Below, one piece after another: positions 1 to 46,951 of a DNA stretch of 46,951 bases. Below the pieces are notes generated by a model that had not been told where the DNA came from, did not search any database, and saw nothing but the letters and a program-made list of their open reading frames with translations. The position numbers were made by a program, and so were the translations under genes. The first letter of the stretch is position 1, and each line of letters starts with the position of its first letter. Source of the DNA: an uncultured archaeon. Its GTDB lineage: Archaea > Thermoplasmatota > Penumbrarchaeia > JASLWR01. The stretch lies in the NCBI GenBank assembly GCA_964430885.1, contig CAYSHM010000025.1, forward strand, positions 1 to 46,951. The letters run 5' to 3'.

Positions 1-29
1 AAGAGCTGAAAGTAGGGGACAAGGTCAGG

Positions 30-527
30 GTGAGAATCGTGACCCTCAATATCAAGATCAAGAGTGAAAAGGAACTTTTTTCTCTTCTAGAGCGGGCTTA
101 CTTTTATGAGGAAATGCTGGAGAATGATTTGGATTGGGATGCATTTCTTTTCATGGGTGAAAAGTTCCGCGATGTGGTTTTCAAGTTGGCCCATGATTCA
201 GCAGGCCACAAGGAAAATATACAGGGTTTGGCCGATAATCTGGAGGGTATGGTAATTGGAGATTTGAAAGAGAAAATCAACGTGCCCCAGTATAACTTTC
301 AGGATTTGGAGGATGAGGAGATAGTATCCAAACTTTACGATCTGGAAGTTCTCATGGAGGACTTCTATACGAATCTTTATAAGCATACCAGCAGGAAACT
401 TATTAGAGATATTTGGCTTGGAGATAATTCTGAAGAATTCTTTCAAAATATAAAATTTTTAATAGCCCAGGAAAGAACGCACCAGAAACTGCTGGAACCT
501 TATGTGAAGACCATCCAGAGAATTTAA
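30..527 (+). CDS. Ferritin-like/rubrerythrin-family four-helix protein (5' end uncertain)
   Basis: Helical pattern with metal-ligand-like motifs ERAYFYEE, HDSAGH, LEVLMEDFY, QERTH. The frame is open back to the window edge; GTG at 39 follows a GGTGA RBS. Confidence 0.6.
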   Translation: MRIVTLNIKIKSEKELFSLLERAYFYEEMLENDLDWDAFLFMGEKFRDVVFKLAHDSAGHKENIQGLADNLEGMVIGDLKEKINVPQYNFQDLEDEEIVSKLYDLEVLMEDFYTNLYKHTSRKLIRDIWLGDNSEEFFQNIKFLIAQERTHQKLLEPYVKTIQRI

Positions 528-605
528 TTGTCAGTATTCATTTGCCAATTACAATAGCTTATTTCTAAGTGGCTACTCAAACCGACATGTATTCTATCCC
601 TTCCA

Positions 606-620
606 GTAATCTTTATATAT
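606..620 (+). promoter_or_regulatory. TATA box for a probably leaderless transcript of the 641 gene
   Basis: TTTATATA at 612-619, about 22 nt before ATG 641, with no RBS. Confidence 0.5.
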
Positions 621-640
621 TTCACCAACAATGATCAACC

Positions 641-1312
641 ATGGCCCTAACAACAGATAAAGATCCTCGAATACTTGTTGCTGAATTGGCTTTCGATAGG
701 CTTAACAAGAACATATATCAGAAATCCAGCGTTAAGGTATATGTTAGCAGGGAGAAGACCAAAGAGATTATGAACAATATCCGGTCAGACCTGATGAAGC
801 TTAAATACAGCTATCTGCCATCCCATCAGCTGCCCGATCACTCCATAGTAAAGGGTATTTTCGAAACAGCAAAAGAGCTTTACCAGCATCATTCAGATAA
901 AATTGGTCGAGGGATGTCCGGGATTCATAAGGCAAATGCAATGTGGGCATTTCGGATTTTATCCGGGCTCCCCCGGCGTTTCAGGAATCCAGGGGAGATA
1001 CCCTGTCATGGTGTTGATATTTTTGCAGTGAAGATAAGGAATACTTCTGCCAATGGGAACTTCACAGATACAAAGTGCTTTGCAGGCCCTATGGATATGA
1101 CCATTGTTACAAATATTGTTGGACTTAAACCCGGCGATACTTTGGCTGCGGCCTTGCTGCCTCCCGCCATTGTTGGAGGTACGATCAGCGAAGCTATGTT
1201 CCTTGGTGAGGATAAGCTTGATATTGCACCCGGAACCTTTCTGAAAATGGAGGCTCAACAGCTGAAAGAAGCTGATGGGATCCTGTTTGATGAGCTCAGA
1301 AAATTGGGTTGA
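641..1312 (+). CDS. Archaeal tRNA-binding protein with C-terminal EMAP/Trbp111 OB fold (COG2517-like)
   Basis: N-terminus TDKDPRILVAE; C-terminal IVTN...GD..AAALLPP..VGG..SEAMFLG is typical of the tRNA-binding OB domain. Confidence 0.8.
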   Translation: MALTTDKDPRILVAELAFDRLNKNIYQKSSVKVYVSREKTKEIMNNIRSDLMKLKYSYLPSHQLPDHSIVKGIFETAKELYQHHSDKIGRGMSGIHKANAMWAFRILSGLPRRFRNPGEIPCHGVDIFAVKIRNTSANGNFTDTKCFAGPMDMTIVTNIVGLKPGDTLAAALLPPAIVGGTISEAMFLGEDKLDIAPGTFLKMEAQQLKEADGILFDELRKLG

Positions 1313-1373
1313 ACGGTATGCTTCGTTATTTATCCTTACCAATGATTTTTTTGAAGGACACGAGAGTGAACAA

Positions 1374-1667
1374 ATGAAAAAAGAAAAGAGTGTTACCATC
1401 AGGGACGAGGTTATTGATGGTACAAAGATAAGTTTGGCCATCCAAATCGACGGCGAGGGGAATTTGATAATGGACGGATATGATATTGGTGATGCGCCTA
1501 AAGAGTTTTGGGGTGACAGCGATTATGAGTACTCCGTTACTGTGAAAGAGCATTTTAAGGAGGATGTTCTTCTCCATCTTATTAAAGACCGCTTTAACAC
1601 ATCCACCCAGTTCATGGAATGGCTGGATGCACATAAGATTCCTTACAAGTTCTTCAGCTGGGTATGA
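1374..1667 (+). CDS. Small acidic hypothetical protein
   Basis: ATG at 1374 after GAGTGA avoids overlap with the upstream gene; protein-like motif GYDIG..PKEFWGDSDYEY. Confidence 0.6.
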   Translation: MKKEKSVTIRDEVIDGTKISLAIQIDGEGNLIMDGYDIGDAPKEFWGDSDYEYSVTVKEHFKEDVLLHLIKDRFNTSTQFMEWLDAHKIPYKFFSWV

Positions 1668-2393
1668 TTACTCTTCGAACTGCTGGGCCTGCTGTATCTC
1701 CATTTCCATATTGGAGAATGCCGCTTCCTCGAATTCCATATCTGAGAATTCCTCGTTTGCTGCGTGGCTTCTTCTGCTGTGGGGTGTTTTTATTGTTTCC
1801 TTCTGTTTAACTATGAACTCTATCTTCAGAAGAATTTCCTTCTCTGCTTTGATATTAAATTCGTAGATATATTCCGGAGGCTCCTTTCCTTTCGGTTGTG
1901 GATCTGAGGATTTGAAGGTCAGTTCCTGAGCGGGGTCATCCTGGATCTTCAAAATGAGGTGTATGTCGTGTTCGTTTTTATTTGCTATCTTTATAGACCT
2001 TGTTATGTATTCGGTCCATGTCCGTTCCAGCATTGTTTTTGAAAGCCGTTTTTCTTTTAGATCCTTCTTGATTACATTTGCCAGGTTATCCTGTACTTCA
2101 ACAAAAGGATCGTCAATATGTTCAGAACTGAAAGAATCCCTTTTGGAAGAAACAACGGTATGAGTAATTGTTTGAGGTATTCCTTCTTTCTTTATAATGA
2201 GCTGGGATGAGGGAATGAAATCCTTGTTCTTGAGGTCGAAAAGGGTATACTTCATATTGACTGATCTCGGCGTATTGTCCTTGATATTGTATATATTATA
2301 GAAGGCCGTGCAGTTCCATTGTGCTTTCATTTTAGCATAGGTATCGATAAATGAGACCCAAGTGGTCTTCCTTGATTCCAGAGTTATGTTCAT
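1668..2393 (-). CDS. DUF4139-like protein, C-terminal half
   Basis: Own RBS GGAGGTGA; beta-rich sequence (YITRSIKIANKNEHDIHLIL...YEFNIKA...IEFIV) resembles the DUF4139 C-terminus; lies directly downstream of the N-terminal half. Confidence 0.5.
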   Translation of the reverse strand: MNITLESRKTTWVSFIDTYAKMKAQWNCTAFYNIYNIKDNTPRSVNMKYTLFDLKNKDFIPSSQLIIKKEGIPQTITHTVVSSKRDSFSSEHIDDPFVEVQDNLANVIKKDLKEKRLSKTMLERTWTEYITRSIKIANKNEHDIHLILKIQDDPAQELTFKSSDPQPKGKEPPEYIYEFNIKAEKEILLKIEFIVKQKETIKTPHSRRSHAANEEFSDMEFEEAAFSNMEMEIQQAQQFEE

Positions 2394-2405
2394 TTTTTCA
2401 CCTCC

Positions 2406-3080
2406 CTATTTCATCAGCATAACGTTCATAGTCTGCTTCTTCATCTGCTGTCTGAGCTCACTGGGCTTTACTCGATAATTGGCACTCCCATCTTTGAAAT
2501 CCTTAGCGAAGTCGGCAAACTGGACCTCCACATTGTCAAACCGGATGGCACTTTCGTTCTTTATGGCTATCAATCCCTGTATCCTCACCTTGTTGTCCTT
2601 CGAGTATTGGTCTACGGTGATTGTGGGTTTCCAAGAAAAACGGCCATCATCGATGAAGTAGGATAGTTTGATATTCGTTTTCTTCTTGTTTTTGGAAACA
2701 AGCCACAGAAGTAAATAGACCTCCTCATCCAGATAGGTGCTGAGAGAGATATCCTCGCATATCTCGAGAATCTCCCTTCTGCGGTCTCCGATGTCCTTGG
2801 ATTCCTGTATCAATCTGGAAGCGGCTTGAGTTTCTCTCTGGAGGGTATCTTCTACATACTGCCGGTTTGGTTTTTTAATCACAATCTCGCGGAGTTCAAC
2901 CTTTTTCTCACCAAGGTCTACATTAAAGGTTTCGGGATCGAAACTGGAAGGCACTCCCTTCACCAATAATTTGTTATCACCCTTTTCAAGATCAATCTTC
3001 ATTTCCCTTGTAATAATACCTCCACCGCCGCTGAATATCACAAATCGTGAAATTCCCGGGTCAATTATTCTTTTTTCCAT
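2406..3080 (-). CDS. DUF4140/DUF4139-like protein, N-terminal half
   Basis: VIFSGGGGIITRE..IDLEKGDN.L.VKGVPSSFDPET, a short coiled coil, then LSYF..GRFSWKP and AIKNES...F.NV.V; RBS GAGGTG. Confidence 0.6.
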   Translation of the reverse strand: MEKRIIDPGISRFVIFSGGGGIITREMKIDLEKGDNKLLVKGVPSSFDPETFNVDLGEKKVELREIVIKKPNRQYVEDTLQRETQAASRLIQESKDIGDRRREILEICEDISLSTYLDEEVYLLLWLVSKNKKKTNIKLSYFIDDGRFSWKPTITVDQYSKDNKVRIQGLIAIKNESAIRFDNVEVQFADFAKDFKDGSANYRVKPSELRQQMKKQTMNVMLMK

Positions 3081-3154
3081 AATTGGTACACCTCAATCAT
3101 TATTTCATATCAGATCATATTATTCTGTTCATTTATCTTTGTGAACTTAAATTT

Positions 3155-3631
3155 TCATAACTTTCTCCACTGTTCTTTTATCATTACCTGGTCAAGTCCC
3201 TTAGTCTTGTTGAGATTATTCCAATTTTCCTGCTTCCAGTAGTTTGATTCCCAAGGTTTTCTTCCCAGCCCTTTCTCTATTGTTTTCATCAGTTCAATAA
3301 AATTTTTATTCTTCCCTTGGTCTTTTGTATTAATAGGGCATATTTCCACTAGGGACTGCCAGTTTGAATCTCCGAATATCAAGGAACTGGCCTCAAGAGC
3401 AAATTTGCCATAAACCAACTGCATTCTCCAAGGGTAATAATCATAGGCTTTTACAAGTTTAATTGATCGGCTTTGAGGCTTTTGAAAAGCTATTTCGATC
3501 AATATCTCTCCTATATCAGTGATCATTATTCGGTCTCTATAATTTCTAGGTGATTCTTTCCGCCCTTTCTTCAGTCCTTTCTTGGATAATGTGGGTCTTA
3601 GATGATTGGGTAGGGCAACAAAGATATCCAT
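3155..3631 (-). CDS. Hypothetical basic protein
   Basis: 158-aa ORF with an upstream GGAGA; no recognisable motif. Confidence 0.55.
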   Translation of the reverse strand: MDIFVALPNHLRPTLSKKGLKKGRKESPRNYRDRIMITDIGEILIEIAFQKPQSRSIKLVKAYDYYPWRMQLVYGKFALEASSLIFGDSNWQSLVEICPINTKDQGKNKNFIELMKTIEKGLGRKPWESNYWKQENWNNLNKTKGLDQVMIKEQWRKL

Positions 3632-3883
3632 GGATCATTCTCCATTGAAATGTTCTTAATGGTGGTATTAATTAAGCTATATTCAGTATTCAATGGTAGA
3701 TATTGTTTATATTATTTGAAGGTATTTTATTTTCCTAACCGAGACCTTTTGAAGCTTCACTAAACAGTTCGGTCATCATAGAAGGCGACTGGGAACTTTC
3801 AATTGTTTTTTATGAAGCAGGGTAACCACCATATTTTAAGTTTAATAATATCTGAGTTGACCCACTAACTCGATTAATAAAAG

Positions 3884-3967
3884 TGCGAGGGACGAGATTC
3901 GAACTCGCGAACCACTAAGGACTAGACCCTGAATCTAGCGCCGTTGACCGGGCTGGGCTACCCTCGC
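3884..3967 (-). tRNA. tRNA-Leu(CAG), intronless, CCA not encoded
   Basis: Minus strand reads GCGAGGG TAGCCCAGCCCGGTCAACGGCG CTAGA-TTCAGGG-TCTAG, long variable arm, GCGAG-TTCGAAT-CTCGT, CCCTCGC A. Confidence 0.96.
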
Positions 3968-3988
3968 TTTTTATTCCTTTTCCCGATT

Positions 3989-4079
3989 TGGTCAACGGTA
4001 TCCGGTGAGTAACCGGAGGTTGCGAGCTTGGCAATAACTTGGTTCTTGCCTTGTTGACCGGGCAGGGCTGCCCTTACGC
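3989..4079 (-). pseudogene. Degenerate tRNA-Leu-like copy / structured RNA upstream of tRNA-Leu
   Basis: AGGGCAGCCCTGCCCGGTCAAC matches 20 of 22 nt of the neighbouring tRNA 5' part. It is followed by an anticodon-like arm (loop ACCAAGT), a T-like arm TCCGG-TTACTCA-CCGGA and a terminal ACCA. Confidence 0.55.
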
Positions 4080-4141
4080 AAATGAGATAATTTTGTATAA
4101 TCTGAAATTAATTATGAATCTGCGATCGGATTTGAATGGGA

Positions 4142-4582
4142 TCATTCACCGAGTTCATCGTCATCGTCTCTCAGCATCTCATCCTCGTCTACCTCTTCCT
4201 CTTCTTCTCTAGGTTTGCGTTCTCTGTTCCTTGACCCTTCCTTTATTTCCTTGACGATATCCCACATTTGATCTGATATGCGGTCTTCCAATCGTGTAAG
4301 TTCCATTCTCACCCTGAGTTTACCCTGATCGAAAAAAATATAGGTGGATTTCACTTGTGACCTGAAACATCTCACACTCTTTCCCTTACTGGATAACTTT
4401 GTATCTACACATTTGATTAGATCAAGGTTGGCCAGTTTTTTAATCTTCTTATAACATACCGCAATGGGTATATCCAGTTCTTCACTTAGTTCTTGGGCAG
4501 TCTTTGGGAATTTAAAAGAATCTGCCAGTATTCTAAGCGTATCCTTGTCCGAGAACAACTTTGCCATTTCCAACGCTTTCAT
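4142..4582 (-). CDS. Winged helix-turn-helix (ArsR-like) transcriptional regulator with acidic tail
   Basis: TAQELSEELDIPIAVCYKKIKKL..LDLI HTH, wing SSKGKSVRCFRS, E/D-rich C-terminus. Confidence 0.8.
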   Translation of the reverse strand: MKALEMAKLFSDKDTLRILADSFKFPKTAQELSEELDIPIAVCYKKIKKLANLDLIKCVDTKLSSKGKSVRCFRSQVKSTYIFFDQGKLRVRMELTRLEDRISDQMWDIVKEIKEGSRNRERKPREEEEEVDEDEMLRDDDDELGE

Positions 4583-4792
4583 CCATTCACACCCGATGGC
4601 TTTATATTGGTCAGTTTACCAAACGTATTGTCCCCAATCTTTTAAAATCAGATTATTGACCGTCTATCTAGGCAAACTCGCAAGCAAGGGGTAATATAAA
4701 ATGCGCTATATATACATTTCTATTTACAATGCCAATGTTCCCTCCCGACCCGAAGGTGGACCTATACATATCGGATTTCATATGGGAAAGCT

Positions 4793-7700
4793 TCATTCCA
4801 CCTCTTCTCGAGATACATCGTGTTCATATTTCCGCCTGATTCTCAGAAAAATGAAGAACCCAATGGCCATTAGAATGGGAATGAGGATCAAAATGAATAT
4901 CCAAACTGTCGGGATATTCCTACTTTTCTTGGGTTCCATCTCATCAGGTTCAGTACTCTTTACAGAGAAATATTTCAACCCAAAATCCTCATCATCGCTA
5001 TGAAACTCGATACCATTCAATTTACCCTTAAAGATAATGAAATAATCCCCCTGATCAAGGTCGGATATGTCCCAATTAGAAACTGACCAGTTGCCGGAAG
5101 TACTGGAAAATCTGAGATGTGTTTTCTTCAATACCACTCCTTTATAGGTTATGTCATAAATCTCTGCAGTTACTGTTAATGAATCCTGATAATTTCCATT
5201 TCGGCTCCCTGATATATTCAGTTCGAATATATCCAGCCCTCGATAGGTTCCATTGATGTCAAGGTTCTGGACCACTCTGATAACCGGTTCGTCAGTGAAT
5301 CGATAAACATGCAGTACCTGCACCTGATGTGACCCGTTGAGACTGGTACCTGTTAAGGTAAGTTCTCCATTGCCACTTGAAAACATGGGGAAGGACAGTG
5401 TCAGGAACCAATTCATCTCAATCATGTATACCCCTGAAGGCAGGAAAGACATGTTGAAATTCAAATCAGCCGCCATGTTGTTCTCCAATTGTAGATCGAA
5501 GATTCGGGTCAGATTGTTCTCACCTCCCAGCAGCCCCATTTCGAAAACAAGCTGGTTTTGGATTATCAATCCATTGTATGCACTTTTCAGTAATATTTCT
5601 GGAATATTGTATTCAATATCTTTCAACGAGAGTGTCTGGCTCATGAGGCCTGTGTAGTTGGTTTCTGCTATGGTGAAAGATATTGATGGTATGGAAGGAA
5701 TGGTTACGGTACATTGTAGCATAATATTGCTGTCAAATACGGTATTCATCTCGAGGATTGCCCGATATATTCCGGGGATAACACCTGATAAATTGATTTT
5801 CCCAGTCTGCCATGTTTTGGAGATATCATTGAAAGTGAGCATATCCCCGTAATCCAATTCCGCTATTTTTTTTCCATCCTCATATCCTTCAAAAAAGATC
5901 CTGGAAGAAACCATTTCTATGTTAGTTATGTGTGGTTGATCCGATTTTGATGTGTTTAAGGTTATATCTTTGATTTGATAGTTGAGATCGCTGTCCAAAT
6001 CTGAAGAATGATTAGTAATATTAACAATATGGTCTATGATGAATGATGACCCATATGATGTTTTGGTCTGAATGTATTTGCCAAGGTAAGTAAAATTAAA
6101 AATTACTGTATGAGTTCCCTCCTGAAGTGAAGATACATCTATTCCTAAACTGTACCATGATCCATTATTCTCATCGAAGCTCATATTTCCGCTGATGGTT
6201 TCAGATCCAAGTATATCTTCAATCGTATAGGTGGAGTTCTCTATGGGTCCGAGGCCTGCGGTTTCAGTGGGTTTTTCCGAATAAACAAGGGTCATTTTAT
6301 TTATATCGAGTTTCTGCTCATCTCCCCCCGAATAATCAATATTGACCTGAGATATGGTAATAAGATCATAAAGAATTATTGATGAGATCTGAGATGTGAA
6401 TAGAGTATCATTCCCATTGACCTTTGCCTCGGCTCTCAAGTAAAGCAGTCCAGAAGAGTTTGGGAGGGTGAATTTGGATTCGAAAGGTCCTGGATTGCCT
6501 GAATAGGGCCCAATGCTGATAACCGGAGAATCCCAGCTGTCACTATTATAAGAACAGATAAGGCGGGTTTCGTCAACATGATCCGCCCCCTGAACAGACC
6601 ATACCACCATGGTGTCATTACCCTTCAATGAAGTTTCGTTTAATGAAATGATACTCACATGTGGACTTGTATTAATAATTACCATATCCGAAAAAGCAGA
6701 ATGTCCTGTTGAATTCTCCGCAAAACATCTGACATATGTAGAGCCCCATGAATCCGGAAGATCAATGGCCGCGCTATAGGTGGAATCGGCAATGAGAGTT
6801 CCGTTTAATTCACTACCGCTTGTGATGAGCGGATCTTCATCACCCCAGGCAATATTGGTTTTTTGGATTTCCCCCCTTATGTTCACAGTCCAATTCACCA
6901 CCGCTATGCTTCCTGCATTCATATGAAGAGGGTAATCAATAATCTCAATCCTATCCTGAACCTGTATGCTGAAAATCTTACTTGTGAAGTTCTTCTTACA
7001 TATCAATCTGTTTTCTCCATTGGTGAATTCGTAATTGTCCCTAGACCTTAGATTTGCATAGTAGCTCTGGGGTTCTACTTCCGGATCAGGTGTATTCTGA
7101 TCAGTTACAAACCCGTCCACCTGGGATGATATTATATAATAGTAGGTGCCTGGTTCATCGGGGGCGTTTAATGTCCTTCTGAACTTCTTGAGTGTGTAAG
7201 GGTTCCCTCCGTCGTCCTTTCCTTCCCAACTGCTTTCCCCCATAGGTCCATTGAGAGTTTCTTGGGAATTGTTAAATGGATCGGGATCACTTCCGAATGC
7301 GATTGTAGTTTTATCAACTTCTTCACAGCCTCCAACGATCCATTCCAATTCAAAGCTCTCTCCGGGAAGGAGAGGTCCTTCAGGTATACCGTTATCATGA
7401 ATGGTCACATAAGGGGATATTGTGTCGATGACATACAATCCAAGCCTGATATTTTTGGAAATGTATCCGTCACCGTTTCCCCCTGGTGTATATATATCTT
7501 CACTGGTGCCGAATGTGGTAATGCTAGGTTCTTTGGTGGATGATATTTCCACAGTATAACCCAGGGATCTGCATCCGTCAGTATTCCAACCTGGCTCGTT
7601 ATTGGCAGCGTCCCATGAGGCGGCATATGCATAATCTGAAAATGCTCCTCTGGCCCAGTATATTACCTGGTTGTTTCTGCCTGTGGGATAGTATCCGCTG

Positions 7701-8530
7701 TAACTACCAGCATAGTTTCTCATACCGAAACCTTGACTGTGGAAAGCCGCATCATCTGGACATTCGTCAGAATCGGTATCGTGGGCAGGCACCCCCCATG
7801 CATAACCTATTGCCTCAATCCCTGAATGCCAGTTCACCCCGGAAATGAACAGGTGCTCGGACATAAGAAGGTGGACTGCATGAGCTCCTATGGTTGTGAA
7901 AGGAATGTTCTCTGGATCATAGGAGAAATCCCTGTTCAGATCTTCACCATCACCATCCACTCTGACGTTCTCCTCCAATCCATATGGGTTCAAGCATGGT
8001 ATGATGTAAATTTCTCTAGTATCCACCAAATGGCGGATATAACTGTCGTTCCGGTAATTGTCCAGAAGTGTTCTTGCTAGGTACATTGCCGCGGGTACCG
8101 CGATAGCCTCATTACCGTGTATTCCTCCCAGGAACAGCACTTCGGGTGTAGTATCCCTGACCCTGCTTTCATTTGTTATTCGTAATATATATACTTTGTA
8201 GCCGTCAGCACAGTCCGACAAACCGAACCTGTCCTGGGCAGTTGTGAGGTCAACCAGGTTAGGCCAGGTGCTGTTCATTAGATTGAGTTCTGCAGTCATT
8301 GTGCTATAGCTGAAATAGTCATATTGAATAATGTTTCTATTTTTGGCAGTACAATAACTGGTATCAAATTCGGCAGAGTGATATAATGATGCGGATTTTT
8401 TTTCTATCTCCTTTTCGAATTCCGTTGAAGAAGAAAGGTAGGGTATGCAGGTCAAGAATAATAAAAATGCGATAACAACAAGTATTAAGAATATTTGATG
8501 AAATGGAGCTTCTTCCTCCTTGGAATTCAT
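4793..8530 (-). CDS. Secreted, C-terminally anchored M14 zinc carboxypeptidase with Ig-like repeats
   Basis: Signal/TM at the N-terminus; GGIHGNE (HxxE), LNPYG, DLNRDF, NWHSG, YTVEIS; C-terminal TM followed by RIRRK. Confidence 0.88.
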   Translation of the reverse strand: MNSKEEEAPFHQIFLILVVIAFLLFLTCIPYLSSSTEFEKEIEKKSASLYHSAEFDTSYCTAKNRNIIQYDYFSYSTMTAELNLMNSTWPNLVDLTTAQDRFGLSDCADGYKVYILRITNESRVRDTTPEVLFLGGIHGNEAIAVPAAMYLARTLLDNYRNDSYIRHLVDTREIYIIPCLNPYGLEENVRVDGDGEDLNRDFSYDPENIPFTTIGAHAVHLLMSEHLFISGVNWHSGIEAIGYAWGVPAHDTDSDECPDDAAFHSQGFGMRNYAGSYSGYYPTGRNNQVIYWARGAFSDYAYAASWDAANNEPGWNTDGCRSLGYTVEISSTKEPSITTFGTSEDIYTPGGNGDGYISKNIRLGLYVIDTISPYVTIHDNGIPEGPLLPGESFELEWIVGGCEEVDKTTIAFGSDPDPFNNSQETLNGPMGESSWEGKDDGGNPYTLKKFRRTLNAPDEPGTYYYIISSQVDGFVTDQNTPDPEVEPQSYYANLRSRDNYEFTNGENRLICKKNFTSKIFSIQVQDRIEIIDYPLHMNAGSIAVVNWTVNIRGEIQKTNIAWGDEDPLITSGSELNGTLIADSTYSAAIDLPDSWGSTYVRCFAENSTGHSAFSDMVIINTSPHVSIISLNETSLKGNDTMVVWSVQGADHVDETRLICSYNSDSWDSPVISIGPYSGNPGPFESKFTLPNSSGLLYLRAEAKVNGNDTLFTSQISSIILYDLITISQVNIDYSGGDEQKLDINKMTLVYSEKPTETAGLGPIENSTYTIEDILGSETISGNMSFDENNGSWYSLGIDVSSLQEGTHTVIFNFTYLGKYIQTKTSYGSSFIIDHIVNITNHSSDLDSDLNYQIKDITLNTSKSDQPHITNIEMVSSRIFFEGYEDGKKIAELDYGDMLTFNDISKTWQTGKINLSGVIPGIYRAILEMNTVFDSNIMLQCTVTIPSIPSISFTIAETNYTGLMSQTLSLKDIEYNIPEILLKSAYNGLIIQNQLVFEMGLLGGENNLTRIFDLQLENNMAADLNFNMSFLPSGVYMIEMNWFLTLSFPMFSSGNGELTLTGTSLNGSHQVQVLHVYRFTDEPVIRVVQNLDINGTYRGLDIFELNISGSRNGNYQDSLTVTAEIYDITYKGVVLKKTHLRFSSTSGNWSVSNWDISDLDQGDYFIIFKGKLNGIEFHSDDEDFGLKYFSVKSTEPDEMEPKKSRNIPTVWIFILILIPILMAIGFFIFLRIRRKYEHDVSREEVE

Positions 8531-8645
8531 GAAAGTAATAGTGTTTTTAAAATATTTGTTCTTTGCCTCTTATTGGGTAATTGAATAAAAGAAAAAAGGA
8601 TTAATAAAGGCCGTATAAAGAAATAAATTGTTGATAGATAAAAAA

Positions 8646-9767
8646 TCATTTGTTATCCAGTTCATATTTTTTCAACAGGTGCTTGAGTTTTTCCATGCGA
8701 TTTTCATCAAATAGATCCAGGTCGGCCTCTTCTTCCTCCATCAACTCGTCTTCAGAGTATTTACCGAAAATGTCCTGAAGCATACTTTCCGGGGCTTTGG
8801 CAGATGTTCTTTTCTTCTTTTCCACAGGGGGTTCGGGTAATTTGGCCTCTTCAGGTTTGGGTGTATCCGTCTCATTAGGCCTATCTATTACCGCCTCAGG
8901 TTCCTGTGGCGGAGGCAGGGCCATTTCATTTTCCTTGAAGACAGCCTTCTGCTTTGGCGGCAGCTTTCCCTTTATCTCCTTCTTTTCTGGGGTATTCTTC
9001 TTGGATTCTTTGACCGCTTTTTTTGCCAGATCATCTTCATAATCCTTGATATTGGCATGACAGATCGGGCACTCTTCCACTCTAGTGGAACATGAAACAT
9101 GGTATTTCTTGGTGCATGAACAGGTTATCACAGGAAGACCTGCTTTGATGAAACCCAAACAGATATTGCATCTGGCAGTTTCCGATAGTATGGTCTTTTT
9201 GGGTTTCTTTCGGGATACAATCTTCAGATCTCTGCTGTTGTCGTCCTCAACCGCTGGTTCTTCGGATATCTCTTCTGGATCTGCAAAGAAATCTTCAGCA
9301 ACTTCTCCCTGGTTCTCCTGAGGTGAAATTTCACCTTGATGGGAATAATCGGTGTTGTAATCGTAATTCTGAACCGTATAGAAATCCTGCGCCTCTCCGC
9401 TTTCATAGGGTGTTTCCGCAGCTCCGGTATAAGGTGAAGGCTGGGAAGAATTGAACACTGAGCTGGTCGGTGTCGATTGAGAAACCGCTGTAGACCCGGA
9501 ATAACTTGATTGTGATCTCTGTGTATAGTTTGTAAGGTTCTGTGCTGAATGTTGTGATTGAGTTGGGGTGTTCGGACGGTAGTTCGTATTAGGACGTGCT
9601 GCAGTTCCTACGGTTTTATTGGAGGATGTTGGGGTTTTGGCCAGTTCTACATGTGTAACTATGGAATCGTCACTCCTGTTCTTCAACCAAACTATGAACA
9701 TGATTAGAAGTATCAGGAACATAAGACAGTTCCCGACAAGGCTGACCAAAAGGAGAGTTTCCATCAC
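8646..9767 (-). CDS. Single-pass membrane protein with C4HC3 RING/PHD-like zinc finger in a low-complexity cytoplasmic region
   Basis: N-terminal TM, then S/T/Q-rich and acidic linkers, then CNIC-x12-CSC-x4-H-x2-C-x6-CPIC (9060-9170). Confidence 0.75.
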   Translation of the reverse strand: MMETLLLVSLVGNCLMFLILLIMFIVWLKNRSDDSIVTHVELAKTPTSSNKTVGTAARPNTNYRPNTPTQSQHSAQNLTNYTQRSQSSYSGSTAVSQSTPTSSVFNSSQPSPYTGAAETPYESGEAQDFYTVQNYDYNTDYSHQGEISPQENQGEVAEDFFADPEEISEEPAVEDDNSRDLKIVSRKKPKKTILSETARCNICLGFIKAGLPVITCSCTKKYHVSCSTRVEECPICHANIKDYEDDLAKKAVKESKKNTPEKKEIKGKLPPKQKAVFKENEMALPPPQEPEAVIDRPNETDTPKPEEAKLPEPPVEKKKRTSAKAPESMLQDIFGKYSEDELMEEEEADLDLFDENRMEKLKHLLKKYELDNK

Positions 9768-10125
9768 CTAATAATTGGAAAGTGAGATATAAAAAGTTAA
9801 TGACGGAATATTGCTTATTGTAAAATATCTTATTTTTAGAAAAAAATACATATGGATTTGATATTTTTTATTAATCTGGATAATGAAAAATATGAGATGC
9901 GTCTTCCTACACGATTTTACTATATTCTGCCCTTGTTTTAGTATTTAAAGATTTCGCATAAAATCATGCTTAACTGTAACTAGATGGACATATATAAATA
10001 ACAATACTACATTACAGAAAAAAGTAGATGCTCTGGCGGGGGTAAAATTGGGGTGTTTATGTCAGAGTAACTATGAATAAGCTATCAGAGGTAAATTGAG
10101 TAGTATTATCCATATAGATATCGTG

Positions 10126-10189
10126 GAGCCCTTAAGGATGACGATCTCCGCCTATACAAGAGGGGGTAGCGGATTCATCATCCCGGCCC
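10126..10189. ncRNA. Candidate structured RNA / long hairpin upstream of gyrB
   Basis: Minus strand stems GGGCC/GGCUC, GGAUGAUGA/UCGUCAUCC and UCCGC/GCGGA form a GC-rich island in an AT-rich spacer. Confidence 0.35.
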
Positions 10190-10226
10190 ATATAATTAGA
10201 AATATTTTTACAAGGTGATGTTCCAC

Positions 10227-12149
10227 ATGACAGAGGAAGGTCAAAAAGAAATTAAAAATTCAGATTATGACGCTGAAAAATTAACGATTCTAGAAGGTCT
10301 CAAGGCTGTTAGAAAAAGGCCAAGCATGTATATTGGCAGTACCGGACCCAACGGTCTTCATCATCTTGTCTATGAAGTTGTTGACAATTCCATTGACGAG
10401 GCAATGGCAGGGTTCTGCAATGAGATAACAATTATCATGCACGACGATGGATCCGTCTCAGTACAGGATAATGGTAGGGGTATACCTACTGATATCCATG
10501 CCAAACACGGTCTTTCTGGTGTGGAGATAGTTATGACAAAACTCCATGCCGGTGGAAAATTCGACGATTCCACATATAAGGTATCAGGCGGACTGCACGG
10601 AGTGGGCGTTTCTGTAGTGAATGCCCTATCTCTATGTCTGGAAGTAAAGGTCTACCGTAATGGGAACATATATTACCAGAAATTCGAAAGGGGAGATAAG
10701 GCTACAGGATTGGATATTATCGGTAAATCTACTAAGAATGGAACCTATGTTAGATTCTATCCTGACCCGGAGATTTTTGATGAAATAGTGTTCGATTACA
10801 CTACCTTGGTGAAAAGGGTAAAAGAACTTGCATTTCTAAATAAAGGTTTGAGTATATCCATAAGCCAGGAGAGTACCGGTGAGGGCGAGAAATTCCATTA
10901 TGAAGGCGGTATCAAAGCCTATGTGGAATATCTTAATAACAATAAGGTGGCCCTTCATGACAATGTTGTGTATATTGAAGATACCGAGGAGGATAACCAG
11001 GTGGAGGTGGCCCTTCAGTATAGTGATTCTTACATTTCAAATGTTTATTCCTTTGCTAATAACATTCATACCAGGGAAGGCGGTTATCATCTGTCAGGTT
11101 TCAAGGCAGGCCTCACACGTACAATAAATGCATATGCCAGGGAAAAAAATATTCTCAAGGACAGCGACCCAAATTTCCAGGGGAACGATATTCTGGAGGG
11201 CCTGACCGCCATTATATCAGTCAGATTATCAGATCCGCAGTTCGAAGGCCAGACCAAGACCAAGCTGGGTAATAGGGACCTTCAGGGAATTGTACAGAAG
11301 GTCACTCAGCAGAATCTATCAGAATTCCTTGAGGAGAATCCCCAGACCGGAGATTTGATTCTGAAAAAAGCAATAATGGCGGCTAGTGCGAGAATTGCGG
11401 CCAAGAAAGCCCGTGATCTTACCAGGAGAAAGTCGTTATTGGAATCATCATCACTTCCTGGAAAGCTTGCTGATTGTCAGAGTAAGGATCCAAAGGAATG
11501 CGAGGTTTTCATAGTAGAGGGTGACAGTGCTGGAGGGTCTGCCAAACAGGGAAGAGATAGATATTTCCAGGCGATACTTCCACTTAGGGGCAAGATACTT
11601 AATGTGGAAAAGGCGCGGTTGGATCGGATACTCAGGAATGAAGAGATACTTGCAATGCTCACCGCTCTGGGATGTGGGATAGGTGAGGAGTTCGACATCG
11701 AGAAATTGAGATATCATAAGATAATAATAATGACCGATGCAGATGTTGACGGAGCCCATATCCGCACCCTTCTGTTGACCTTCTTCTACAGATACCTGAA
11801 ACCGCTGGTCGATAAAGGTCACGTATATATTGCCAATCCACCCTTATACAGTATTAAAAAGGGGAAGGAGATCCATTATGCCTATACTGAGAAGGAGAAA
11901 GATAACATTGTTCAGGAAATGGGTGAAAGAGGGCTGAAATTACAGAGATACAAGGGTCTTGGTGAGATGAATCCTGGCCAGCTTTGGGATACCACAATGG
12001 ACAAGGATAACCGTATTCTTATAAGGATAGACGATCCCGATGCTATTGAGAGCGATAAATTATTTTCTATGCTCATGGGAGAGTTGGTGGAACCCCGGAA
12101 GAAATTTATCACAGACCATGCCCTGGAAGCAGAATACATCGACGTATGA
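10227..12149 (+). CDS. gyrB: DNA gyrase subunit B
   Basis: [65 protein letters not shown]; RBS GGTGA at 10214-10218 favours ATG 10227. Confidence 0.98.
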
Positions 12150-12185
12150 AGATTATGAATATTACCCCATTAAGGAGAAAGTAAT

Positions 12186-15131
12186 ATGACAGATATTAAT
12201 GAACTGATAAAGGAGAGGCCAGCCATTCACCCTCTGGATATAATCAAGGAGATGAAGAGCAGCTATCTGGATTATTCAATGAGCGTTATTGTGGGCAGGG
12301 CCTTACCCGATGCAAGGGACGGATTGAAGCCGGTACACAGACGAGTTCTGTATGCCATGCACAAATCAGGCTTATATCATAACAAATCCTATAGAAAATC
12401 CGCAAGAGTAGTGGGTGATGTTATGGGTAAATATCATCCTCACGGAGATTCTGCTATCTATGATACCATAGTAAGAATGGCCCAACCCTACTCCTTGAGA
12501 TATACCCTTATCGACGGTCAAGGGAACTTCGGATCCATAGACGGGGATCCTCCTGCGGCCATGCGATACACCGAATGCCGATTGGACCGGATATCAACCA
12601 CCATGCTGGAGGATATAAATAAGGAAACAGTGGATTTTTCCCCCAACTATGACGGAACCCTCGAAGAACCCGGTATTTTACCTTCAAAACTGCCCAACCT
12701 ATTGGTCAATGGTTCTTCAGGTATCGCAGTGGGCATGTCCACAAATATGGCACCTCACAATTTAAGGGAGGTCTGTTCTGGCATAATTGCCCTTCTGGAT
12801 GACCCCTTGCTTACCTCACTGGATCTAATGGACCACATTAAGGGACCCGATTTCCCCACAGGCGGTATAATATATGGCAGAAGTGGAATACTGAAAGCGT
12901 ATCAGGAAGGAAGAGGTAAAGTTAAGGTAAGGGCAAAGTACCATATAGAGGAAGGAGAAAACAAACGAAATAGTATTGTCATAACTGAGATACCCTATCA
13001 GGTCAAGAAGGGGCCTCTTCTTGAAAAGATTGCCAAGCTGATTAGGGATAAGAAGGTAGAGGGTGTGAGAGATCTTCGGGATGAGTCGGATAAGGATGGT
13101 ATGAGGGTTGTGATCCTACTAAAGAGAGGTGCTATGGAGGAGGTTGTAATGAACAATCTCTTCAAACATTCCGCACTTCAAAGCACCTTCGGAATCATCA
13201 ACCTTGCTCTGGTGAACGGAAGACCTCGCGAACTCACCCTTAAAAGGCTTCTTGAAATATTTATCCATCATAGGATTGAAGTAATCGAGAGGCGGACAAT
13301 ATTTGATCTTAGAAAGGCTCAGCAAAGGGCGCATCTATTGGAGGGTTACCTTGTCGCTCTTGATGAGATCGATCTAGTACTGCAGATAATCAGAGCATCC
13401 AAGAACAAGGATGAAGCCTTGAAAAATCTCATGACCCAGGAATTTGGAATGGGCGAAAATCTTAAGAAATTGCTCCAGGATGTAGAATCAAGCCTGGAAG
13501 CAGCCAGAGAGGAATCTGATAGGGACCTGGATGATGTTCTTCTTGAGTTCGGAAATCCCGATAAGGCGAGGTATTCACTGGAAGAAGGCAATATTTGGCT
13601 GACCGAAGAACAGGCCGATGCAATCCTGAAAATGAGGCTTCACCGACTGACGTCAATGGAGCGCGAGGATATTTATAAGGAATTTGCCGAACTCCAAGCA
13701 ATGATAAGGCGTTTCATCGAGATACTCGGATCCGAGGAGGAGATCAAGGATATAATCAGGACTGAAACCCGGGAACTGTCTGATGTCTACGGGGATGATA
13801 GAAAGACCGAGATAAACGAGAACGTCCTTGACCTTGACGAGGAGGATCTGATACCTGTAGAGACCAATGTTATAACAATAACACAGGGCGGATATATCAA
13901 ACGAATGCATATCGATACCTACAAGCAGCAGAGAAGGGGTGGGAAGGGATTGATAGGGATGCGTACGAAGGATGAAGATTGTGTCATGGATACATTCATC
14001 ACTTGTTCACATGATTATGTGCTGTTCTTCACCAGCTACGGAAGGGTTTTTAAATTAAAGGGCTATCAGATCCCGCCCGCAGGCAGATACTCAAAGGGCA
14101 AGGCCATTATTAATCTCCTACCCAGATTGGAGGACGGTGAAAAGGTAGTAACAACCATCCCAGTATCGGATTTTGATGAGGAGCATTATCTCGTGTTCGT
14201 AACAAAAAAAGGCTTGATAAAGAAGACCGAGCTTTCGGATTATATGCACATATCCAGGGCCGGAATCAAAGCGGTGGGATTATGGGAGGGTGACGAGCTG
14301 ATTGAGGTGAAGTACTCTCATGGCGATATGGAAGTATTCATAGGCACCCGGAAGGGCCAGGCAATCAGGTTCCATGAATCCCAGGTTAGGTCCATGGGGA
14401 GGGCTGCTCACGGAGTCAGGGGCATCAGGCTCCATGAAGACGACGAGGTTGTGGCAATGGCACTTATTCCTTCAAAAGAAATAATCGCTCCTGAGGGATT
14501 GGAAGATGAGGATTACTTTGATGACGATAACCGGGATGAAGTTGAAGATGATTATGCCGGGGAAGTACCTGATTCTTCTGTGTATGATGAATTTGGAGAA
14601 TTCATACCTCAGACCGAGGGAGATCTTCCTACATTGCTGACGATAACCTGTAACGGTTATGGAAAACGTAGTTATCCTGCCTACTATAGGAAGACCCGAA
14701 GAGGTGGGAAGGGAGTGATCACCATAAAAGCCGATGAACGGAATGGGGATGTGGTATCGCTGAAAGTGGTATACCCTGACCAGGAGCTTCTTTTATCCAG
14801 TGTTAGTGGAATGATAATCCGGATCCCGGTTTGCGGAATATCCGTAATTGGACGAAATACCAAAGGCGTTACCGTCATGCGGTTAGATGAAGATGATCAG
14901 GTAACTTCAGTTGCCGTATTATCCCCCGAGGATCTTCAGAATGGAGAAGCTGAGAATGGGGAGAACGGTACTGACGGTCAAGACGAATGCATTGTCCCTT
15001 TCGAAGTAATGATTGAGGGAACCGATAGTGAAATTACCAGCGAAAATTATTCTGTAGATAAGGTTGACGCTGACGAGGATGTCGTAGAGGATGCCTTAGA
15101 GGAAGATGGTGAAATAGAGAATTTGGAATAG
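12186..15131 (+). CDS. gyrA: DNA gyrase subunit A, with two insertions and a long acidic tail
   Basis: [21 protein letters not shown], catalytic AMRYTE, GyrA box QRRGGKG, beta-pinwheel repeats. Confidence 0.98.
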
Positions 15132-15468
15132 GTTTAGGAATAAATATTTAAAATACGCCTTTTTAGATGAATGTCCAATCAACATCATATGAACTGAGAA
15201 CCAAGGCGGCAGTTATTGGTCTAGTTTTATTTCTATTCTTGTTGAGGGAGATAACGTATTCATCGATAAAACGGATCTTGAGACTAAGGTCTATACGTTT
15301 TAAACCAATATTTTTTCTCCTGCTAAACGAATGGCCTCGTGGACATTCTTCTATTCGGGAAAAACGTGAAATGGCATTATATGTTCAGAATAATGAAAAT
15401 TTTTTGCCGTAATCGTTAAGAAATCATTAAATCCAACTTTCCTTATGGGTTAACAGAGAGGTATTCAG

Positions 15469-16581
15469 TTGAAAGGAAACATAAACTGCTCTTCCAGTAA
15501 ACCTACAAAAGGCAAGTCCGATCTACAGCCTTCACATTTATGTTCGAGGTTCGAAAGCATAGGTATAAGTCTTCCAGAAAAATCACTTTCCACTGACAAT
15601 CTGATGAAGAAAATGAAGCATAAGACCAATATCGATCTAGAAAGACTGACTGGAATTGAAGCGCGTAGAGTATGCGGTAAGAACGAGGACAGCTATATGC
15701 TTGCTTTGAGTGCTGCTATGGATTGTCTTGAGCATTCAAGATACAAGTCTAAGGACCTGGAGATCATAATAGTCTGTTCCATAACTCGATACAAGGGTGA
15801 ATTCAATCACGTTTACGAACCGCCCCTGTCGCTGTATCTAAAGGAGGAGCTCGGAGCCCACGGAGCCATGAACTTCGATATCTCCAATGCCTGCGCTGGA
15901 ATGATGACAGGTGTGTACATTCTCAACAACTTCATTACAAGAGGAGTGGTAAAGAGAGGAATGGTGGTCAGCGGAGAGTATATAACTCATCTGTCTGAGA
16001 ACGCAGCTCACGATGTAAGAACCATTGCCAGCAGACAGTTGGCCTCACTTACCGTGGGCGATGCGGGTGCCGCTGCAATTATTGAGGGCTGTGGTACGAA
16101 AGATGGAGGTTTAACAGTATCCCATTTCACAACCCTAGCTAAATACAGCAGACTTTGTATAGGAAAACCCTGCGGTAAACGGCCTGGTGCGGTAATGAGG
16201 ACAAGAGCCCGCAAGATTCACAAGGTGGCCATATCGGATTCACCGCCTATATTGAAAGAGGCTCTGAGAGACAGCGGAATAGGTTACGAGGATATTGATT
16301 ATGTAATCCCCCATCAAACCTCCGAACGGGCAATTCATTCAGGCGCAAAACACCTATCAGCGTATTTCGGGGGGATGCCTAAAAACATAGTTATCAATCT
16401 CAAAGACTATGGCAACACCGCATCCACGACCCACTTTCTCGCCATGTACCGATATCTCGAGGAAGGGCGCTTCAAAGAAGGTGACAGGATCATGCTGATA
16501 TGTTTCGCCTCGGGACTTGTCATAGGAGTAGTAATTTTTACAATGGACGGAATGGTTGAACAATATGGGAGCAATAATTGA
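15469..16581 (+). CDS. KAS-III/OleA-family condensing enzyme, LstA/NltA-like (catalytic subunit)
   Basis: Triad Cys (DISNACAG), His (PHQTS), Asn (YGNTAS); YEPP motif; TTG start after a GAGGT RBS. Confidence 0.85.
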   Translation: MKGNINCSSSKPTKGKSDLQPSHLCSRFESIGISLPEKSLSTDNLMKKMKHKTNIDLERLTGIEARRVCGKNEDSYMLALSAAMDCLEHSRYKSKDLEIIIVCSITRYKGEFNHVYEPPLSLYLKEELGAHGAMNFDISNACAGMMTGVYILNNFITRGVVKRGMVVSGEYITHLSENAAHDVRTIASRQLASLTVGDAGAAAIIEGCGTKDGGLTVSHFTTLAKYSRLCIGKPCGKRPGAVMRTRARKIHKVAISDSPPILKEALRDSGIGYEDIDYVIPHQTSERAIHSGAKHLSAYFGGMPKNIVINLKDYGNTASTTHFLAMYRYLEEGRFKEGDRIMLICFASGLVIGVVIFTMDGMVEQYGSNN

Positions 16582-17506
16582 TTCTGTGGCTTTTGCCAAG
16601 CCAGGTCTTAATCCCTTCAGAAAAGGATCTGTTGACCTTGAGATGAAAGCGGGTAAAAAATGTCTGCGCAGAGCAAAACTTTCAGCTAATGATCTTGAAG
16701 TGATAATCAATGCGGGTGTATACCGAGACAAACACATCGGTGAACCATCTATCGCGAGTTTTTTACAGCGCAGAATGGGCGCAAACAATCTCTATAAAGG
16801 CGTAAGTCGTACCTTTTCATTCGACTTGAATAATGGTGGGTGTGGATTCCTTACCGGGATACGTTTGGTAAACGGATTCATTGAATCAGGGACCATAGAA
16901 TGCGGTATGGTAGCTGCTGGAGACGTAAATTCGGACGGTAAGACATCAATCGGGTTCGACCTGTCCCCTTCCGCTGCAGCCATCATCTTATCAAAGGGAA
17001 GCAAAAAACGTGGATTTTTAAGTTTTCACAGCGAAACATTTCCAGAACAAATAAACTTGTTCAAGGGGGAATTGAAATGGGAAGGGGGAGGATTAGAAAG
17101 TGGAAAAAGACCAACTAGATGGCGCAGCGGCAATAGATTGAGAATAACAATGAGCAGTAAATATGCTCGATTGTGCTCAGAGTGCTCGGCTTTGGCTCTT
17201 ATTAAATTCCTCAAACAGCTCTCCCTGAAACTGGAGGATATCGATTTGATAATTCCCTCTCAATATCCGGAAAATTACCCCGCTCTGTTATCCGAAATTA
17301 CGGTTATGAAGGGTATGAAAGGAAAAATATTGGCTGCTTCCAAACTTCTAGGTAATCCTCATACAGCCGGAATCGGGGGGGCATTGGATATTGCATTTAA
17401 GGAGGGTAGATTTCAGAAGGCGAAAAATGTTATATTTCTGTCAGTAGGCTCTGGAATCACCATCGCACTTGCTTATTACAGGAACGGGGTCAACCAAAAA
17501 CAATGA
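16565..17506 (+). CDS. Degenerate KAS-III partner, LstB/NltB-like
   Basis: Same fold (INAGVYRDKHIGEPSIA, FDLNNGGCGF, GNPHTAG, VGSGIT) but the canonical Cys position is Gly and the His is Ser (IPSQ); start overlaps the end of the upstream gene. Confidence 0.75.
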   Translation: MGAIIDSVAFAKPGLNPFRKGSVDLEMKAGKKCLRRAKLSANDLEVIINAGVYRDKHIGEPSIASFLQRRMGANNLYKGVSRTFSFDLNNGGCGFLTGIRLVNGFIESGTIECGMVAAGDVNSDGKTSIGFDLSPSAAAIILSKGSKKRGFLSFHSETFPEQINLFKGELKWEGGGLESGKRPTRWRSGNRLRITMSSKYARLCSECSALALIKFLKQLSLKLEDIDLIIPSQYPENYPALLSEITVMKGMKGKILAASKLLGNPHTAGIGGALDIAFKEGRFQKAKNVIFLSVGSGITIALAYYRNGVNQKQ

Positions 17507-17515
17507 GGTGAATCA

Positions 17516-19159
17516 TTGGGAGCACCCTCGCATATTACCGGGTACAGGCATATAGCTGAACTACTTTCTCGAACGGTGGACCTTTACGGCCCCAGAATGG
17601 CGATTATAATTCCTGAAAGCAACAAATCAGTTACATTTGCCCAGCTCCAGTCATTGATTAACCGCTACAGCAGCGGATTGATAGACTTGGGTATCAAGAA
17701 GGGTATGAAGACAATTATAATGCTCAGGCCAGGGCCTGAATTCTTAGCCGTAGTCTTCGCTCTTCTGAGAATAGGTGCCGTTCCTGTAATGATAGACCCG
17801 GCTATGGGAACCCGAAAGATGGCTGTGGCTTTGAATTGTGTGAAGGCGGAGGCATTCATAGGCATTTCACGGGCCCACCTTCTTCGGTTGTTCTATCCCT
17901 CCTGTTTCAAGGAAGTAAAAATAAAAATAACACACGGGAGGAGATGGTTCTGGGGGGGAGAAAAGCTGCGTGATGTCGGAAAAGTAAAAGGGAGGCTTCA
18001 GACGAATAACGATGATCGTCCCTTCGTCTATAATGAAACTGCGGCAATCTTCTTTACAAGCGGAAGCACAGGCGTACCCAAGGGTGTGGAGTACACCCAC
18101 AGAATGTTCCTTGCCCAAATAGACCTCATGAGCTCCCATTACCAATTTGGAAAAGGAGCGAAGGACCTCACTACTTTTCCCCTTTTCTCTCTTTTCGATG
18201 CAGCTTTAGGGGTTACATCAGTGCTTCCGAGCATGGATTTCTCACACCCGGGGAGTGCAGATCCCAAAAAGATTATCGATGCAGTATCACGCTACGGCAC
18301 CACCCACATGTTCGCTTCACCTGCCATACTCAGGATACTCACTGGTTATGCTGGTAAAATCGGAGACCGATTAAAGACTCTTAGAATTGTCATCACAGGG
18401 GGGGCCCCGGTTGACATCCCTCTGCTAAGAAACGTTGGTAATATACTCCCGACAGAAGCCCGTATTCATGTTACTTACGGAGCTACGGAAGCCCTCCCCA
18501 TGACCGATGTTATAGCCTCTGACATCCCTCAGGATCAAGAGGAAGTGACCTCAAAAGGTGGCGGAATCTGTGTAGGACGACCACTACCGGGAGTGGACAT
18601 GAAGATCATACGAATCACCGACACAGCCATTGACCAATGGAATGATGACTTGGAGCTTCCTATGGGTGAGACTGGTGAAATTATTGTAAAAGGCAGGCTG
18701 GTGTCAGAGAGCTATTTCAAGATGCCGAAGATCAATTCCTTATCAAAAATACCCTGCCATAATGGCTCAAGATGGCACAGAACTGGTGATATGGGGTGGA
18801 TTGACAATTATGGATTCCTGTGGATCTGCGGAAGGAAATCCCAGAGGGTGATCACAAATGAAACCACCCTGTTCACTGTGGCCTGCGAAGGGATCTTCAA
18901 CAGACACCCAATGGTCGCAAGGACCGCACTCGTGGGCGCGAATAGGGGCGAAAGAACAATACCCGTATTGTACGTTGAGACCAAGGGTCGTACGGATAAA
19001 AAAAAGATTATAGCCGAGCTGATGGAATTGGGAGATGTACACGAACATACCAAGAATATTAATAAATTTGAATTCATTAAGAGATTTCCCATGGATGTTA
19101 GGCATAATTCCAAAATCAACCGGGAAAAACTGGCCTCAAGGCTGAAACGTTTCAAATAG
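17516..19159 (+). CDS. oleC: Adenylate-forming enzyme, OleC/LstC/NltC-type beta-lactone synthetase
   Basis: FTSGSTGVPKG, YGATEALP, HRTGD, CGRKSQRV and C-terminal FPMDVRHNSKINREKL (OleC-type DxRHNxKI); RBS GAGGTGA. Confidence 0.85.
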   Translation: MGAPSHITGYRHIAELLSRTVDLYGPRMAIIIPESNKSVTFAQLQSLINRYSSGLIDLGIKKGMKTIIMLRPGPEFLAVVFALLRIGAVPVMIDPAMGTRKMAVALNCVKAEAFIGISRAHLLRLFYPSCFKEVKIKITHGRRWFWGGEKLRDVGKVKGRLQTNNDDRPFVYNETAAIFFTSGSTGVPKGVEYTHRMFLAQIDLMSSHYQFGKGAKDLTTFPLFSLFDAALGVTSVLPSMDFSHPGSADPKKIIDAVSRYGTTHMFASPAILRILTGYAGKIGDRLKTLRIVITGGAPVDIPLLRNVGNILPTEARIHVTYGATEALPMTDVIASDIPQDQEEVTSKGGGICVGRPLPGVDMKIIRITDTAIDQWNDDLELPMGETGEIIVKGRLVSESYFKMPKINSLSKIPCHNGSRWHRTGDMGWIDNYGFLWICGRKSQRVITNETTLFTVACEGIFNRHPMVARTALVGANRGERTIPVLYVETKGRTDKKKIIAELMELGDVHEHTKNINKFEFIKRFPMDVRHNSKINREKLASRLKRFK

Positions 19160-19255
19160 GGCAAATATGGGCTAAAATTTTCCAATTCATACAATTGAAT
19201 ATCTAATATAAGCATTAAAGTCTGGTAATCGAACTTTAGATGCGGAGAGAATATC

Positions 19256-20296
19256 ATGAAGGGTAAAAGAATACTCGTTACTGGAGGTGGTGGATTTCTG
19301 GGGCGAGCGCTGGTCAGAGAGCTGGTTTTCCAGGAGGCAGAGGTCAGGGTCATATCCCGTAGCGACTATCCGGAGTTGAGGACCTGGGGTGTGGAGGTGC
19401 TCCAGGGGGATATACGCGACAGAAAGGCAGTTCTTTCGGCGTGTCAAAACCGCCAGATAGTTTTTCATACTGCCTCCAAGGTGGGTCACTGGGGAAATTA
19501 TGGGGATTTTTACGATGTGAATGTGAAGGGAACCGAGAATGTGATAAAATGCTGTTCCGAATGCGGGGTGAAATCTCTTATTTATACCAGCTCCCCTAGC
19601 GTGGTCTTTGATGGAAATGACGTTACTGGTGCGGATGAATCAGTCCCGTACCCGAAAAAATATCTTTCCAATTACTGTGCTACCAAGGCTATTGCCGAGA
19701 GAAAGGTTCTTTCAGCGAATTCCGGGCGGTTCAGAACCGTTGCACTCCGCCCTCACGGTATATGGGGGCCCGGTGACAATCATATCCTTCCAAGGTTGCT
19801 GAAAAGCGCTGAAAGGGGCAGGTTGAAATGCATTGCTGATGGGAATAATCAGGTGGACCTCAACTACATCGATAATGCTGTTGAAGGACATCTAGCTGCA
19901 GCAAAACGTCTTGATGAATACGGAGAAGGAGGTGTGAACGAGATGGATGGCGGGATTTCAGGTAAGATCTTTTTTTTGAGCGATGGTGAAAGGATACGCC
20001 TGTGGTGGCTGATTAACCGAATACTTCAAATTCACGGCCTTCCTCCCGTGAAAAAGAAAATATCTCGATTTAGGGCTAAAATGATAGCTTGCTTGCTGGA
20101 AATCGTCTACAGGGCCTTGTATAAAAACACCGAACCGCCTCTAACTAGATATGCTGTGGCTGAACTCTCCTGCTCTCATTGGTACGATATAAGCGCCGCT
20201 AAAAGGGATCTTGGTTACAAGCCGAAGGTATCGGTTAGAGAGGGTTTGAAACATTTGGAGGACTTTGTAAAGGTCAGGCAGAAGGGAAGAAAATGA
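19256..20296 (+). CDS. oleD: Extended SDR, OleD/LstD-type 2-alkyl-3-oxoalkanoate reductase (3-beta-HSD family)
   Basis: ILVTGGGGFLG, YTSSPSV, YCATK, LRPHGIWGPGD, AKRDLGYKP; operon context. Confidence 0.82.
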   Translation: MKGKRILVTGGGGFLGRALVRELVFQEAEVRVISRSDYPELRTWGVEVLQGDIRDRKAVLSACQNRQIVFHTASKVGHWGNYGDFYDVNVKGTENVIKCCSECGVKSLIYTSSPSVVFDGNDVTGADESVPYPKKYLSNYCATKAIAERKVLSANSGRFRTVALRPHGIWGPGDNHILPRLLKSAERGRLKCIADGNNQVDLNYIDNAVEGHLAAAKRLDEYGEGGVNEMDGGISGKIFFLSDGERIRLWWLINRILQIHGLPPVKKKISRFRAKMIACLLEIVYRALYKNTEPPLTRYAVAELSCSHWYDISAAKRDLGYKPKVSVREGLKHLEDFVKVRQKGRK

Positions 20297-20362
20297 CCGA
20301 TCTCAGGGCAGAACAAATATGAGTAATAAGATGATAATAATAATAACAATTGTCGGTCATAA

Positions 20363-21331
20363 TTAAATAAATCTTCTTAAAAAATCAACTGTTCTCTCCT
20401 CATGCCAGTATCTCTCAATCCCCGGTTCGATAACAAAACCCAGGTGGCCGCCGAATTCAGGTGCTAGTAGATAAAGGTGAGAGTTCTGTTCCGCCTCCTT
20501 AAAGGGATATGAAGGTTTACCAAGCATAGGGTCGTCAAGAGCGTTGATAATAAGCGTAGGGATCATGATATTTTTCAAATATGGCAGTGCGGAAGCATTG
20601 TCCCAGTAATCCTTTGCGTTCTTGAAGCCGTGAAGTGGAGCGGTGTAGTATTCATCATAATCTATGCCGCTTTTTATACGCTTTAAATTCTTCAGCGAAA
20701 TGAACCCGGGCATCAGTTTTTCCTTATCCACTATCTTTTGTTCCAGCATTTTGAGCAAACGCTGGGTATATATGAAATTTCTTAACCTGGCCCCTTCTTG
20801 AGCCGTAGACTCCATATCTACAACGGAGGATACTGCGACGCTGACCTTGACAGCGGGGGAAATTTTATCACTCTTCTCTCCCAAATATTTCAGTACGAGG
20901 TTTCCCCCCAGACTGAATCCTATGATCCCTATCTGCTTATATGATAGATCCTTTTCAAGATAATTCACCACGGTATCAAGGTCATAGGTGGAACCGGCAT
21001 GATAGTATTTCCTTTTCCTGTTCATCTCGCCGGAACAGCTTCTATAGTTGAAGGCCACAGCATCCCATTTTTTGTCATTAAGTATCTTGGCCATACCCTT
21101 CATATATTTTCTCTGTGAATGCCCTTCCAGACCATGGCATAGTATAAAGGTGGCATCTCCCTTCTCACCGCTGAAATCAAGATCTATGAAATCCCCATCC
21201 GGGGTATCTATCCTCCTTCGTGAGTAGGTGATCTTAGCCTCCTTCCGCATCTTGTTTCCATAGATGGTGTTGACGTGTTTGTTGCGGAACAGGAACGGTG
21301 GAATATAATCGGGTTCTTGAAGGATAGGCAT
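20363..21331 (-). CDS. YheT/ABHD-family alpha/beta serine hydrolase
   Basis: PDGDFIDLD, HGLEG, GFSLGGN nucleophile elbow, NALDDP, GGHLGF; ATG 21331 preferred over 21388. Confidence 0.88.
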   Translation of the reverse strand: MPILQEPDYIPPFLFRNKHVNTIYGNKMRKEAKITYSRRRIDTPDGDFIDLDFSGEKGDATFILCHGLEGHSQRKYMKGMAKILNDKKWDAVAFNYRSCSGEMNRKRKYYHAGSTYDLDTVVNYLEKDLSYKQIGIIGFSLGGNLVLKYLGEKSDKISPAVKVSVAVSSVVDMESTAQEGARLRNFIYTQRLLKMLEQKIVDKEKLMPGFISLKNLKRIKSGIDYDEYYTAPLHGFKNAKDYWDNASALPYLKNIMIPTLIINALDDPMLGKPSYPFKEAEQNSHLYLLAPEFGGHLGFVIEPGIERYWHEERTVDFLRRFI

Positions 21332-21462
21332 AATTTGACCTAAGAGTGCAAAATCAATAAATTTTACGTGCCATTTATTCTCATTCAATAATGACGGTAT
21401 CCTATCGACTCATGGAGGTGAATTCGGCTCCAGATCATTATTCGGTCTCTACTCGGCCATGG

Positions 21463-21477
21463 GAAAGTTTTAAAATA
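21463..21477 (+). promoter_or_regulatory. BRE/TATA promoter of thpR-cca
   Basis: GAAAG-TTTTAAAATA about 30 nt upstream of the GGAG RBS / ATG 21509. Confidence 0.55.
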
Positions 21478-21508
21478 AATGTTGATCATTTCCAAAAAGG
21501 AGATTTAT

Positions 21509-22075
21509 ATGACATACCGTGGATTCATCAGTGTTCATGTGGGTCCGGGACCTGAACTTAAAAAGGCCCGGGGGGAGCTGATAAAGACAGGGGCATCACT
21601 GAAAATGGTCTCTTTGGAAAACCTCCACATCACTCTAAAGTTCCTGGGTGAAGTGGATCCTAATGCTGATGATGATATTGAAGAAATAATTCGAATCTCT
21701 CTTTTAAACAAATCCACTTTAGAGGTTAAACTGAAGGGAATGGGTGCCTTTCCGTCTGAAAAACGGATAAATGTTATATGGATAGGGGTTGATTCAGAAG
21801 GTATACTTGAAAATATATCCGGGTCCATAAATAGTTCAATGGAATCATTGGGATTCAAGAGAGGGAAACCATTCCAAGGTCATTTGACCCTGGCGAGAAT
21901 GAGGAACGCCAGATGTAAATCCCTGGTTCAGGATATAATTAAAAAATATTCCGCTGCCGAATTTCAGGAAAATAAGATGGTAATGGTACATCTCATGAAG
22001 AGTACTTTAACACCCCAGGGTCCAATATATGAAGTTCGCAGAACCATAGAAATAGGTACTGACCAAATTGTTTAA
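21509..22075 (+). CDS. thpR: RNA 2',3'-cyclic phosphodiesterase (2'-5' RNA ligase, 2H family)
   Basis: Two HxT motifs, LHITLKFLG and GHLTLAR; SxLTPxGPIY; adjacent to cca as often seen in archaea. Confidence 0.92.
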   Translation: MTYRGFISVHVGPGPELKKARGELIKTGASLKMVSLENLHITLKFLGEVDPNADDDIEEIIRISLLNKSTLEVKLKGMGAFPSEKRINVIWIGVDSEGILENISGSINSSMESLGFKRGKPFQGHLTLARMRNARCKSLVQDIIKKYSAAEFQENKMVMVHLMKSTLTPQGPIYEVRRTIEIGTDQIV

Positions 22076-22083
22076 CAGAAGGT

Positions 22084-23577
22084 TTGAAGATGATAGGAAT
22101 TCAGGATATTGATGGTATCTTCAAGGAAGTTGAGGATGAATGTTTTCCAAGTCCCGATGAGATCCTTGAAGTGGAAAGGACCATGACTAAGCTTGTTTCA
22201 AAGGTCCTGAAAACCCTGGACATCATGGCTGAAACCCGAGAGATACCAAATGTAAAACCGATCATTGTGGGTTCTTCTGCCAAAGGAACCTATCTTAAAG
22301 GAGCCGATATTGACCTTTTTCTGCTGTTTCCAGCGGATACTGATGAGGAGAAGGCTTCAGCAATGTGTATGGATATGGGTAAAAAGGTTTTGGATAGCTA
22401 TGATATCAAATATGCTTCCCACCCCTATGTGTCAGGAAAATTCAACAATATTGGTGCTGATATCGTATGGGCTTATTGGATTGGGGATGGCGGGGGCATT
22501 ATATCTGCTGTTGACCGGACTCCCTTTCATACAAGCTACATTTCACAGCATTTATCCATTGAACAGCGACGGGACGTAAGATTACTGAAACAGTTCCTTA
22601 AAGGGATAGGCGCTTATTCTGCCAGCCTAAGAATCGAAGGGGTGAGTGGTTATCTCGCAGAGCTTCTAATAATAAGATATGGTTCCTTTATGAAGATGCT
22701 GAAAGCGGTATCCAGCTGGTCCTCCCGCACCCGTCTTGCCCTGAATGAGCATGGTGAGGAAACTGACAGCAGGGTCAAGATGAAAGAATCCTTCAGAACC
22801 GATCCTTTAGTTTTCATTGACCCTGTGGATGAGGGCCGTAATGTGGCAGCGGCCTTGTCTCTGCAGAATTATTATAGATTCATATCCGCTTCGGCAGATT
22901 TCCTGAAAAGTCCTTCTATATCCTTCTTTATAAATGAAGAACAAGGTCCTTTGGATATGGATCAGCTTTATCAGACCTATTTTGGCCGCGGGACCCATTT
23001 ACTGTCAATAAATATTGAGGTCCCTCCCCTTGTGGACGATATCCTGTTTCCCCAGATCAGAAAGGCATCTGAATCCCTTTATCAGTTATTTCTGGACAAC
23101 GGATTTGATGTTTTCGGCAGGGAATTCGAGTTGAAAAGAGTAAAACAATTTGAAAAACTGGGATCCGGAAGCGATCTTGGAATTGAGGATGAACCATCTG
23201 ACAAGTATGCCGTTCACGATGAGGCAGTATTCCTCCTTGAACTATCTACCTCTGAACTACCCTCACTATTAGAACACATTGGGCCTCCTGTTGTCAATTC
23301 CAATTCGGTTTTCTTTCTGGAAAAATGGCTGAACTCGCCCGAGGCAGTATCCAAACCTTTCATAAGGGATGGAAGATGGTATATACATAAGAAAAGAGAA
23401 TACCGCAAGGCTGGTGAGATTCTCAGAAATAATATCCGCAGTATAGGTTGGGGGAAGAATATATCAGAGATGGTGAAACAGGGAAAATACTATTTACTGG
23501 AAGGTAAAGATGTTTTTGAAAAAAATAACAGCCAGGTAATTCACCGTTTATTTAACAAGGGTGAACCCTGGCTGTGA
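22084..23577 (+). CDS. cca: Archaeal class I CCA-adding enzyme
   Basis: GSSAKGTYLKGADIDLF, YASHPYV, SAVDRTPFH, GVSGYLAELL, DPVDEGRNVAAA. Confidence 0.95.
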   Translation: MKMIGIQDIDGIFKEVEDECFPSPDEILEVERTMTKLVSKVLKTLDIMAETREIPNVKPIIVGSSAKGTYLKGADIDLFLLFPADTDEEKASAMCMDMGKKVLDSYDIKYASHPYVSGKFNNIGADIVWAYWIGDGGGIISAVDRTPFHTSYISQHLSIEQRRDVRLLKQFLKGIGAYSASLRIEGVSGYLAELLIIRYGSFMKMLKAVSSWSSRTRLALNEHGEETDSRVKMKESFRTDPLVFIDPVDEGRNVAAALSLQNYYRFISASADFLKSPSISFFINEEQGPLDMDQLYQTYFGRGTHLLSINIEVPPLVDDILFPQIRKASESLYQLFLDNGFDVFGREFELKRVKQFEKLGSGSDLGIEDEPSDKYAVHDEAVFLLELSTSELPSLLEHIGPPVVNSNSVFFLEKWLNSPEAVSKPFIRDGRWYIHKKREYRKAGEILRNNIRSIGWGKNISEMVKQGKYYLLEGKDVFEKNNSQVIHRLFNKGEPWL

Positions 23578-23613
23578 AGTCATCCTATAATATTCAAAGG
23601 ATGATTTTTTTAT

Positions 23614-26319
23614 TTAGTAATTCCTCTGTGTGTTTTCGGGAAGCATTCTTGATCCCGGTCCACTAGGATGCCCGCCCATGGCATGATTATTAGGCGTATG
23701 ATAGCCCATAGGTGCTCTGGGCTCTCCTCCGGCCATGGGCGGCCGAGGTGCCCCGTCGTCCATTGTTTCTCCCTGGGGCATCTTGCCTGAACCGATTCTG
23801 GCGTCTGGTTCTTCATTGTACACATGCTTGGGGGGTCTAGGCCTGGTTTCGGGTTCTGGAGTCAGTTCCTCCATGGGGGGCATAGGTTCCTCATGGTGCC
23901 TGTGCTCCTTGTGCTTCTTGTGTTTTTTCTCCTTCTTCTTCTTGATGAACTTTTTTCTTGTATAGAAGAATATGAAGGGAAGGAAAATTATCATTATTAT
24001 CCCTATAACTGCGAAGATAATGTAGAACCATCCTGTTCCGTAATGCTCCAGTTCAAGTTTATTATGGTCCATGGGTGCCTTGTCTATCTTCACCAGTATG
24101 GTCAGTGGAGCGGACTGGGAATACCTGATAAGTTGTCCTTTGCTGTTCTTGTACTGGACCCTTCCAGTGAGATTGTAGATTGTCCCGGCATCCACTTTGT
24201 GCGCCTTGAGCTTGAATATCAGTGTTCTGGACTGGGACACATTGAGGTCGAATGGTGCGGAGATAAGTGAATCGGTCTCCTTCTGCATCTCAAACTGATT
24301 GTTGTTGTCAAGCAGCTGGAGGGTAATGTTGGTAGCTTTACTTCCTCCGATATTGCTGACCGTGACCTTTAGATCGAACTTGTCTCCCTCATGTATCCAG
24401 GGGGTTTCAACTTTTGTAACCACAAGCTGAGGCGGGATTGGAATTATCTCCAAGGGCATCATAACTGTTCTAGTAATGCTTTCTTCCAGATGATTTGTGG
24501 CCTGAACCTTTATGGGTATATCATGGGTTCCAAGGGTCGCACCTTCCTTCACATTCACATTGAACTGCAGTGTAGTAAAACCGCCGCTGTTGAGATTATC
24601 TACGGTTATGAAATTGAAATAGTTCCGTCCTCCAGATGGGACAATGGGCAGTTTGCTTGACGGGGCGATGGAGATATTCAGTTGATGAAGATCATAACCA
24701 TCAGTGTTCTGCAGCGTAATGAAAAGGTTAGCTTCTATAGTTCCCGGCTGAAATACCTGATTAGTCGTAGCCTCGAGGTCTAAAAGGGAATCCTCCACTA
24801 AAACGTAAATATAGGCATCATCATCGGGTTCCTCCTTTCCCCTGGCCTGCATGATCACATTGTATTCATCCTCGTCGGTATCCTTGTCTATGGATGAACC
24901 TCCCAGAACGCCTGTATCAAAGAATTTTGCATCATACATCACAGGTATGACATATTTGCCGGACGGTATATCATTTCTTACTATTACCTCAAAGCTGACC
25001 GTAGTCGAGTCTCCTACTTTCAGTTCGTTGATGGTCTTTTCCGCACCGAAATCCTTTATCTGTGCCTGGTTGTCCTCATCGTAATAGAATCCTGTGGTAT
25101 AGAAATATCTGGCATTGGATAGGTCCAAAGCCACCTCGATATCCGTGAGATCGACATTTCCATCGTTGGTAAAACTAGCGGTCAAAGTTACTTTTTTATC
25201 CTCCAATTCCTGATCGAGTTCCTTTACGGGTACTGTCAGGACCGCACTGTCTTGGGGGGCCAGAATCGGTGTAAATTCCACGGTGACCTGAAGTTTTATT
25301 CCCCTTTCAGTGATGGTCACATCGTTGTTTGCGTCTCCGTCGTCATAAAAGCGTGTATATGTGATGGTAAGGGACAGTTCGTAATATCCAGGGTCTGCAT
25401 TCTCATCTACATTGATCCTCCAGTAGAGTGTTCCGCCGTTACCTATGGCCAATTCCTTTTTGTATGCATTCTTGTAGGATGTGGGAATTTCGATCTCAGT
25501 GCCGGAGTATGACAGAGTGCCCTGAATGTCTCCAATATCGTCAACATGTGTAGCAAGACCTGTCAGTCCGATCTTCTGCCTGGCAGCACCAGCGTAAAGG
25601 GTTGCACCGGGAGTGTCATTGGGGGAATATATTGTAGCCCCTTCCTTCTTCTCGACATCAATTCCGCTCTGGATCTCCAGTTCCACATAGAAATCCTCCA
25701 TTCGGCTAACATGCTGGTAACCGGTTGAATTGTTATAGTCCACCCTTATCTTATACCTGAGCTGAACATGGATGGTATAGATACCGGAAATGGTTGAATC
25801 CTTGACATTCAATCTGAAATCATCATTCTCATCTGTGGCATACCAGTTCCTCGCTCCACTCAAGGTGTACCCATCGTTACCCTCCCCGTTGTAGGGAGTG
25901 CCAAAACCAGAGGTAAAACCTTCAAATGGATTCTGAGTTTCGGATAGTGCTTCCACAGCATCCTCATCCATGAAATCCTGGAAGTACATATTAGAATCAA
26001 AGAGATCGTCGTTCAGCCAAGATTCATCTCCGAGATCATCCCCTTCGTATTCACTTCCATCGTAACTTTCACTTACAAAGAAGTGAAATTCATTATCCTG
26101 GTCCCCAGAATAGTAGGTATCATCACCCATTAAGGTAAGATCTAAATAAGTTGGGGCACGGTTTTTCAATACTTTCATTTTTACAAAGCTGTCATGGGTT
26201 GAATCGATTCGTTCAACTCTATTGGTATCCTGTAGCACTCCAATACCCAATCCTGCAAGGACCAGGCATAAAAATATTGGTACCAACATTATTCTTCTCA
26301 TATTATTTTTACTGATCAT
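23614..26319 (-). CDS. S-layer/COG1361-type surface protein with C-terminal TM anchor
   Basis: Signal peptide; repeated Ig/CARDB-like units (N.G...L.DI.V...L..GDS..VSF.V.V....PG.Y); TM followed by a K/H-rich and P/M/G-rich tail; RBS GAGGTG before 26319. Confidence 0.75.
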   Translation of the reverse strand: MISKNNMRRIMLVPIFLCLVLAGLGIGVLQDTNRVERIDSTHDSFVKMKVLKNRAPTYLDLTLMGDDTYYSGDQDNEFHFFVSESYDGSEYEGDDLGDESWLNDDLFDSNMYFQDFMDEDAVEALSETQNPFEGFTSGFGTPYNGEGNDGYTLSGARNWYATDENDDFRLNVKDSTISGIYTIHVQLRYKIRVDYNNSTGYQHVSRMEDFYVELEIQSGIDVEKKEGATIYSPNDTPGATLYAGAARQKIGLTGLATHVDDIGDIQGTLSYSGTEIEIPTSYKNAYKKELAIGNGGTLYWRINVDENADPGYYELSLTITYTRFYDDGDANNDVTITERGIKLQVTVEFTPILAPQDSAVLTVPVKELDQELEDKKVTLTASFTNDGNVDLTDIEVALDLSNARYFYTTGFYYDEDNQAQIKDFGAEKTINELKVGDSTTVSFEVIVRNDIPSGKYVIPVMYDAKFFDTGVLGGSSIDKDTDEDEYNVIMQARGKEEPDDDAYIYVLVEDSLLDLEATTNQVFQPGTIEANLFITLQNTDGYDLHQLNISIAPSSKLPIVPSGGRNYFNFITVDNLNSGGFTTLQFNVNVKEGATLGTHDIPIKVQATNHLEESITRTVMMPLEIIPIPPQLVVTKVETPWIHEGDKFDLKVTVSNIGGSKATNITLQLLDNNNQFEMQKETDSLISAPFDLNVSQSRTLIFKLKAHKVDAGTIYNLTGRVQYKNSKGQLIRYSQSAPLTILVKIDKAPMDHNKLELEHYGTGWFYIIFAVIGIIMIIFLPFIFFYTRKKFIKKKKEKKHKKHKEHRHHEEPMPPMEELTPEPETRPRPPKHVYNEEPDARIGSGKMPQGETMDDGAPRPPMAGGEPRAPMGYHTPNNHAMGGHPSGPGSRMLPENTQRNY

Positions 26320-26578
26320 TCTCACACCTCTAGATGATACTGAATATCGCGCTGTCAATATCATTTTTCCTTTAACGTAATAATATTATCAAATAAACAC
26401 TTAAACAGGATATAATTATTCCGATAATATACACTCCTGTTAAAGGGAATATTTTAATATTTCGCCCATAAAGGTTCTACCATTATTAATTACTTTTGGG
26501 TCCTTTTCAGGAATGTACTCCGATACTGTATTGTTTGACAAAAACTGATCCGTCCTATCAAAAATTGGGCCCATTTAA

Positions 26579-28567
26579 TTATTCTTTTTCATCCTGGTGA
26601 TCATTCCTTTTTACATCATTGCGCCTTTTTACAAATATCACTGCAACTGCGGTTAGGACAATACTGATAACAACAACCGCTATTATGATACCAGAAGAAC
26701 TGCTCATAAAACCTGCTCCCCCTTGAATTGTCTTCTGGAGGTCCACCTCAACTTCAGAAGGCAAAGAACGGGACACTCCCCTATATGCAACAGCAGTGAG
26801 ATTGGTCTTCATGTTATGAGAACTGCTGACCTCGGCAGACCAGTTCACAAACTGCCCTGGAGATTCATTTGATATGTCCAGGGTGACGGATTCACCCCCC
26901 CCTGAAAGGACAACCTTGTCTATGGTCTGTCCGGATCGGCTCCAGGCCAATCCGCTTACAATGTTCTTCCCGTTCTCAAAGGTATAGTTGGTTATGAAAC
27001 ATTGAATATCTATATCTATACCGCCGATACCAGCAAGGTCCTGGGCCATCTTCACCGCTTTATATCCATCTACTATACCCCATCCAAAATCCCTGTTCCA
27101 AAAGGGGTCGACATCAACCGTGGAAGGTTTTTCCATTCTCATTGCGGTGGCTCTAAGTATTTCTCTTGTGAGAAGAGGTTCCAGATCGGGATTTGCTTCA
27201 AGCATTAATGCTACAACTCCAGCAACCGATGGAGTGGCATATGAGGTACCTGATCCTCTGTTGCCATAGCCGTTCCCTGATGCATCGTCCAGGGGATTGG
27301 AGGAATACTGGCACTGCTGAATGTTGGTCCCTGAGGCTGAGATGTCAGGTTTGAGTTCGTCCACCGGATTGCTGTCCCCGTCATCGGTCCTAGGGCCTCT
27401 GGATGAGTAGTAGGCAACGATATCATCAGTCCTGTTCACTGTATTCCCGTCATCCGTTGCGCCGACAGTTATTGATAGGTCTGATGCACCCATCCCGGTA
27501 AATCCATTGTTGCTGGGCCCGTCGTTGCCGGCGGCCACCACAACATGCACTCCCGCTTCAACGAGTTTGTCAAGGGCCATAGAATATGGGTCCTTTCCAT
27601 CCGACGGCCCCCCGATATCGATTCCCCATGAAAGTGACAATACATCTATTCCCTGGTATTCCCCGCCTCCTGCAGGCCAATTATCATTACGGTGATCAAA
27701 GGCCCACTGGGATCCCTGCAGGGAAGCATCATAAGCATCCTGGAACAGTTCTCCAGGAGCATATCCAATAGCAGTACCTATCCTCAGGTCCACCAATCGG
27801 GCTCCCGGCGCTGAGCCCATGAACTCTCCGGTGGGTGCCCCAGTTCCCATGGCCATTCCAGTACAGGATGTACCATGTCCCTGAATGTCGTCGGCATTGA
27901 AGCTGCCGTCCCTGGGCGTCAGGAAGGTTTTGGGTTTAGATATGTCAGCGCCTCCAAGCCATTTTCCCGATAGCGATGGATGTGCGTCATCCACTCCGGT
28001 GTCCATGACGCATAGAGAAACTCCTTCGCCGGTGTAGCCGAGTTCCCATGCTGTATTCGGGGAGTACTCATCACTTTCCCTTGCTTTGATATTCCTTGTC
28101 TGAACATCCCCGAACCATGTTAACTGGCCAGTATGCCATATTCTAATTTCTTCTGATATACCAGTGATATCCCAAAGGGCCGAAAAACCGGGATGAGATA
28201 TTTCAACTATGCCAAGATCCTGATAATGGCCTATTATTCTAACTCCAGTTTCCTTCAGGGCGACGAGCTTATCCTGATTCCATCCTGATTCCAATAGGCA
28301 AAGACCGTGTTTCCCTTGATCTACCGATATTTCACTTTCCAATATGTCAGAGACCCTGTTGCCGTTCAAGTCCCACCATTTTTCAGAATCATCATGTACA
28401 TCCATTTTGCTGGATTCGGAACCAAGGTATATTTCACTAGTGCCTGCAGTCCTGAAACGGTTTATCACGACATTATTGGAATCAGGAGCCATTACCCATG
28501 GGGACAGACAGAAGCTCAATAGGGCTATTGCAACTAGAAGAGTAGTAGCGTTTTTTTTCAATGACAT
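26579..28567 (-). CDS. Secreted, membrane-anchored S8 (subtilisin-like) serine protease
   Basis: Triad MDTG, GHGT, GTSYATP; AAGNDG oxyanion hole; signal peptide; C-terminal TM followed by KRR. Confidence 0.92.
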   Translation of the reverse strand: MSLKKNATTLLVAIALLSFCLSPWVMAPDSNNVVINRFRTAGTSEIYLGSESSKMDVHDDSEKWWDLNGNRVSDILESEISVDQGKHGLCLLESGWNQDKLVALKETGVRIIGHYQDLGIVEISHPGFSALWDITGISEEIRIWHTGQLTWFGDVQTRNIKARESDEYSPNTAWELGYTGEGVSLCVMDTGVDDAHPSLSGKWLGGADISKPKTFLTPRDGSFNADDIQGHGTSCTGMAMGTGAPTGEFMGSAPGARLVDLRIGTAIGYAPGELFQDAYDASLQGSQWAFDHRNDNWPAGGGEYQGIDVLSLSWGIDIGGPSDGKDPYSMALDKLVEAGVHVVVAAGNDGPSNNGFTGMGASDLSITVGATDDGNTVNRTDDIVAYYSSRGPRTDDGDSNPVDELKPDISASGTNIQQCQYSSNPLDDASGNGYGNRGSGTSYATPSVAGVVALMLEANPDLEPLLTREILRATAMRMEKPSTVDVDPFWNRDFGWGIVDGYKAVKMAQDLAGIGGIDIDIQCFITNYTFENGKNIVSGLAWSRSGQTIDKVVLSGGGESVTLDISNESPGQFVNWSAEVSSSHNMKTNLTAVAYRGVSRSLPSEVEVDLQKTIQGGAGFMSSSSGIIIAVVVISIVLTAVAVIFVKRRNDVKRNDHQDEKE

Positions 28568-28878
28568 ATCTTACACCCTCCGCATTGTGAGCCGTTGTAT
28601 GATATTATATATTGCATATGAATCGCATCAATTTCTGCATTTATGCATGATAAAGAAGTCCAATGCAATTCAGAATAATTAACTGTTTTGGCATTTCCGA
28701 ATGAAAACCTGATTTACACTGTGATATGGATGTAGGATTTCAAGGTATATAAAAATAATTTGGACATAATAATTGGCATGATTCAATCCAAATACAACAC
28801 CAATCTAAAATGGCTTTAATATTTACTTGGAGTTTGTATAGTAGCCTGAAAATTTTAATAAATTATTTCAATCTTTTT

Positions 28879-30342
28879 TCAGTCCAGCATTACCCACTTG
28901 AAACCTTCCTTGAGGTAGGTGTTCATATCCTCGGCTGCAGTCCTGCCTGCGCCCATGGCCTCAATAACGGTGGCCGCTCCAGTCACAATATCGCCTCCGG
29001 CCCATACTCCCTCGACGGAAGTCCTTCCCTTCTTGTCTGTTTCGATATTTCCCCATCTGTTGAGTTTCAGGTCTGGGACCGTAGCAGTAAGAAGCGGGTT
29101 TGCGTTGGAACCAATTGCTATAATGACTAAATCAGTCTCGATCTTGAAATTGGAACCCTCCACCGGGACCGGTCTCCTTCTTCCGCTGTCGTCCGGTTCT
29201 CCTAGCTCCATCTGTATGCATTCCATGTTCTTGACCCATCCGTTCTCATCGGCCTCAAGACCTATGGGATTTGTGAGCAGTTTAAAATCGATCCCTTCCT
29301 CCTCACCGTGCATAATCTCCTCGTCTCTAGCAGGCATCTGTTCTCTGGCCCTTCTGTAAACTATGGTAACATTTGCACCAAGCCTGAGAGCGGTCCTTGC
29401 AGCATCCATGGCCACATTGCCACCTCCGACCACCGTGACGTTCCGCCCTCTCTTGATAGGGGTGTCGAACTCCGGGAACTGGTATCCTTTCATCAGATTG
29501 GATCTGGTCAAAAACTCATTGGCACTGAAAACTCCATTTAGATTTTCACCATCAAGACCAAGGAATCTAGGAGCACCTGCACCGACACCAATGAATATAG
29601 TGTCAAAGCCTTCTTCTTTCTTTAATTCCTCTATGGTAAATAATTTCCCTATAACAGCATTGGTATGCAGCTTGACACCTGCTTCCTGAAGGGCATCTAT
29701 CTCGTATTCCACTATCTCCTTGGGAAGCCTGAACTCGGGAATTCCATACACAAGTACGCCGCCACCCTTGTGAAGAGCTTCAAAAATATGAACTTCATGC
29801 CCCATTCTAGCAAGATCAGCCGCAGCAGTAAGACCTCCGGGACCTGAACCGATTATTGCGGCCTTCTTCCCGGTAGGCTTTTCCTTTTCCATACAGCATT
29901 TGATGTCGGACTTCCTTTCGAAATCCGCAATGAACCTCTCGAGATATCCTATACCCACCGGCGAGTTCTTTCCCTTGCCCATTGCACATACACCTTCGCA
30001 TTGGGTCTCTTGTGGACATACCCTGCCGGTCACAGCAGGCAGAGCATTATCTCTTTTCATCACATTCAATGCTTCCATGAACTCTCCTTTGGCAATAAGA
30101 TCGATAAATTCAGGTATCTTTATCTTTACTGGACAACCCTTTACACACTGGGGGGCTAGGCATAGAAGGCATCGCTTTGCTTCCCTTATTGCTGTTTCAG
30201 CATCGTATCCTAGATTCACTTCCTCAAAATTATTACACCGGACCTTTGGCTCCTGCTCCGGCATACTGTTCCTTTTGGTCTTGAGCTTCTCCCTCATCTC
30301 TGTAGGGGTGGGTCTTTTACCTCTGAATCTGTAATCAGACAT
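28879..30342 (-). CDS. sudA: NfnB/SudA (GltD-like) large subunit of NADH-dependent ferredoxin:NADP oxidoreductase
   Basis: RCLLC..PQC..GCP, GRVCPQETQCE..C, GSGPGG, GGGNVAMD, GGDIVTGAATVIEAMG. Confidence 0.9.
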   Translation of the reverse strand: MSDYRFRGKRPTPTEMREKLKTKRNSMPEQEPKVRCNNFEEVNLGYDAETAIREAKRCLLCLAPQCVKGCPVKIKIPEFIDLIAKGEFMEALNVMKRDNALPAVTGRVCPQETQCEGVCAMGKGKNSPVGIGYLERFIADFERKSDIKCCMEKEKPTGKKAAIIGSGPGGLTAAADLARMGHEVHIFEALHKGGGVLVYGIPEFRLPKEIVEYEIDALQEAGVKLHTNAVIGKLFTIEELKKEEGFDTIFIGVGAGAPRFLGLDGENLNGVFSANEFLTRSNLMKGYQFPEFDTPIKRGRNVTVVGGGNVAMDAARTALRLGANVTIVYRRAREQMPARDEEIMHGEEEGIDFKLLTNPIGLEADENGWVKNMECIQMELGEPDDSGRRRPVPVEGSNFKIETDLVIIAIGSNANPLLTATVPDLKLNRWGNIETDKKGRTSVEGVWAGGDIVTGAATVIEAMGAGRTAAEDMNTYLKEGFKWVMLD

Positions 30343-31177
30343 TCATTTCCACCTCCAGCTGATATTTATCATAAGATATCTTTTCCTCCTCCAGATAGCC
30401 CCTCAACCTGTCCATAAGAAGATCCCAGTTGACAAGATGACCGTCGAATTCAGGTCCGTCAGTACATGTCAGTTTTGTTTTTCCGCCAACCTCAACTCTG
30501 CAGACTCCGCACATGCCAGTAGCATCGATCATGATGGAATTGAGGCTGACCACCGTATCCACCTTGAATGGCTTTGTTGTAAGTGAACAGAATTTCATCA
30601 TAATGGAAGGTCCAATAGCGTAAACCTTTCCGATCCTGTCGCTCTTCATCTCAAGTATCTCCTTGAGGGGTTCAGTCACCAGCCCTTTCCGACCTGCAGA
30701 TCCGTCGTCGGTTGTTATTATGTGCTGGTCGCTTACTTCTGCCATCTTTTCTTCCCAGAAAAGGAGGCTCTTAGATCTGGCACCCTGAATAGTGATGACA
30801 GTGGTACCTGCATTCTTGTATTCTCTGGCGATGGGGAATATGGGTGCAGTTCCAACCCCTCCAGCCACCATTACCACTACGTCGGCCTCCTCGATTTCCG
30901 AATGACATCCCAAAGGTCCTGAAATGCCCAGAAGATTATCACCTACACAAAGCTCACTCAGTTTTGCCGTGGAAGTGCCCACAACCATGTAAACCAGGGT
31001 TACGGTCCCCTTTTGACTGTCCCAATCGGCCAGGGTAAGCGGAATTCTTTCACCTGCATCCTTTGCCAGTACAACCACGAACTGTCCAGCCCGGGCTTTC
31101 TTCGCTATGGCTCTCGCTTCTACCTCTATCTCAAATATGTTCTCGGCCAGTTCCTTTTTTGAGATTATCTTGTGCAT
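30335..31177 (-). CDS. sudB: NfnA/SudB small subunit (FAD, 2Fe-2S)
   Basis: GERIPLT, GPLG, GGVG, DATGMCGVCRV..TC.DGPEFD; overlaps the start of sudA. Confidence 0.9.
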   Translation of the reverse strand: MHKIISKKELAENIFEIEVEARAIAKKARAGQFVVVLAKDAGERIPLTLADWDSQKGTVTLVYMVVGTSTAKLSELCVGDNLLGISGPLGCHSEIEEADVVVMVAGGVGTAPIFPIAREYKNAGTTVITIQGARSKSLLFWEEKMAEVSDQHIITTDDGSAGRKGLVTEPLKEILEMKSDRIGKVYAIGPSIMMKFCSLTTKPFKVDTVVSLNSIMIDATGMCGVCRVEVGGKTKLTCTDGPEFDGHLVNWDLLMDRLRGYLEEEKISYDKYQLEVEMNV

Positions 31178-31480
31178 TTTTGGTCCCCCATTTATTATAC
31201 AAATTTCCTTATTATAGAGAATGATTATTTTTCAAAAAATAATTCAGGTTCAATTTGATAAATAATGTTCGGTTGGGTAAATTTCGAACTATTATATAAT
31301 GTTGTAAGTAAAATTTTATTTAGTATGAAAGTACTTGCCGATTAACATAATATAAGGTATCTTTATAATTTTCTGGATGATTAGGATTGTGAAGTAAAGC
31401 TTAACATATAATTTCATATGCCATACCATCCATATTCCTTTAGGCCTGTATTTGAGAAACAGAACTTAGGGTAATGCATC

Positions 31481-32911
31481 ATGGAAGGGGGAACCTTGGA
31501 CATCGGATTGATAGGTTTGGGGGTAATGGGAGAGAATCTTGTCCTCAATATTGAGGGCAAAGGGTTTACCGTAGGTGTTTATAACCGAACCTCCGGTAAA
31601 ACTGAGGCTTTCATGGAGGATCGGGCAGAAGGAAAGAATATTCACGGGTTTTATTCTCTCTCGGATTTCTGCAAATCATTGAGTGAGCCGAGGAAGGTAA
31701 TGATCCTTGTAAAGGCGGGGGACCCAGTGGACATGGTAATTGAAGGTCTCCTTCCATTCCTTTCGCAAAATGATATTATCATGGACTGTGGGAATTCATA
31801 TTACGAGGACACAAACCGACGGGCTGGCCTTCTGAATAAGAAAGGATTTCATTTCATGGGTATAGGGGTCTCCGGCGGGGAGGAGGGTGCACTGAAAGGC
31901 CCTTCTATAATGCCAGGGGGAAGCGAGGCTGCATGGGCAGAGGTTAAGGATATCCTGTTGTTAATTGCAGCCACCTTTAATGATGAGCCCTGCTGTGGAT
32001 ATCTGGGTCCAGAAGGCGCGGGTCACTTTGTAAAGATGGTCCATAACGGCATAGAGTATGCAGACATGGCTCTTATTGCCGAGGGTTACGACATTCTCCG
32101 GAGGTCAGGAATTGATGCGAAGACCTGTTCAGATATTTTTCGGGTATGGGGTCAGAGGGGACATCTGGATTCTTATCTCATGGATATCACAGCTGACATA
32201 TTGGAGAAAGACGATCCATATACGGAAAATGCTCTTGTGGATATGATATTGGATGAGGCAAAACAGAAAGGGACGGGTCTTTGGACCTCTCTTTCAGCTT
32301 TGAAGATGTTGGTGCCTGCACCGACCATCATAGAGGCGGTGAACCTGAGGATCATATCCAATTTCAGTGATGAAAGATACCAGGCCTGGAAGAATTATCC
32401 CTGCAGTGCAAATGCAGATATGCCCATATATAAGGGCCATACGGAAATTGATGATCTCAAGGAAATAATCCATGATGCACTTCTAGGCGGTAAGATCTGC
32501 GCCTATGCACAGGGTCTGTCAATATTGAAAAGTGCATCAGAGCAGTTCGGATGGGATCTTGATATGTCCATGATAGCAGGTCTATGGAGAAATGGATGCA
32601 TAATAAGAGCTTCACTCCTAGAGGATATCAGAAACGCATATTCCAAGGAACGCAGTCCGGCAAACCTTCTTCTCTCACCTGAATTCATACCAGTAATGGA
32701 CCGGGTATACTTGAGCTGGAAGGAAGCAATAAAATTTGCATTGAATGGGAATATTGCTGTACCTGCCCTCTCCAGCGCATTCAATTATTTCAATTTATAC
32801 CGCTCCCGCCATCTTCCCATGAACCTGGTTCAAGCTCAAAGGGATTATTTCGGAGCTCATACTTACCGAAGGATAGACCGGGAAGGGGATTTTCACACAG
32901 AGTGGTTTTAA
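31481..32911 (+). CDS. gndA: Long-chain NADP-dependent 6-phosphogluconate dehydrogenase (decarboxylating)
   Basis: GLGVMG, YNRT (NADP-type), VSGGEEGA, KMVHNGIEY, QKGTG.WT, W..GCIIR, QAQRDYFGAHTY. Confidence 0.95.
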   Translation: MEGGTLDIGLIGLGVMGENLVLNIEGKGFTVGVYNRTSGKTEAFMEDRAEGKNIHGFYSLSDFCKSLSEPRKVMILVKAGDPVDMVIEGLLPFLSQNDIIMDCGNSYYEDTNRRAGLLNKKGFHFMGIGVSGGEEGALKGPSIMPGGSEAAWAEVKDILLLIAATFNDEPCCGYLGPEGAGHFVKMVHNGIEYADMALIAEGYDILRRSGIDAKTCSDIFRVWGQRGHLDSYLMDITADILEKDDPYTENALVDMILDEAKQKGTGLWTSLSALKMLVPAPTIIEAVNLRIISNFSDERYQAWKNYPCSANADMPIYKGHTEIDDLKEIIHDALLGGKICAYAQGLSILKSASEQFGWDLDMSMIAGLWRNGCIIRASLLEDIRNAYSKERSPANLLLSPEFIPVMDRVYLSWKEAIKFALNGNIAVPALSSAFNYFNLYRSRHLPMNLVQAQRDYFGAHTYRRIDREGDFHTEWF

Positions 32912-32951
32912 GAATTTATAATTTAAAAACAATAATCAGGATAGAGATAAT

Positions 32952-34097
32952 ATGGGGCCATATAAACTTGGAGCCGTTGGATTGGGACATTGGTTTAAAA
33001 GATTACTGTTCTCAATGGACAAGACCTTGTTGACATTAGAAAAGGGAGCGGGAATATTTCCCTATGAAGCATATGACCCGCCTCTGACTGACTTTGGACT
33101 TAAAAGGGAGAACTATTACCAAATAAAACCGGGAGACCCGATTCCTGAAGAATTCTTCGATGGGATTGATGTGGTTCAGATCGCATCTCCGAACCGTTTC
33201 CATCACGAACAGACCATTCAATCCCTAGACCACGGTAAGATAACCATAACCGAGAAAACCTATGGTTCAGACAGGGAGACCTTTCACAAGACCATCGATT
33301 ACATCAGAGAACATGAAGTTGAGAACAAGACCTATGTTCACCTGCACTATCTGAACAAGCAGCCCACTCTTGCTCTTCCAGGGATAGTAAAAAGGATGGC
33401 CAAGAATCACGGTAAGATAATAAGTGCTGTTGGTACCATGTTCGAGGAGGCCAACGATGAGGATATGAGGCGGAGCTGGATTTTCAACAATGCCAACGGC
33501 GGAATATTCATGGACCTAATTCATCCTACAGAGGTTCTGTATGTGGGAACCAAGGCCCGTTTCAAGGAGTGTTTAGATGCTAATCTATACATGGTCAACT
33601 CCAAGATGTGCAGCGATGATCCCACCGGTGTGGAGGTTTGGTACAAGGTTGAAGGCAAGTATTATGCTGATAACGCTATTGCAGCCATCAGAGTTGGGAA
33701 AGGTTTCCCCCATGGATTGAACTACAAGGCCCTTAGATTGACATTTGCCAATGGGACATATCTGGATGTAAAGTTCGAGAACGCATTGATCGAATATACT
33801 TCCAAGAAACGGGGGTCATGGAGGGTGAAGAGACAGACCAATGGAGATGTGGAGGTGCTGGAGAGAGGCGATCCCAGGGGTAAGACTCCATTCGCTCTCA
33901 TGGTTGATGATGTTATAAGAATGATAAAAGGGGAGAATCCTCCGATATCAATAGATCAGATGGAGGAGGTCTTCAATATCCAATGGATGTTCAGGGACCT
34001 CGCCTCCGAGAAAAAGATGATGGGAAGCTGGAACGATATAAGGGAATATATCGGAAATGGCCTGGAAAAGGTGGTAGGGGATCCAGATATGGACTAA
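32952..34097 (+). CDS. Gfo/Idh/MocA-superfamily oxidoreductase with G6PDH-like motifs
   Basis: GAVGLGHW, ASPNRFH, EKTYG...HYLNK, GGIFMDLIHP, IRVGKG; 40 bp downstream of gndA. Confidence 0.75.
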   Translation: MGPYKLGAVGLGHWFKRLLFSMDKTLLTLEKGAGIFPYEAYDPPLTDFGLKRENYYQIKPGDPIPEEFFDGIDVVQIASPNRFHHEQTIQSLDHGKITITEKTYGSDRETFHKTIDYIREHEVENKTYVHLHYLNKQPTLALPGIVKRMAKNHGKIISAVGTMFEEANDEDMRRSWIFNNANGGIFMDLIHPTEVLYVGTKARFKECLDANLYMVNSKMCSDDPTGVEVWYKVEGKYYADNAIAAIRVGKGFPHGLNYKALRLTFANGTYLDVKFENALIEYTSKKRGSWRVKRQTNGDVEVLERGDPRGKTPFALMVDDVIRMIKGENPPISIDQMEEVFNIQWMFRDLASEKKMMGSWNDIREYIGNGLEKVVGDPDMD

Positions 34098-34103
34098 AAT
34101 GTG

Positions 34104-34532
34104 TCAATCGGTAAGGGCTATAGTTATCCTATTTCCGCATTTCAAACAAGTTCCCACTGCTGCCCCCTCATCAAAGAAACCGGGAATTCCATCATTTTCC
34201 TCGATCCGCTCCATATATCCGATTGTCATTGCAATATTCCCGCATTCGCAGGAAATAATGGAGCCTCTTTCCACTTTTCTATGTTCACCTGTGAAACGCA
34301 GGAGTTCTTTTAGTGTCTGGCATTTGAAACATTCACCTGTGATAATCCCCCTGAAATTACCTTTTGTTGAACCCGTATGATGCTCAATGGCCGTCTTGAA
34401 TTCATTTTCTCCGCATATGCTGCATCTGTAGATCTGAAAAATGTGTATGTCATTGGGGAATGCCTTGGAATTGAGGACTCTATCGGCATATTCTCTCAGG
34501 CCTTGGGTATGATCGGTATTTTTATTCTCCAT
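34104..34532 (-). CDS. Small protein with two zinc-ribbon units
   Basis: CSIC, CFKC, CEC, CLKC; RBS GGTGA before ATG 34532. Confidence 0.65.
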   Translation of the reverse strand: MENKNTDHTQGLREYADRVLNSKAFPNDIHIFQIYRCSICGENEFKTAIEHHTGSTKGNFRGIITGECFKCQTLKELLRFTGEHRKVERGSIISCECGNIAMTIGYMERIEENDGIPGFFDEGAAVGTCLKCGNRITIALTD

Positions 34533-34606
34533 TGTTTCACCAGGGATTATCCTGCTCAAAATTATGCTTGGTAAAATATTTATAGTCATCCATCATACCT
34601 ATTACC

Positions 34607-35764
34607 ATGGTCAAATTGGTCTGTACCCAGTGCGGTTATTCCTATGACTCCTCGGTTCCTATATGGCGATGCACAAATCCAATGGGAAAAGGCGGGGAAT
34701 GCCATGGCCTTTTAGATATTCATCATAACCCCAGATTTCCTCTTGATAAGATAGGAAAGAGAAAAGCCACAATGTGGAGATACAGAGAAGCAATTCCCAT
34801 CGAGAATGACTGCAATATCATTTCCCTTGGGGAGGGTTTCACGCCCATGGTCGGGATTGATCTTATTGATAATCAGATATTGTTCAAGCAGGATCAGCTA
34901 TTCCCCACTGGTTCATACAAGGATAGGGGTGCCTCAGTTCTCCTCAGCAAGATCAGGGAATTGGGTGTGACCCCCATATTGGAGGATTCTTCGGGTAATG
35001 CAGGATGTGCGGTTTCGGCTTATTCTGCACGTGCTGGTATCCCATGTAAAATATATGTACCTGAAAAAACATCTCCAGGTAAGATTCGTCAGATCGTGGC
35101 TTATGGGGCTGATATAGCCATGGTTCCAGGGGGTCGAGATATGACCGCCAAAGAAGCTTTAAAGGCGGCTGAAAATACATATTATGCGTCCCATTCCTGG
35201 AACCCATTTTTCTTTCATGGTACGAAGACATTCGCCTTTGAGGTGGCAGAACAGCTGGGTTGGTCGGAACCGGATGTTTTAGTGCTCCCCGTGGGCAACG
35301 GGACACTTCTATTGGGTTCGTACATTGGCTTCTCTGAGCTGAAGGATGCAGGAATTATTAAGAGGATCCCCCGGATCATTGGCGTTCAATCCCGGAGATG
35401 CGCTCCACTAGCCAAGGCATTTGAAGCTATTAGTGTTTCATCCGGTGAAGGGTTGGCTCCCTCAGTGGACGGGACATGTACAACTAACCGTACAATTGCA
35501 GAAGGGATTGCAGTCTCAGATCCTGCCAGGGCCCTACAGATACTGGATGCTGTCAAGGGTACCAGTGGCCGTTTTGTTACCGTTGATGAGAACGAAATAA
35601 GAACTGCTCTGAGATTCGCTCATGGGCTGGGTTTCTTCATCGAACCCACTTCCGCAGTCACTTTGGCTGCGCTGATGTTCTACTTCAATGACTGTATCAA
35701 GGGTAGTGAAAATTTGATTGTTTCGGTCTTCACGGGCCATGGTCTGAAAAGTTGGGGTCATTAA
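34607..35764 (+). CDS. thrC: Threonine synthase-like PLP enzyme (fold type II)
   Basis: N-terminal Cys ribbon, LGEGFTP, PTGSYKDRG, DSSGNAG, PVGNGT, IEPTSA, TGHGLK. The DSSGNAG subfamily means the substrate is not certain. Confidence 0.75.
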   Translation: MVKLVCTQCGYSYDSSVPIWRCTNPMGKGGECHGLLDIHHNPRFPLDKIGKRKATMWRYREAIPIENDCNIISLGEGFTPMVGIDLIDNQILFKQDQLFPTGSYKDRGASVLLSKIRELGVTPILEDSSGNAGCAVSAYSARAGIPCKIYVPEKTSPGKIRQIVAYGADIAMVPGGRDMTAKEALKAAENTYYASHSWNPFFFHGTKTFAFEVAEQLGWSEPDVLVLPVGNGTLLLGSYIGFSELKDAGIIKRIPRIIGVQSRRCAPLAKAFEAISVSSGEGLAPSVDGTCTTNRTIAEGIAVSDPARALQILDAVKGTSGRFVTVDENEIRTALRFAHGLGFFIEPTSAVTLAALMFYFNDCIKGSENLIVSVFTGHGLKSWGH

Positions 35765-35971
35765 AAAACATTTTTTCAAGTAATGGTCTTTGGGGGTTTT
35801 AAGGCTTACATTTTACTTTTATTGTTATTAATACAAATGTAAATATATATTTATCAATAAAATATATTAATTGGAAATTATAATATATGGTGGGTGCAGT
35901 AATCATATTGGAGTTGTAAAAACAAATATTTTTAAAATTATATTTATTTTATTATGGGAGGTGCATTTTTA

Positions 35972-36961
35972 ATGTCCACACGTAAAGTACAGGTCACCGG
36001 TGGCAACACCTATATCGTATCTCTCCCCAAAACCTGGGTCAAAGAATCAGACCTGAAACAGGGTGACGTTCTGGAATTGGTTCCCCAGAACAACGGGGAT
36101 CTATGGATTAGGAGGCCAGGTGCGGTCTTGAAAGACTCTTCGAAGATCCATCTTCGTATCCATGAGAAAGAAGTACCTGCGCGGATTCTGAAACGCTTAT
36201 TGGCCTGTTATATATCAGGTTATACTATCATGGAGATCAAGGCTGAAGGCAGGATGACCTCCAAGCAGAAAAGGACAATCAGGGATTTCTGCAGAAGGGT
36301 AATAGGTCCGGAAATAATGGAGGAATCGGTTGACCGGATACTCATCAGGGATCTGATGCCCAGCTCCGGTATATCCATGAAAGACAATGTTTACCGATTC
36401 TTCAGTATTGTCAAGGGTATGTTCTTTGATGTTCTCGAATCCCTGTCAGAAAGCGATTCCGAACTTGCAGCAGATGTTATTTCAAGAAAGGACGAATGTG
36501 TTCGGCTTCATCATCTCATTCAAAAGCAGTTCAATGTGAATTTAACTGATCCAGACCGAACTGATATTATCAATGAAATGAAGTCCGGTTTCTTTTATTT
36601 GAGGCTGTCCTCTGTGCTAATGGAAATATCTGGATCCGTGGATGATATAGCTCACGTTGTTCAATATGGAGGCCTGTCCGAAAATAAAGATCTAACTGGC
36701 AGGATCACTGTTATCGGTAAAAAGGCCTTTGGAATTGTTTCTTCAGCTCTGAGCTCACCCGGGCAAAAAGAAATGGATAGTCTACTGGAAAGCATTGACG
36801 GTTCCAAGGAAATCAAAGAGGAAATTAATGCTGTAATTAAAGAGTTGGTGGAACTGGATATGGGAGAAAGTGTACATTTGACCCGGGTCATTACATTATT
36901 AGCTAATGTTGCCGGAAGGGGTGCTGAACTCTGTGAAATGAATCTTCCGGAGTTGGTATAG
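35972..36961 (+). CDS. phoU: Archaeal phosphate uptake regulator (AbrB domain plus two PhoU domains)
   Basis: RKVQVTGGNTYIVSLPK.W, ACYISGY, IGPEIMEE, helical PhoU repeats; RBS GGAGGTG. Confidence 0.85.
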   Translation: MSTRKVQVTGGNTYIVSLPKTWVKESDLKQGDVLELVPQNNGDLWIRRPGAVLKDSSKIHLRIHEKEVPARILKRLLACYISGYTIMEIKAEGRMTSKQKRTIRDFCRRVIGPEIMEESVDRILIRDLMPSSGISMKDNVYRFFSIVKGMFFDVLESLSESDSELAADVISRKDECVRLHHLIQKQFNVNLTDPDRTDIINEMKSGFFYLRLSSVLMEISGSVDDIAHVVQYGGLSENKDLTGRITVIGKKAFGIVSSALSSPGQKEMDSLLESIDGSKEIKEEINAVIKELVELDMGESVHLTRVITLLANVAGRGAELCEMNLPELV

Positions 36962-37053
36962 TCATTAGGATAATGTCATCTGCCGACATTTCATATCCGA
37001 TCAATTCTTCAACCTATCCAACAGTTAAGTTTTTGCCCTTTGGCTACTATCAG

Positions 37054-37070
37054 AGAAAGTTATATATAAA
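37054..37070 (+). promoter_or_regulatory. BRE/TATA promoter, probably leaderless
   Basis: AGAAAG-TTATATATAAA about 20-25 nt before ATG 37086/37092. Confidence 0.55.
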
Positions 37071-37085
37071 ACGATTTTGTTGGAA

Positions 37086-37481
37086 ATGATTATGGGGGAT
37101 TTTATCGCTACCAACGCTCTGGAATTGATATTGGTTCTATTGGTGTTTTTATTAGGTTTGATCATCGGATTGGTCATTGACACCCTCAGAAGGAAAAGAT
37201 ACAACAAAATATCTTCGAAGGTATTGGAGGGAATATATGATTCCGAGCAGGAGATGTCCCCTGAACATGATTATCATAGAATGTCCTACCATTCCGCACC
37301 TTATCAGCCAAAGCGCAGTTTCCAGGGATTATCTTCCAAAAAGATAGTTATTGAGCAACCGAAGTCCAGGCCTAAAAGAAATGATGAACCGGTTACCGGA
37401 AAATGGATCTGTCCCCAATGCGGAGCAAACGACGCAAATCTTATCCACCGGAAAGGCTGCGACAAATGCTATAAGAGCTAA
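37086..37481 (+). CDS. Small single-pass membrane protein with C-terminal zinc ribbon
   Basis: TM LILVLLVFLLGLIIGLVI followed by RRKR; WICPQCG...CDKC. Confidence 0.7.
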   Translation: MIMGDFIATNALELILVLLVFLLGLIIGLVIDTLRRKRYNKISSKVLEGIYDSEQEMSPEHDYHRMSYHSAPYQPKRSFQGLSSKKIVIEQPKSRPKRNDEPVTGKWICPQCGANDANLIHRKGCDKCYKS

Positions 37482-37619
37482 GCCAGTAAACGAATGGTTC
37501 TGCACCCCTAATAATCTTCATTCCATAATCTGAAAAATAGCAATATTAATGATAAAGTAATTGTTTTACTCAATTATTATTCATTCATTACTATTCGATC
37601 ATAACACAGGTGAACATAT

Positions 37620-38837
37620 ATGGATCCGGAAGTGCTTGAAAGGTTTTTAAGATATGTTAAAATCGATACACAGAGCAAGGACGAACAGAAAAACATACCC
37701 AGCACGGAAAAACAGTTTAATTTGGCTCGCCTCCTGGTTGACGAGCTGAAAGAGATGGGACTCGATGATGCCTCAGTGGATGAGCATTGCTACGTAACAG
37801 CTACCTTGCCCGGGAATACACCCGTATCTCATGTAATAGGTCTTTTGGCGCATATGGATACCTCTCCGGAGGCATCAGGTGAAAATGTAGACCCCCAAAT
37901 TGTCCGAAACTATAAGGGTGGAGACATTGTGCTTCCGGGAGACCCTGAACAAGTAATTCCCGAAAACCAGTTGGTACGATATATCGGCGAGGATATAATC
38001 ACCTCCGACGGGACCACTCTATTGGGAGCCGATGACAAGTGCGGGGTTGCAGAGATAATGACTGCAGTTTCAATGATGGTAAAGGACCCAAGTATCAAAC
38101 ACGGAACAATAAAGGTAGGCTTCACTCCGGATGAGGAGGTGGGCCGGGGAGTGGACTTGTTTGACGTCGAAGGATTCGGTGCCGATCTAGCCTATACCGT
38201 GGATGGAGGGGAACTGGGTGAAATTGAGGATGAGAACTTCAATGCTCATATGGCGAATCTTTACATTAAAGGATACAATGTCCATCCGGGTTATGCCTAC
38301 GGAAAGATGACCAACGCCCTTCGCGCTGCAGGAGATTTTATATCAATGCTGCCCAAAGACAAGTCCCCTGAAACAACCCGTCACAAGGAAGGCTACCTGC
38401 ACCCCATAGGTCTGACAGGAAATGTGTCCGGAGTAAGACTCAAGATGCTTATCAGGTCCTTCTCGGATAAGGACACTGCAGAACTGCAGAAAATACTGGA
38501 GAAGAATGCGGAGAAGATCAGGGATGCCTATTCGGGAGCGGAGGTTGAACTCGAGGTCAAGGAATCCTACAGGAATATGAAGGAGCAGCTGGACAAGCAT
38601 CCCATAGTAATGGAGAATGCTATAAAGGCCATAAAGATGGCCGGAATTGAACCCATAAGGAAACCTATCAGAGGAGGTACTGACGGGTCCCGATTGTCCT
38701 TTATGGGACTGCCAACCCCTAACCTTTTCGGAGGCGGGATCAACTTCCATAGTGTTCGCGAATTCGTACCGGTGGGTTCCATGGAAAAAGCGGTAGAGGT
38801 TATATTGAATCTGGTGGCCCTTTATTGTGAACAATGA
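37620..38837 (+). CDS. pepT: Peptidase T (M20B tripeptide aminopeptidase)
   Basis: ERFLRYVKIDTQS, AHMDTS, LGADDK, FTPDEE, HPGYA, IRGGTDG, NFHS..EF. Confidence 0.96.
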   Translation: MDPEVLERFLRYVKIDTQSKDEQKNIPSTEKQFNLARLLVDELKEMGLDDASVDEHCYVTATLPGNTPVSHVIGLLAHMDTSPEASGENVDPQIVRNYKGGDIVLPGDPEQVIPENQLVRYIGEDIITSDGTTLLGADDKCGVAEIMTAVSMMVKDPSIKHGTIKVGFTPDEEVGRGVDLFDVEGFGADLAYTVDGGELGEIEDENFNAHMANLYIKGYNVHPGYAYGKMTNALRAAGDFISMLPKDKSPETTRHKEGYLHPIGLTGNVSGVRLKMLIRSFSDKDTAELQKILEKNAEKIRDAYSGAEVELEVKESYRNMKEQLDKHPIVMENAIKAIKMAGIEPIRKPIRGGTDGSRLSFMGLPTPNLFGGGINFHSVREFVPVGSMEKAVEVILNLVALYCEQ

Positions 38838-39097
38838 AGCTGTTGATGACTGCAGCAGTCAGTAGAGGACTTTAATGTTCAATTCGTTCTATAATTTTTC
38901 AACAGCGTATCGGTTTCCGATCCTGGAAGTTCTGTCGAATGAAAGAAATCCGGTAACCCGATTTGATTCATATCTATATTTTATCAAAAAAATATTATAT
39001 TAGTATCAACCTGGGATATTGATAATTCATTGGCGGTAATGCCACAATTGTATGTTTTTATGCTCCATATCTTGCTATGATGAAGAGGTGAATCTCA

Positions 39098-42000
39098 ATG
39101 ACGGAAAAGGTATTGTATAAAAGGATGAAGAATATAGGAATAATTTCATGTATTTTGATCTCGGCCCTGGGCTTAATGGCAGGTCCAGGGGTTGCGGATT
39201 CTCTAACATTTATCGGTGAATTTAACTCCATGGGCGAATCCGACCTGGGTCATTTTGTAGAAAGTATACCCGATTTTACCGGTGACGGACTGACGGAAAT
39301 GATGGTAGGCCAGCCATATAATAATTCCAACGGTGGAGCGGTGTACATATTCTTCTCACCTCTGGAGGGAAAGAACGTTACCACCGACACCGCTGATATT
39401 ACCATTACAGGCGATGAGATGGGCCAGAAGTTCGGTTATTCTGGAGCCTATCTGCCGGACTTGTTCAATGACGGCAATAATATCCACGGAGAAATAGCAA
39501 TAGGTGCACCGGGCGACGAAACTGATGACGGTGCAGTCTATGTATTCGAGCTTGACAATATTGACCAAGGAGGTGCTTTCACCTATGCGAATGCGGACCA
39601 CACAATAACAGGTGATGCCGACGAGGAATTCGGTTATTCCCTTGCACCGGCAGCTGATATTAATAATGACAACAATCCGGATCTTTTGATAGGTGCACCT
39701 TCAGGATTTGCATGGATGGATCAGGGCCAAACTATACGTTCAGGACGGACCTATATTATCTACGGCCAGGATGATGTACCGGGTGACTCCAGCGGGTCGG
39801 ATGTCATTATCAAGGCTTTCGATTCTGATGAAAAATTCGGCTTTTCGGTCTCCTCCGCCGGAGACTTGGATAATGATGGAGAGAACGATATCGTAGCAGG
39901 TGCGCCGTTTAACGGAACCACCGGCATATCCTGTATATTCTTCGGAGGTTCCCTGACTGGAACGATCAATACGGCCAGTTCTGATGCGGTGATTACAGGT
40001 CAGTCACCTGGTGCTGAACTAGGTTTTTCCGCTAGTGTGGCCGGTGATTTTAATAGTGATAATATTGATGATGTTCTGCTGGGTTCTCCAGGTCATGTGA
40101 GCAATTGGGGTGCGGCATATGTAATATTCGGCGATGCTGGTTTGGGGGATATGGACCTCGGGACCGCCCAGTCCGGATTTGTAGGATTCATAGCTACAAG
40201 ATGGGCAAGGTTCGGAGAATCAGTGTCGGGTCTTGGGGATATGGATGCAGACGGAATTGATGACTGCATAATTGGAGCGCCTATGGAAAATGAGACCCGG
40301 GGATTTGCCTATACCTTCTTCGGGAATGAAACATTTGACGAGAGATATATCGAAACCACAAGTGCCAATACAACAAACAGAGGTAAGGCCAGAGGAGAGA
40401 AGTTCGGTACCAGTGTCAGCGAGGGCGGTGATGTCAACGGTGATGTTTATTTGGATGCATTTTGCGGAGCGGGAAACGCATCTGAAGGTTGGGGGCGAGC
40501 CTATGTCCTTAAGATAAACCACATTCCTGCCCTTACAGTACCAGAACCGGTTTCACCGGCCAAAGGGAATTCAACCACGTCTTTCACCTACAAGGTAATA
40601 TATTCCGACCTTGAAAATGATGCCCCGGCTACTGGTTTTCCTAGGGTTGCCATATACAAGAATTTCGATGCGTTCACCCATAATGCATCCAGTCCAGCAC
40701 CTATGGAGCTGGACATGGATTCAGCAGCAGGTCTGCATGATGGCGATTATATCAATGGAGAACAGTATAGATATTCAACGGTATTGGGTTCAGATGAGGA
40801 TTTCAATTATAGGTTCCAAGCCAGGGCTGCGACCGGTCTTTTGGATGATGTGGAGACTCCTCTGCAGACCAATGAATCAATGGGTCCAGATCCTTATGTA
40901 GATGTTACCCCACCTGCATTGATTTCAAATGTTGTTGCTGTGGATACCCCCAGCGATTACGGGGGATCTATAACCGTGAGTTGGGACGAAAGTTCAACCG
41001 CTGATTTTGGAGCCTATGAGATATTTATTGAAAATACCACCTTCTCCAATGTTCAGTTCAAATCGCCCATTGCAATACTCTTTGATAACACTACCACCGC
41101 CTATGACATTACAAGCTACAACGGTTTACCTCTGGAGGATTATACTACCTATTTTGTAGCTGTGGGTGCTAGGGATGATGTTGACAACAGGATACTTGTC
41201 CCTGAGGTGTTCGAGGTAATACCGAAGGATAATTATAATCTGTTCCCAAGCCCCATATCAGATCTGATTGCAGAGCCTGGGGATGACCTTGGATCTGTAG
41301 TTCTAACCTGGTCAGCGGTTGGAGAGAATGAGATGTCCGATGGGCCTGTGGGTGAATATATTATTAAACGCACAACAACCAGGCCTTTCTATGGTCCAAG
41401 TGATTGGGCCAGTGGTATATTGGTCGATCATGACCTTACTCCTCCGGCTCCCGGTGTTGAAATGGGACTTACCATTGAGGGACTCAATCACGAGATGGAG
41501 CATTATTTTGCCGTGAGGGCAGTTGACAGTGTAGGTCAGATCTCAAATCTCACCGAAGGCGCAAGAAATTCCACAACTCCGGGTCAGGCAGCGGACCTAG
41601 ATGCTCCCGAGCCAGTCCTTGGAGTTGGAACCTATAATATTGAGAACGACAATGTATCAATTGGGATTCTCTGGTCAAAGAACAATGCTCAGGATTTCAA
41701 CCATTACAATATCTATATTTCCGTGTCGCATTTTGAATGGATAAATGAAACCGGTGTGTATCTGGAATCCAGCAACATCACCGATAAGGAGATCGAACAG
41801 ACCACCATTTCCACAATTAACGGGCAGTCATTGGAATTCGGCAGGACCTATTACGCTGCGGTCACCGCGGTTGATAATAATGGAAACGAGGACCTGTCAG
41901 TGATCTGTTCCTCGGGCATATTGTTCACTGACGACAATGATCTTACTCCGCCACTGCCTTTAGAAAATGTGGTACTTAGCGATACGGATGGTGATAATGG

Positions 42001-43522
42001 AAGATCACTAAATCTTGAATGGGACCGATCATACGTGGGGGATTTCAAGGAATATAGGATATATGTGTCCAGTTCTAATTTCGCATCGCTGGCTGATGCT
42101 TCTGTGAAGAAGACCCTAACATTCGATGATATCAAGATCCAATCCACCAATATAACCGCCTATGAAGGAACGTCTCTGGAAAATGGTCAGGATTACTATG
42201 CTGCAGTGGTTGCAGTTGATTTCAATGGCTTGGAATCGCCTCTTGGTGCAACAAGTATAGCCGGTCCTGTTCAGCCGGTTGATGATTCCGATACAGATGA
42301 ACCAGAAGCGGTATCCGGAGTCAAGGCCGCCCAAGTGAACAAGATTAATCTGACTTTGGAATGGACACCCATATCCATAGGGGAAGTTCCAGATTTCCAT
42401 CAGTACATTATATTCTATTCCAGCAGTTCATTCGGCAGTGATGTCGCATCGGCTACAATGATGGATGGAACATCAAACGCCAACCTTATGAAGCATGGTA
42501 CACACAGCCTCTTTATTGACGGATTGGACAAGGAAACCAGCTACTACTTCGCAGTTCTCTGTCAGGATGACAGAATGGCCAAGGAAAATGATGTGGACGG
42601 CATTCTTTCCAATGAGGTTAAAGCTACGACCCTTGGGGACAATGCAGCACCGGTTCTCAGCATGGGAACGGTCAGCCCTGCAAAGGGGACTCAGGATAAT
42701 AATTTTGTTTTCAAGGTCCATCTTACAGACCCTGACTCTCCACCTCTATATGTTAGGCTTGTTCTGGACGGTGATCAGGAGTTCGATATGGTTTTGGATA
42801 CTGGGAACTACACCACGGGAGCCCAGTATACCCTTTCCAAAAGGTTATCTCTTGGGGATCATACCTACTTCTTCATTGTTCTGGATTCTTATGTCCTGGG
42901 GAATGCTGATAAAGAGGTTGTCCACACACCCACCAACAATATAATAAAGGTGAGTAAATCCACAACCGGCAGCGATGGAGGCGGGGTGTCGGCTGTGGCT
43001 ATAATAATAATAATACTTGTTGTCCTTCTTATCACCGCTGCTGTGTTTGGTCTTGTAATTCTGATGAAAAAGAGGAAAAAGGAGGAAGAGGAGCGGGAAG
43101 AGAGGTTGATCAAGAAGGAGAAGGCAAAGGAGGACCTACCCAAATGGACCTGTTCCTGTGGGGAGGAATCCGTTCCTGTTACGGATAACGGCCATTGCGG
43201 ATTCTGCGGGGATACCTGGGATGCGGTTTCCATAGAGGAAGCTAAATTGATGCTTATTCCCGAAGAAGAAAGAATGGCACAGGAGAAAAAGGCAGCCCTG
43301 GACCTCTATGGAGATCTTTATAGCGACACTGGATCCACCTCTGCTGCTGATACTTATTCCGATACTCAGTCAATTGAGCAGTCCTCGGATAAAGGCAGCA
43401 TGGAAAACTTTGATGAAGGGGTTGGAACCGGTGAAGTTATTACGGAAACGGACTCGGGAGCTCAGGGCAGCGCTCAACAATCCCCGCCAGCAAAACCCAA
43501 GCCGCCTGCACCTCCCCAGTAG
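39098..43522 (+). CDS. Large surface protein: FG-GAP (integrin-alpha-like) propeller, FN3/Ig stalk, TM, cytoplasmic Zn ribbon
   Basis: About 7 FG..GAP repeats with DxxxDG Ca-type loops; FN3-like W..S..DF..Y.IY repeats; TM followed by KKRKK; WTCSCG...CGFCG; acidic/Pro tail. Confidence 0.85.
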   Translation: MTEKVLYKRMKNIGIISCILISALGLMAGPGVADSLTFIGEFNSMGESDLGHFVESIPDFTGDGLTEMMVGQPYNNSNGGAVYIFFSPLEGKNVTTDTADITITGDEMGQKFGYSGAYLPDLFNDGNNIHGEIAIGAPGDETDDGAVYVFELDNIDQGGAFTYANADHTITGDADEEFGYSLAPAADINNDNNPDLLIGAPSGFAWMDQGQTIRSGRTYIIYGQDDVPGDSSGSDVIIKAFDSDEKFGFSVSSAGDLDNDGENDIVAGAPFNGTTGISCIFFGGSLTGTINTASSDAVITGQSPGAELGFSASVAGDFNSDNIDDVLLGSPGHVSNWGAAYVIFGDAGLGDMDLGTAQSGFVGFIATRWARFGESVSGLGDMDADGIDDCIIGAPMENETRGFAYTFFGNETFDERYIETTSANTTNRGKARGEKFGTSVSEGGDVNGDVYLDAFCGAGNASEGWGRAYVLKINHIPALTVPEPVSPAKGNSTTSFTYKVIYSDLENDAPATGFPRVAIYKNFDAFTHNASSPAPMELDMDSAAGLHDGDYINGEQYRYSTVLGSDEDFNYRFQARAATGLLDDVETPLQTNESMGPDPYVDVTPPALISNVVAVDTPSDYGGSITVSWDESSTADFGAYEIFIENTTFSNVQFKSPIAILFDNTTTAYDITSYNGLPLEDYTTYFVAVGARDDVDNRILVPEVFEVIPKDNYNLFPSPISDLIAEPGDDLGSVVLTWSAVGENEMSDGPVGEYIIKRTTTRPFYGPSDWASGILVDHDLTPPAPGVEMGLTIEGLNHEMEHYFAVRAVDSVGQISNLTEGARNSTTPGQAADLDAPEPVLGVGTYNIENDNVSIGILWSKNNAQDFNHYNIYISVSHFEWINETGVYLESSNITDKEIEQTTISTINGQSLEFGRTYYAAVTAVDNNGNEDLSVICSSGILFTDDNDLTPPLPLENVVLSDTDGDNGRSLNLEWDRSYVGDFKEYRIYVSSSNFASLADASVKKTLTFDDIKIQSTNITAYEGTSLENGQDYYAAVVAVDFNGLESPLGATSIAGPVQPVDDSDTDEPEAVSGVKAAQVNKINLTLEWTPISIGEVPDFHQYIIFYSSSSFGSDVASATMMDGTSNANLMKHGTHSLFIDGLDKETSYYFAVLCQDDRMAKENDVDGILSNEVKATTLGDNAAPVLSMGTVSPAKGTQDNNFVFKVHLTDPDSPPLYVRLVLDGDQEFDMVLDTGNYTTGAQYTLSKRLSLGDHTYFFIVLDSYVLGNADKEVVHTPTNNIIKVSKSTTGSDGGGVSAVAIIIIILVVLLITAAVFGLVILMKKRKKEEEEREERLIKKEKAKEDLPKWTCSCGEESVPVTDNGHCGFCGDTWDAVSIEEAKLMLIPEEERMAQEKKAALDLYGDLYSDTGSTSAADTYSDTQSIEQSSDKGSMENFDEGVGTGEVITETDSGAQGSAQQSPPAKPKPPAPPQ

Positions 43523-43649
43523 AAGATAATATCGGATAGATTACCGGCGGATCAATTATTTGATAGCTTGAGATATTGTCAATAAAATGGAAAGAAGCAT
43601 TAAAGAAAATAAGTAACATGTTGCTTTGATATCTGGTGAGGTGAAGCAG

Positions 43650-44780
43650 ATGAAGTACGGCAACAATTTAAAAGTTGGATCTGAACGTACCGGGAAGATA
43701 CTTTCTCAGGTCTGTGTCTGGCTTGTCCGTTTGCTTTTGGGAGCATCATCAATAATCGAGATGAGCGCTCAAAGATGGGATATTTTTTTCATCAATTTGT
43801 TTGCAATAATTCTTACATTTCTGCCTTTTGGTATTCGTCTTGCCCTGAAGATTTCATTCCCTCGCTCCTTCAAGATTGCTCTGTATTTTTCCCTTTTGGT
43901 GATGGTAATTGTAGAGAAATTTCTTGAAGGCTGGGTTGTATTCATGATGCTGGGTCTTCTGCTGGGTATTGTGGGATTCATTGTAATGTATGTTATCTAC
44001 ATAAGCAAGAAGATGACCTCCTTTGACTTCATGATCGTGCTTTTTTCATTCTGTTTTGCAGTATCCATCGGAGCGGTGTGGGAGGTATTTCAGTTTCTGA
44101 TGACTGATACCCTGAAAGTTCACTTGGAAGGGTTTTACGGTAATTATTCCCCGGAGGGCCTTGTAATGATTGTCTTGGGGGCCGCTTTCTCATCCATCTG
44201 GGGTTATGGATATCTGAAATTCAGCAAGAAGAACCTAATACAGCATGTTGTTGGAAATTTTCAGAAACAGAATCCCAATCTAGTGAGCTATGATGATTCC
44301 CCTGAAGATATTAAACGTCTGATCGAACAGGGTGAGAGCGAGAATTTGGAATTCAAAACCACACTGCGCATGAACCAATATACCAAGGTAAAGGATAATC
44401 GGATCGAGAACTCTGCAATGAAATCAATTGCAGCTTTTCTCAATTCATCAGGCGGCAATCTTCTGATAGGTGTATCTGATGAAGGGGAGATTGGTGGGGT
44501 CGAGAAGGATAAATTCAAGAACAACGACGGCTTCTATAAGCATTTCTCCAATCTTGTGACAGGCAGAATAGGCAACGATTATCTTCCTTTCATTCGGTCC
44601 AGTATAATAAGCATGGATGGAGGTCATGTGATGAAGGTAGTTTGTAAGCAGAGCAACAAACCTGTCTTCATAAAGGACGGCAACAAAGAGAAGTTCTATG
44701 TCCGCACAGGCCCCACCACCCAGGAACTGGAAGGATCTGAGCTGATCTCTTACGTTAACAAAAGATTCCGCAGAAAATGA
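43650..44780 (+). CDS. Multi-pass membrane domain fused to AlbA_2 (Schlafen-like) domain
   Basis: About 6 TM segments with GAVWEVFQF; C-terminal GESENLEFK, IAAFLNSSGGNLLIGVSDEG, FYVRTG; RBS GGTGAGGTGA before ATG 43650. Confidence 0.85.
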   Translation: MKYGNNLKVGSERTGKILSQVCVWLVRLLLGASSIIEMSAQRWDIFFINLFAIILTFLPFGIRLALKISFPRSFKIALYFSLLVMVIVEKFLEGWVVFMMLGLLLGIVGFIVMYVIYISKKMTSFDFMIVLFSFCFAVSIGAVWEVFQFLMTDTLKVHLEGFYGNYSPEGLVMIVLGAAFSSIWGYGYLKFSKKNLIQHVVGNFQKQNPNLVSYDDSPEDIKRLIEQGESENLEFKTTLRMNQYTKVKDNRIENSAMKSIAAFLNSSGGNLLIGVSDEGEIGGVEKDKFKNNDGFYKHFSNLVTGRIGNDYLPFIRSSIISMDGGHVMKVVCKQSNKPVFIKDGNKEKFYVRTGPTTQELEGSELISYVNKRFRRK

Positions 44781-44797
44781 AGGTTTTCATACAGTTT

Positions 44798-46756
44798 TTA
44801 TATGACCGAATTTTCAAGCTTGATTTTCGCCCAAACAGCGAGATGGTCCGAACCCAAGTATTCGTCCATAACTCCGGCTTCCAATACTTCTAGTCCCCTA
44901 TCCTCAGAAAGCAGGATATAATCGATTCTTCGGTCAGGTTCCGCTGCTTCATAGGAGTAGCCTTTTGGGTCCATATTGTCCTTTCCTGATAGGGTCCATG
45001 CGTCCCCCAGCTCTTTGAGATATATGTTGATCTGTGACGATTGTGGTTTCGAATTCAGATCGCCCATAAGTATCAAGGGTTTATCATCCTTTTCCAGAAT
45101 CTCGATAACCTCTTTTGTCTGGGTAGTCCGATCCTCGTCTATTAAACCCATGTGAACCCCGTAAACCGATATCACATTTTTTCCTATTGTTATGTCGCCA
45201 TGAATCAGAACCCTCTGATCCTCGATACTCGTGAGTTTTGTGACCGACCTGTTACTAATGGGATACCTAGACAGAAGAGAAACGCCGTAGATCTGCATAT
45301 CCGTACTAGGTCCGAAATAAGGGAACATGTCCAAATTGTGAGAGAGGTAGCTGATCATATCGACATTTGTACTGCTTATTCTATTGGTATCGGATTCCTG
45401 GAGGACTAGTATGTCCGGCCTTACTTTTTTCAGAGGTGCAATGATCTCTTCAGGAGATATGCGGTAGTCCATATCGAAACCCTGGTGAATGTTATATGTT
45501 ACAACCGTTATCTCATCCTTAGCCTCTTCGTTCTGCAGGGTCTTCTTAGGGTATGAAATACTCCCTGAGAGCAGCAATAGCAGAAGTATGCAGAAAATGA
45601 TAAGAATTGTTGTGGTTGTTCCTTTGGAAAATCTCTTGATCTCAGTTTTCAGCCTTTTGGTCCAACAGTTTTTGGTTTTATTCCTGTAAACCTGTAACAG
45701 CACTATTTCACAGAGGGCCATTATTATTACAGGTGTAATTATCACAGAGTTGAACCTTCCCTCCAGAAACCCGAAGATATCTACCTGCCCTGCGACGAGG
45801 CTGCCGACATCAAAGAATACATGGATCAGCACTACAACCTGTGCAATAACAAATGTTCTGGCTATATCTCTTCTATCCGAAGCCGTATTGAGTGTCCGAA
45901 TAAAATTTATCCCCAGGAGAAGCGGTATGAAAGTTAGAAGAGATGCCGCAGTCAGCGTTGTTATCATAGGGGTTTTCCAATAGAGCAGATTTAAATATAC
46001 AAGAAGTATGTAGATAGCCCCGACGAAGTTAAGTTTTTTTATAACGCTCCAGGGAATCCTTTTCACCAATATTATCAGTAGAGGCAGTAATGCAAATACG
46101 GCAAAGCACATAGCGGTTCCCTGATAATCCATATCGTTGGTCCATCTAGCCAGTCTGTTTGGGAATCCCAGTAGAGAAAGGTAGAGATAGAACATTATAC
46201 CTGTTGAGAGCCCGATCAGCAGGTTATGGCGAATTGGGAGATATTCTCTGATTTCATTTTTTATCAATTTTTTTTCCGAGGGGAAGGAGAATATCTGGCC
46301 TTTCAAGCTTAAATAGGATAGAAGAAGCGGTATTCCAATAAGAACAATCACAATAATGGATCCGACCCATTTGTATCCTGGTATTCCGTAAATGCTCATG
46401 TCGAAAGTATTGCCGTGAGTCCGTAAAACCAGATCAATTGCTATTGCTAACGATATCGAACCAACCAGTCCTCTAAGACCCAGAATAGATGAGTTCGGAT
46501 TCATTCTAGTTTCATTCCAGAAAAAAAGAAGAACAATAGGTAAAAGGCTTCCCATAAGCATCATCATCAATGCCAGTAAAAGGATGTAATAATTTCCATG
46601 AATTGCGAAGGACATCGGGAATCGAAGGATCAGGCTCAGCAGCAGCCCGATAAATACCATCTTAAGCGAATTGAATCTGTACAACCAGATGACATATACT
46701 GCAGGTGATAGAAAGGCCAGAACCCATAGGAAAGGCATAGATATGTCCATCTCCAT
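44798..46756 (-). CDS. Polytopic membrane protein with C-terminal endonuclease/exonuclease/phosphatase domain (CWH43/PGAP2IP-like); true start probably further upstream
   Basis: Many TM segments, then TYNIHQG, LQESD, LSRYPI, MGDLN, RIDYI, SDH. The frame stays open for 60 further codons to 46936. Confidence 0.85.
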   Translation of the reverse strand: MEMDISMPFLWVLAFLSPAVYVIWLYRFNSLKMVFIGLLLSLILRFPMSFAIHGNYYILLLALMMMLMGSLLPIVLLFFWNETRMNPNSSILGLRGLVGSISLAIAIDLVLRTHGNTFDMSIYGIPGYKWVGSIIVIVLIGIPLLLSYLSLKGQIFSFPSEKKLIKNEIREYLPIRHNLLIGLSTGIMFYLYLSLLGFPNRLARWTNDMDYQGTAMCFAVFALLPLLIILVKRIPWSVIKKLNFVGAIYILLVYLNLLYWKTPMITTLTAASLLTFIPLLLGINFIRTLNTASDRRDIARTFVIAQVVVLIHVFFDVGSLVAGQVDIFGFLEGRFNSVIITPVIIMALCEIVLLQVYRNKTKNCWTKRLKTEIKRFSKGTTTTILIIFCILLLLLLSGSISYPKKTLQNEEAKDEITVVTYNIHQGFDMDYRISPEEIIAPLKKVRPDILVLQESDTNRISSTNVDMISYLSHNLDMFPYFGPSTDMQIYGVSLLSRYPISNRSVTKLTSIEDQRVLIHGDITIGKNVISVYGVHMGLIDEDRTTQTKEVIEILEKDDKPLILMGDLNSKPQSSQINIYLKELGDAWTLSGKDNMDPKGYSYEAAEPDRRIDYILLSEDRGLEVLEAGVMDEYLGSDHLAVWAKIKLENSVI

Positions 46757-46951
46757 AAGATTGAATGCATAAACAGTTCCGATGAATTCCCTAAGGGTCT
46801 GTAGAAATAACCAAGATATAATAGTAAGAATTACGATTGGACAAGCTTGAACCCAGAAAGCGTTCGAAGATCGGGGATTATTTTCTACTTTACCTAAGGA
46901 GCCCGCCCGAGAATTAACCTCCAGTAACCAAAATATTCATTATAACAATAA

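Follow-up and report, generated by a model that had tools for sequence, protein, structure and literature searches.

A putative lstABCD/nltABCD-type operon for β-lactone biosynthesis in a marine Thermoplasmatota archaeon

The window considered here, the whole analysed stretch of 46,951 nucleotides, carries four adjacent genes for which the best explanation is an operon of the lstABCD/nltABCD kind that was horizontally acquired, has long been resident in a marine Thermoplasmatota archaeon and would encode a β-lactone pathway, a joint reading that we hold with slightly better than even confidence. The locus itself is real, and it is a further archaeal case of an already known pathway type. Since archaeal membranes are built of isoprenoid ethers, the use of fatty acids by archaea is an open question, and this locus and its relatives bring to light a class of Thermoplasmatota with the full enzyme set for head-to-head fatty-acyl condensation. 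The layout lacking OleB, seen here in one member, is in bacteria the mark of β-lactone natural products such as lipstatin and nocardiolactone.

All four open reading frames lie on the forward strand (15469-16581, 16556-17506, 17516-19159 and 19256-20296) and occupy exactly the span in which the first-pass annotation had described four co-oriented, tightly packed genes. Genes 1 and 2 overlap by 26 nt, or by 17 nt with ATG 16565 as the start codon of gene 2, while 9 nt separate gene 2 from gene 3 and 96 nt separate gene 3 from gene 4. The AT-rich intergenic sequence that separates gyrA from the first gene (15132..15468, forward strand) presumably harbors the promoter region, and an 81-aa open reading frame within it (15167-15412), which has no family match in Pfam or NCBIfam, is probably spurious. 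The cluster is flanked upstream by gyrB and gyrA, and downstream by thpR and an archaeal cca gene (NCBIfam TIGR03671, 369 bits against a cut-off of 281). The previously proposed setting between gyrA and thpR-cca is therefore correct for both flanks, except that a convergent gene for a YheT-like α/β-hydrolase (20363-21388, reverse strand), located between the fourth gene and thpR, had been overlooked. This type of hydrolase is present in two of the three cluster-less genomes of the same family and in none of the 24 genomes of f7, a sister family in the same Thermoplasmatota class, and hence did not arrive with the cluster. The host of the contig is a marine Thermoplasmatota archaeon, as follows from the archaeal CCA enzyme and from the relatives, which are Thermoplasmatota MAGs; the archaeal origin assumed at first reading is in agreement with this.

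Genes 1 and 2 both match the ACP_syn_III and ACP_syn_III_C families in Pfam and NCBIfam. The first (15469..16581, forward strand; 370 aa when translated from a TTG codon, with homology starting near residue 24) encodes KASa, an LstA/NltA-like catalytic KAS-III subunit whose Cys142, His282 and Asn316 recur in every one of 80 homologues, and which retains all 66 columns conserved at ≥95% among these sequences. The second (16556..17506, forward strand; 316 aa) encodes KASb, a shortened, triad-less LstB/NltB-like subunit in which Gly95 stands in place of the catalytic Cys and Ser235 in place of the catalytic His; none of 66 homologues carries Cys or His at these positions. Glu63, situated in a GEP loop, is invariant in 66/66 homologues; it becomes Glu60 if translation starts, as is likely, at ATG 16565. 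Both the intact Cys-His-Asn enzyme and the degenerate second KAS-III noticed at first reading are thereby borne out. A KASa gene is followed by one for KASb in 78 of 80 related loci. The two proteins are predicted to form a heterodimer (score 0.96, compared with 0.00 for the best of three controls), a prediction that may stem from resemblance to the solved FabH and OleA homodimers; 58 of 80 solved complexes, as against 2 of 110 mismatched pairs, attain the mark used for such scores. Three prediction runs share ≥90% of contacts, with a partner pLDDT of 88, and the predicted interface contains residues 59-65 of KASb, that is the Glu63 loop, together with residues 134-144 of KASa, around Cys142.

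Among solved structures, FabH (E 4e-29) is a better match to KASa than Xanthomonas campestris OleA (E 2.5e-13). A canonical homodimeric OleA, in which one thiolase carries both Cys143 and Glu117 (numbering taken from the titles of articles cited in PMC7064751), was considered and rejected, given the weak OleA match and the division of these roles over two genes. By architecture and residues, and not by tree, the pair is assigned to the widespread LstAB/NltAB-type cassette. The best identities of KASa are to one archaeal relative (G020, 65%) and to Syntrophales MAGs (63-64%), and in the tree it falls within a 25-row clade (SH-aLRT 97) whose bacterial members adjoin ole genes. Another clade, comprising 55 of the 81 rows, lacks any ole gene at a distance of up to 8 kb, and one genome (G401) possesses a KASa/KASb cassette and no OleC anywhere.

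Gene 3 (17516..19159, forward strand; 547 aa from a TTG codon) encodes a homologue of the OleC/LstC/NltC-type β-lactone synthetases; the copy on record has 527 aa, the start presumably lying 20 codons further in. The adenylating enzyme announced by the first-pass annotation is confirmed by an AMP-binding match in Pfam and by the motif D527-x-R-H-N-x-K-I534, which we take, following that annotation's own label, to be OleC-type. All 85 homologues share its residues D527, R529, H530, N531 and K533, and 84 of the 85 share I534; the motif DxRHNxKI occurs in just one of 8204 six-frame open reading frames of the genome, that of the cluster's OleC. The protein scores 589 bits against PRK09274 (cut-off 478), and 494 and 484 bits against the olefin β-lactone synthetase equivalogs NF045786 and NF045785, below their cut-offs of 900 and 850. 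The adenylation motifs are kept (T181/G183-G186/K189-G190, Y321-E325, G424-D425 and G439-K441). Nevertheless, the chemistry of this enzyme may have shifted, because its terminal branch is very long (1.68, against a median of 0.25) and it keeps fewer of the conserved columns (101 of 112) than any other of the 86 rows. It is conceivable, albeit rather unlikely, that the condensation and reduction of the Ole/Lst/Nlt pathways were kept while the diverged OleC-like enzyme performs other chemistry, such as the transfer of an activated 2-alkyl-3-hydroxy acid, in which case the product would be a branched mycolic-like lipid or an ester and no free lactone. Besides the branch length and the column retention, this reading draws on the fact that no non-self protein among 5.8 billion exceeds the 50% identity of the nearest one, and on the KASa/KASb cassettes that operate elsewhere without OleC, namely in the 55-row clade and in G401. 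Against it, none of the 11 changed columns touches the adenylation motifs or the C-terminal DxRHNxKI specific to the family, all of which are preserved, and no acceptor-handling gene (carrier protein, condensation domain or acyltransferase) is found in the cluster with Pfam and NCBIfam.

Gene 4 (19256..20296, forward strand; 346 aa) encodes a homologue of the OleD/LstD/NltD-type NAD(P)H-dependent 2-alkyl-3-oxoalkanoate reductases. Its top two matches are NF042423 (368 bits) and NF042422 (346 bits), which miss the cut-off of 580, and the next match reaches only 134 bits; the 3Beta_HSD family is matched with 192 bits. The protein carries the glycine-rich motif GGGGFLG and the Tyr140-x3-Lys144 pair, retains 46 of 53 conserved columns, Y140 and K144 among these, and shares 44-54% identity with OleD proteins of archaea and bacteria, in keeping with the OleD-type SDR originally proposed.

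Based on homology to the characterized enzymes, a pathway can be outlined whose chemical steps and product are all inferred. KASa and KASb would pair up as a heterodimer, with one long-chain acyl-CoA acylating Cys142 of KASa and Glu63 of KASb extending into the KASa active site, where it would deprotonate the α-carbon. The head-to-head, non-decarboxylative condensation of a second acyl-CoA would then yield a 2-alkyl-3-oxo acid, which the OleD homologue would reduce to the 2-alkyl-3-hydroxy acid, and the OleC homologue would finally adenylate the carboxylate and close a 3,4-dialkyl β-lactone. The acyl-CoA substrates might derive from imported fatty acids by way of long-chain acyl-CoA ligases and β-oxidation genes, the genome containing four acyl-CoA dehydrogenase matches, a 3-hydroxyacyl-CoA dehydrogenase and acyl-CoA ligases, or alternatively from a conserved PfaA-like megasynthase. 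A gene for such a megasynthase is located elsewhere in the genome and is conserved across two or three families of these archaea.

In the canonical olefin pathway the lactone is further processed by OleB, and the first reading had noted that no oleB lies in the operon. None is present within ~15 kb upstream and ~26 kb downstream of the cluster, and a genome-wide search by tblastn and with an HMM of four OleB domains detected no OleB in the 3.13-Mb assembly, which is 91.6% complete; the best genome match to a profile of 24 OleB sequences, at 21.5 bits, is a lysophospholipase-like hydrolase. The hydrolase gene next to the cluster (20363-21388) was likewise rejected as an OleB, its product being a YheT-type serine hydrolase with a GxSxG motif. 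With no OleB decarboxylase detected in the genome, the likeliest end product would be a dialkyl β-lactone or its hydroxy acid, and not an olefin. The ancestral pathway, on the other hand, was probably olefin-forming, because the close archaeal and bacterial carriers of OleC all have OleB. An ordinary olefin pathway in the present genome, with the lactone decarboxylated by an OleB encoded in the unassembled 8% or by a non-homologous enzyme, is a minority possibility that we consider unlikely yet the most serious of the alternatives. An unlinked OleB could indeed be missing from an assembly of this completeness, and 10 of the 24 f7 genomes combine oleB-oleC-oleD with a KASa/KASb pair. The observation that OleB adjoins OleC in all 24 other distinct OleC loci examined cuts both ways: it makes OleB the usual companion of this enzyme, but it also places the gene where the present assembly is continuous and devoid of it. 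Furthermore, no OleB-like open reading frame exists in the 3.13 Mb, and the neighboring YheT-type hydrolase has a different history from the cluster.

The favored reading of a resident β-lactone operon presupposes that the segment belongs to the archaeal genome. Two runs each yielded a contig, one of 36.6 kb and the other of 43 kb, that covers positions 14600-22000 with zero differences and even depth; these bridging assemblies are single-run products of another assembler within the same study, and may represent the source samples. In tetranucleotide use the cluster correlates with the genome at 0.868, compared with 0.880 ± 0.099 for random 4.8-kb pieces, and its GC content is 0.459, against 0.437 ± 0.034. 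Taken together, the host-like composition and the two single-run assemblies across the junctions argue against chimerism, and the synteny and coverage check suggested by the first-pass annotation for the gyrA and thpR junctions thus came out in favor of a correct assembly. That the segment is a bacterial fragment misjoined to an archaeal contig, a view to which the nearest source-named OleC homologues outside the archaeal class, all bacterial, lend some color, is very improbable in the light of these results and of archaeal relatives of the same class, which carry the same gene families beside archaeal genes, for instance that of primase. There is also a small chance that the genes, left over from an old transfer, are now functionless, being either silent or in decay: the cluster is missing from all three same-family genomes, its OleC and OleD are fast-evolving, and in one relative (G011) OleC is broken into two frames. 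However, the cluster has four open frames and retains each of the catalytic residues checked, KASa has lost none of its conserved columns and the composition is wholly that of the host, which implies that the genes have been kept intact over a long residence.

When compared with bacterial systems, the cluster closely resembles nltABCD of Nocardia brasiliensis, which produces nocardiolactone and is, as far as the consulted portion of the preprint describes it (bioRxiv 10.1101/856955), a four-gene minimal set in the same A-B-C-D order, with A a KAS-III bearing the triad, B truncated and triad-less with an essential E57, C a β-lactone synthetase and D a reductase of the SDR type; OleB, an NRPS and a formyltransferase are absent from both systems. 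The differences are the archaeal host and the very long OleC branch, and the likeness is drawn from descriptions, not from the NltA-D sequences. The lstABCDEF cluster of Streptomyces toxytricini, responsible for lipstatin, similarly starts with a KAS-III pair followed by LstC and LstD; according to the available part of a review (PMC12141560), LstA has the catalytic Cys-His-Asn, E60 of LstB is essential, and LstB counterparts are widespread and always adjoin LstA, a rule with which 78 of the 80 loci mentioned above agree. In contrast to that cluster, the archaeal one lacks the NRPS LstE and the formyltransferase LstF, so that no amino-acid side chain is expected. The oleABCD genes of Xanthomonas, Shewanella and Micrococcus share the OleC and OleD homologues and the same chemistry up to the β-lactone, but there the condensing enzyme is the homodimeric OleA instead of an LstAB-type pair, and OleB is present. 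Thus, the lipstatin/nocardiolactone-type label given at first stands insofar as gene content, residues and gene order fit the published descriptions.

The initial impression that the locus is singular among archaea was overstated, as shown by the ten f7 genomes with LstAB-like and oleBCD genes and by a 2024 preprint whose consulted text reports OleABCD, on genomic grounds, in Hodarchaeales of the Asgard archaea (bioRxiv 10.1101/2024.07.04.601786). The f7 genes belong to the same four enzyme families as the cluster (identities of 55-65% for KASa, 45-47% for OleC and 44-54% for OleD), but f7 possesses OleB and its KAS pair lies mostly apart from oleBCD, being adjacent in one genome only (G017), whereas the cluster unites A-B-C-D in one operon without OleB. 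Among 40 relatives, KASa is present in all ten OleC-bearing genomes, and OleC alone in none. A joint ancestry of the cluster and f7 is neither supported nor rejected (p-AU 0.365 for KASa and 0.062 for OleC). The Hodarchaeales pathway is likewise a bacterial-type head-to-head lipid pathway predicted from archaeal genomes; it differs in phylum and in being complete with OleB, a comparison made by description only. Beyond that sentence on Hodarchaeales, no archaeal ole mention was found in the literature, and a 2020 survey, in the portion accessible, records no ole cluster in Archaea (PMC7158056). In 38 genomes of the GTDB order surrounding a Mycobacteriales-labelled MAG, no OleC was found.

As a tentative and rather speculative extension, a marine Thermoplasmatota lineage may run a bacterial-type fatty-acyl “secondary lipid” metabolism beside its isoprenoid membrane, in which PfaA-like chains would undergo LstAB-like condensation and, OleB having been dropped, a dialkyl β-lactone would be released. 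If true, this would be the first dialkyl β-lactone, a covalent serine-hydrolase inhibitor, known as a natural product from an archaeon, and it might serve in competition or control the numerous peptidases and lipases secreted in the habitat. The four genes are short, intact and expressible in E. coli, so that a direct test of β-lactone against long-chain olefin formation is within reach. Finally, with regard to bacteria, Surger et al. described no ole clusters in Bacteroidetes, and searches built on canonical OleA overlook clusters of the LstAB type; nine Bacteroidota loci carry an OleB-like gene followed by LstAB, eight of them also have OleC, and seven of these eight have OleD.

The four co-oriented genes that the first-pass annotation had placed at 15469-20296 were recovered as open reading frames at exactly those positions, all on the forward strand. 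KASa (P0001, 15469-16581) and KASb (P0002, 16556-17506) each carry the KAS-III domains ACP_syn_III and ACP_syn_III_C, and are followed by an AMP-binding enzyme homologous to the β-lactone synthetase OleC (P0003, 17516-19159) and by an extended SDR homologous to the reductase OleD (P0004, 19256-20296). The gyrB and gyrA genes lie upstream, while a YheT/ABHD-type α/β hydrolase (20363-21388, reverse strand; PRK10985, 212 bits, cut-off 267) converges with oleD and is succeeded downstream by thpR and a cca gene of archaeal type (369 bits on TIGR03671, cut-off 281). An 81-residue ORF located 5' of the cluster (15167-15412), with neither a family match nor any likeness to OleB, was dropped as probably spurious. 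Rfam and tRNA scans added nothing for the cluster, no RNA datasets containing the stretch are listed, and a scan for σ70 promoters and terminators is inapplicable to an archaeal host.

When considered at the level of individual residues, the two KAS-III proteins differ markedly. KASa retains all 66 family columns with at least 95% conservation, and its Cys142, His282 and Asn316 are each invariant in 80 of 80 homologues. It matches solved OleA (E 2.5e-13) less well than FabH and does not qualify as a canonical OleA. KASb is 54 residues shorter than KASa and aligns Gly95 and Ser235 with the catalytic Cys and His of FabH, respectively, positions at which none of 66 homologues has a Cys or His. 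All 66 share its Glu63, which lies in a G-E-P loop and would correspond to Glu60 if translation starts at the ATG at 16565. In the sections consulted of two reports (PMC12141560; bioRxiv 10.1101/856955), LstB and NltB are likewise described as truncated and devoid of the triad, with condensation requiring Glu60 (LstB) or Glu57 (NltB), a residue equated with the OleA Glu that enters the active site of the partner. KASb fits this description in being truncated and triad-less, with a conserved Glu near positions 57-60. A structure model of KASa with KASb scored 0.96 (best control 0.00). The mark applied is one that 58 of 80 solved complexes attain, as do 2 of 110 mismatched pairs; contact agreement across runs was at least 90%, partner pLDDT was 88, and the predicted interface includes KASb 59-65 and KASa 134-144. 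Since FabH and OleA homodimers have been solved, this pass may reflect memorization of those structures, and the model is indicative of likeness, not of binding.

The best NCBIfam match of the OleC homologue is PRK09274 (589 bits, above the cut-off of 478), and it scores 494 and 484 bits against the two “olefin beta-lactone synthetase” equivalogs, below their cut-offs of 900 and 850. The OleD homologue matches the two “2-alkyl-3-oxoalkanoate reductase” equivalogs best, at 368 and 346 bits against a cut-off of 580, and no other family scores above 134 bits. By these equivalog cut-offs, both proteins fall outside the characterised Xanthomonas/Shewanella groups. The OleC homologue retains 101 of 112 conserved columns, including the P-loop and the YGATE, GD and GRK motifs; its C-terminal D527-x-RHN-x-KI534 is invariant or nearly so across 85 homologues and occurs in only this one of the 8204 ORFs of the genome. 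The OleD homologue retains 46 of 53 conserved columns, Tyr140 and Lys144 among them. By architecture and residues, the cluster is nltABCD-like.

The first-pass annotation had also noted that no oleB, the gene for the decarboxylase converting the β-lactone to an olefin, lies in the operon, and this holds for the genome as assembled (3.13 Mb, 44 contigs, 91.6% complete, 1.4% contaminated): searches with the OleB domains of four fused OleB-OleC proteins, using tblastn (E 1e-3) and an HMM (E 1e-2), detected none in it. One of these domains (the first 295 residues of P0057) matches the OleB proteins of f7, a sister family in the same Thermoplasmatota class, at 270-326 bits in BLASTP. A second profile, built from 24 sequences including archaeal and distant Bacteroidota OleB, gave a top genome match of 21.5 bits to a hydrolase on contig C16; this candidate was rejected, being lysophospholipase-like and adjoining a FadD11-like long-chain acyl-CoA ligase (both in 12974-15820 of that contig). 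The hydrolase at 20363-21388 was likewise rejected as a stand-in, as it is of the YheT type with a GxSxG serine (motif GFSLGG) and is not seen alongside ole genes at other loci; copies 46-47% identical occur in two of three same-family genomes that lack the cluster, making it a family gene. An OleB or OleB-like gene stands beside OleC in all 24 other distinct OleC loci examined (15 adjoining KASa plus 9 further archaeal loci), the present cluster being the one exception. The OleB-less layout matches that of the bacterial lipstatin and nocardiolactone clusters, as presented in the part of bioRxiv 10.1101/856955 consulted, and by this analogy we infer that the pathway would end at a β-lactone, or at the product of its hydrolysis. 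This lactone reading would fail if the 8% of the genome not assembled encoded an unlinked OleB, or if a non-homologous enzyme carried out the decarboxylation.

A bacterial fragment mis-joined to an archaeal contig is very unlikely to account for the locus, given junction-spanning contigs from single runs and host-like composition. In two Logan single-run assemblies, one contig each (36.6 kb and 43 kb) covers positions 14600-22000 in full, with no differences; both runs belong to one marine-metagenome study and may be the source samples, making this a test of the assembly and not of the sample. Two other runs (X3 and X4) yielded short low-depth pieces only and were left out of the evidence. The tetranucleotide correlation of the cluster with the genome is 0.868, against 0.880 ± 0.099 for random 4.8-kb pieces (22nd percentile), and its GC content is 0.459 against 0.437 ± 0.034; whichever their origin, the cluster genes are fully adapted to host composition. 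In the synteny comparison that the first-pass annotation proposed, the thpR-cca pair is syntenic in all three same-family genomes, but gyrA and the hydrolase lie elsewhere there, and since these genomes keep thpR-cca only, no empty insertion site is demonstrable.

Within the phylum, OleC homologues of at least 45% identity were confined, among 401 genomes sampled, to the host genome and 10 of 24 f7 genomes, two further genomes encoding 30%-identical ligases. Where a named record was identified for a relative of the host genome, it is a MAG deposited as Thermoplasmatota or Thermoplasmatales archaeon. The ten f7 loci (L018-L027, in G015, G033, G016, G026, G022, G029, G021, G017, G034 and G011) are arranged as oleB-oleC-oleD, and the OleC reading frame of G011 is split in two. 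KASa was found in 13 of 40 relatives, including all ten genomes with OleC; completeness is 62-86% for the three that have KASa without OleC, and neither KASa nor OleC was found in the three genomes of the host's own family. The KASa-KASb pair adjoins oleBCD in G017 and is located elsewhere in the genome, amid archaeal housekeeping genes, in G015 and G020.

A scan of species-representative genomes with the KASa alignment retrieved at least 543 relatives, and among the best 80, which were examined, a KASb gene directly follows KASa in 78, mostly overlapping it. This agrees with the statement, in the portion consulted of a review (PMC12141560), that LstB counterparts are widespread and clustered with LstA in every case. 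The KASa tree (81 rows) has two sides. The larger (55 rows) is mostly Actinomycetota and Myxococcota (e.g., L044, L070 and L072), and no ole gene lies within 8 kb of its LstAB-like cassettes; OleC was found neither anywhere in the genome of one cassette carrier, G401, nor in any of 38 genomes of the GTDB order of L070's genome (submitter label Mycobacteriales). The smaller (25 rows, SH-aLRT 97) comprises the present KASa, a Syntrophales/Thermoleophilia group, a Bacteroidota/Desulfatiglans group and ten Thermoplasmatota, and its bacterial members have the KAS pair within ole clusters, laid out as KASa-KASb-OleB-OleC or OleB-like-KASa-KASb-OleC-OleD.

KASa is 65% identical to its G020 counterpart, 63-64% to those of Syntrophales and 54-60% to those of other archaea. 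Careful trees recover f7 as a clade (100/98) with the present KASa outside it, grouping without support with the Bacteroidota and f7 groups; a constraint uniting the present KASa with f7 lowers the log-likelihood by 1.4 units (p-AU 0.365). The OleC homologue sits on a branch of 1.68 against a median of 0.25, is weakly paired (92/79) with a metagenome protein of 50% identity, and costs 21.3 units when constrained with f7 (p-AU 0.062, for a group named after the tree was seen). A tree rooted on the two 30%-identical archaeal ligases placed it basally beside the long outgroup branches, which was treated as long-branch attraction and left unused. One old acquisition within the class would be compatible with the constraint tests. 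The OleC result and the arrangement of the genes, which run A-B-C-D here whereas f7 keeps B-C-D apart from A-B, lean towards a separate history for this cluster.

The locus is real and intact, with an unexpected host, an unusual OleB loss and a fast-evolving OleC. No characterised archaeal example and no report of such clusters in Thermoplasmatota was found in the limited set of main texts searched. Within that set, a 2020 survey lists no ole cluster in Archaea (PMC7158056, in the part consulted), one sentence ascribes an entire OleABCD pathway to Hodarchaeales (bioRxiv 10.1101/2024.07.04.601786, in the part consulted), and the Thermoplasmatota passages seen of bioRxiv 10.1101/2025.10.24.684404 concern alkane consumption.

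As regards acyl supply, matches to acyl-CoA dehydrogenase number four in the genome, which also encodes a 3-hydroxyacyl-CoA dehydrogenase and the FadD11-like ligase mentioned above. The dehydrogenases are partly clustered on contig C27 (30000-37000), where an AMP-ligase, two acyl-CoA dehydrogenases and the 3-hydroxyacyl-CoA dehydrogenase form a β-oxidation-like group. Contig C5 encodes a PfaA-like type I megasynthase of 3054 residues (108864-118030, forward strand; L123:10865-19999) with KS-AT-ACP-KR-DH organization (TIGR02813, 1070 bits, cut-off 1010) among archaeal genes (DUF531, glnA). Its KS-AT part occurs in 27 of 41 genomes, comprising the host's own, 3 of 3 others of its family, 22 of 24 of f7 and 1 of 1 of family f5; in G011 and G021, some 20 kb separate the megasynthase from oleBCD. 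By analogy with Shewanella, where Pfa synthase feeds the Ole pathway (PMC6463001, in the part consulted), one may speculate that the megasynthase would do so here.

On the bacterial side, nine Bacteroidota MAG loci (L055, L059, L062, L066, L069, L073, L098, L104 and L116) and L071 (Desulfatiglans) have an OleB-like gene followed by an LstAB-like pair, in the form OleB-like, LstA-like, LstB-like, OleC, OleD, not complete in every locus. The OleB-like proteins are 24-47% identical to OleB, and stops split several cluster genes in the long-read MAG loci L062, L098 and L104. The OleA-keyed survey of 2020 (PMC7158056, in the part consulted) had not recorded any ole clusters in Bacteroidetes. Finally, the archaeal cluster is flanked by large secreted-type proteins, namely an M14 carboxypeptidase (1245 residues, 4793-8530, reverse strand), a CARDB protein (916 residues, 23614-26364, reverse), an S8 subtilase (662 residues, 26579-28567, reverse) and an FG-GAP/fn3 protein (1474 residues, 39098-43522, forward), which suggests a protein-degrading lifestyle.

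Follow-up and report, generated by a model that had tools for sequence, protein, structure and literature searches.

The archaeal counterpart closest in concept to the enzyme described here is Azf, which Pickl and Schoenheit reportedly presented in 2015 as an NAD+-dependent glucose-6-phosphate dehydrogenase (G6PDH) of the short-chain dehydrogenase (SDR) type from Haloferax volcanii; to our knowledge, only this haloarchaeal enzyme has so far filled the archaeal G6PDH gap. The classical enzyme, Zwf, carries the conserved nonapeptide RIDHYLGKE, and in the Zwf literature a phosphate-binding role is attributed to HYLxK-type motifs. Within the Gfo/Idh/MocA superfamily, NtdC is a glucose-6-phosphate 3-dehydrogenase acting in kanosamine synthesis in Bacillus. 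Table 1 of a 2015 survey of archaeal genomes gives 6-phosphogluconate dehydrogenase (6PGDH) in 27% of them and G6PDH (EC 1.1.1.49) in 0% (PMC4518329), and a Micrarchaeota genome study reports that it detected no complete pentose phosphate pathways (PMC5864196).

The locus considered here lies in a 46,951-nt stretch of DNA (the window) from an uncultured archaeon of the Thermoplasmatota, whose genome is 91.6% complete. It comprises a 6PGDH gene, gndA, and on its 3' side a gene whose 381-aa product is labelled X, arranged as follows:

31178..31480, no strand assigned: AT-rich intergenic stretch of 303 nt with several TATA-like runs, putative promoter region of the gndA-X operon
31481..32911, + strand: gndA, long-form decarboxylating 6-phosphogluconate dehydrogenase, 476 aa (TIGR00873, PF00393, PF03446)
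32912..32951, + strand: AT-rich gndA-X spacer of 40 nt, AGGA lying some 13 nt ahead of the ATG
32952..34097, + strand: X, 381 aa from an ATG start, candidate glucose-6-phosphate 1-dehydrogenase on a divergent Gfo/Idh/MocA fold

An earlier, sequence-only reading of this DNA had placed a 381-aa frame just downstream of gndA, and both parts of that statement stood: X begins 40 nt after the stop of the 476-aa frame, whose product scores 603.4 bits with TIGR00873 (cut-off 426.7) and 612.6 bits with NF006765, with domain scores of 360.8 bits (PF00393) and 160.4 bits (PF03446), and is the sole 6PGD match in its genome. No terminator-like site was found on the + strand of the 40-nt spacer, and gndA and X are probably co-transcribed. 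The AT-rich region separates gndA from a divergently transcribed NfnAB-like pair and is the probable promoter region of gndA-X, a placement that we infer only, since the scan used was of the sigma-70 type, which is unsuited to archaea.

By sequence and by fold, X belongs to the Gfo/Idh/MocA superfamily and stands outside Zwf. PF01408 matches X at 21.8 bits (E 3.3e-4), short of its gathering score (24) and over residues 69-102 only, and a precomputed match to the same profile is found in 11 of 30 homologues. In hhalign, the X-family alignment matched 12 classical Gfo/Idh/MocA members, chosen from the matches to the X-family profile itself, with a probability of 99.85% (E 7.7e-31, 297 columns), and the best 60 of 65 PDB profile matches at E <= 1 were all of the Gfo/Idh/MocA type (best E 3.6e-8). 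The AF2 model of X (pLDDT 93.6) folds into two domains, a Rossmann domain and an alpha/beta sheet domain, with 2glx as top structural match (VIA; Z 32.1, rmsd 2.6, 317 aligned) and a Foldseek E of 2e-18; the fold comparison that the sequence-only reading had asked for gave a Gfo/Idh/MocA fold, and a G6PDH came lower in the structural ranking. The X family is rare, unnamed and archaeal; out of 1.84 billion proteins it accounts for 48 clusters (50% identity), and its members are currently annotated as 'hypothetical protein' or 'predicted dehydrogenase'. A search of the ESM Atlas returned only the archaeal cluster to which X itself belongs and Gfo clusters of a generic kind, and a weak search for fused forms found none among longer proteins (668-2000 aa).

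Among the nearest folds are aldose dehydrogenases oxidising C1, namely GFOR of Zymomonas (1h6a/1h6d; Z 31.8 for 1h6a), the aldose-aldose oxidoreductase of Caulobacter (5a02; Z 31.0) and the L-arabinose 1-dehydrogenase of Azospirillum (7cgq; Z 29.5). They share with X the two-domain architecture (299-325 residues aligned at Z 29.5-31.8 and an rmsd of 2.6-3.1 A), the lysine of the EK(P/T) motif and the GGxxxD..H/Y catalytic pair, and the chemistry predicted for X, from aldose C1 to lactone, is theirs. Identity to the C1-oxidising Gfo enzymes, the haloarchaeal xylose dehydrogenase Gfo6 included, is nonetheless only 12-19%, and X is set apart from them by a predicted phosphorylated substrate and by its operon partner, a 6PGDH. 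The X family also has HLHYLxK where Gfo/Idh/MocA proteins usually have an N/R-rich loop, one residue fewer between Asp and His, and additional C-terminal helices.

With Zwf, X shares the predicted reaction, the gene slot right after gnd, and a distantly homologous fold in which EKxxG-26 residues-HYLxK and a downstream D..H are in register. The gap from EKTYG to HYLNK in X is exactly 26 residues, as had been counted, and the same spacing given there for E. coli Zwf (L164) proved correct, with EKPLG at 146 and HYLGK at 177. This HYLxK at Zwf spacing and a solved G6PDH chain (8i37) aligning with the model over 348 residues (Z 24.5) would speak for X as a shortened, divergent member of the Zwf family (G6PD_N/G6PD_C), a reading that we rejected and to which we give practically no credence. 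The G6PDH chain ranks 49th, behind 48 Gfo-type chains; neither G6PD_N nor G6PD_C of Pfam matches X at E <= 1, no G6PD chain occurs among the best 60 of the 65 PDB profile matches (E <= 1), and the hhalign probability for the X family is 4.7% with one Zwf and 15% with nine (E 0.0018, 124 columns), against the value above for classical Gfo members. By every measure X is nearer to Gfo/Idh/MocA than to Zwf, and it is shorter than Zwf by about 100-130 residues. The nonapeptide, visible in the Zwf consensus of this analysis, is replaced by HLHYLNK in X, with His, Tyr and Lys kept, Arg absent, and Leu131 in the position of Asp, as the sequence-only reading had remarked. The hhalign alignment weakly sets ITEKT, HLHYLxK, FEE and GGxFMD..IH of X in register with VxEKPxG, IDHYLGK, AEE and GxxRDMxQNH of Zwf, and ended at column 204, before IRVGKG, for which LRTGKR had been proposed as the Zwf counterpart.

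All five motifs on which the proposal had been built lie where they had been placed (EKTYG at residue 101, HYLNK at 132, FEE at 164, GGIFMDLIHP at 183, IRVGKG at 246). Their description as Zwf-like survives for HYLxK only, EK(T/P) and GGxxxD..H being generic catalytic motifs of Gfo/Idh/MocA proteins in the alignment to 3e18. The elements of X are the following:

32970..32993, + strand: dinucleotide-binding loop G7-W14 (GAVGLGHW) after strand 1, family consensus GxxGxGHW
33252..33260, + strand: E101-K102-T103, EKP-type motif with the predicted catalytic/cofactor-positioning lysine, E101 and K102 invariant
33339..33359, + strand: H130-L-H132-Y133-L-N-K136, family signature HLHYLxK, in hhalign register with IDHYLGK of Zwf
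33444..33479, + strand: E165...R174-x-W176, invariant residues in the substrate-binding domain, on its first strand and loop
33498..33524, + strand: G183-G184-I-F-M-D188-L-I-H191, canonical GGxxxDxx(x)H/Y with the predicted catalytic Asp and His
33690..33704, + strand: R247-V-G-K250-G251 (IRVGKG), strand of the beta-sheet domain, G251 invariant

Across the 28-sequence X-family alignment, E101, K102, H130, H132, Y133, K136, E165, R174, W176, G183, G184, D188, H191 and G251 are invariant, and so are G7, G10, G12, H13 and W14 of the loop, where the model has a strand at 4-9 and then a helix at 13-21. K250 is mostly conserved, a few members having E, M or I instead, and K136, R174 and K259 are invariant basic residues; judged from the alignment, this conservation is beyond chance. 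The catalytic set of the superfamily is present as E101-K102 (T for P), D188 and H191, invariant in the 28 sequences and aligned to 3e18: E101-K102-T103 falls on the EKP of solved Gfo/Idh/MocA proteins and on that of Zwf, and GGIFMDLIH on GGGMVLDWGVH of 3e18 and RDMxQNH of Zwf. A role for X as an OpcA-like non-catalytic helper was considered and dismissed in view of the invariance of every catalytic residue and of the dinucleotide loop. The HYxxK / E..RxW / GGxxxDxxH signature extends beyond X to remoter uncharacterised Gfo-like proteins without a known gnd link, and the E165/R174/W176 pattern is kept in these HYxxK-bearing proteins.

The genes of the window's own genome bear on the state in which the sugar is oxidised. 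X might dehydrogenate unphosphorylated glucose or another aldose, 6-phosphogluconate then arising through phosphorylation of gluconate; GFOR, aldose-aldose oxidoreductase, L-arabinose 1-dehydrogenase and 1,5-anhydrofructose reductase among the top folds favour this, as do the weak NCBIfam matches of X to the xylose 1-dehydrogenase Gfo6 and to levoglucosan dehydrogenase. We nevertheless find it quite improbable, given that no gluconokinase of the GntK or FGGY type was found in the window's own genome and none above cut-off in X-bearing genomes (0/50), that the own genome has a Pgl, and that X carries the invariant basic residues K136, R174 and K259 and an HYLxK as in Zwf. The Pgl (TIGR01198 129.6 bits, cut-off 124.45) is the genome's sole PF01182 match and lies on another contig (C4), and the earlier remark that the window holds no lactonase is correct for the Pgl/NagB family; we know of no substrate of Pgl other than the product of G6PDH. 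X-bearing DPANN genomes yielded no Pgl above cut-off (0/50; 10 weak matches). X was found in none of 40 relatives of the window's genome, and the same holds for 6PGD and for pgl; X appears to have been co-acquired with gnd and pgl. The own genome also carries a RuMP-type hexulose-phosphate synthase, and X-GndA would therefore not be its sole route to ribulose-5-phosphate. Its eight Epimerase-family proteins have nucleotide-sugar and generic SDR names only, none of them Azf, a comparison made by name only.

We collected related loci with a 12-sequence alignment and obtained 89 (59 genome contigs, 29 metagenome contigs and the window), 80 of them with upstream DNA. The sequencing runs listed for X number four, all of them DNA runs on marine metagenomes from a single study, with no RNA run among them. 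Directly upstream of X, 49 of the 80 carry a same-strand 6PGDH gene, and the linkage to gnd, whose conservation the sequence-only reading had named as a check on its proposal, is thereby confirmed. These partners comprise 45 short forms, three long forms (window, L088, L100) and one contig-edge fragment; the seven short forms scanned all pass TIGR00872 (320-390 bits, cut-off 297), and the long form of L100 reaches 702 bits with TIGR00873. Across the 59 genome loci the gnd-X gap lies between -41 and +64 nt. Of the remaining neighbour families none recurs in more than 8 of these loci, and no aminotransferase or phosphatase neighbours are conserved. On a quick IQ-TREE tree of X, short and long partners were exchanged in at least two separate places, the position of X being kept.

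In six archaeal genomes (G560, G435, G375, G255, G231, G145) a canonical zwf lies directly 3' of a short gnd, and the gnd-then-zwf arrangement also occurs on bacterial plasmids; in gnd operons X takes zwf's slot. G6PD_C was found in none of the 50 X-bearing genomes and was also missing from the window's own, where the absence of zwf that the sequence-only reading had asked after was borne out by the genome search. Zwf is present in 8 of 14 genomes with Gnd and without X (3/7 Micrarchaeota and 5/7 of the own-phylum sample), and X and Zwf are mutually exclusive. As a functional class, X thus shows coupling to 6PGDH (49/80) and complementarity with Zwf (0/51 vs 8/14). In 301 genomes of the Micrarchaeota phylum, X and Gnd occurred together in 29, X only in 4, Gnd only in 7 and neither in 261. 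The genomes compared are related MAGs, and the counts are therefore not independent. X and Gnd are found together at the level of whole genomes also in cases in which the two genes are not neighbours. One of the 29 genomes with both, G479, is unpublished.

Most X loci belong to related MAGs within a single phylum, and no gnd-like gene is nearby in 19 of the 80, as might be expected if X were a generic oxidoreductase whose place after gnd is an inherited accident of one DPANN lineage, functionally uncoupled. This seems very improbable in view of the genome-wide co-occurrence and the exclusion of Zwf, of a linkage that outlasts exchange of the gnd type, and of its recurrence in Aenigmatarchaeota, Marsarchaeota, marine metagenome contigs and the window's Thermoplasmatota genome.

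A further matter is the identity of the substrate. In L085 and L086, the closest relatives of the window (45% identity), the coupled upstream gene encodes a beta-hydroxyacid dehydrogenase passing no 6PGDH cut-off, which scores equally as tartronate-semialdehyde reductase, as HIBADH and as 6PGDH and stays below the cut-off each time. A 6PGD match is absent from 8 of 50 X-bearing genomes, among them three soil genomes of the Thermoplasmata type. The X clade of these three forms a long branch of the tree; nearby there is no more than a divergent HIBADH/6PGDH-like gene (528 aa), and PF00393 has no match in the genome. These loci, and the HYxxK signature common to many uncharacterised proteins, favour an action of X on another phosphorylated sugar or sugar acid, the link to the 6PGDH superfamily then marking a related but different two-step pathway: X might use another hexose-6-phosphate or glucosamine-6-P, or oxidise C3 as NtdC does, with a beta-hydroxyacid dehydrogenase for a different aldonate phosphate as partner. 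We consider this unlikely, though less so than the readings above, since most partners pass 6PGDH equivalog cut-offs, in two different forms, X sits in zwf's slot to the exclusion of Zwf, and the own genome has Pgl. NtdC is a precedent for the acceptance of G6P within the superfamily of X, yet it oxidises C3 and its partners, an aminotransferase and a phosphatase, have no conserved counterpart beside X; the two are set apart here by description.

Our preferred reading, which we hold to be likely while short of firm, is that X is an NAD(P)+-dependent glucose-6-phosphate 1-dehydrogenase on the aldose-dehydrogenase fold of Gfo/Idh/MocA proteins, replacing Zwf in an operon of the gnd-zwf type. It upholds the core of the sequence-only reading, which had proposed an unrecognised dehydrogenase other than Zwf supplying 6-phosphogluconate to GndA. 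Both G6P as substrate and NAD(P)+ as cofactor are what we infer. With the support of comparative genomics, X is a well-supported candidate for a G6PDH type of a new kind. X would oxidise G6P at C1 and pass the hydride to nicotinamide, K102, D188 and H191 acting as the usual Gfo-type catalytic set, and the 6-phosphate would be held by H132/Y133/K136, perhaps also by R174/K250/K259. The resulting 6-phosphoglucono-lactone would be hydrolysed by the Pgl of contig C4, or spontaneously in DPANN genomes, and GndA, encoded immediately upstream, would then convert 6-phosphogluconate to ribulose-5-phosphate by decarboxylation. X and Azf would both be archaeal non-Zwf enzymes giving 6-phosphogluconate to Gnd, although they have unrelated folds, X lacking the extended short-chain dehydrogenase fold that defines Azf, and belong to different lineages, Azf being known here by description only.

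A more far-reaching proposal, which we regard as doubtful, is that X is a true G6PDH and shares its HYLxK/E/D..H signature with Zwf by homology and not by convergence. X and the wider uncharacterised 'HYxxK-ERW-GGDH' branch of Gfo/Idh/MocA proteins would then have survived as intermediates that link ordinary aldose dehydrogenases with classical G6PDH, and the whole branch, bacterial members included, would consist of sugar-phosphate dehydrogenases.

No publication on a Gfo-type G6PDH or on a gnd-X gene pair was found in our search, subscription-only literature lying outside it. X is found where the usual G6PDH gene would be, and is therefore probably the missing enzyme that starts the oxidative pentose phosphate pathway in many small archaea. 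For DPANN and some Thermoplasmatota it is a concrete candidate, amenable to cloning, for an additional, independent type of G6PDH. If this holds true, X would gain a correct annotation and would represent a clean case of in-situ non-orthologous displacement inside an operon, and metabolic reconstructions made for these reduced genomes would be altered to include a self-contained module leading from G6P to ribulose-5-phosphate and 2 NAD(P)H.

Two adjacent genes in the window are central to the analysis:

31481-32911, + strand: gndA, 476-aa ORF (TIGR00873 603.4 bits, cut-off 426.7; PF00393 360.8 bits)
32952-34097, + strand: X, 381-aa ORF

These scores identify the gndA product as a genuine 6-phosphogluconate dehydrogenase (6PGDH) of the long form. 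The gap between the gndA stop and the X start measures 40 nt, and a search for a terminator-like site on the + strand of this spacer found none; since, in addition, the upstream gene is divergent and the downstream gene convergent, gndA-X looks like a two-gene operon whose members would be co-transcribed. The product of the convergent neighbor (34104-34589, - strand; 161 aa) is Cys-rich and contains several CxxC pairs; a family scan gave no match better than E 0.05 for it. Upstream, at 28879-31177 on the - strand, lies an NfnAB-like pair, composed of a 487-aa GltD-like subunit (Fer4_20 and Pyr_redox_2) and a 280-aa subunit of the DHODB-type FAD/NAD(P)/Fe-S kind; it is separated from the divergently transcribed gndA-X by a 303-nt spacer, so that two NADP(H)-linked modules would have one control region. 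Further along the same strand (26579-28567) a 662-aa ORF appears, from its translation, to encode a subtilisin-type protease, secreted and carrying a hydrophobic anchor at its C-terminus.

The AlphaFold2 model of X, built on a 28-sequence family alignment (A1), reached pLDDT 93.6 and pTM 0.91, and sugar oxidoreductases of the Gfo/Idh/MocA type were its top fold matches (Foldseek E about 2e-18, TM about 0.7). In VIA-align comparisons the model matched 1,5-anhydrofructose reductase 2glx (Z 32.1, rmsd 2.6, 317 aligned), GFOR (Z 31.8) and aldose-aldose oxidoreductase (Z 31.0), while the highest-placed glucose-6-phosphate dehydrogenase (G6PDH) chain, 8i37, came at rank 49 (Z 24.5 over 348 residues). 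Profile comparisons agree: A1 aligned to 12 classical Gfo proteins with a probability of 99.85% (E 7.7e-31, 297 columns), vs. 15% (E 0.0018, 124 columns) for nine Zwf sequences, and no G6PD chain was among the 60 listed of 65 matches of a PDB profile search with X at E <= 1. On these grounds X was rejected as a Zwf, and according to both model and profiles it belongs, though divergent, to the Gfo/Idh/MocA superfamily. Pfam returned GFO_IDH_MocA alone, below threshold (21.8 bits, cut-off 24), and NCBIfam gave only weak matches, to levoglucosan, inositol and xylose dehydrogenases.

The sequence-only reading had described Zwf-like motifs in X. Every one of them is present with the spacing reported, and the 26 residues between EKxxG and HYLxK do recur in E. 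coli Zwf (L164). Their Zwf-like character holds in part: HYLxK is unusual, and hhalign places it in register with IDHYLGK of Zwf, but EK(T) and GGxxxD..H are ordinary catalytic motifs of Gfo/Idh/MocA proteins (alignment to 3e18). Invariant in A1 (numbering of the window's X) are G7, G10, G12, H13 and W14 of the dinucleotide loop, as well as E101-K102, H130, H132, Y133, K136, E165, R174, W176, G183-G184, D188 and H191; going by the register with Zwf and by what is described for Zwf, H132 and K136 may have a role in phosphate binding. With regard to cofactor preference, the window's X carries Phe36 where the A1 consensus is Ser, and Tyr41 where at least 90% of the sequences have Lys.

Among 5.8 billion proteins, 30 relatives of X were retrieved at E <= 0.001 (34-46% identity besides the window's own protein), all from archaeal MAGs and labeled "hypothetical protein" or "predicted dehydrogenase". 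Searching 1.84 billion representatives with the X profile gave 48 clusters at E <= 1e-30, beyond which scores drop into generic Gfo/Idh/MocA proteins (1399 matches at E <= 0.001). The signature HYxxK, E..RxW, GGxxxDxxH and K250/K259 extends to remoter, uncharacterized Gfo-like proteins, and by itself does not define specificity for glucose-6-phosphate. Such proteins among the profile-search matches (P0049-P0160) are 320-450 aa long and keep these motifs with two lysines; several, with EKP and "QDHYxxK", look even more Zwf-like than X, and none has a curated function or name. One of them (P0126, 450 aa) fuses an N-terminal HPr-like (PTS phosphocarrier) domain, matched below threshold (TIGR01003 35.6 bits, cut-off 47.9), to a Gfo-like body with DHYLYK, possibly hinting at a phosphosugar link.

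Gene context was compared across 89 loci including the window, 59 of them from species-representative genomes (chiefly Micrarchaeota, but also Aenigmatarchaeota, Marsarchaeota and Thermoplasmata-type MAGs) and 29 being true X-family loci from metagenomes; nine had no upstream DNA, leaving 80. Neighbor clustering of the 59 genome loci yielded one conserved partner, a gene of roughly 305 aa found in 42, any other cluster occurring in at most 8/59. All seven short partners sampled exceeded the TIGR00872 equivalog cut-off for short-form decarboxylating 6PGDH (320-390 vs. 297 bits), and partner-X gaps in genome loci ranged from -41 to +64 nt, mostly -4 to +11.

6PGDH-like genes around X (the loci are partly non-independent, since MAG contigs may recur among the metagenome contigs)
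Short-form 6PGDH directly upstream, same strand: 45/80
Long-form GndA directly upstream: 3/80 (window; L088; L100, TIGR00873 702 bits)
6PGDH fragment at contig edge: 1/80
Divergent beta-hydroxyacid dehydrogenase directly upstream, passing no cut-off: 2/80 (L085, L086)
Sub-threshold 6PGDH-like gene, divergently oriented: 1/80
Short 6PGDH 823 nt downstream: 1/80
Divergent 6PGDH/HIBADH-like gene further upstream: 8/80
No 6PGDH-like gene: 19/80

A quick IQ-TREE phylogeny (73 sequences, of which 67 are family members and six are remoter) makes an X from a marine contig with a short-form partner the sister of the window's X (SH-aLRT 99) and puts long-form partners in at least two separate places; X has thus stayed behind a 6PGDH gene while the 6PGDH type was exchanged. 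The proteins most closely related to the window's X have an unassignable beta-hydroxyacid dehydrogenase as partner. A soil clade labeled Thermoplasmata/Methanomassiliicoccales (L050, L055, L062, L089-L098, L103, L107-L109; match to residues 4-346) sits on a long branch with no bona fide gnd nearby, three of its genomes gave no PF00393 match, and its X may have a different function. Some of these loci carry, 0.7-4.9 kb upstream, a 528-aa protein whose core resembles 6PGDH/HIBADH (NF007161 91 bits, cut-off 271). Two X copies (L051, L066) occur on different contigs of one MAG record set (isolate FK3.bin85), gnd lying upstream of one only.

A 6PGD match was found in 42 of 50 X-bearing genomes, and G6PD_C in none of the 50; it was not found in the window's genome (91.6% complete) either, in line with the expected lack of zwf. 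The Micrarchaeota sample of 301 genomes contained X in 33 and 6PGD in 36: 29 genomes had the two together, 4 had X without Gnd, 7 had Gnd without X, and 261 lacked both (28/300 with both when G479, a genome flagged unpublished, is left out). Zwf occurs in three of the seven Gnd-only genomes. Across 401 genomes of the window's own phylum X is confined to the window's genome and 6PGD to eight; in the other seven, Zwf adjoins gnd in five, and two have neither X nor Zwf. The genomes in all these counts being mutually related, the numbers describe a pattern and not a statistical test. Canonical zwf directly follows short gnd, in the same orientation, in archaeal genomes with Gnd and no X: Micrarchaeota G560 (L173), Thermoplasmatota G435, G375, G255 and G231 (L186-L189), and G145 (C36). 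The position of X is therefore that of zwf. The order gnd-zwf(-pgl) also occurs on bacterial plasmids.

The window's genome, whose DNA here was matched in marine-metagenome runs, has a single 6PGD and, on contig C4, a 6-phosphogluconolactonase (TIGR01198 129.6 bits, cut-off 124.45). Neither a GntK-type nor an FGGY-type gluconokinase was found in it, and in the 50 X-bearing genomes, likewise, no gluconokinase scored above cut-off. With a lactonase and a 6PGDH but no recognizable source of 6-phosphogluconolactone, the window's genome seems to be missing a G6PDH, for which X is the obvious candidate. Forty relatives from the same family, class and phylum had no true X orthologue, 6PGD or pgl (0/40 each), and the three look like one acquired pathway. 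A 449-aa open frame of the window's genome contains a hexulose-phosphate synthase match (G000:C33:585-1193; TIGR03128 233.5 bits), which suggests a fused RuMP-pathway enzyme. As this synthase provides a second route to ribulose-5-phosphate, the X-GndA module would probably yield NAD(P)H by an additional route instead of being the only source of pentoses.

A G6PDH assignment of X, predicted from sequence and gene context, is fairly probable; X would then feed GndA, as the sequence-only reading proposed. Neither an enzyme of this kind nor the gene pair turned up in a search of the open literature. According to a genome study of Micrarchaeota, no complete pentose phosphate pathways were found there (PMC5864196). 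Canonical Zwf in Micrarchaeota and Thermoplasmatota MAGs means that some archaea have a classical G6PDH, contrary to the 0% tabulated in 2015 in Table 1 of an NADPH review, which gives 27% of archaea with 6PGDH (PMC4518329). Like Zwf and the haloarchaeal Azf, X would supply Gnd; it stands outside both families, its modeled structural class being that of Gfo/Idh/MocA aldose dehydrogenases, and is a candidate for an additional, independently recruited type of G6PDH.
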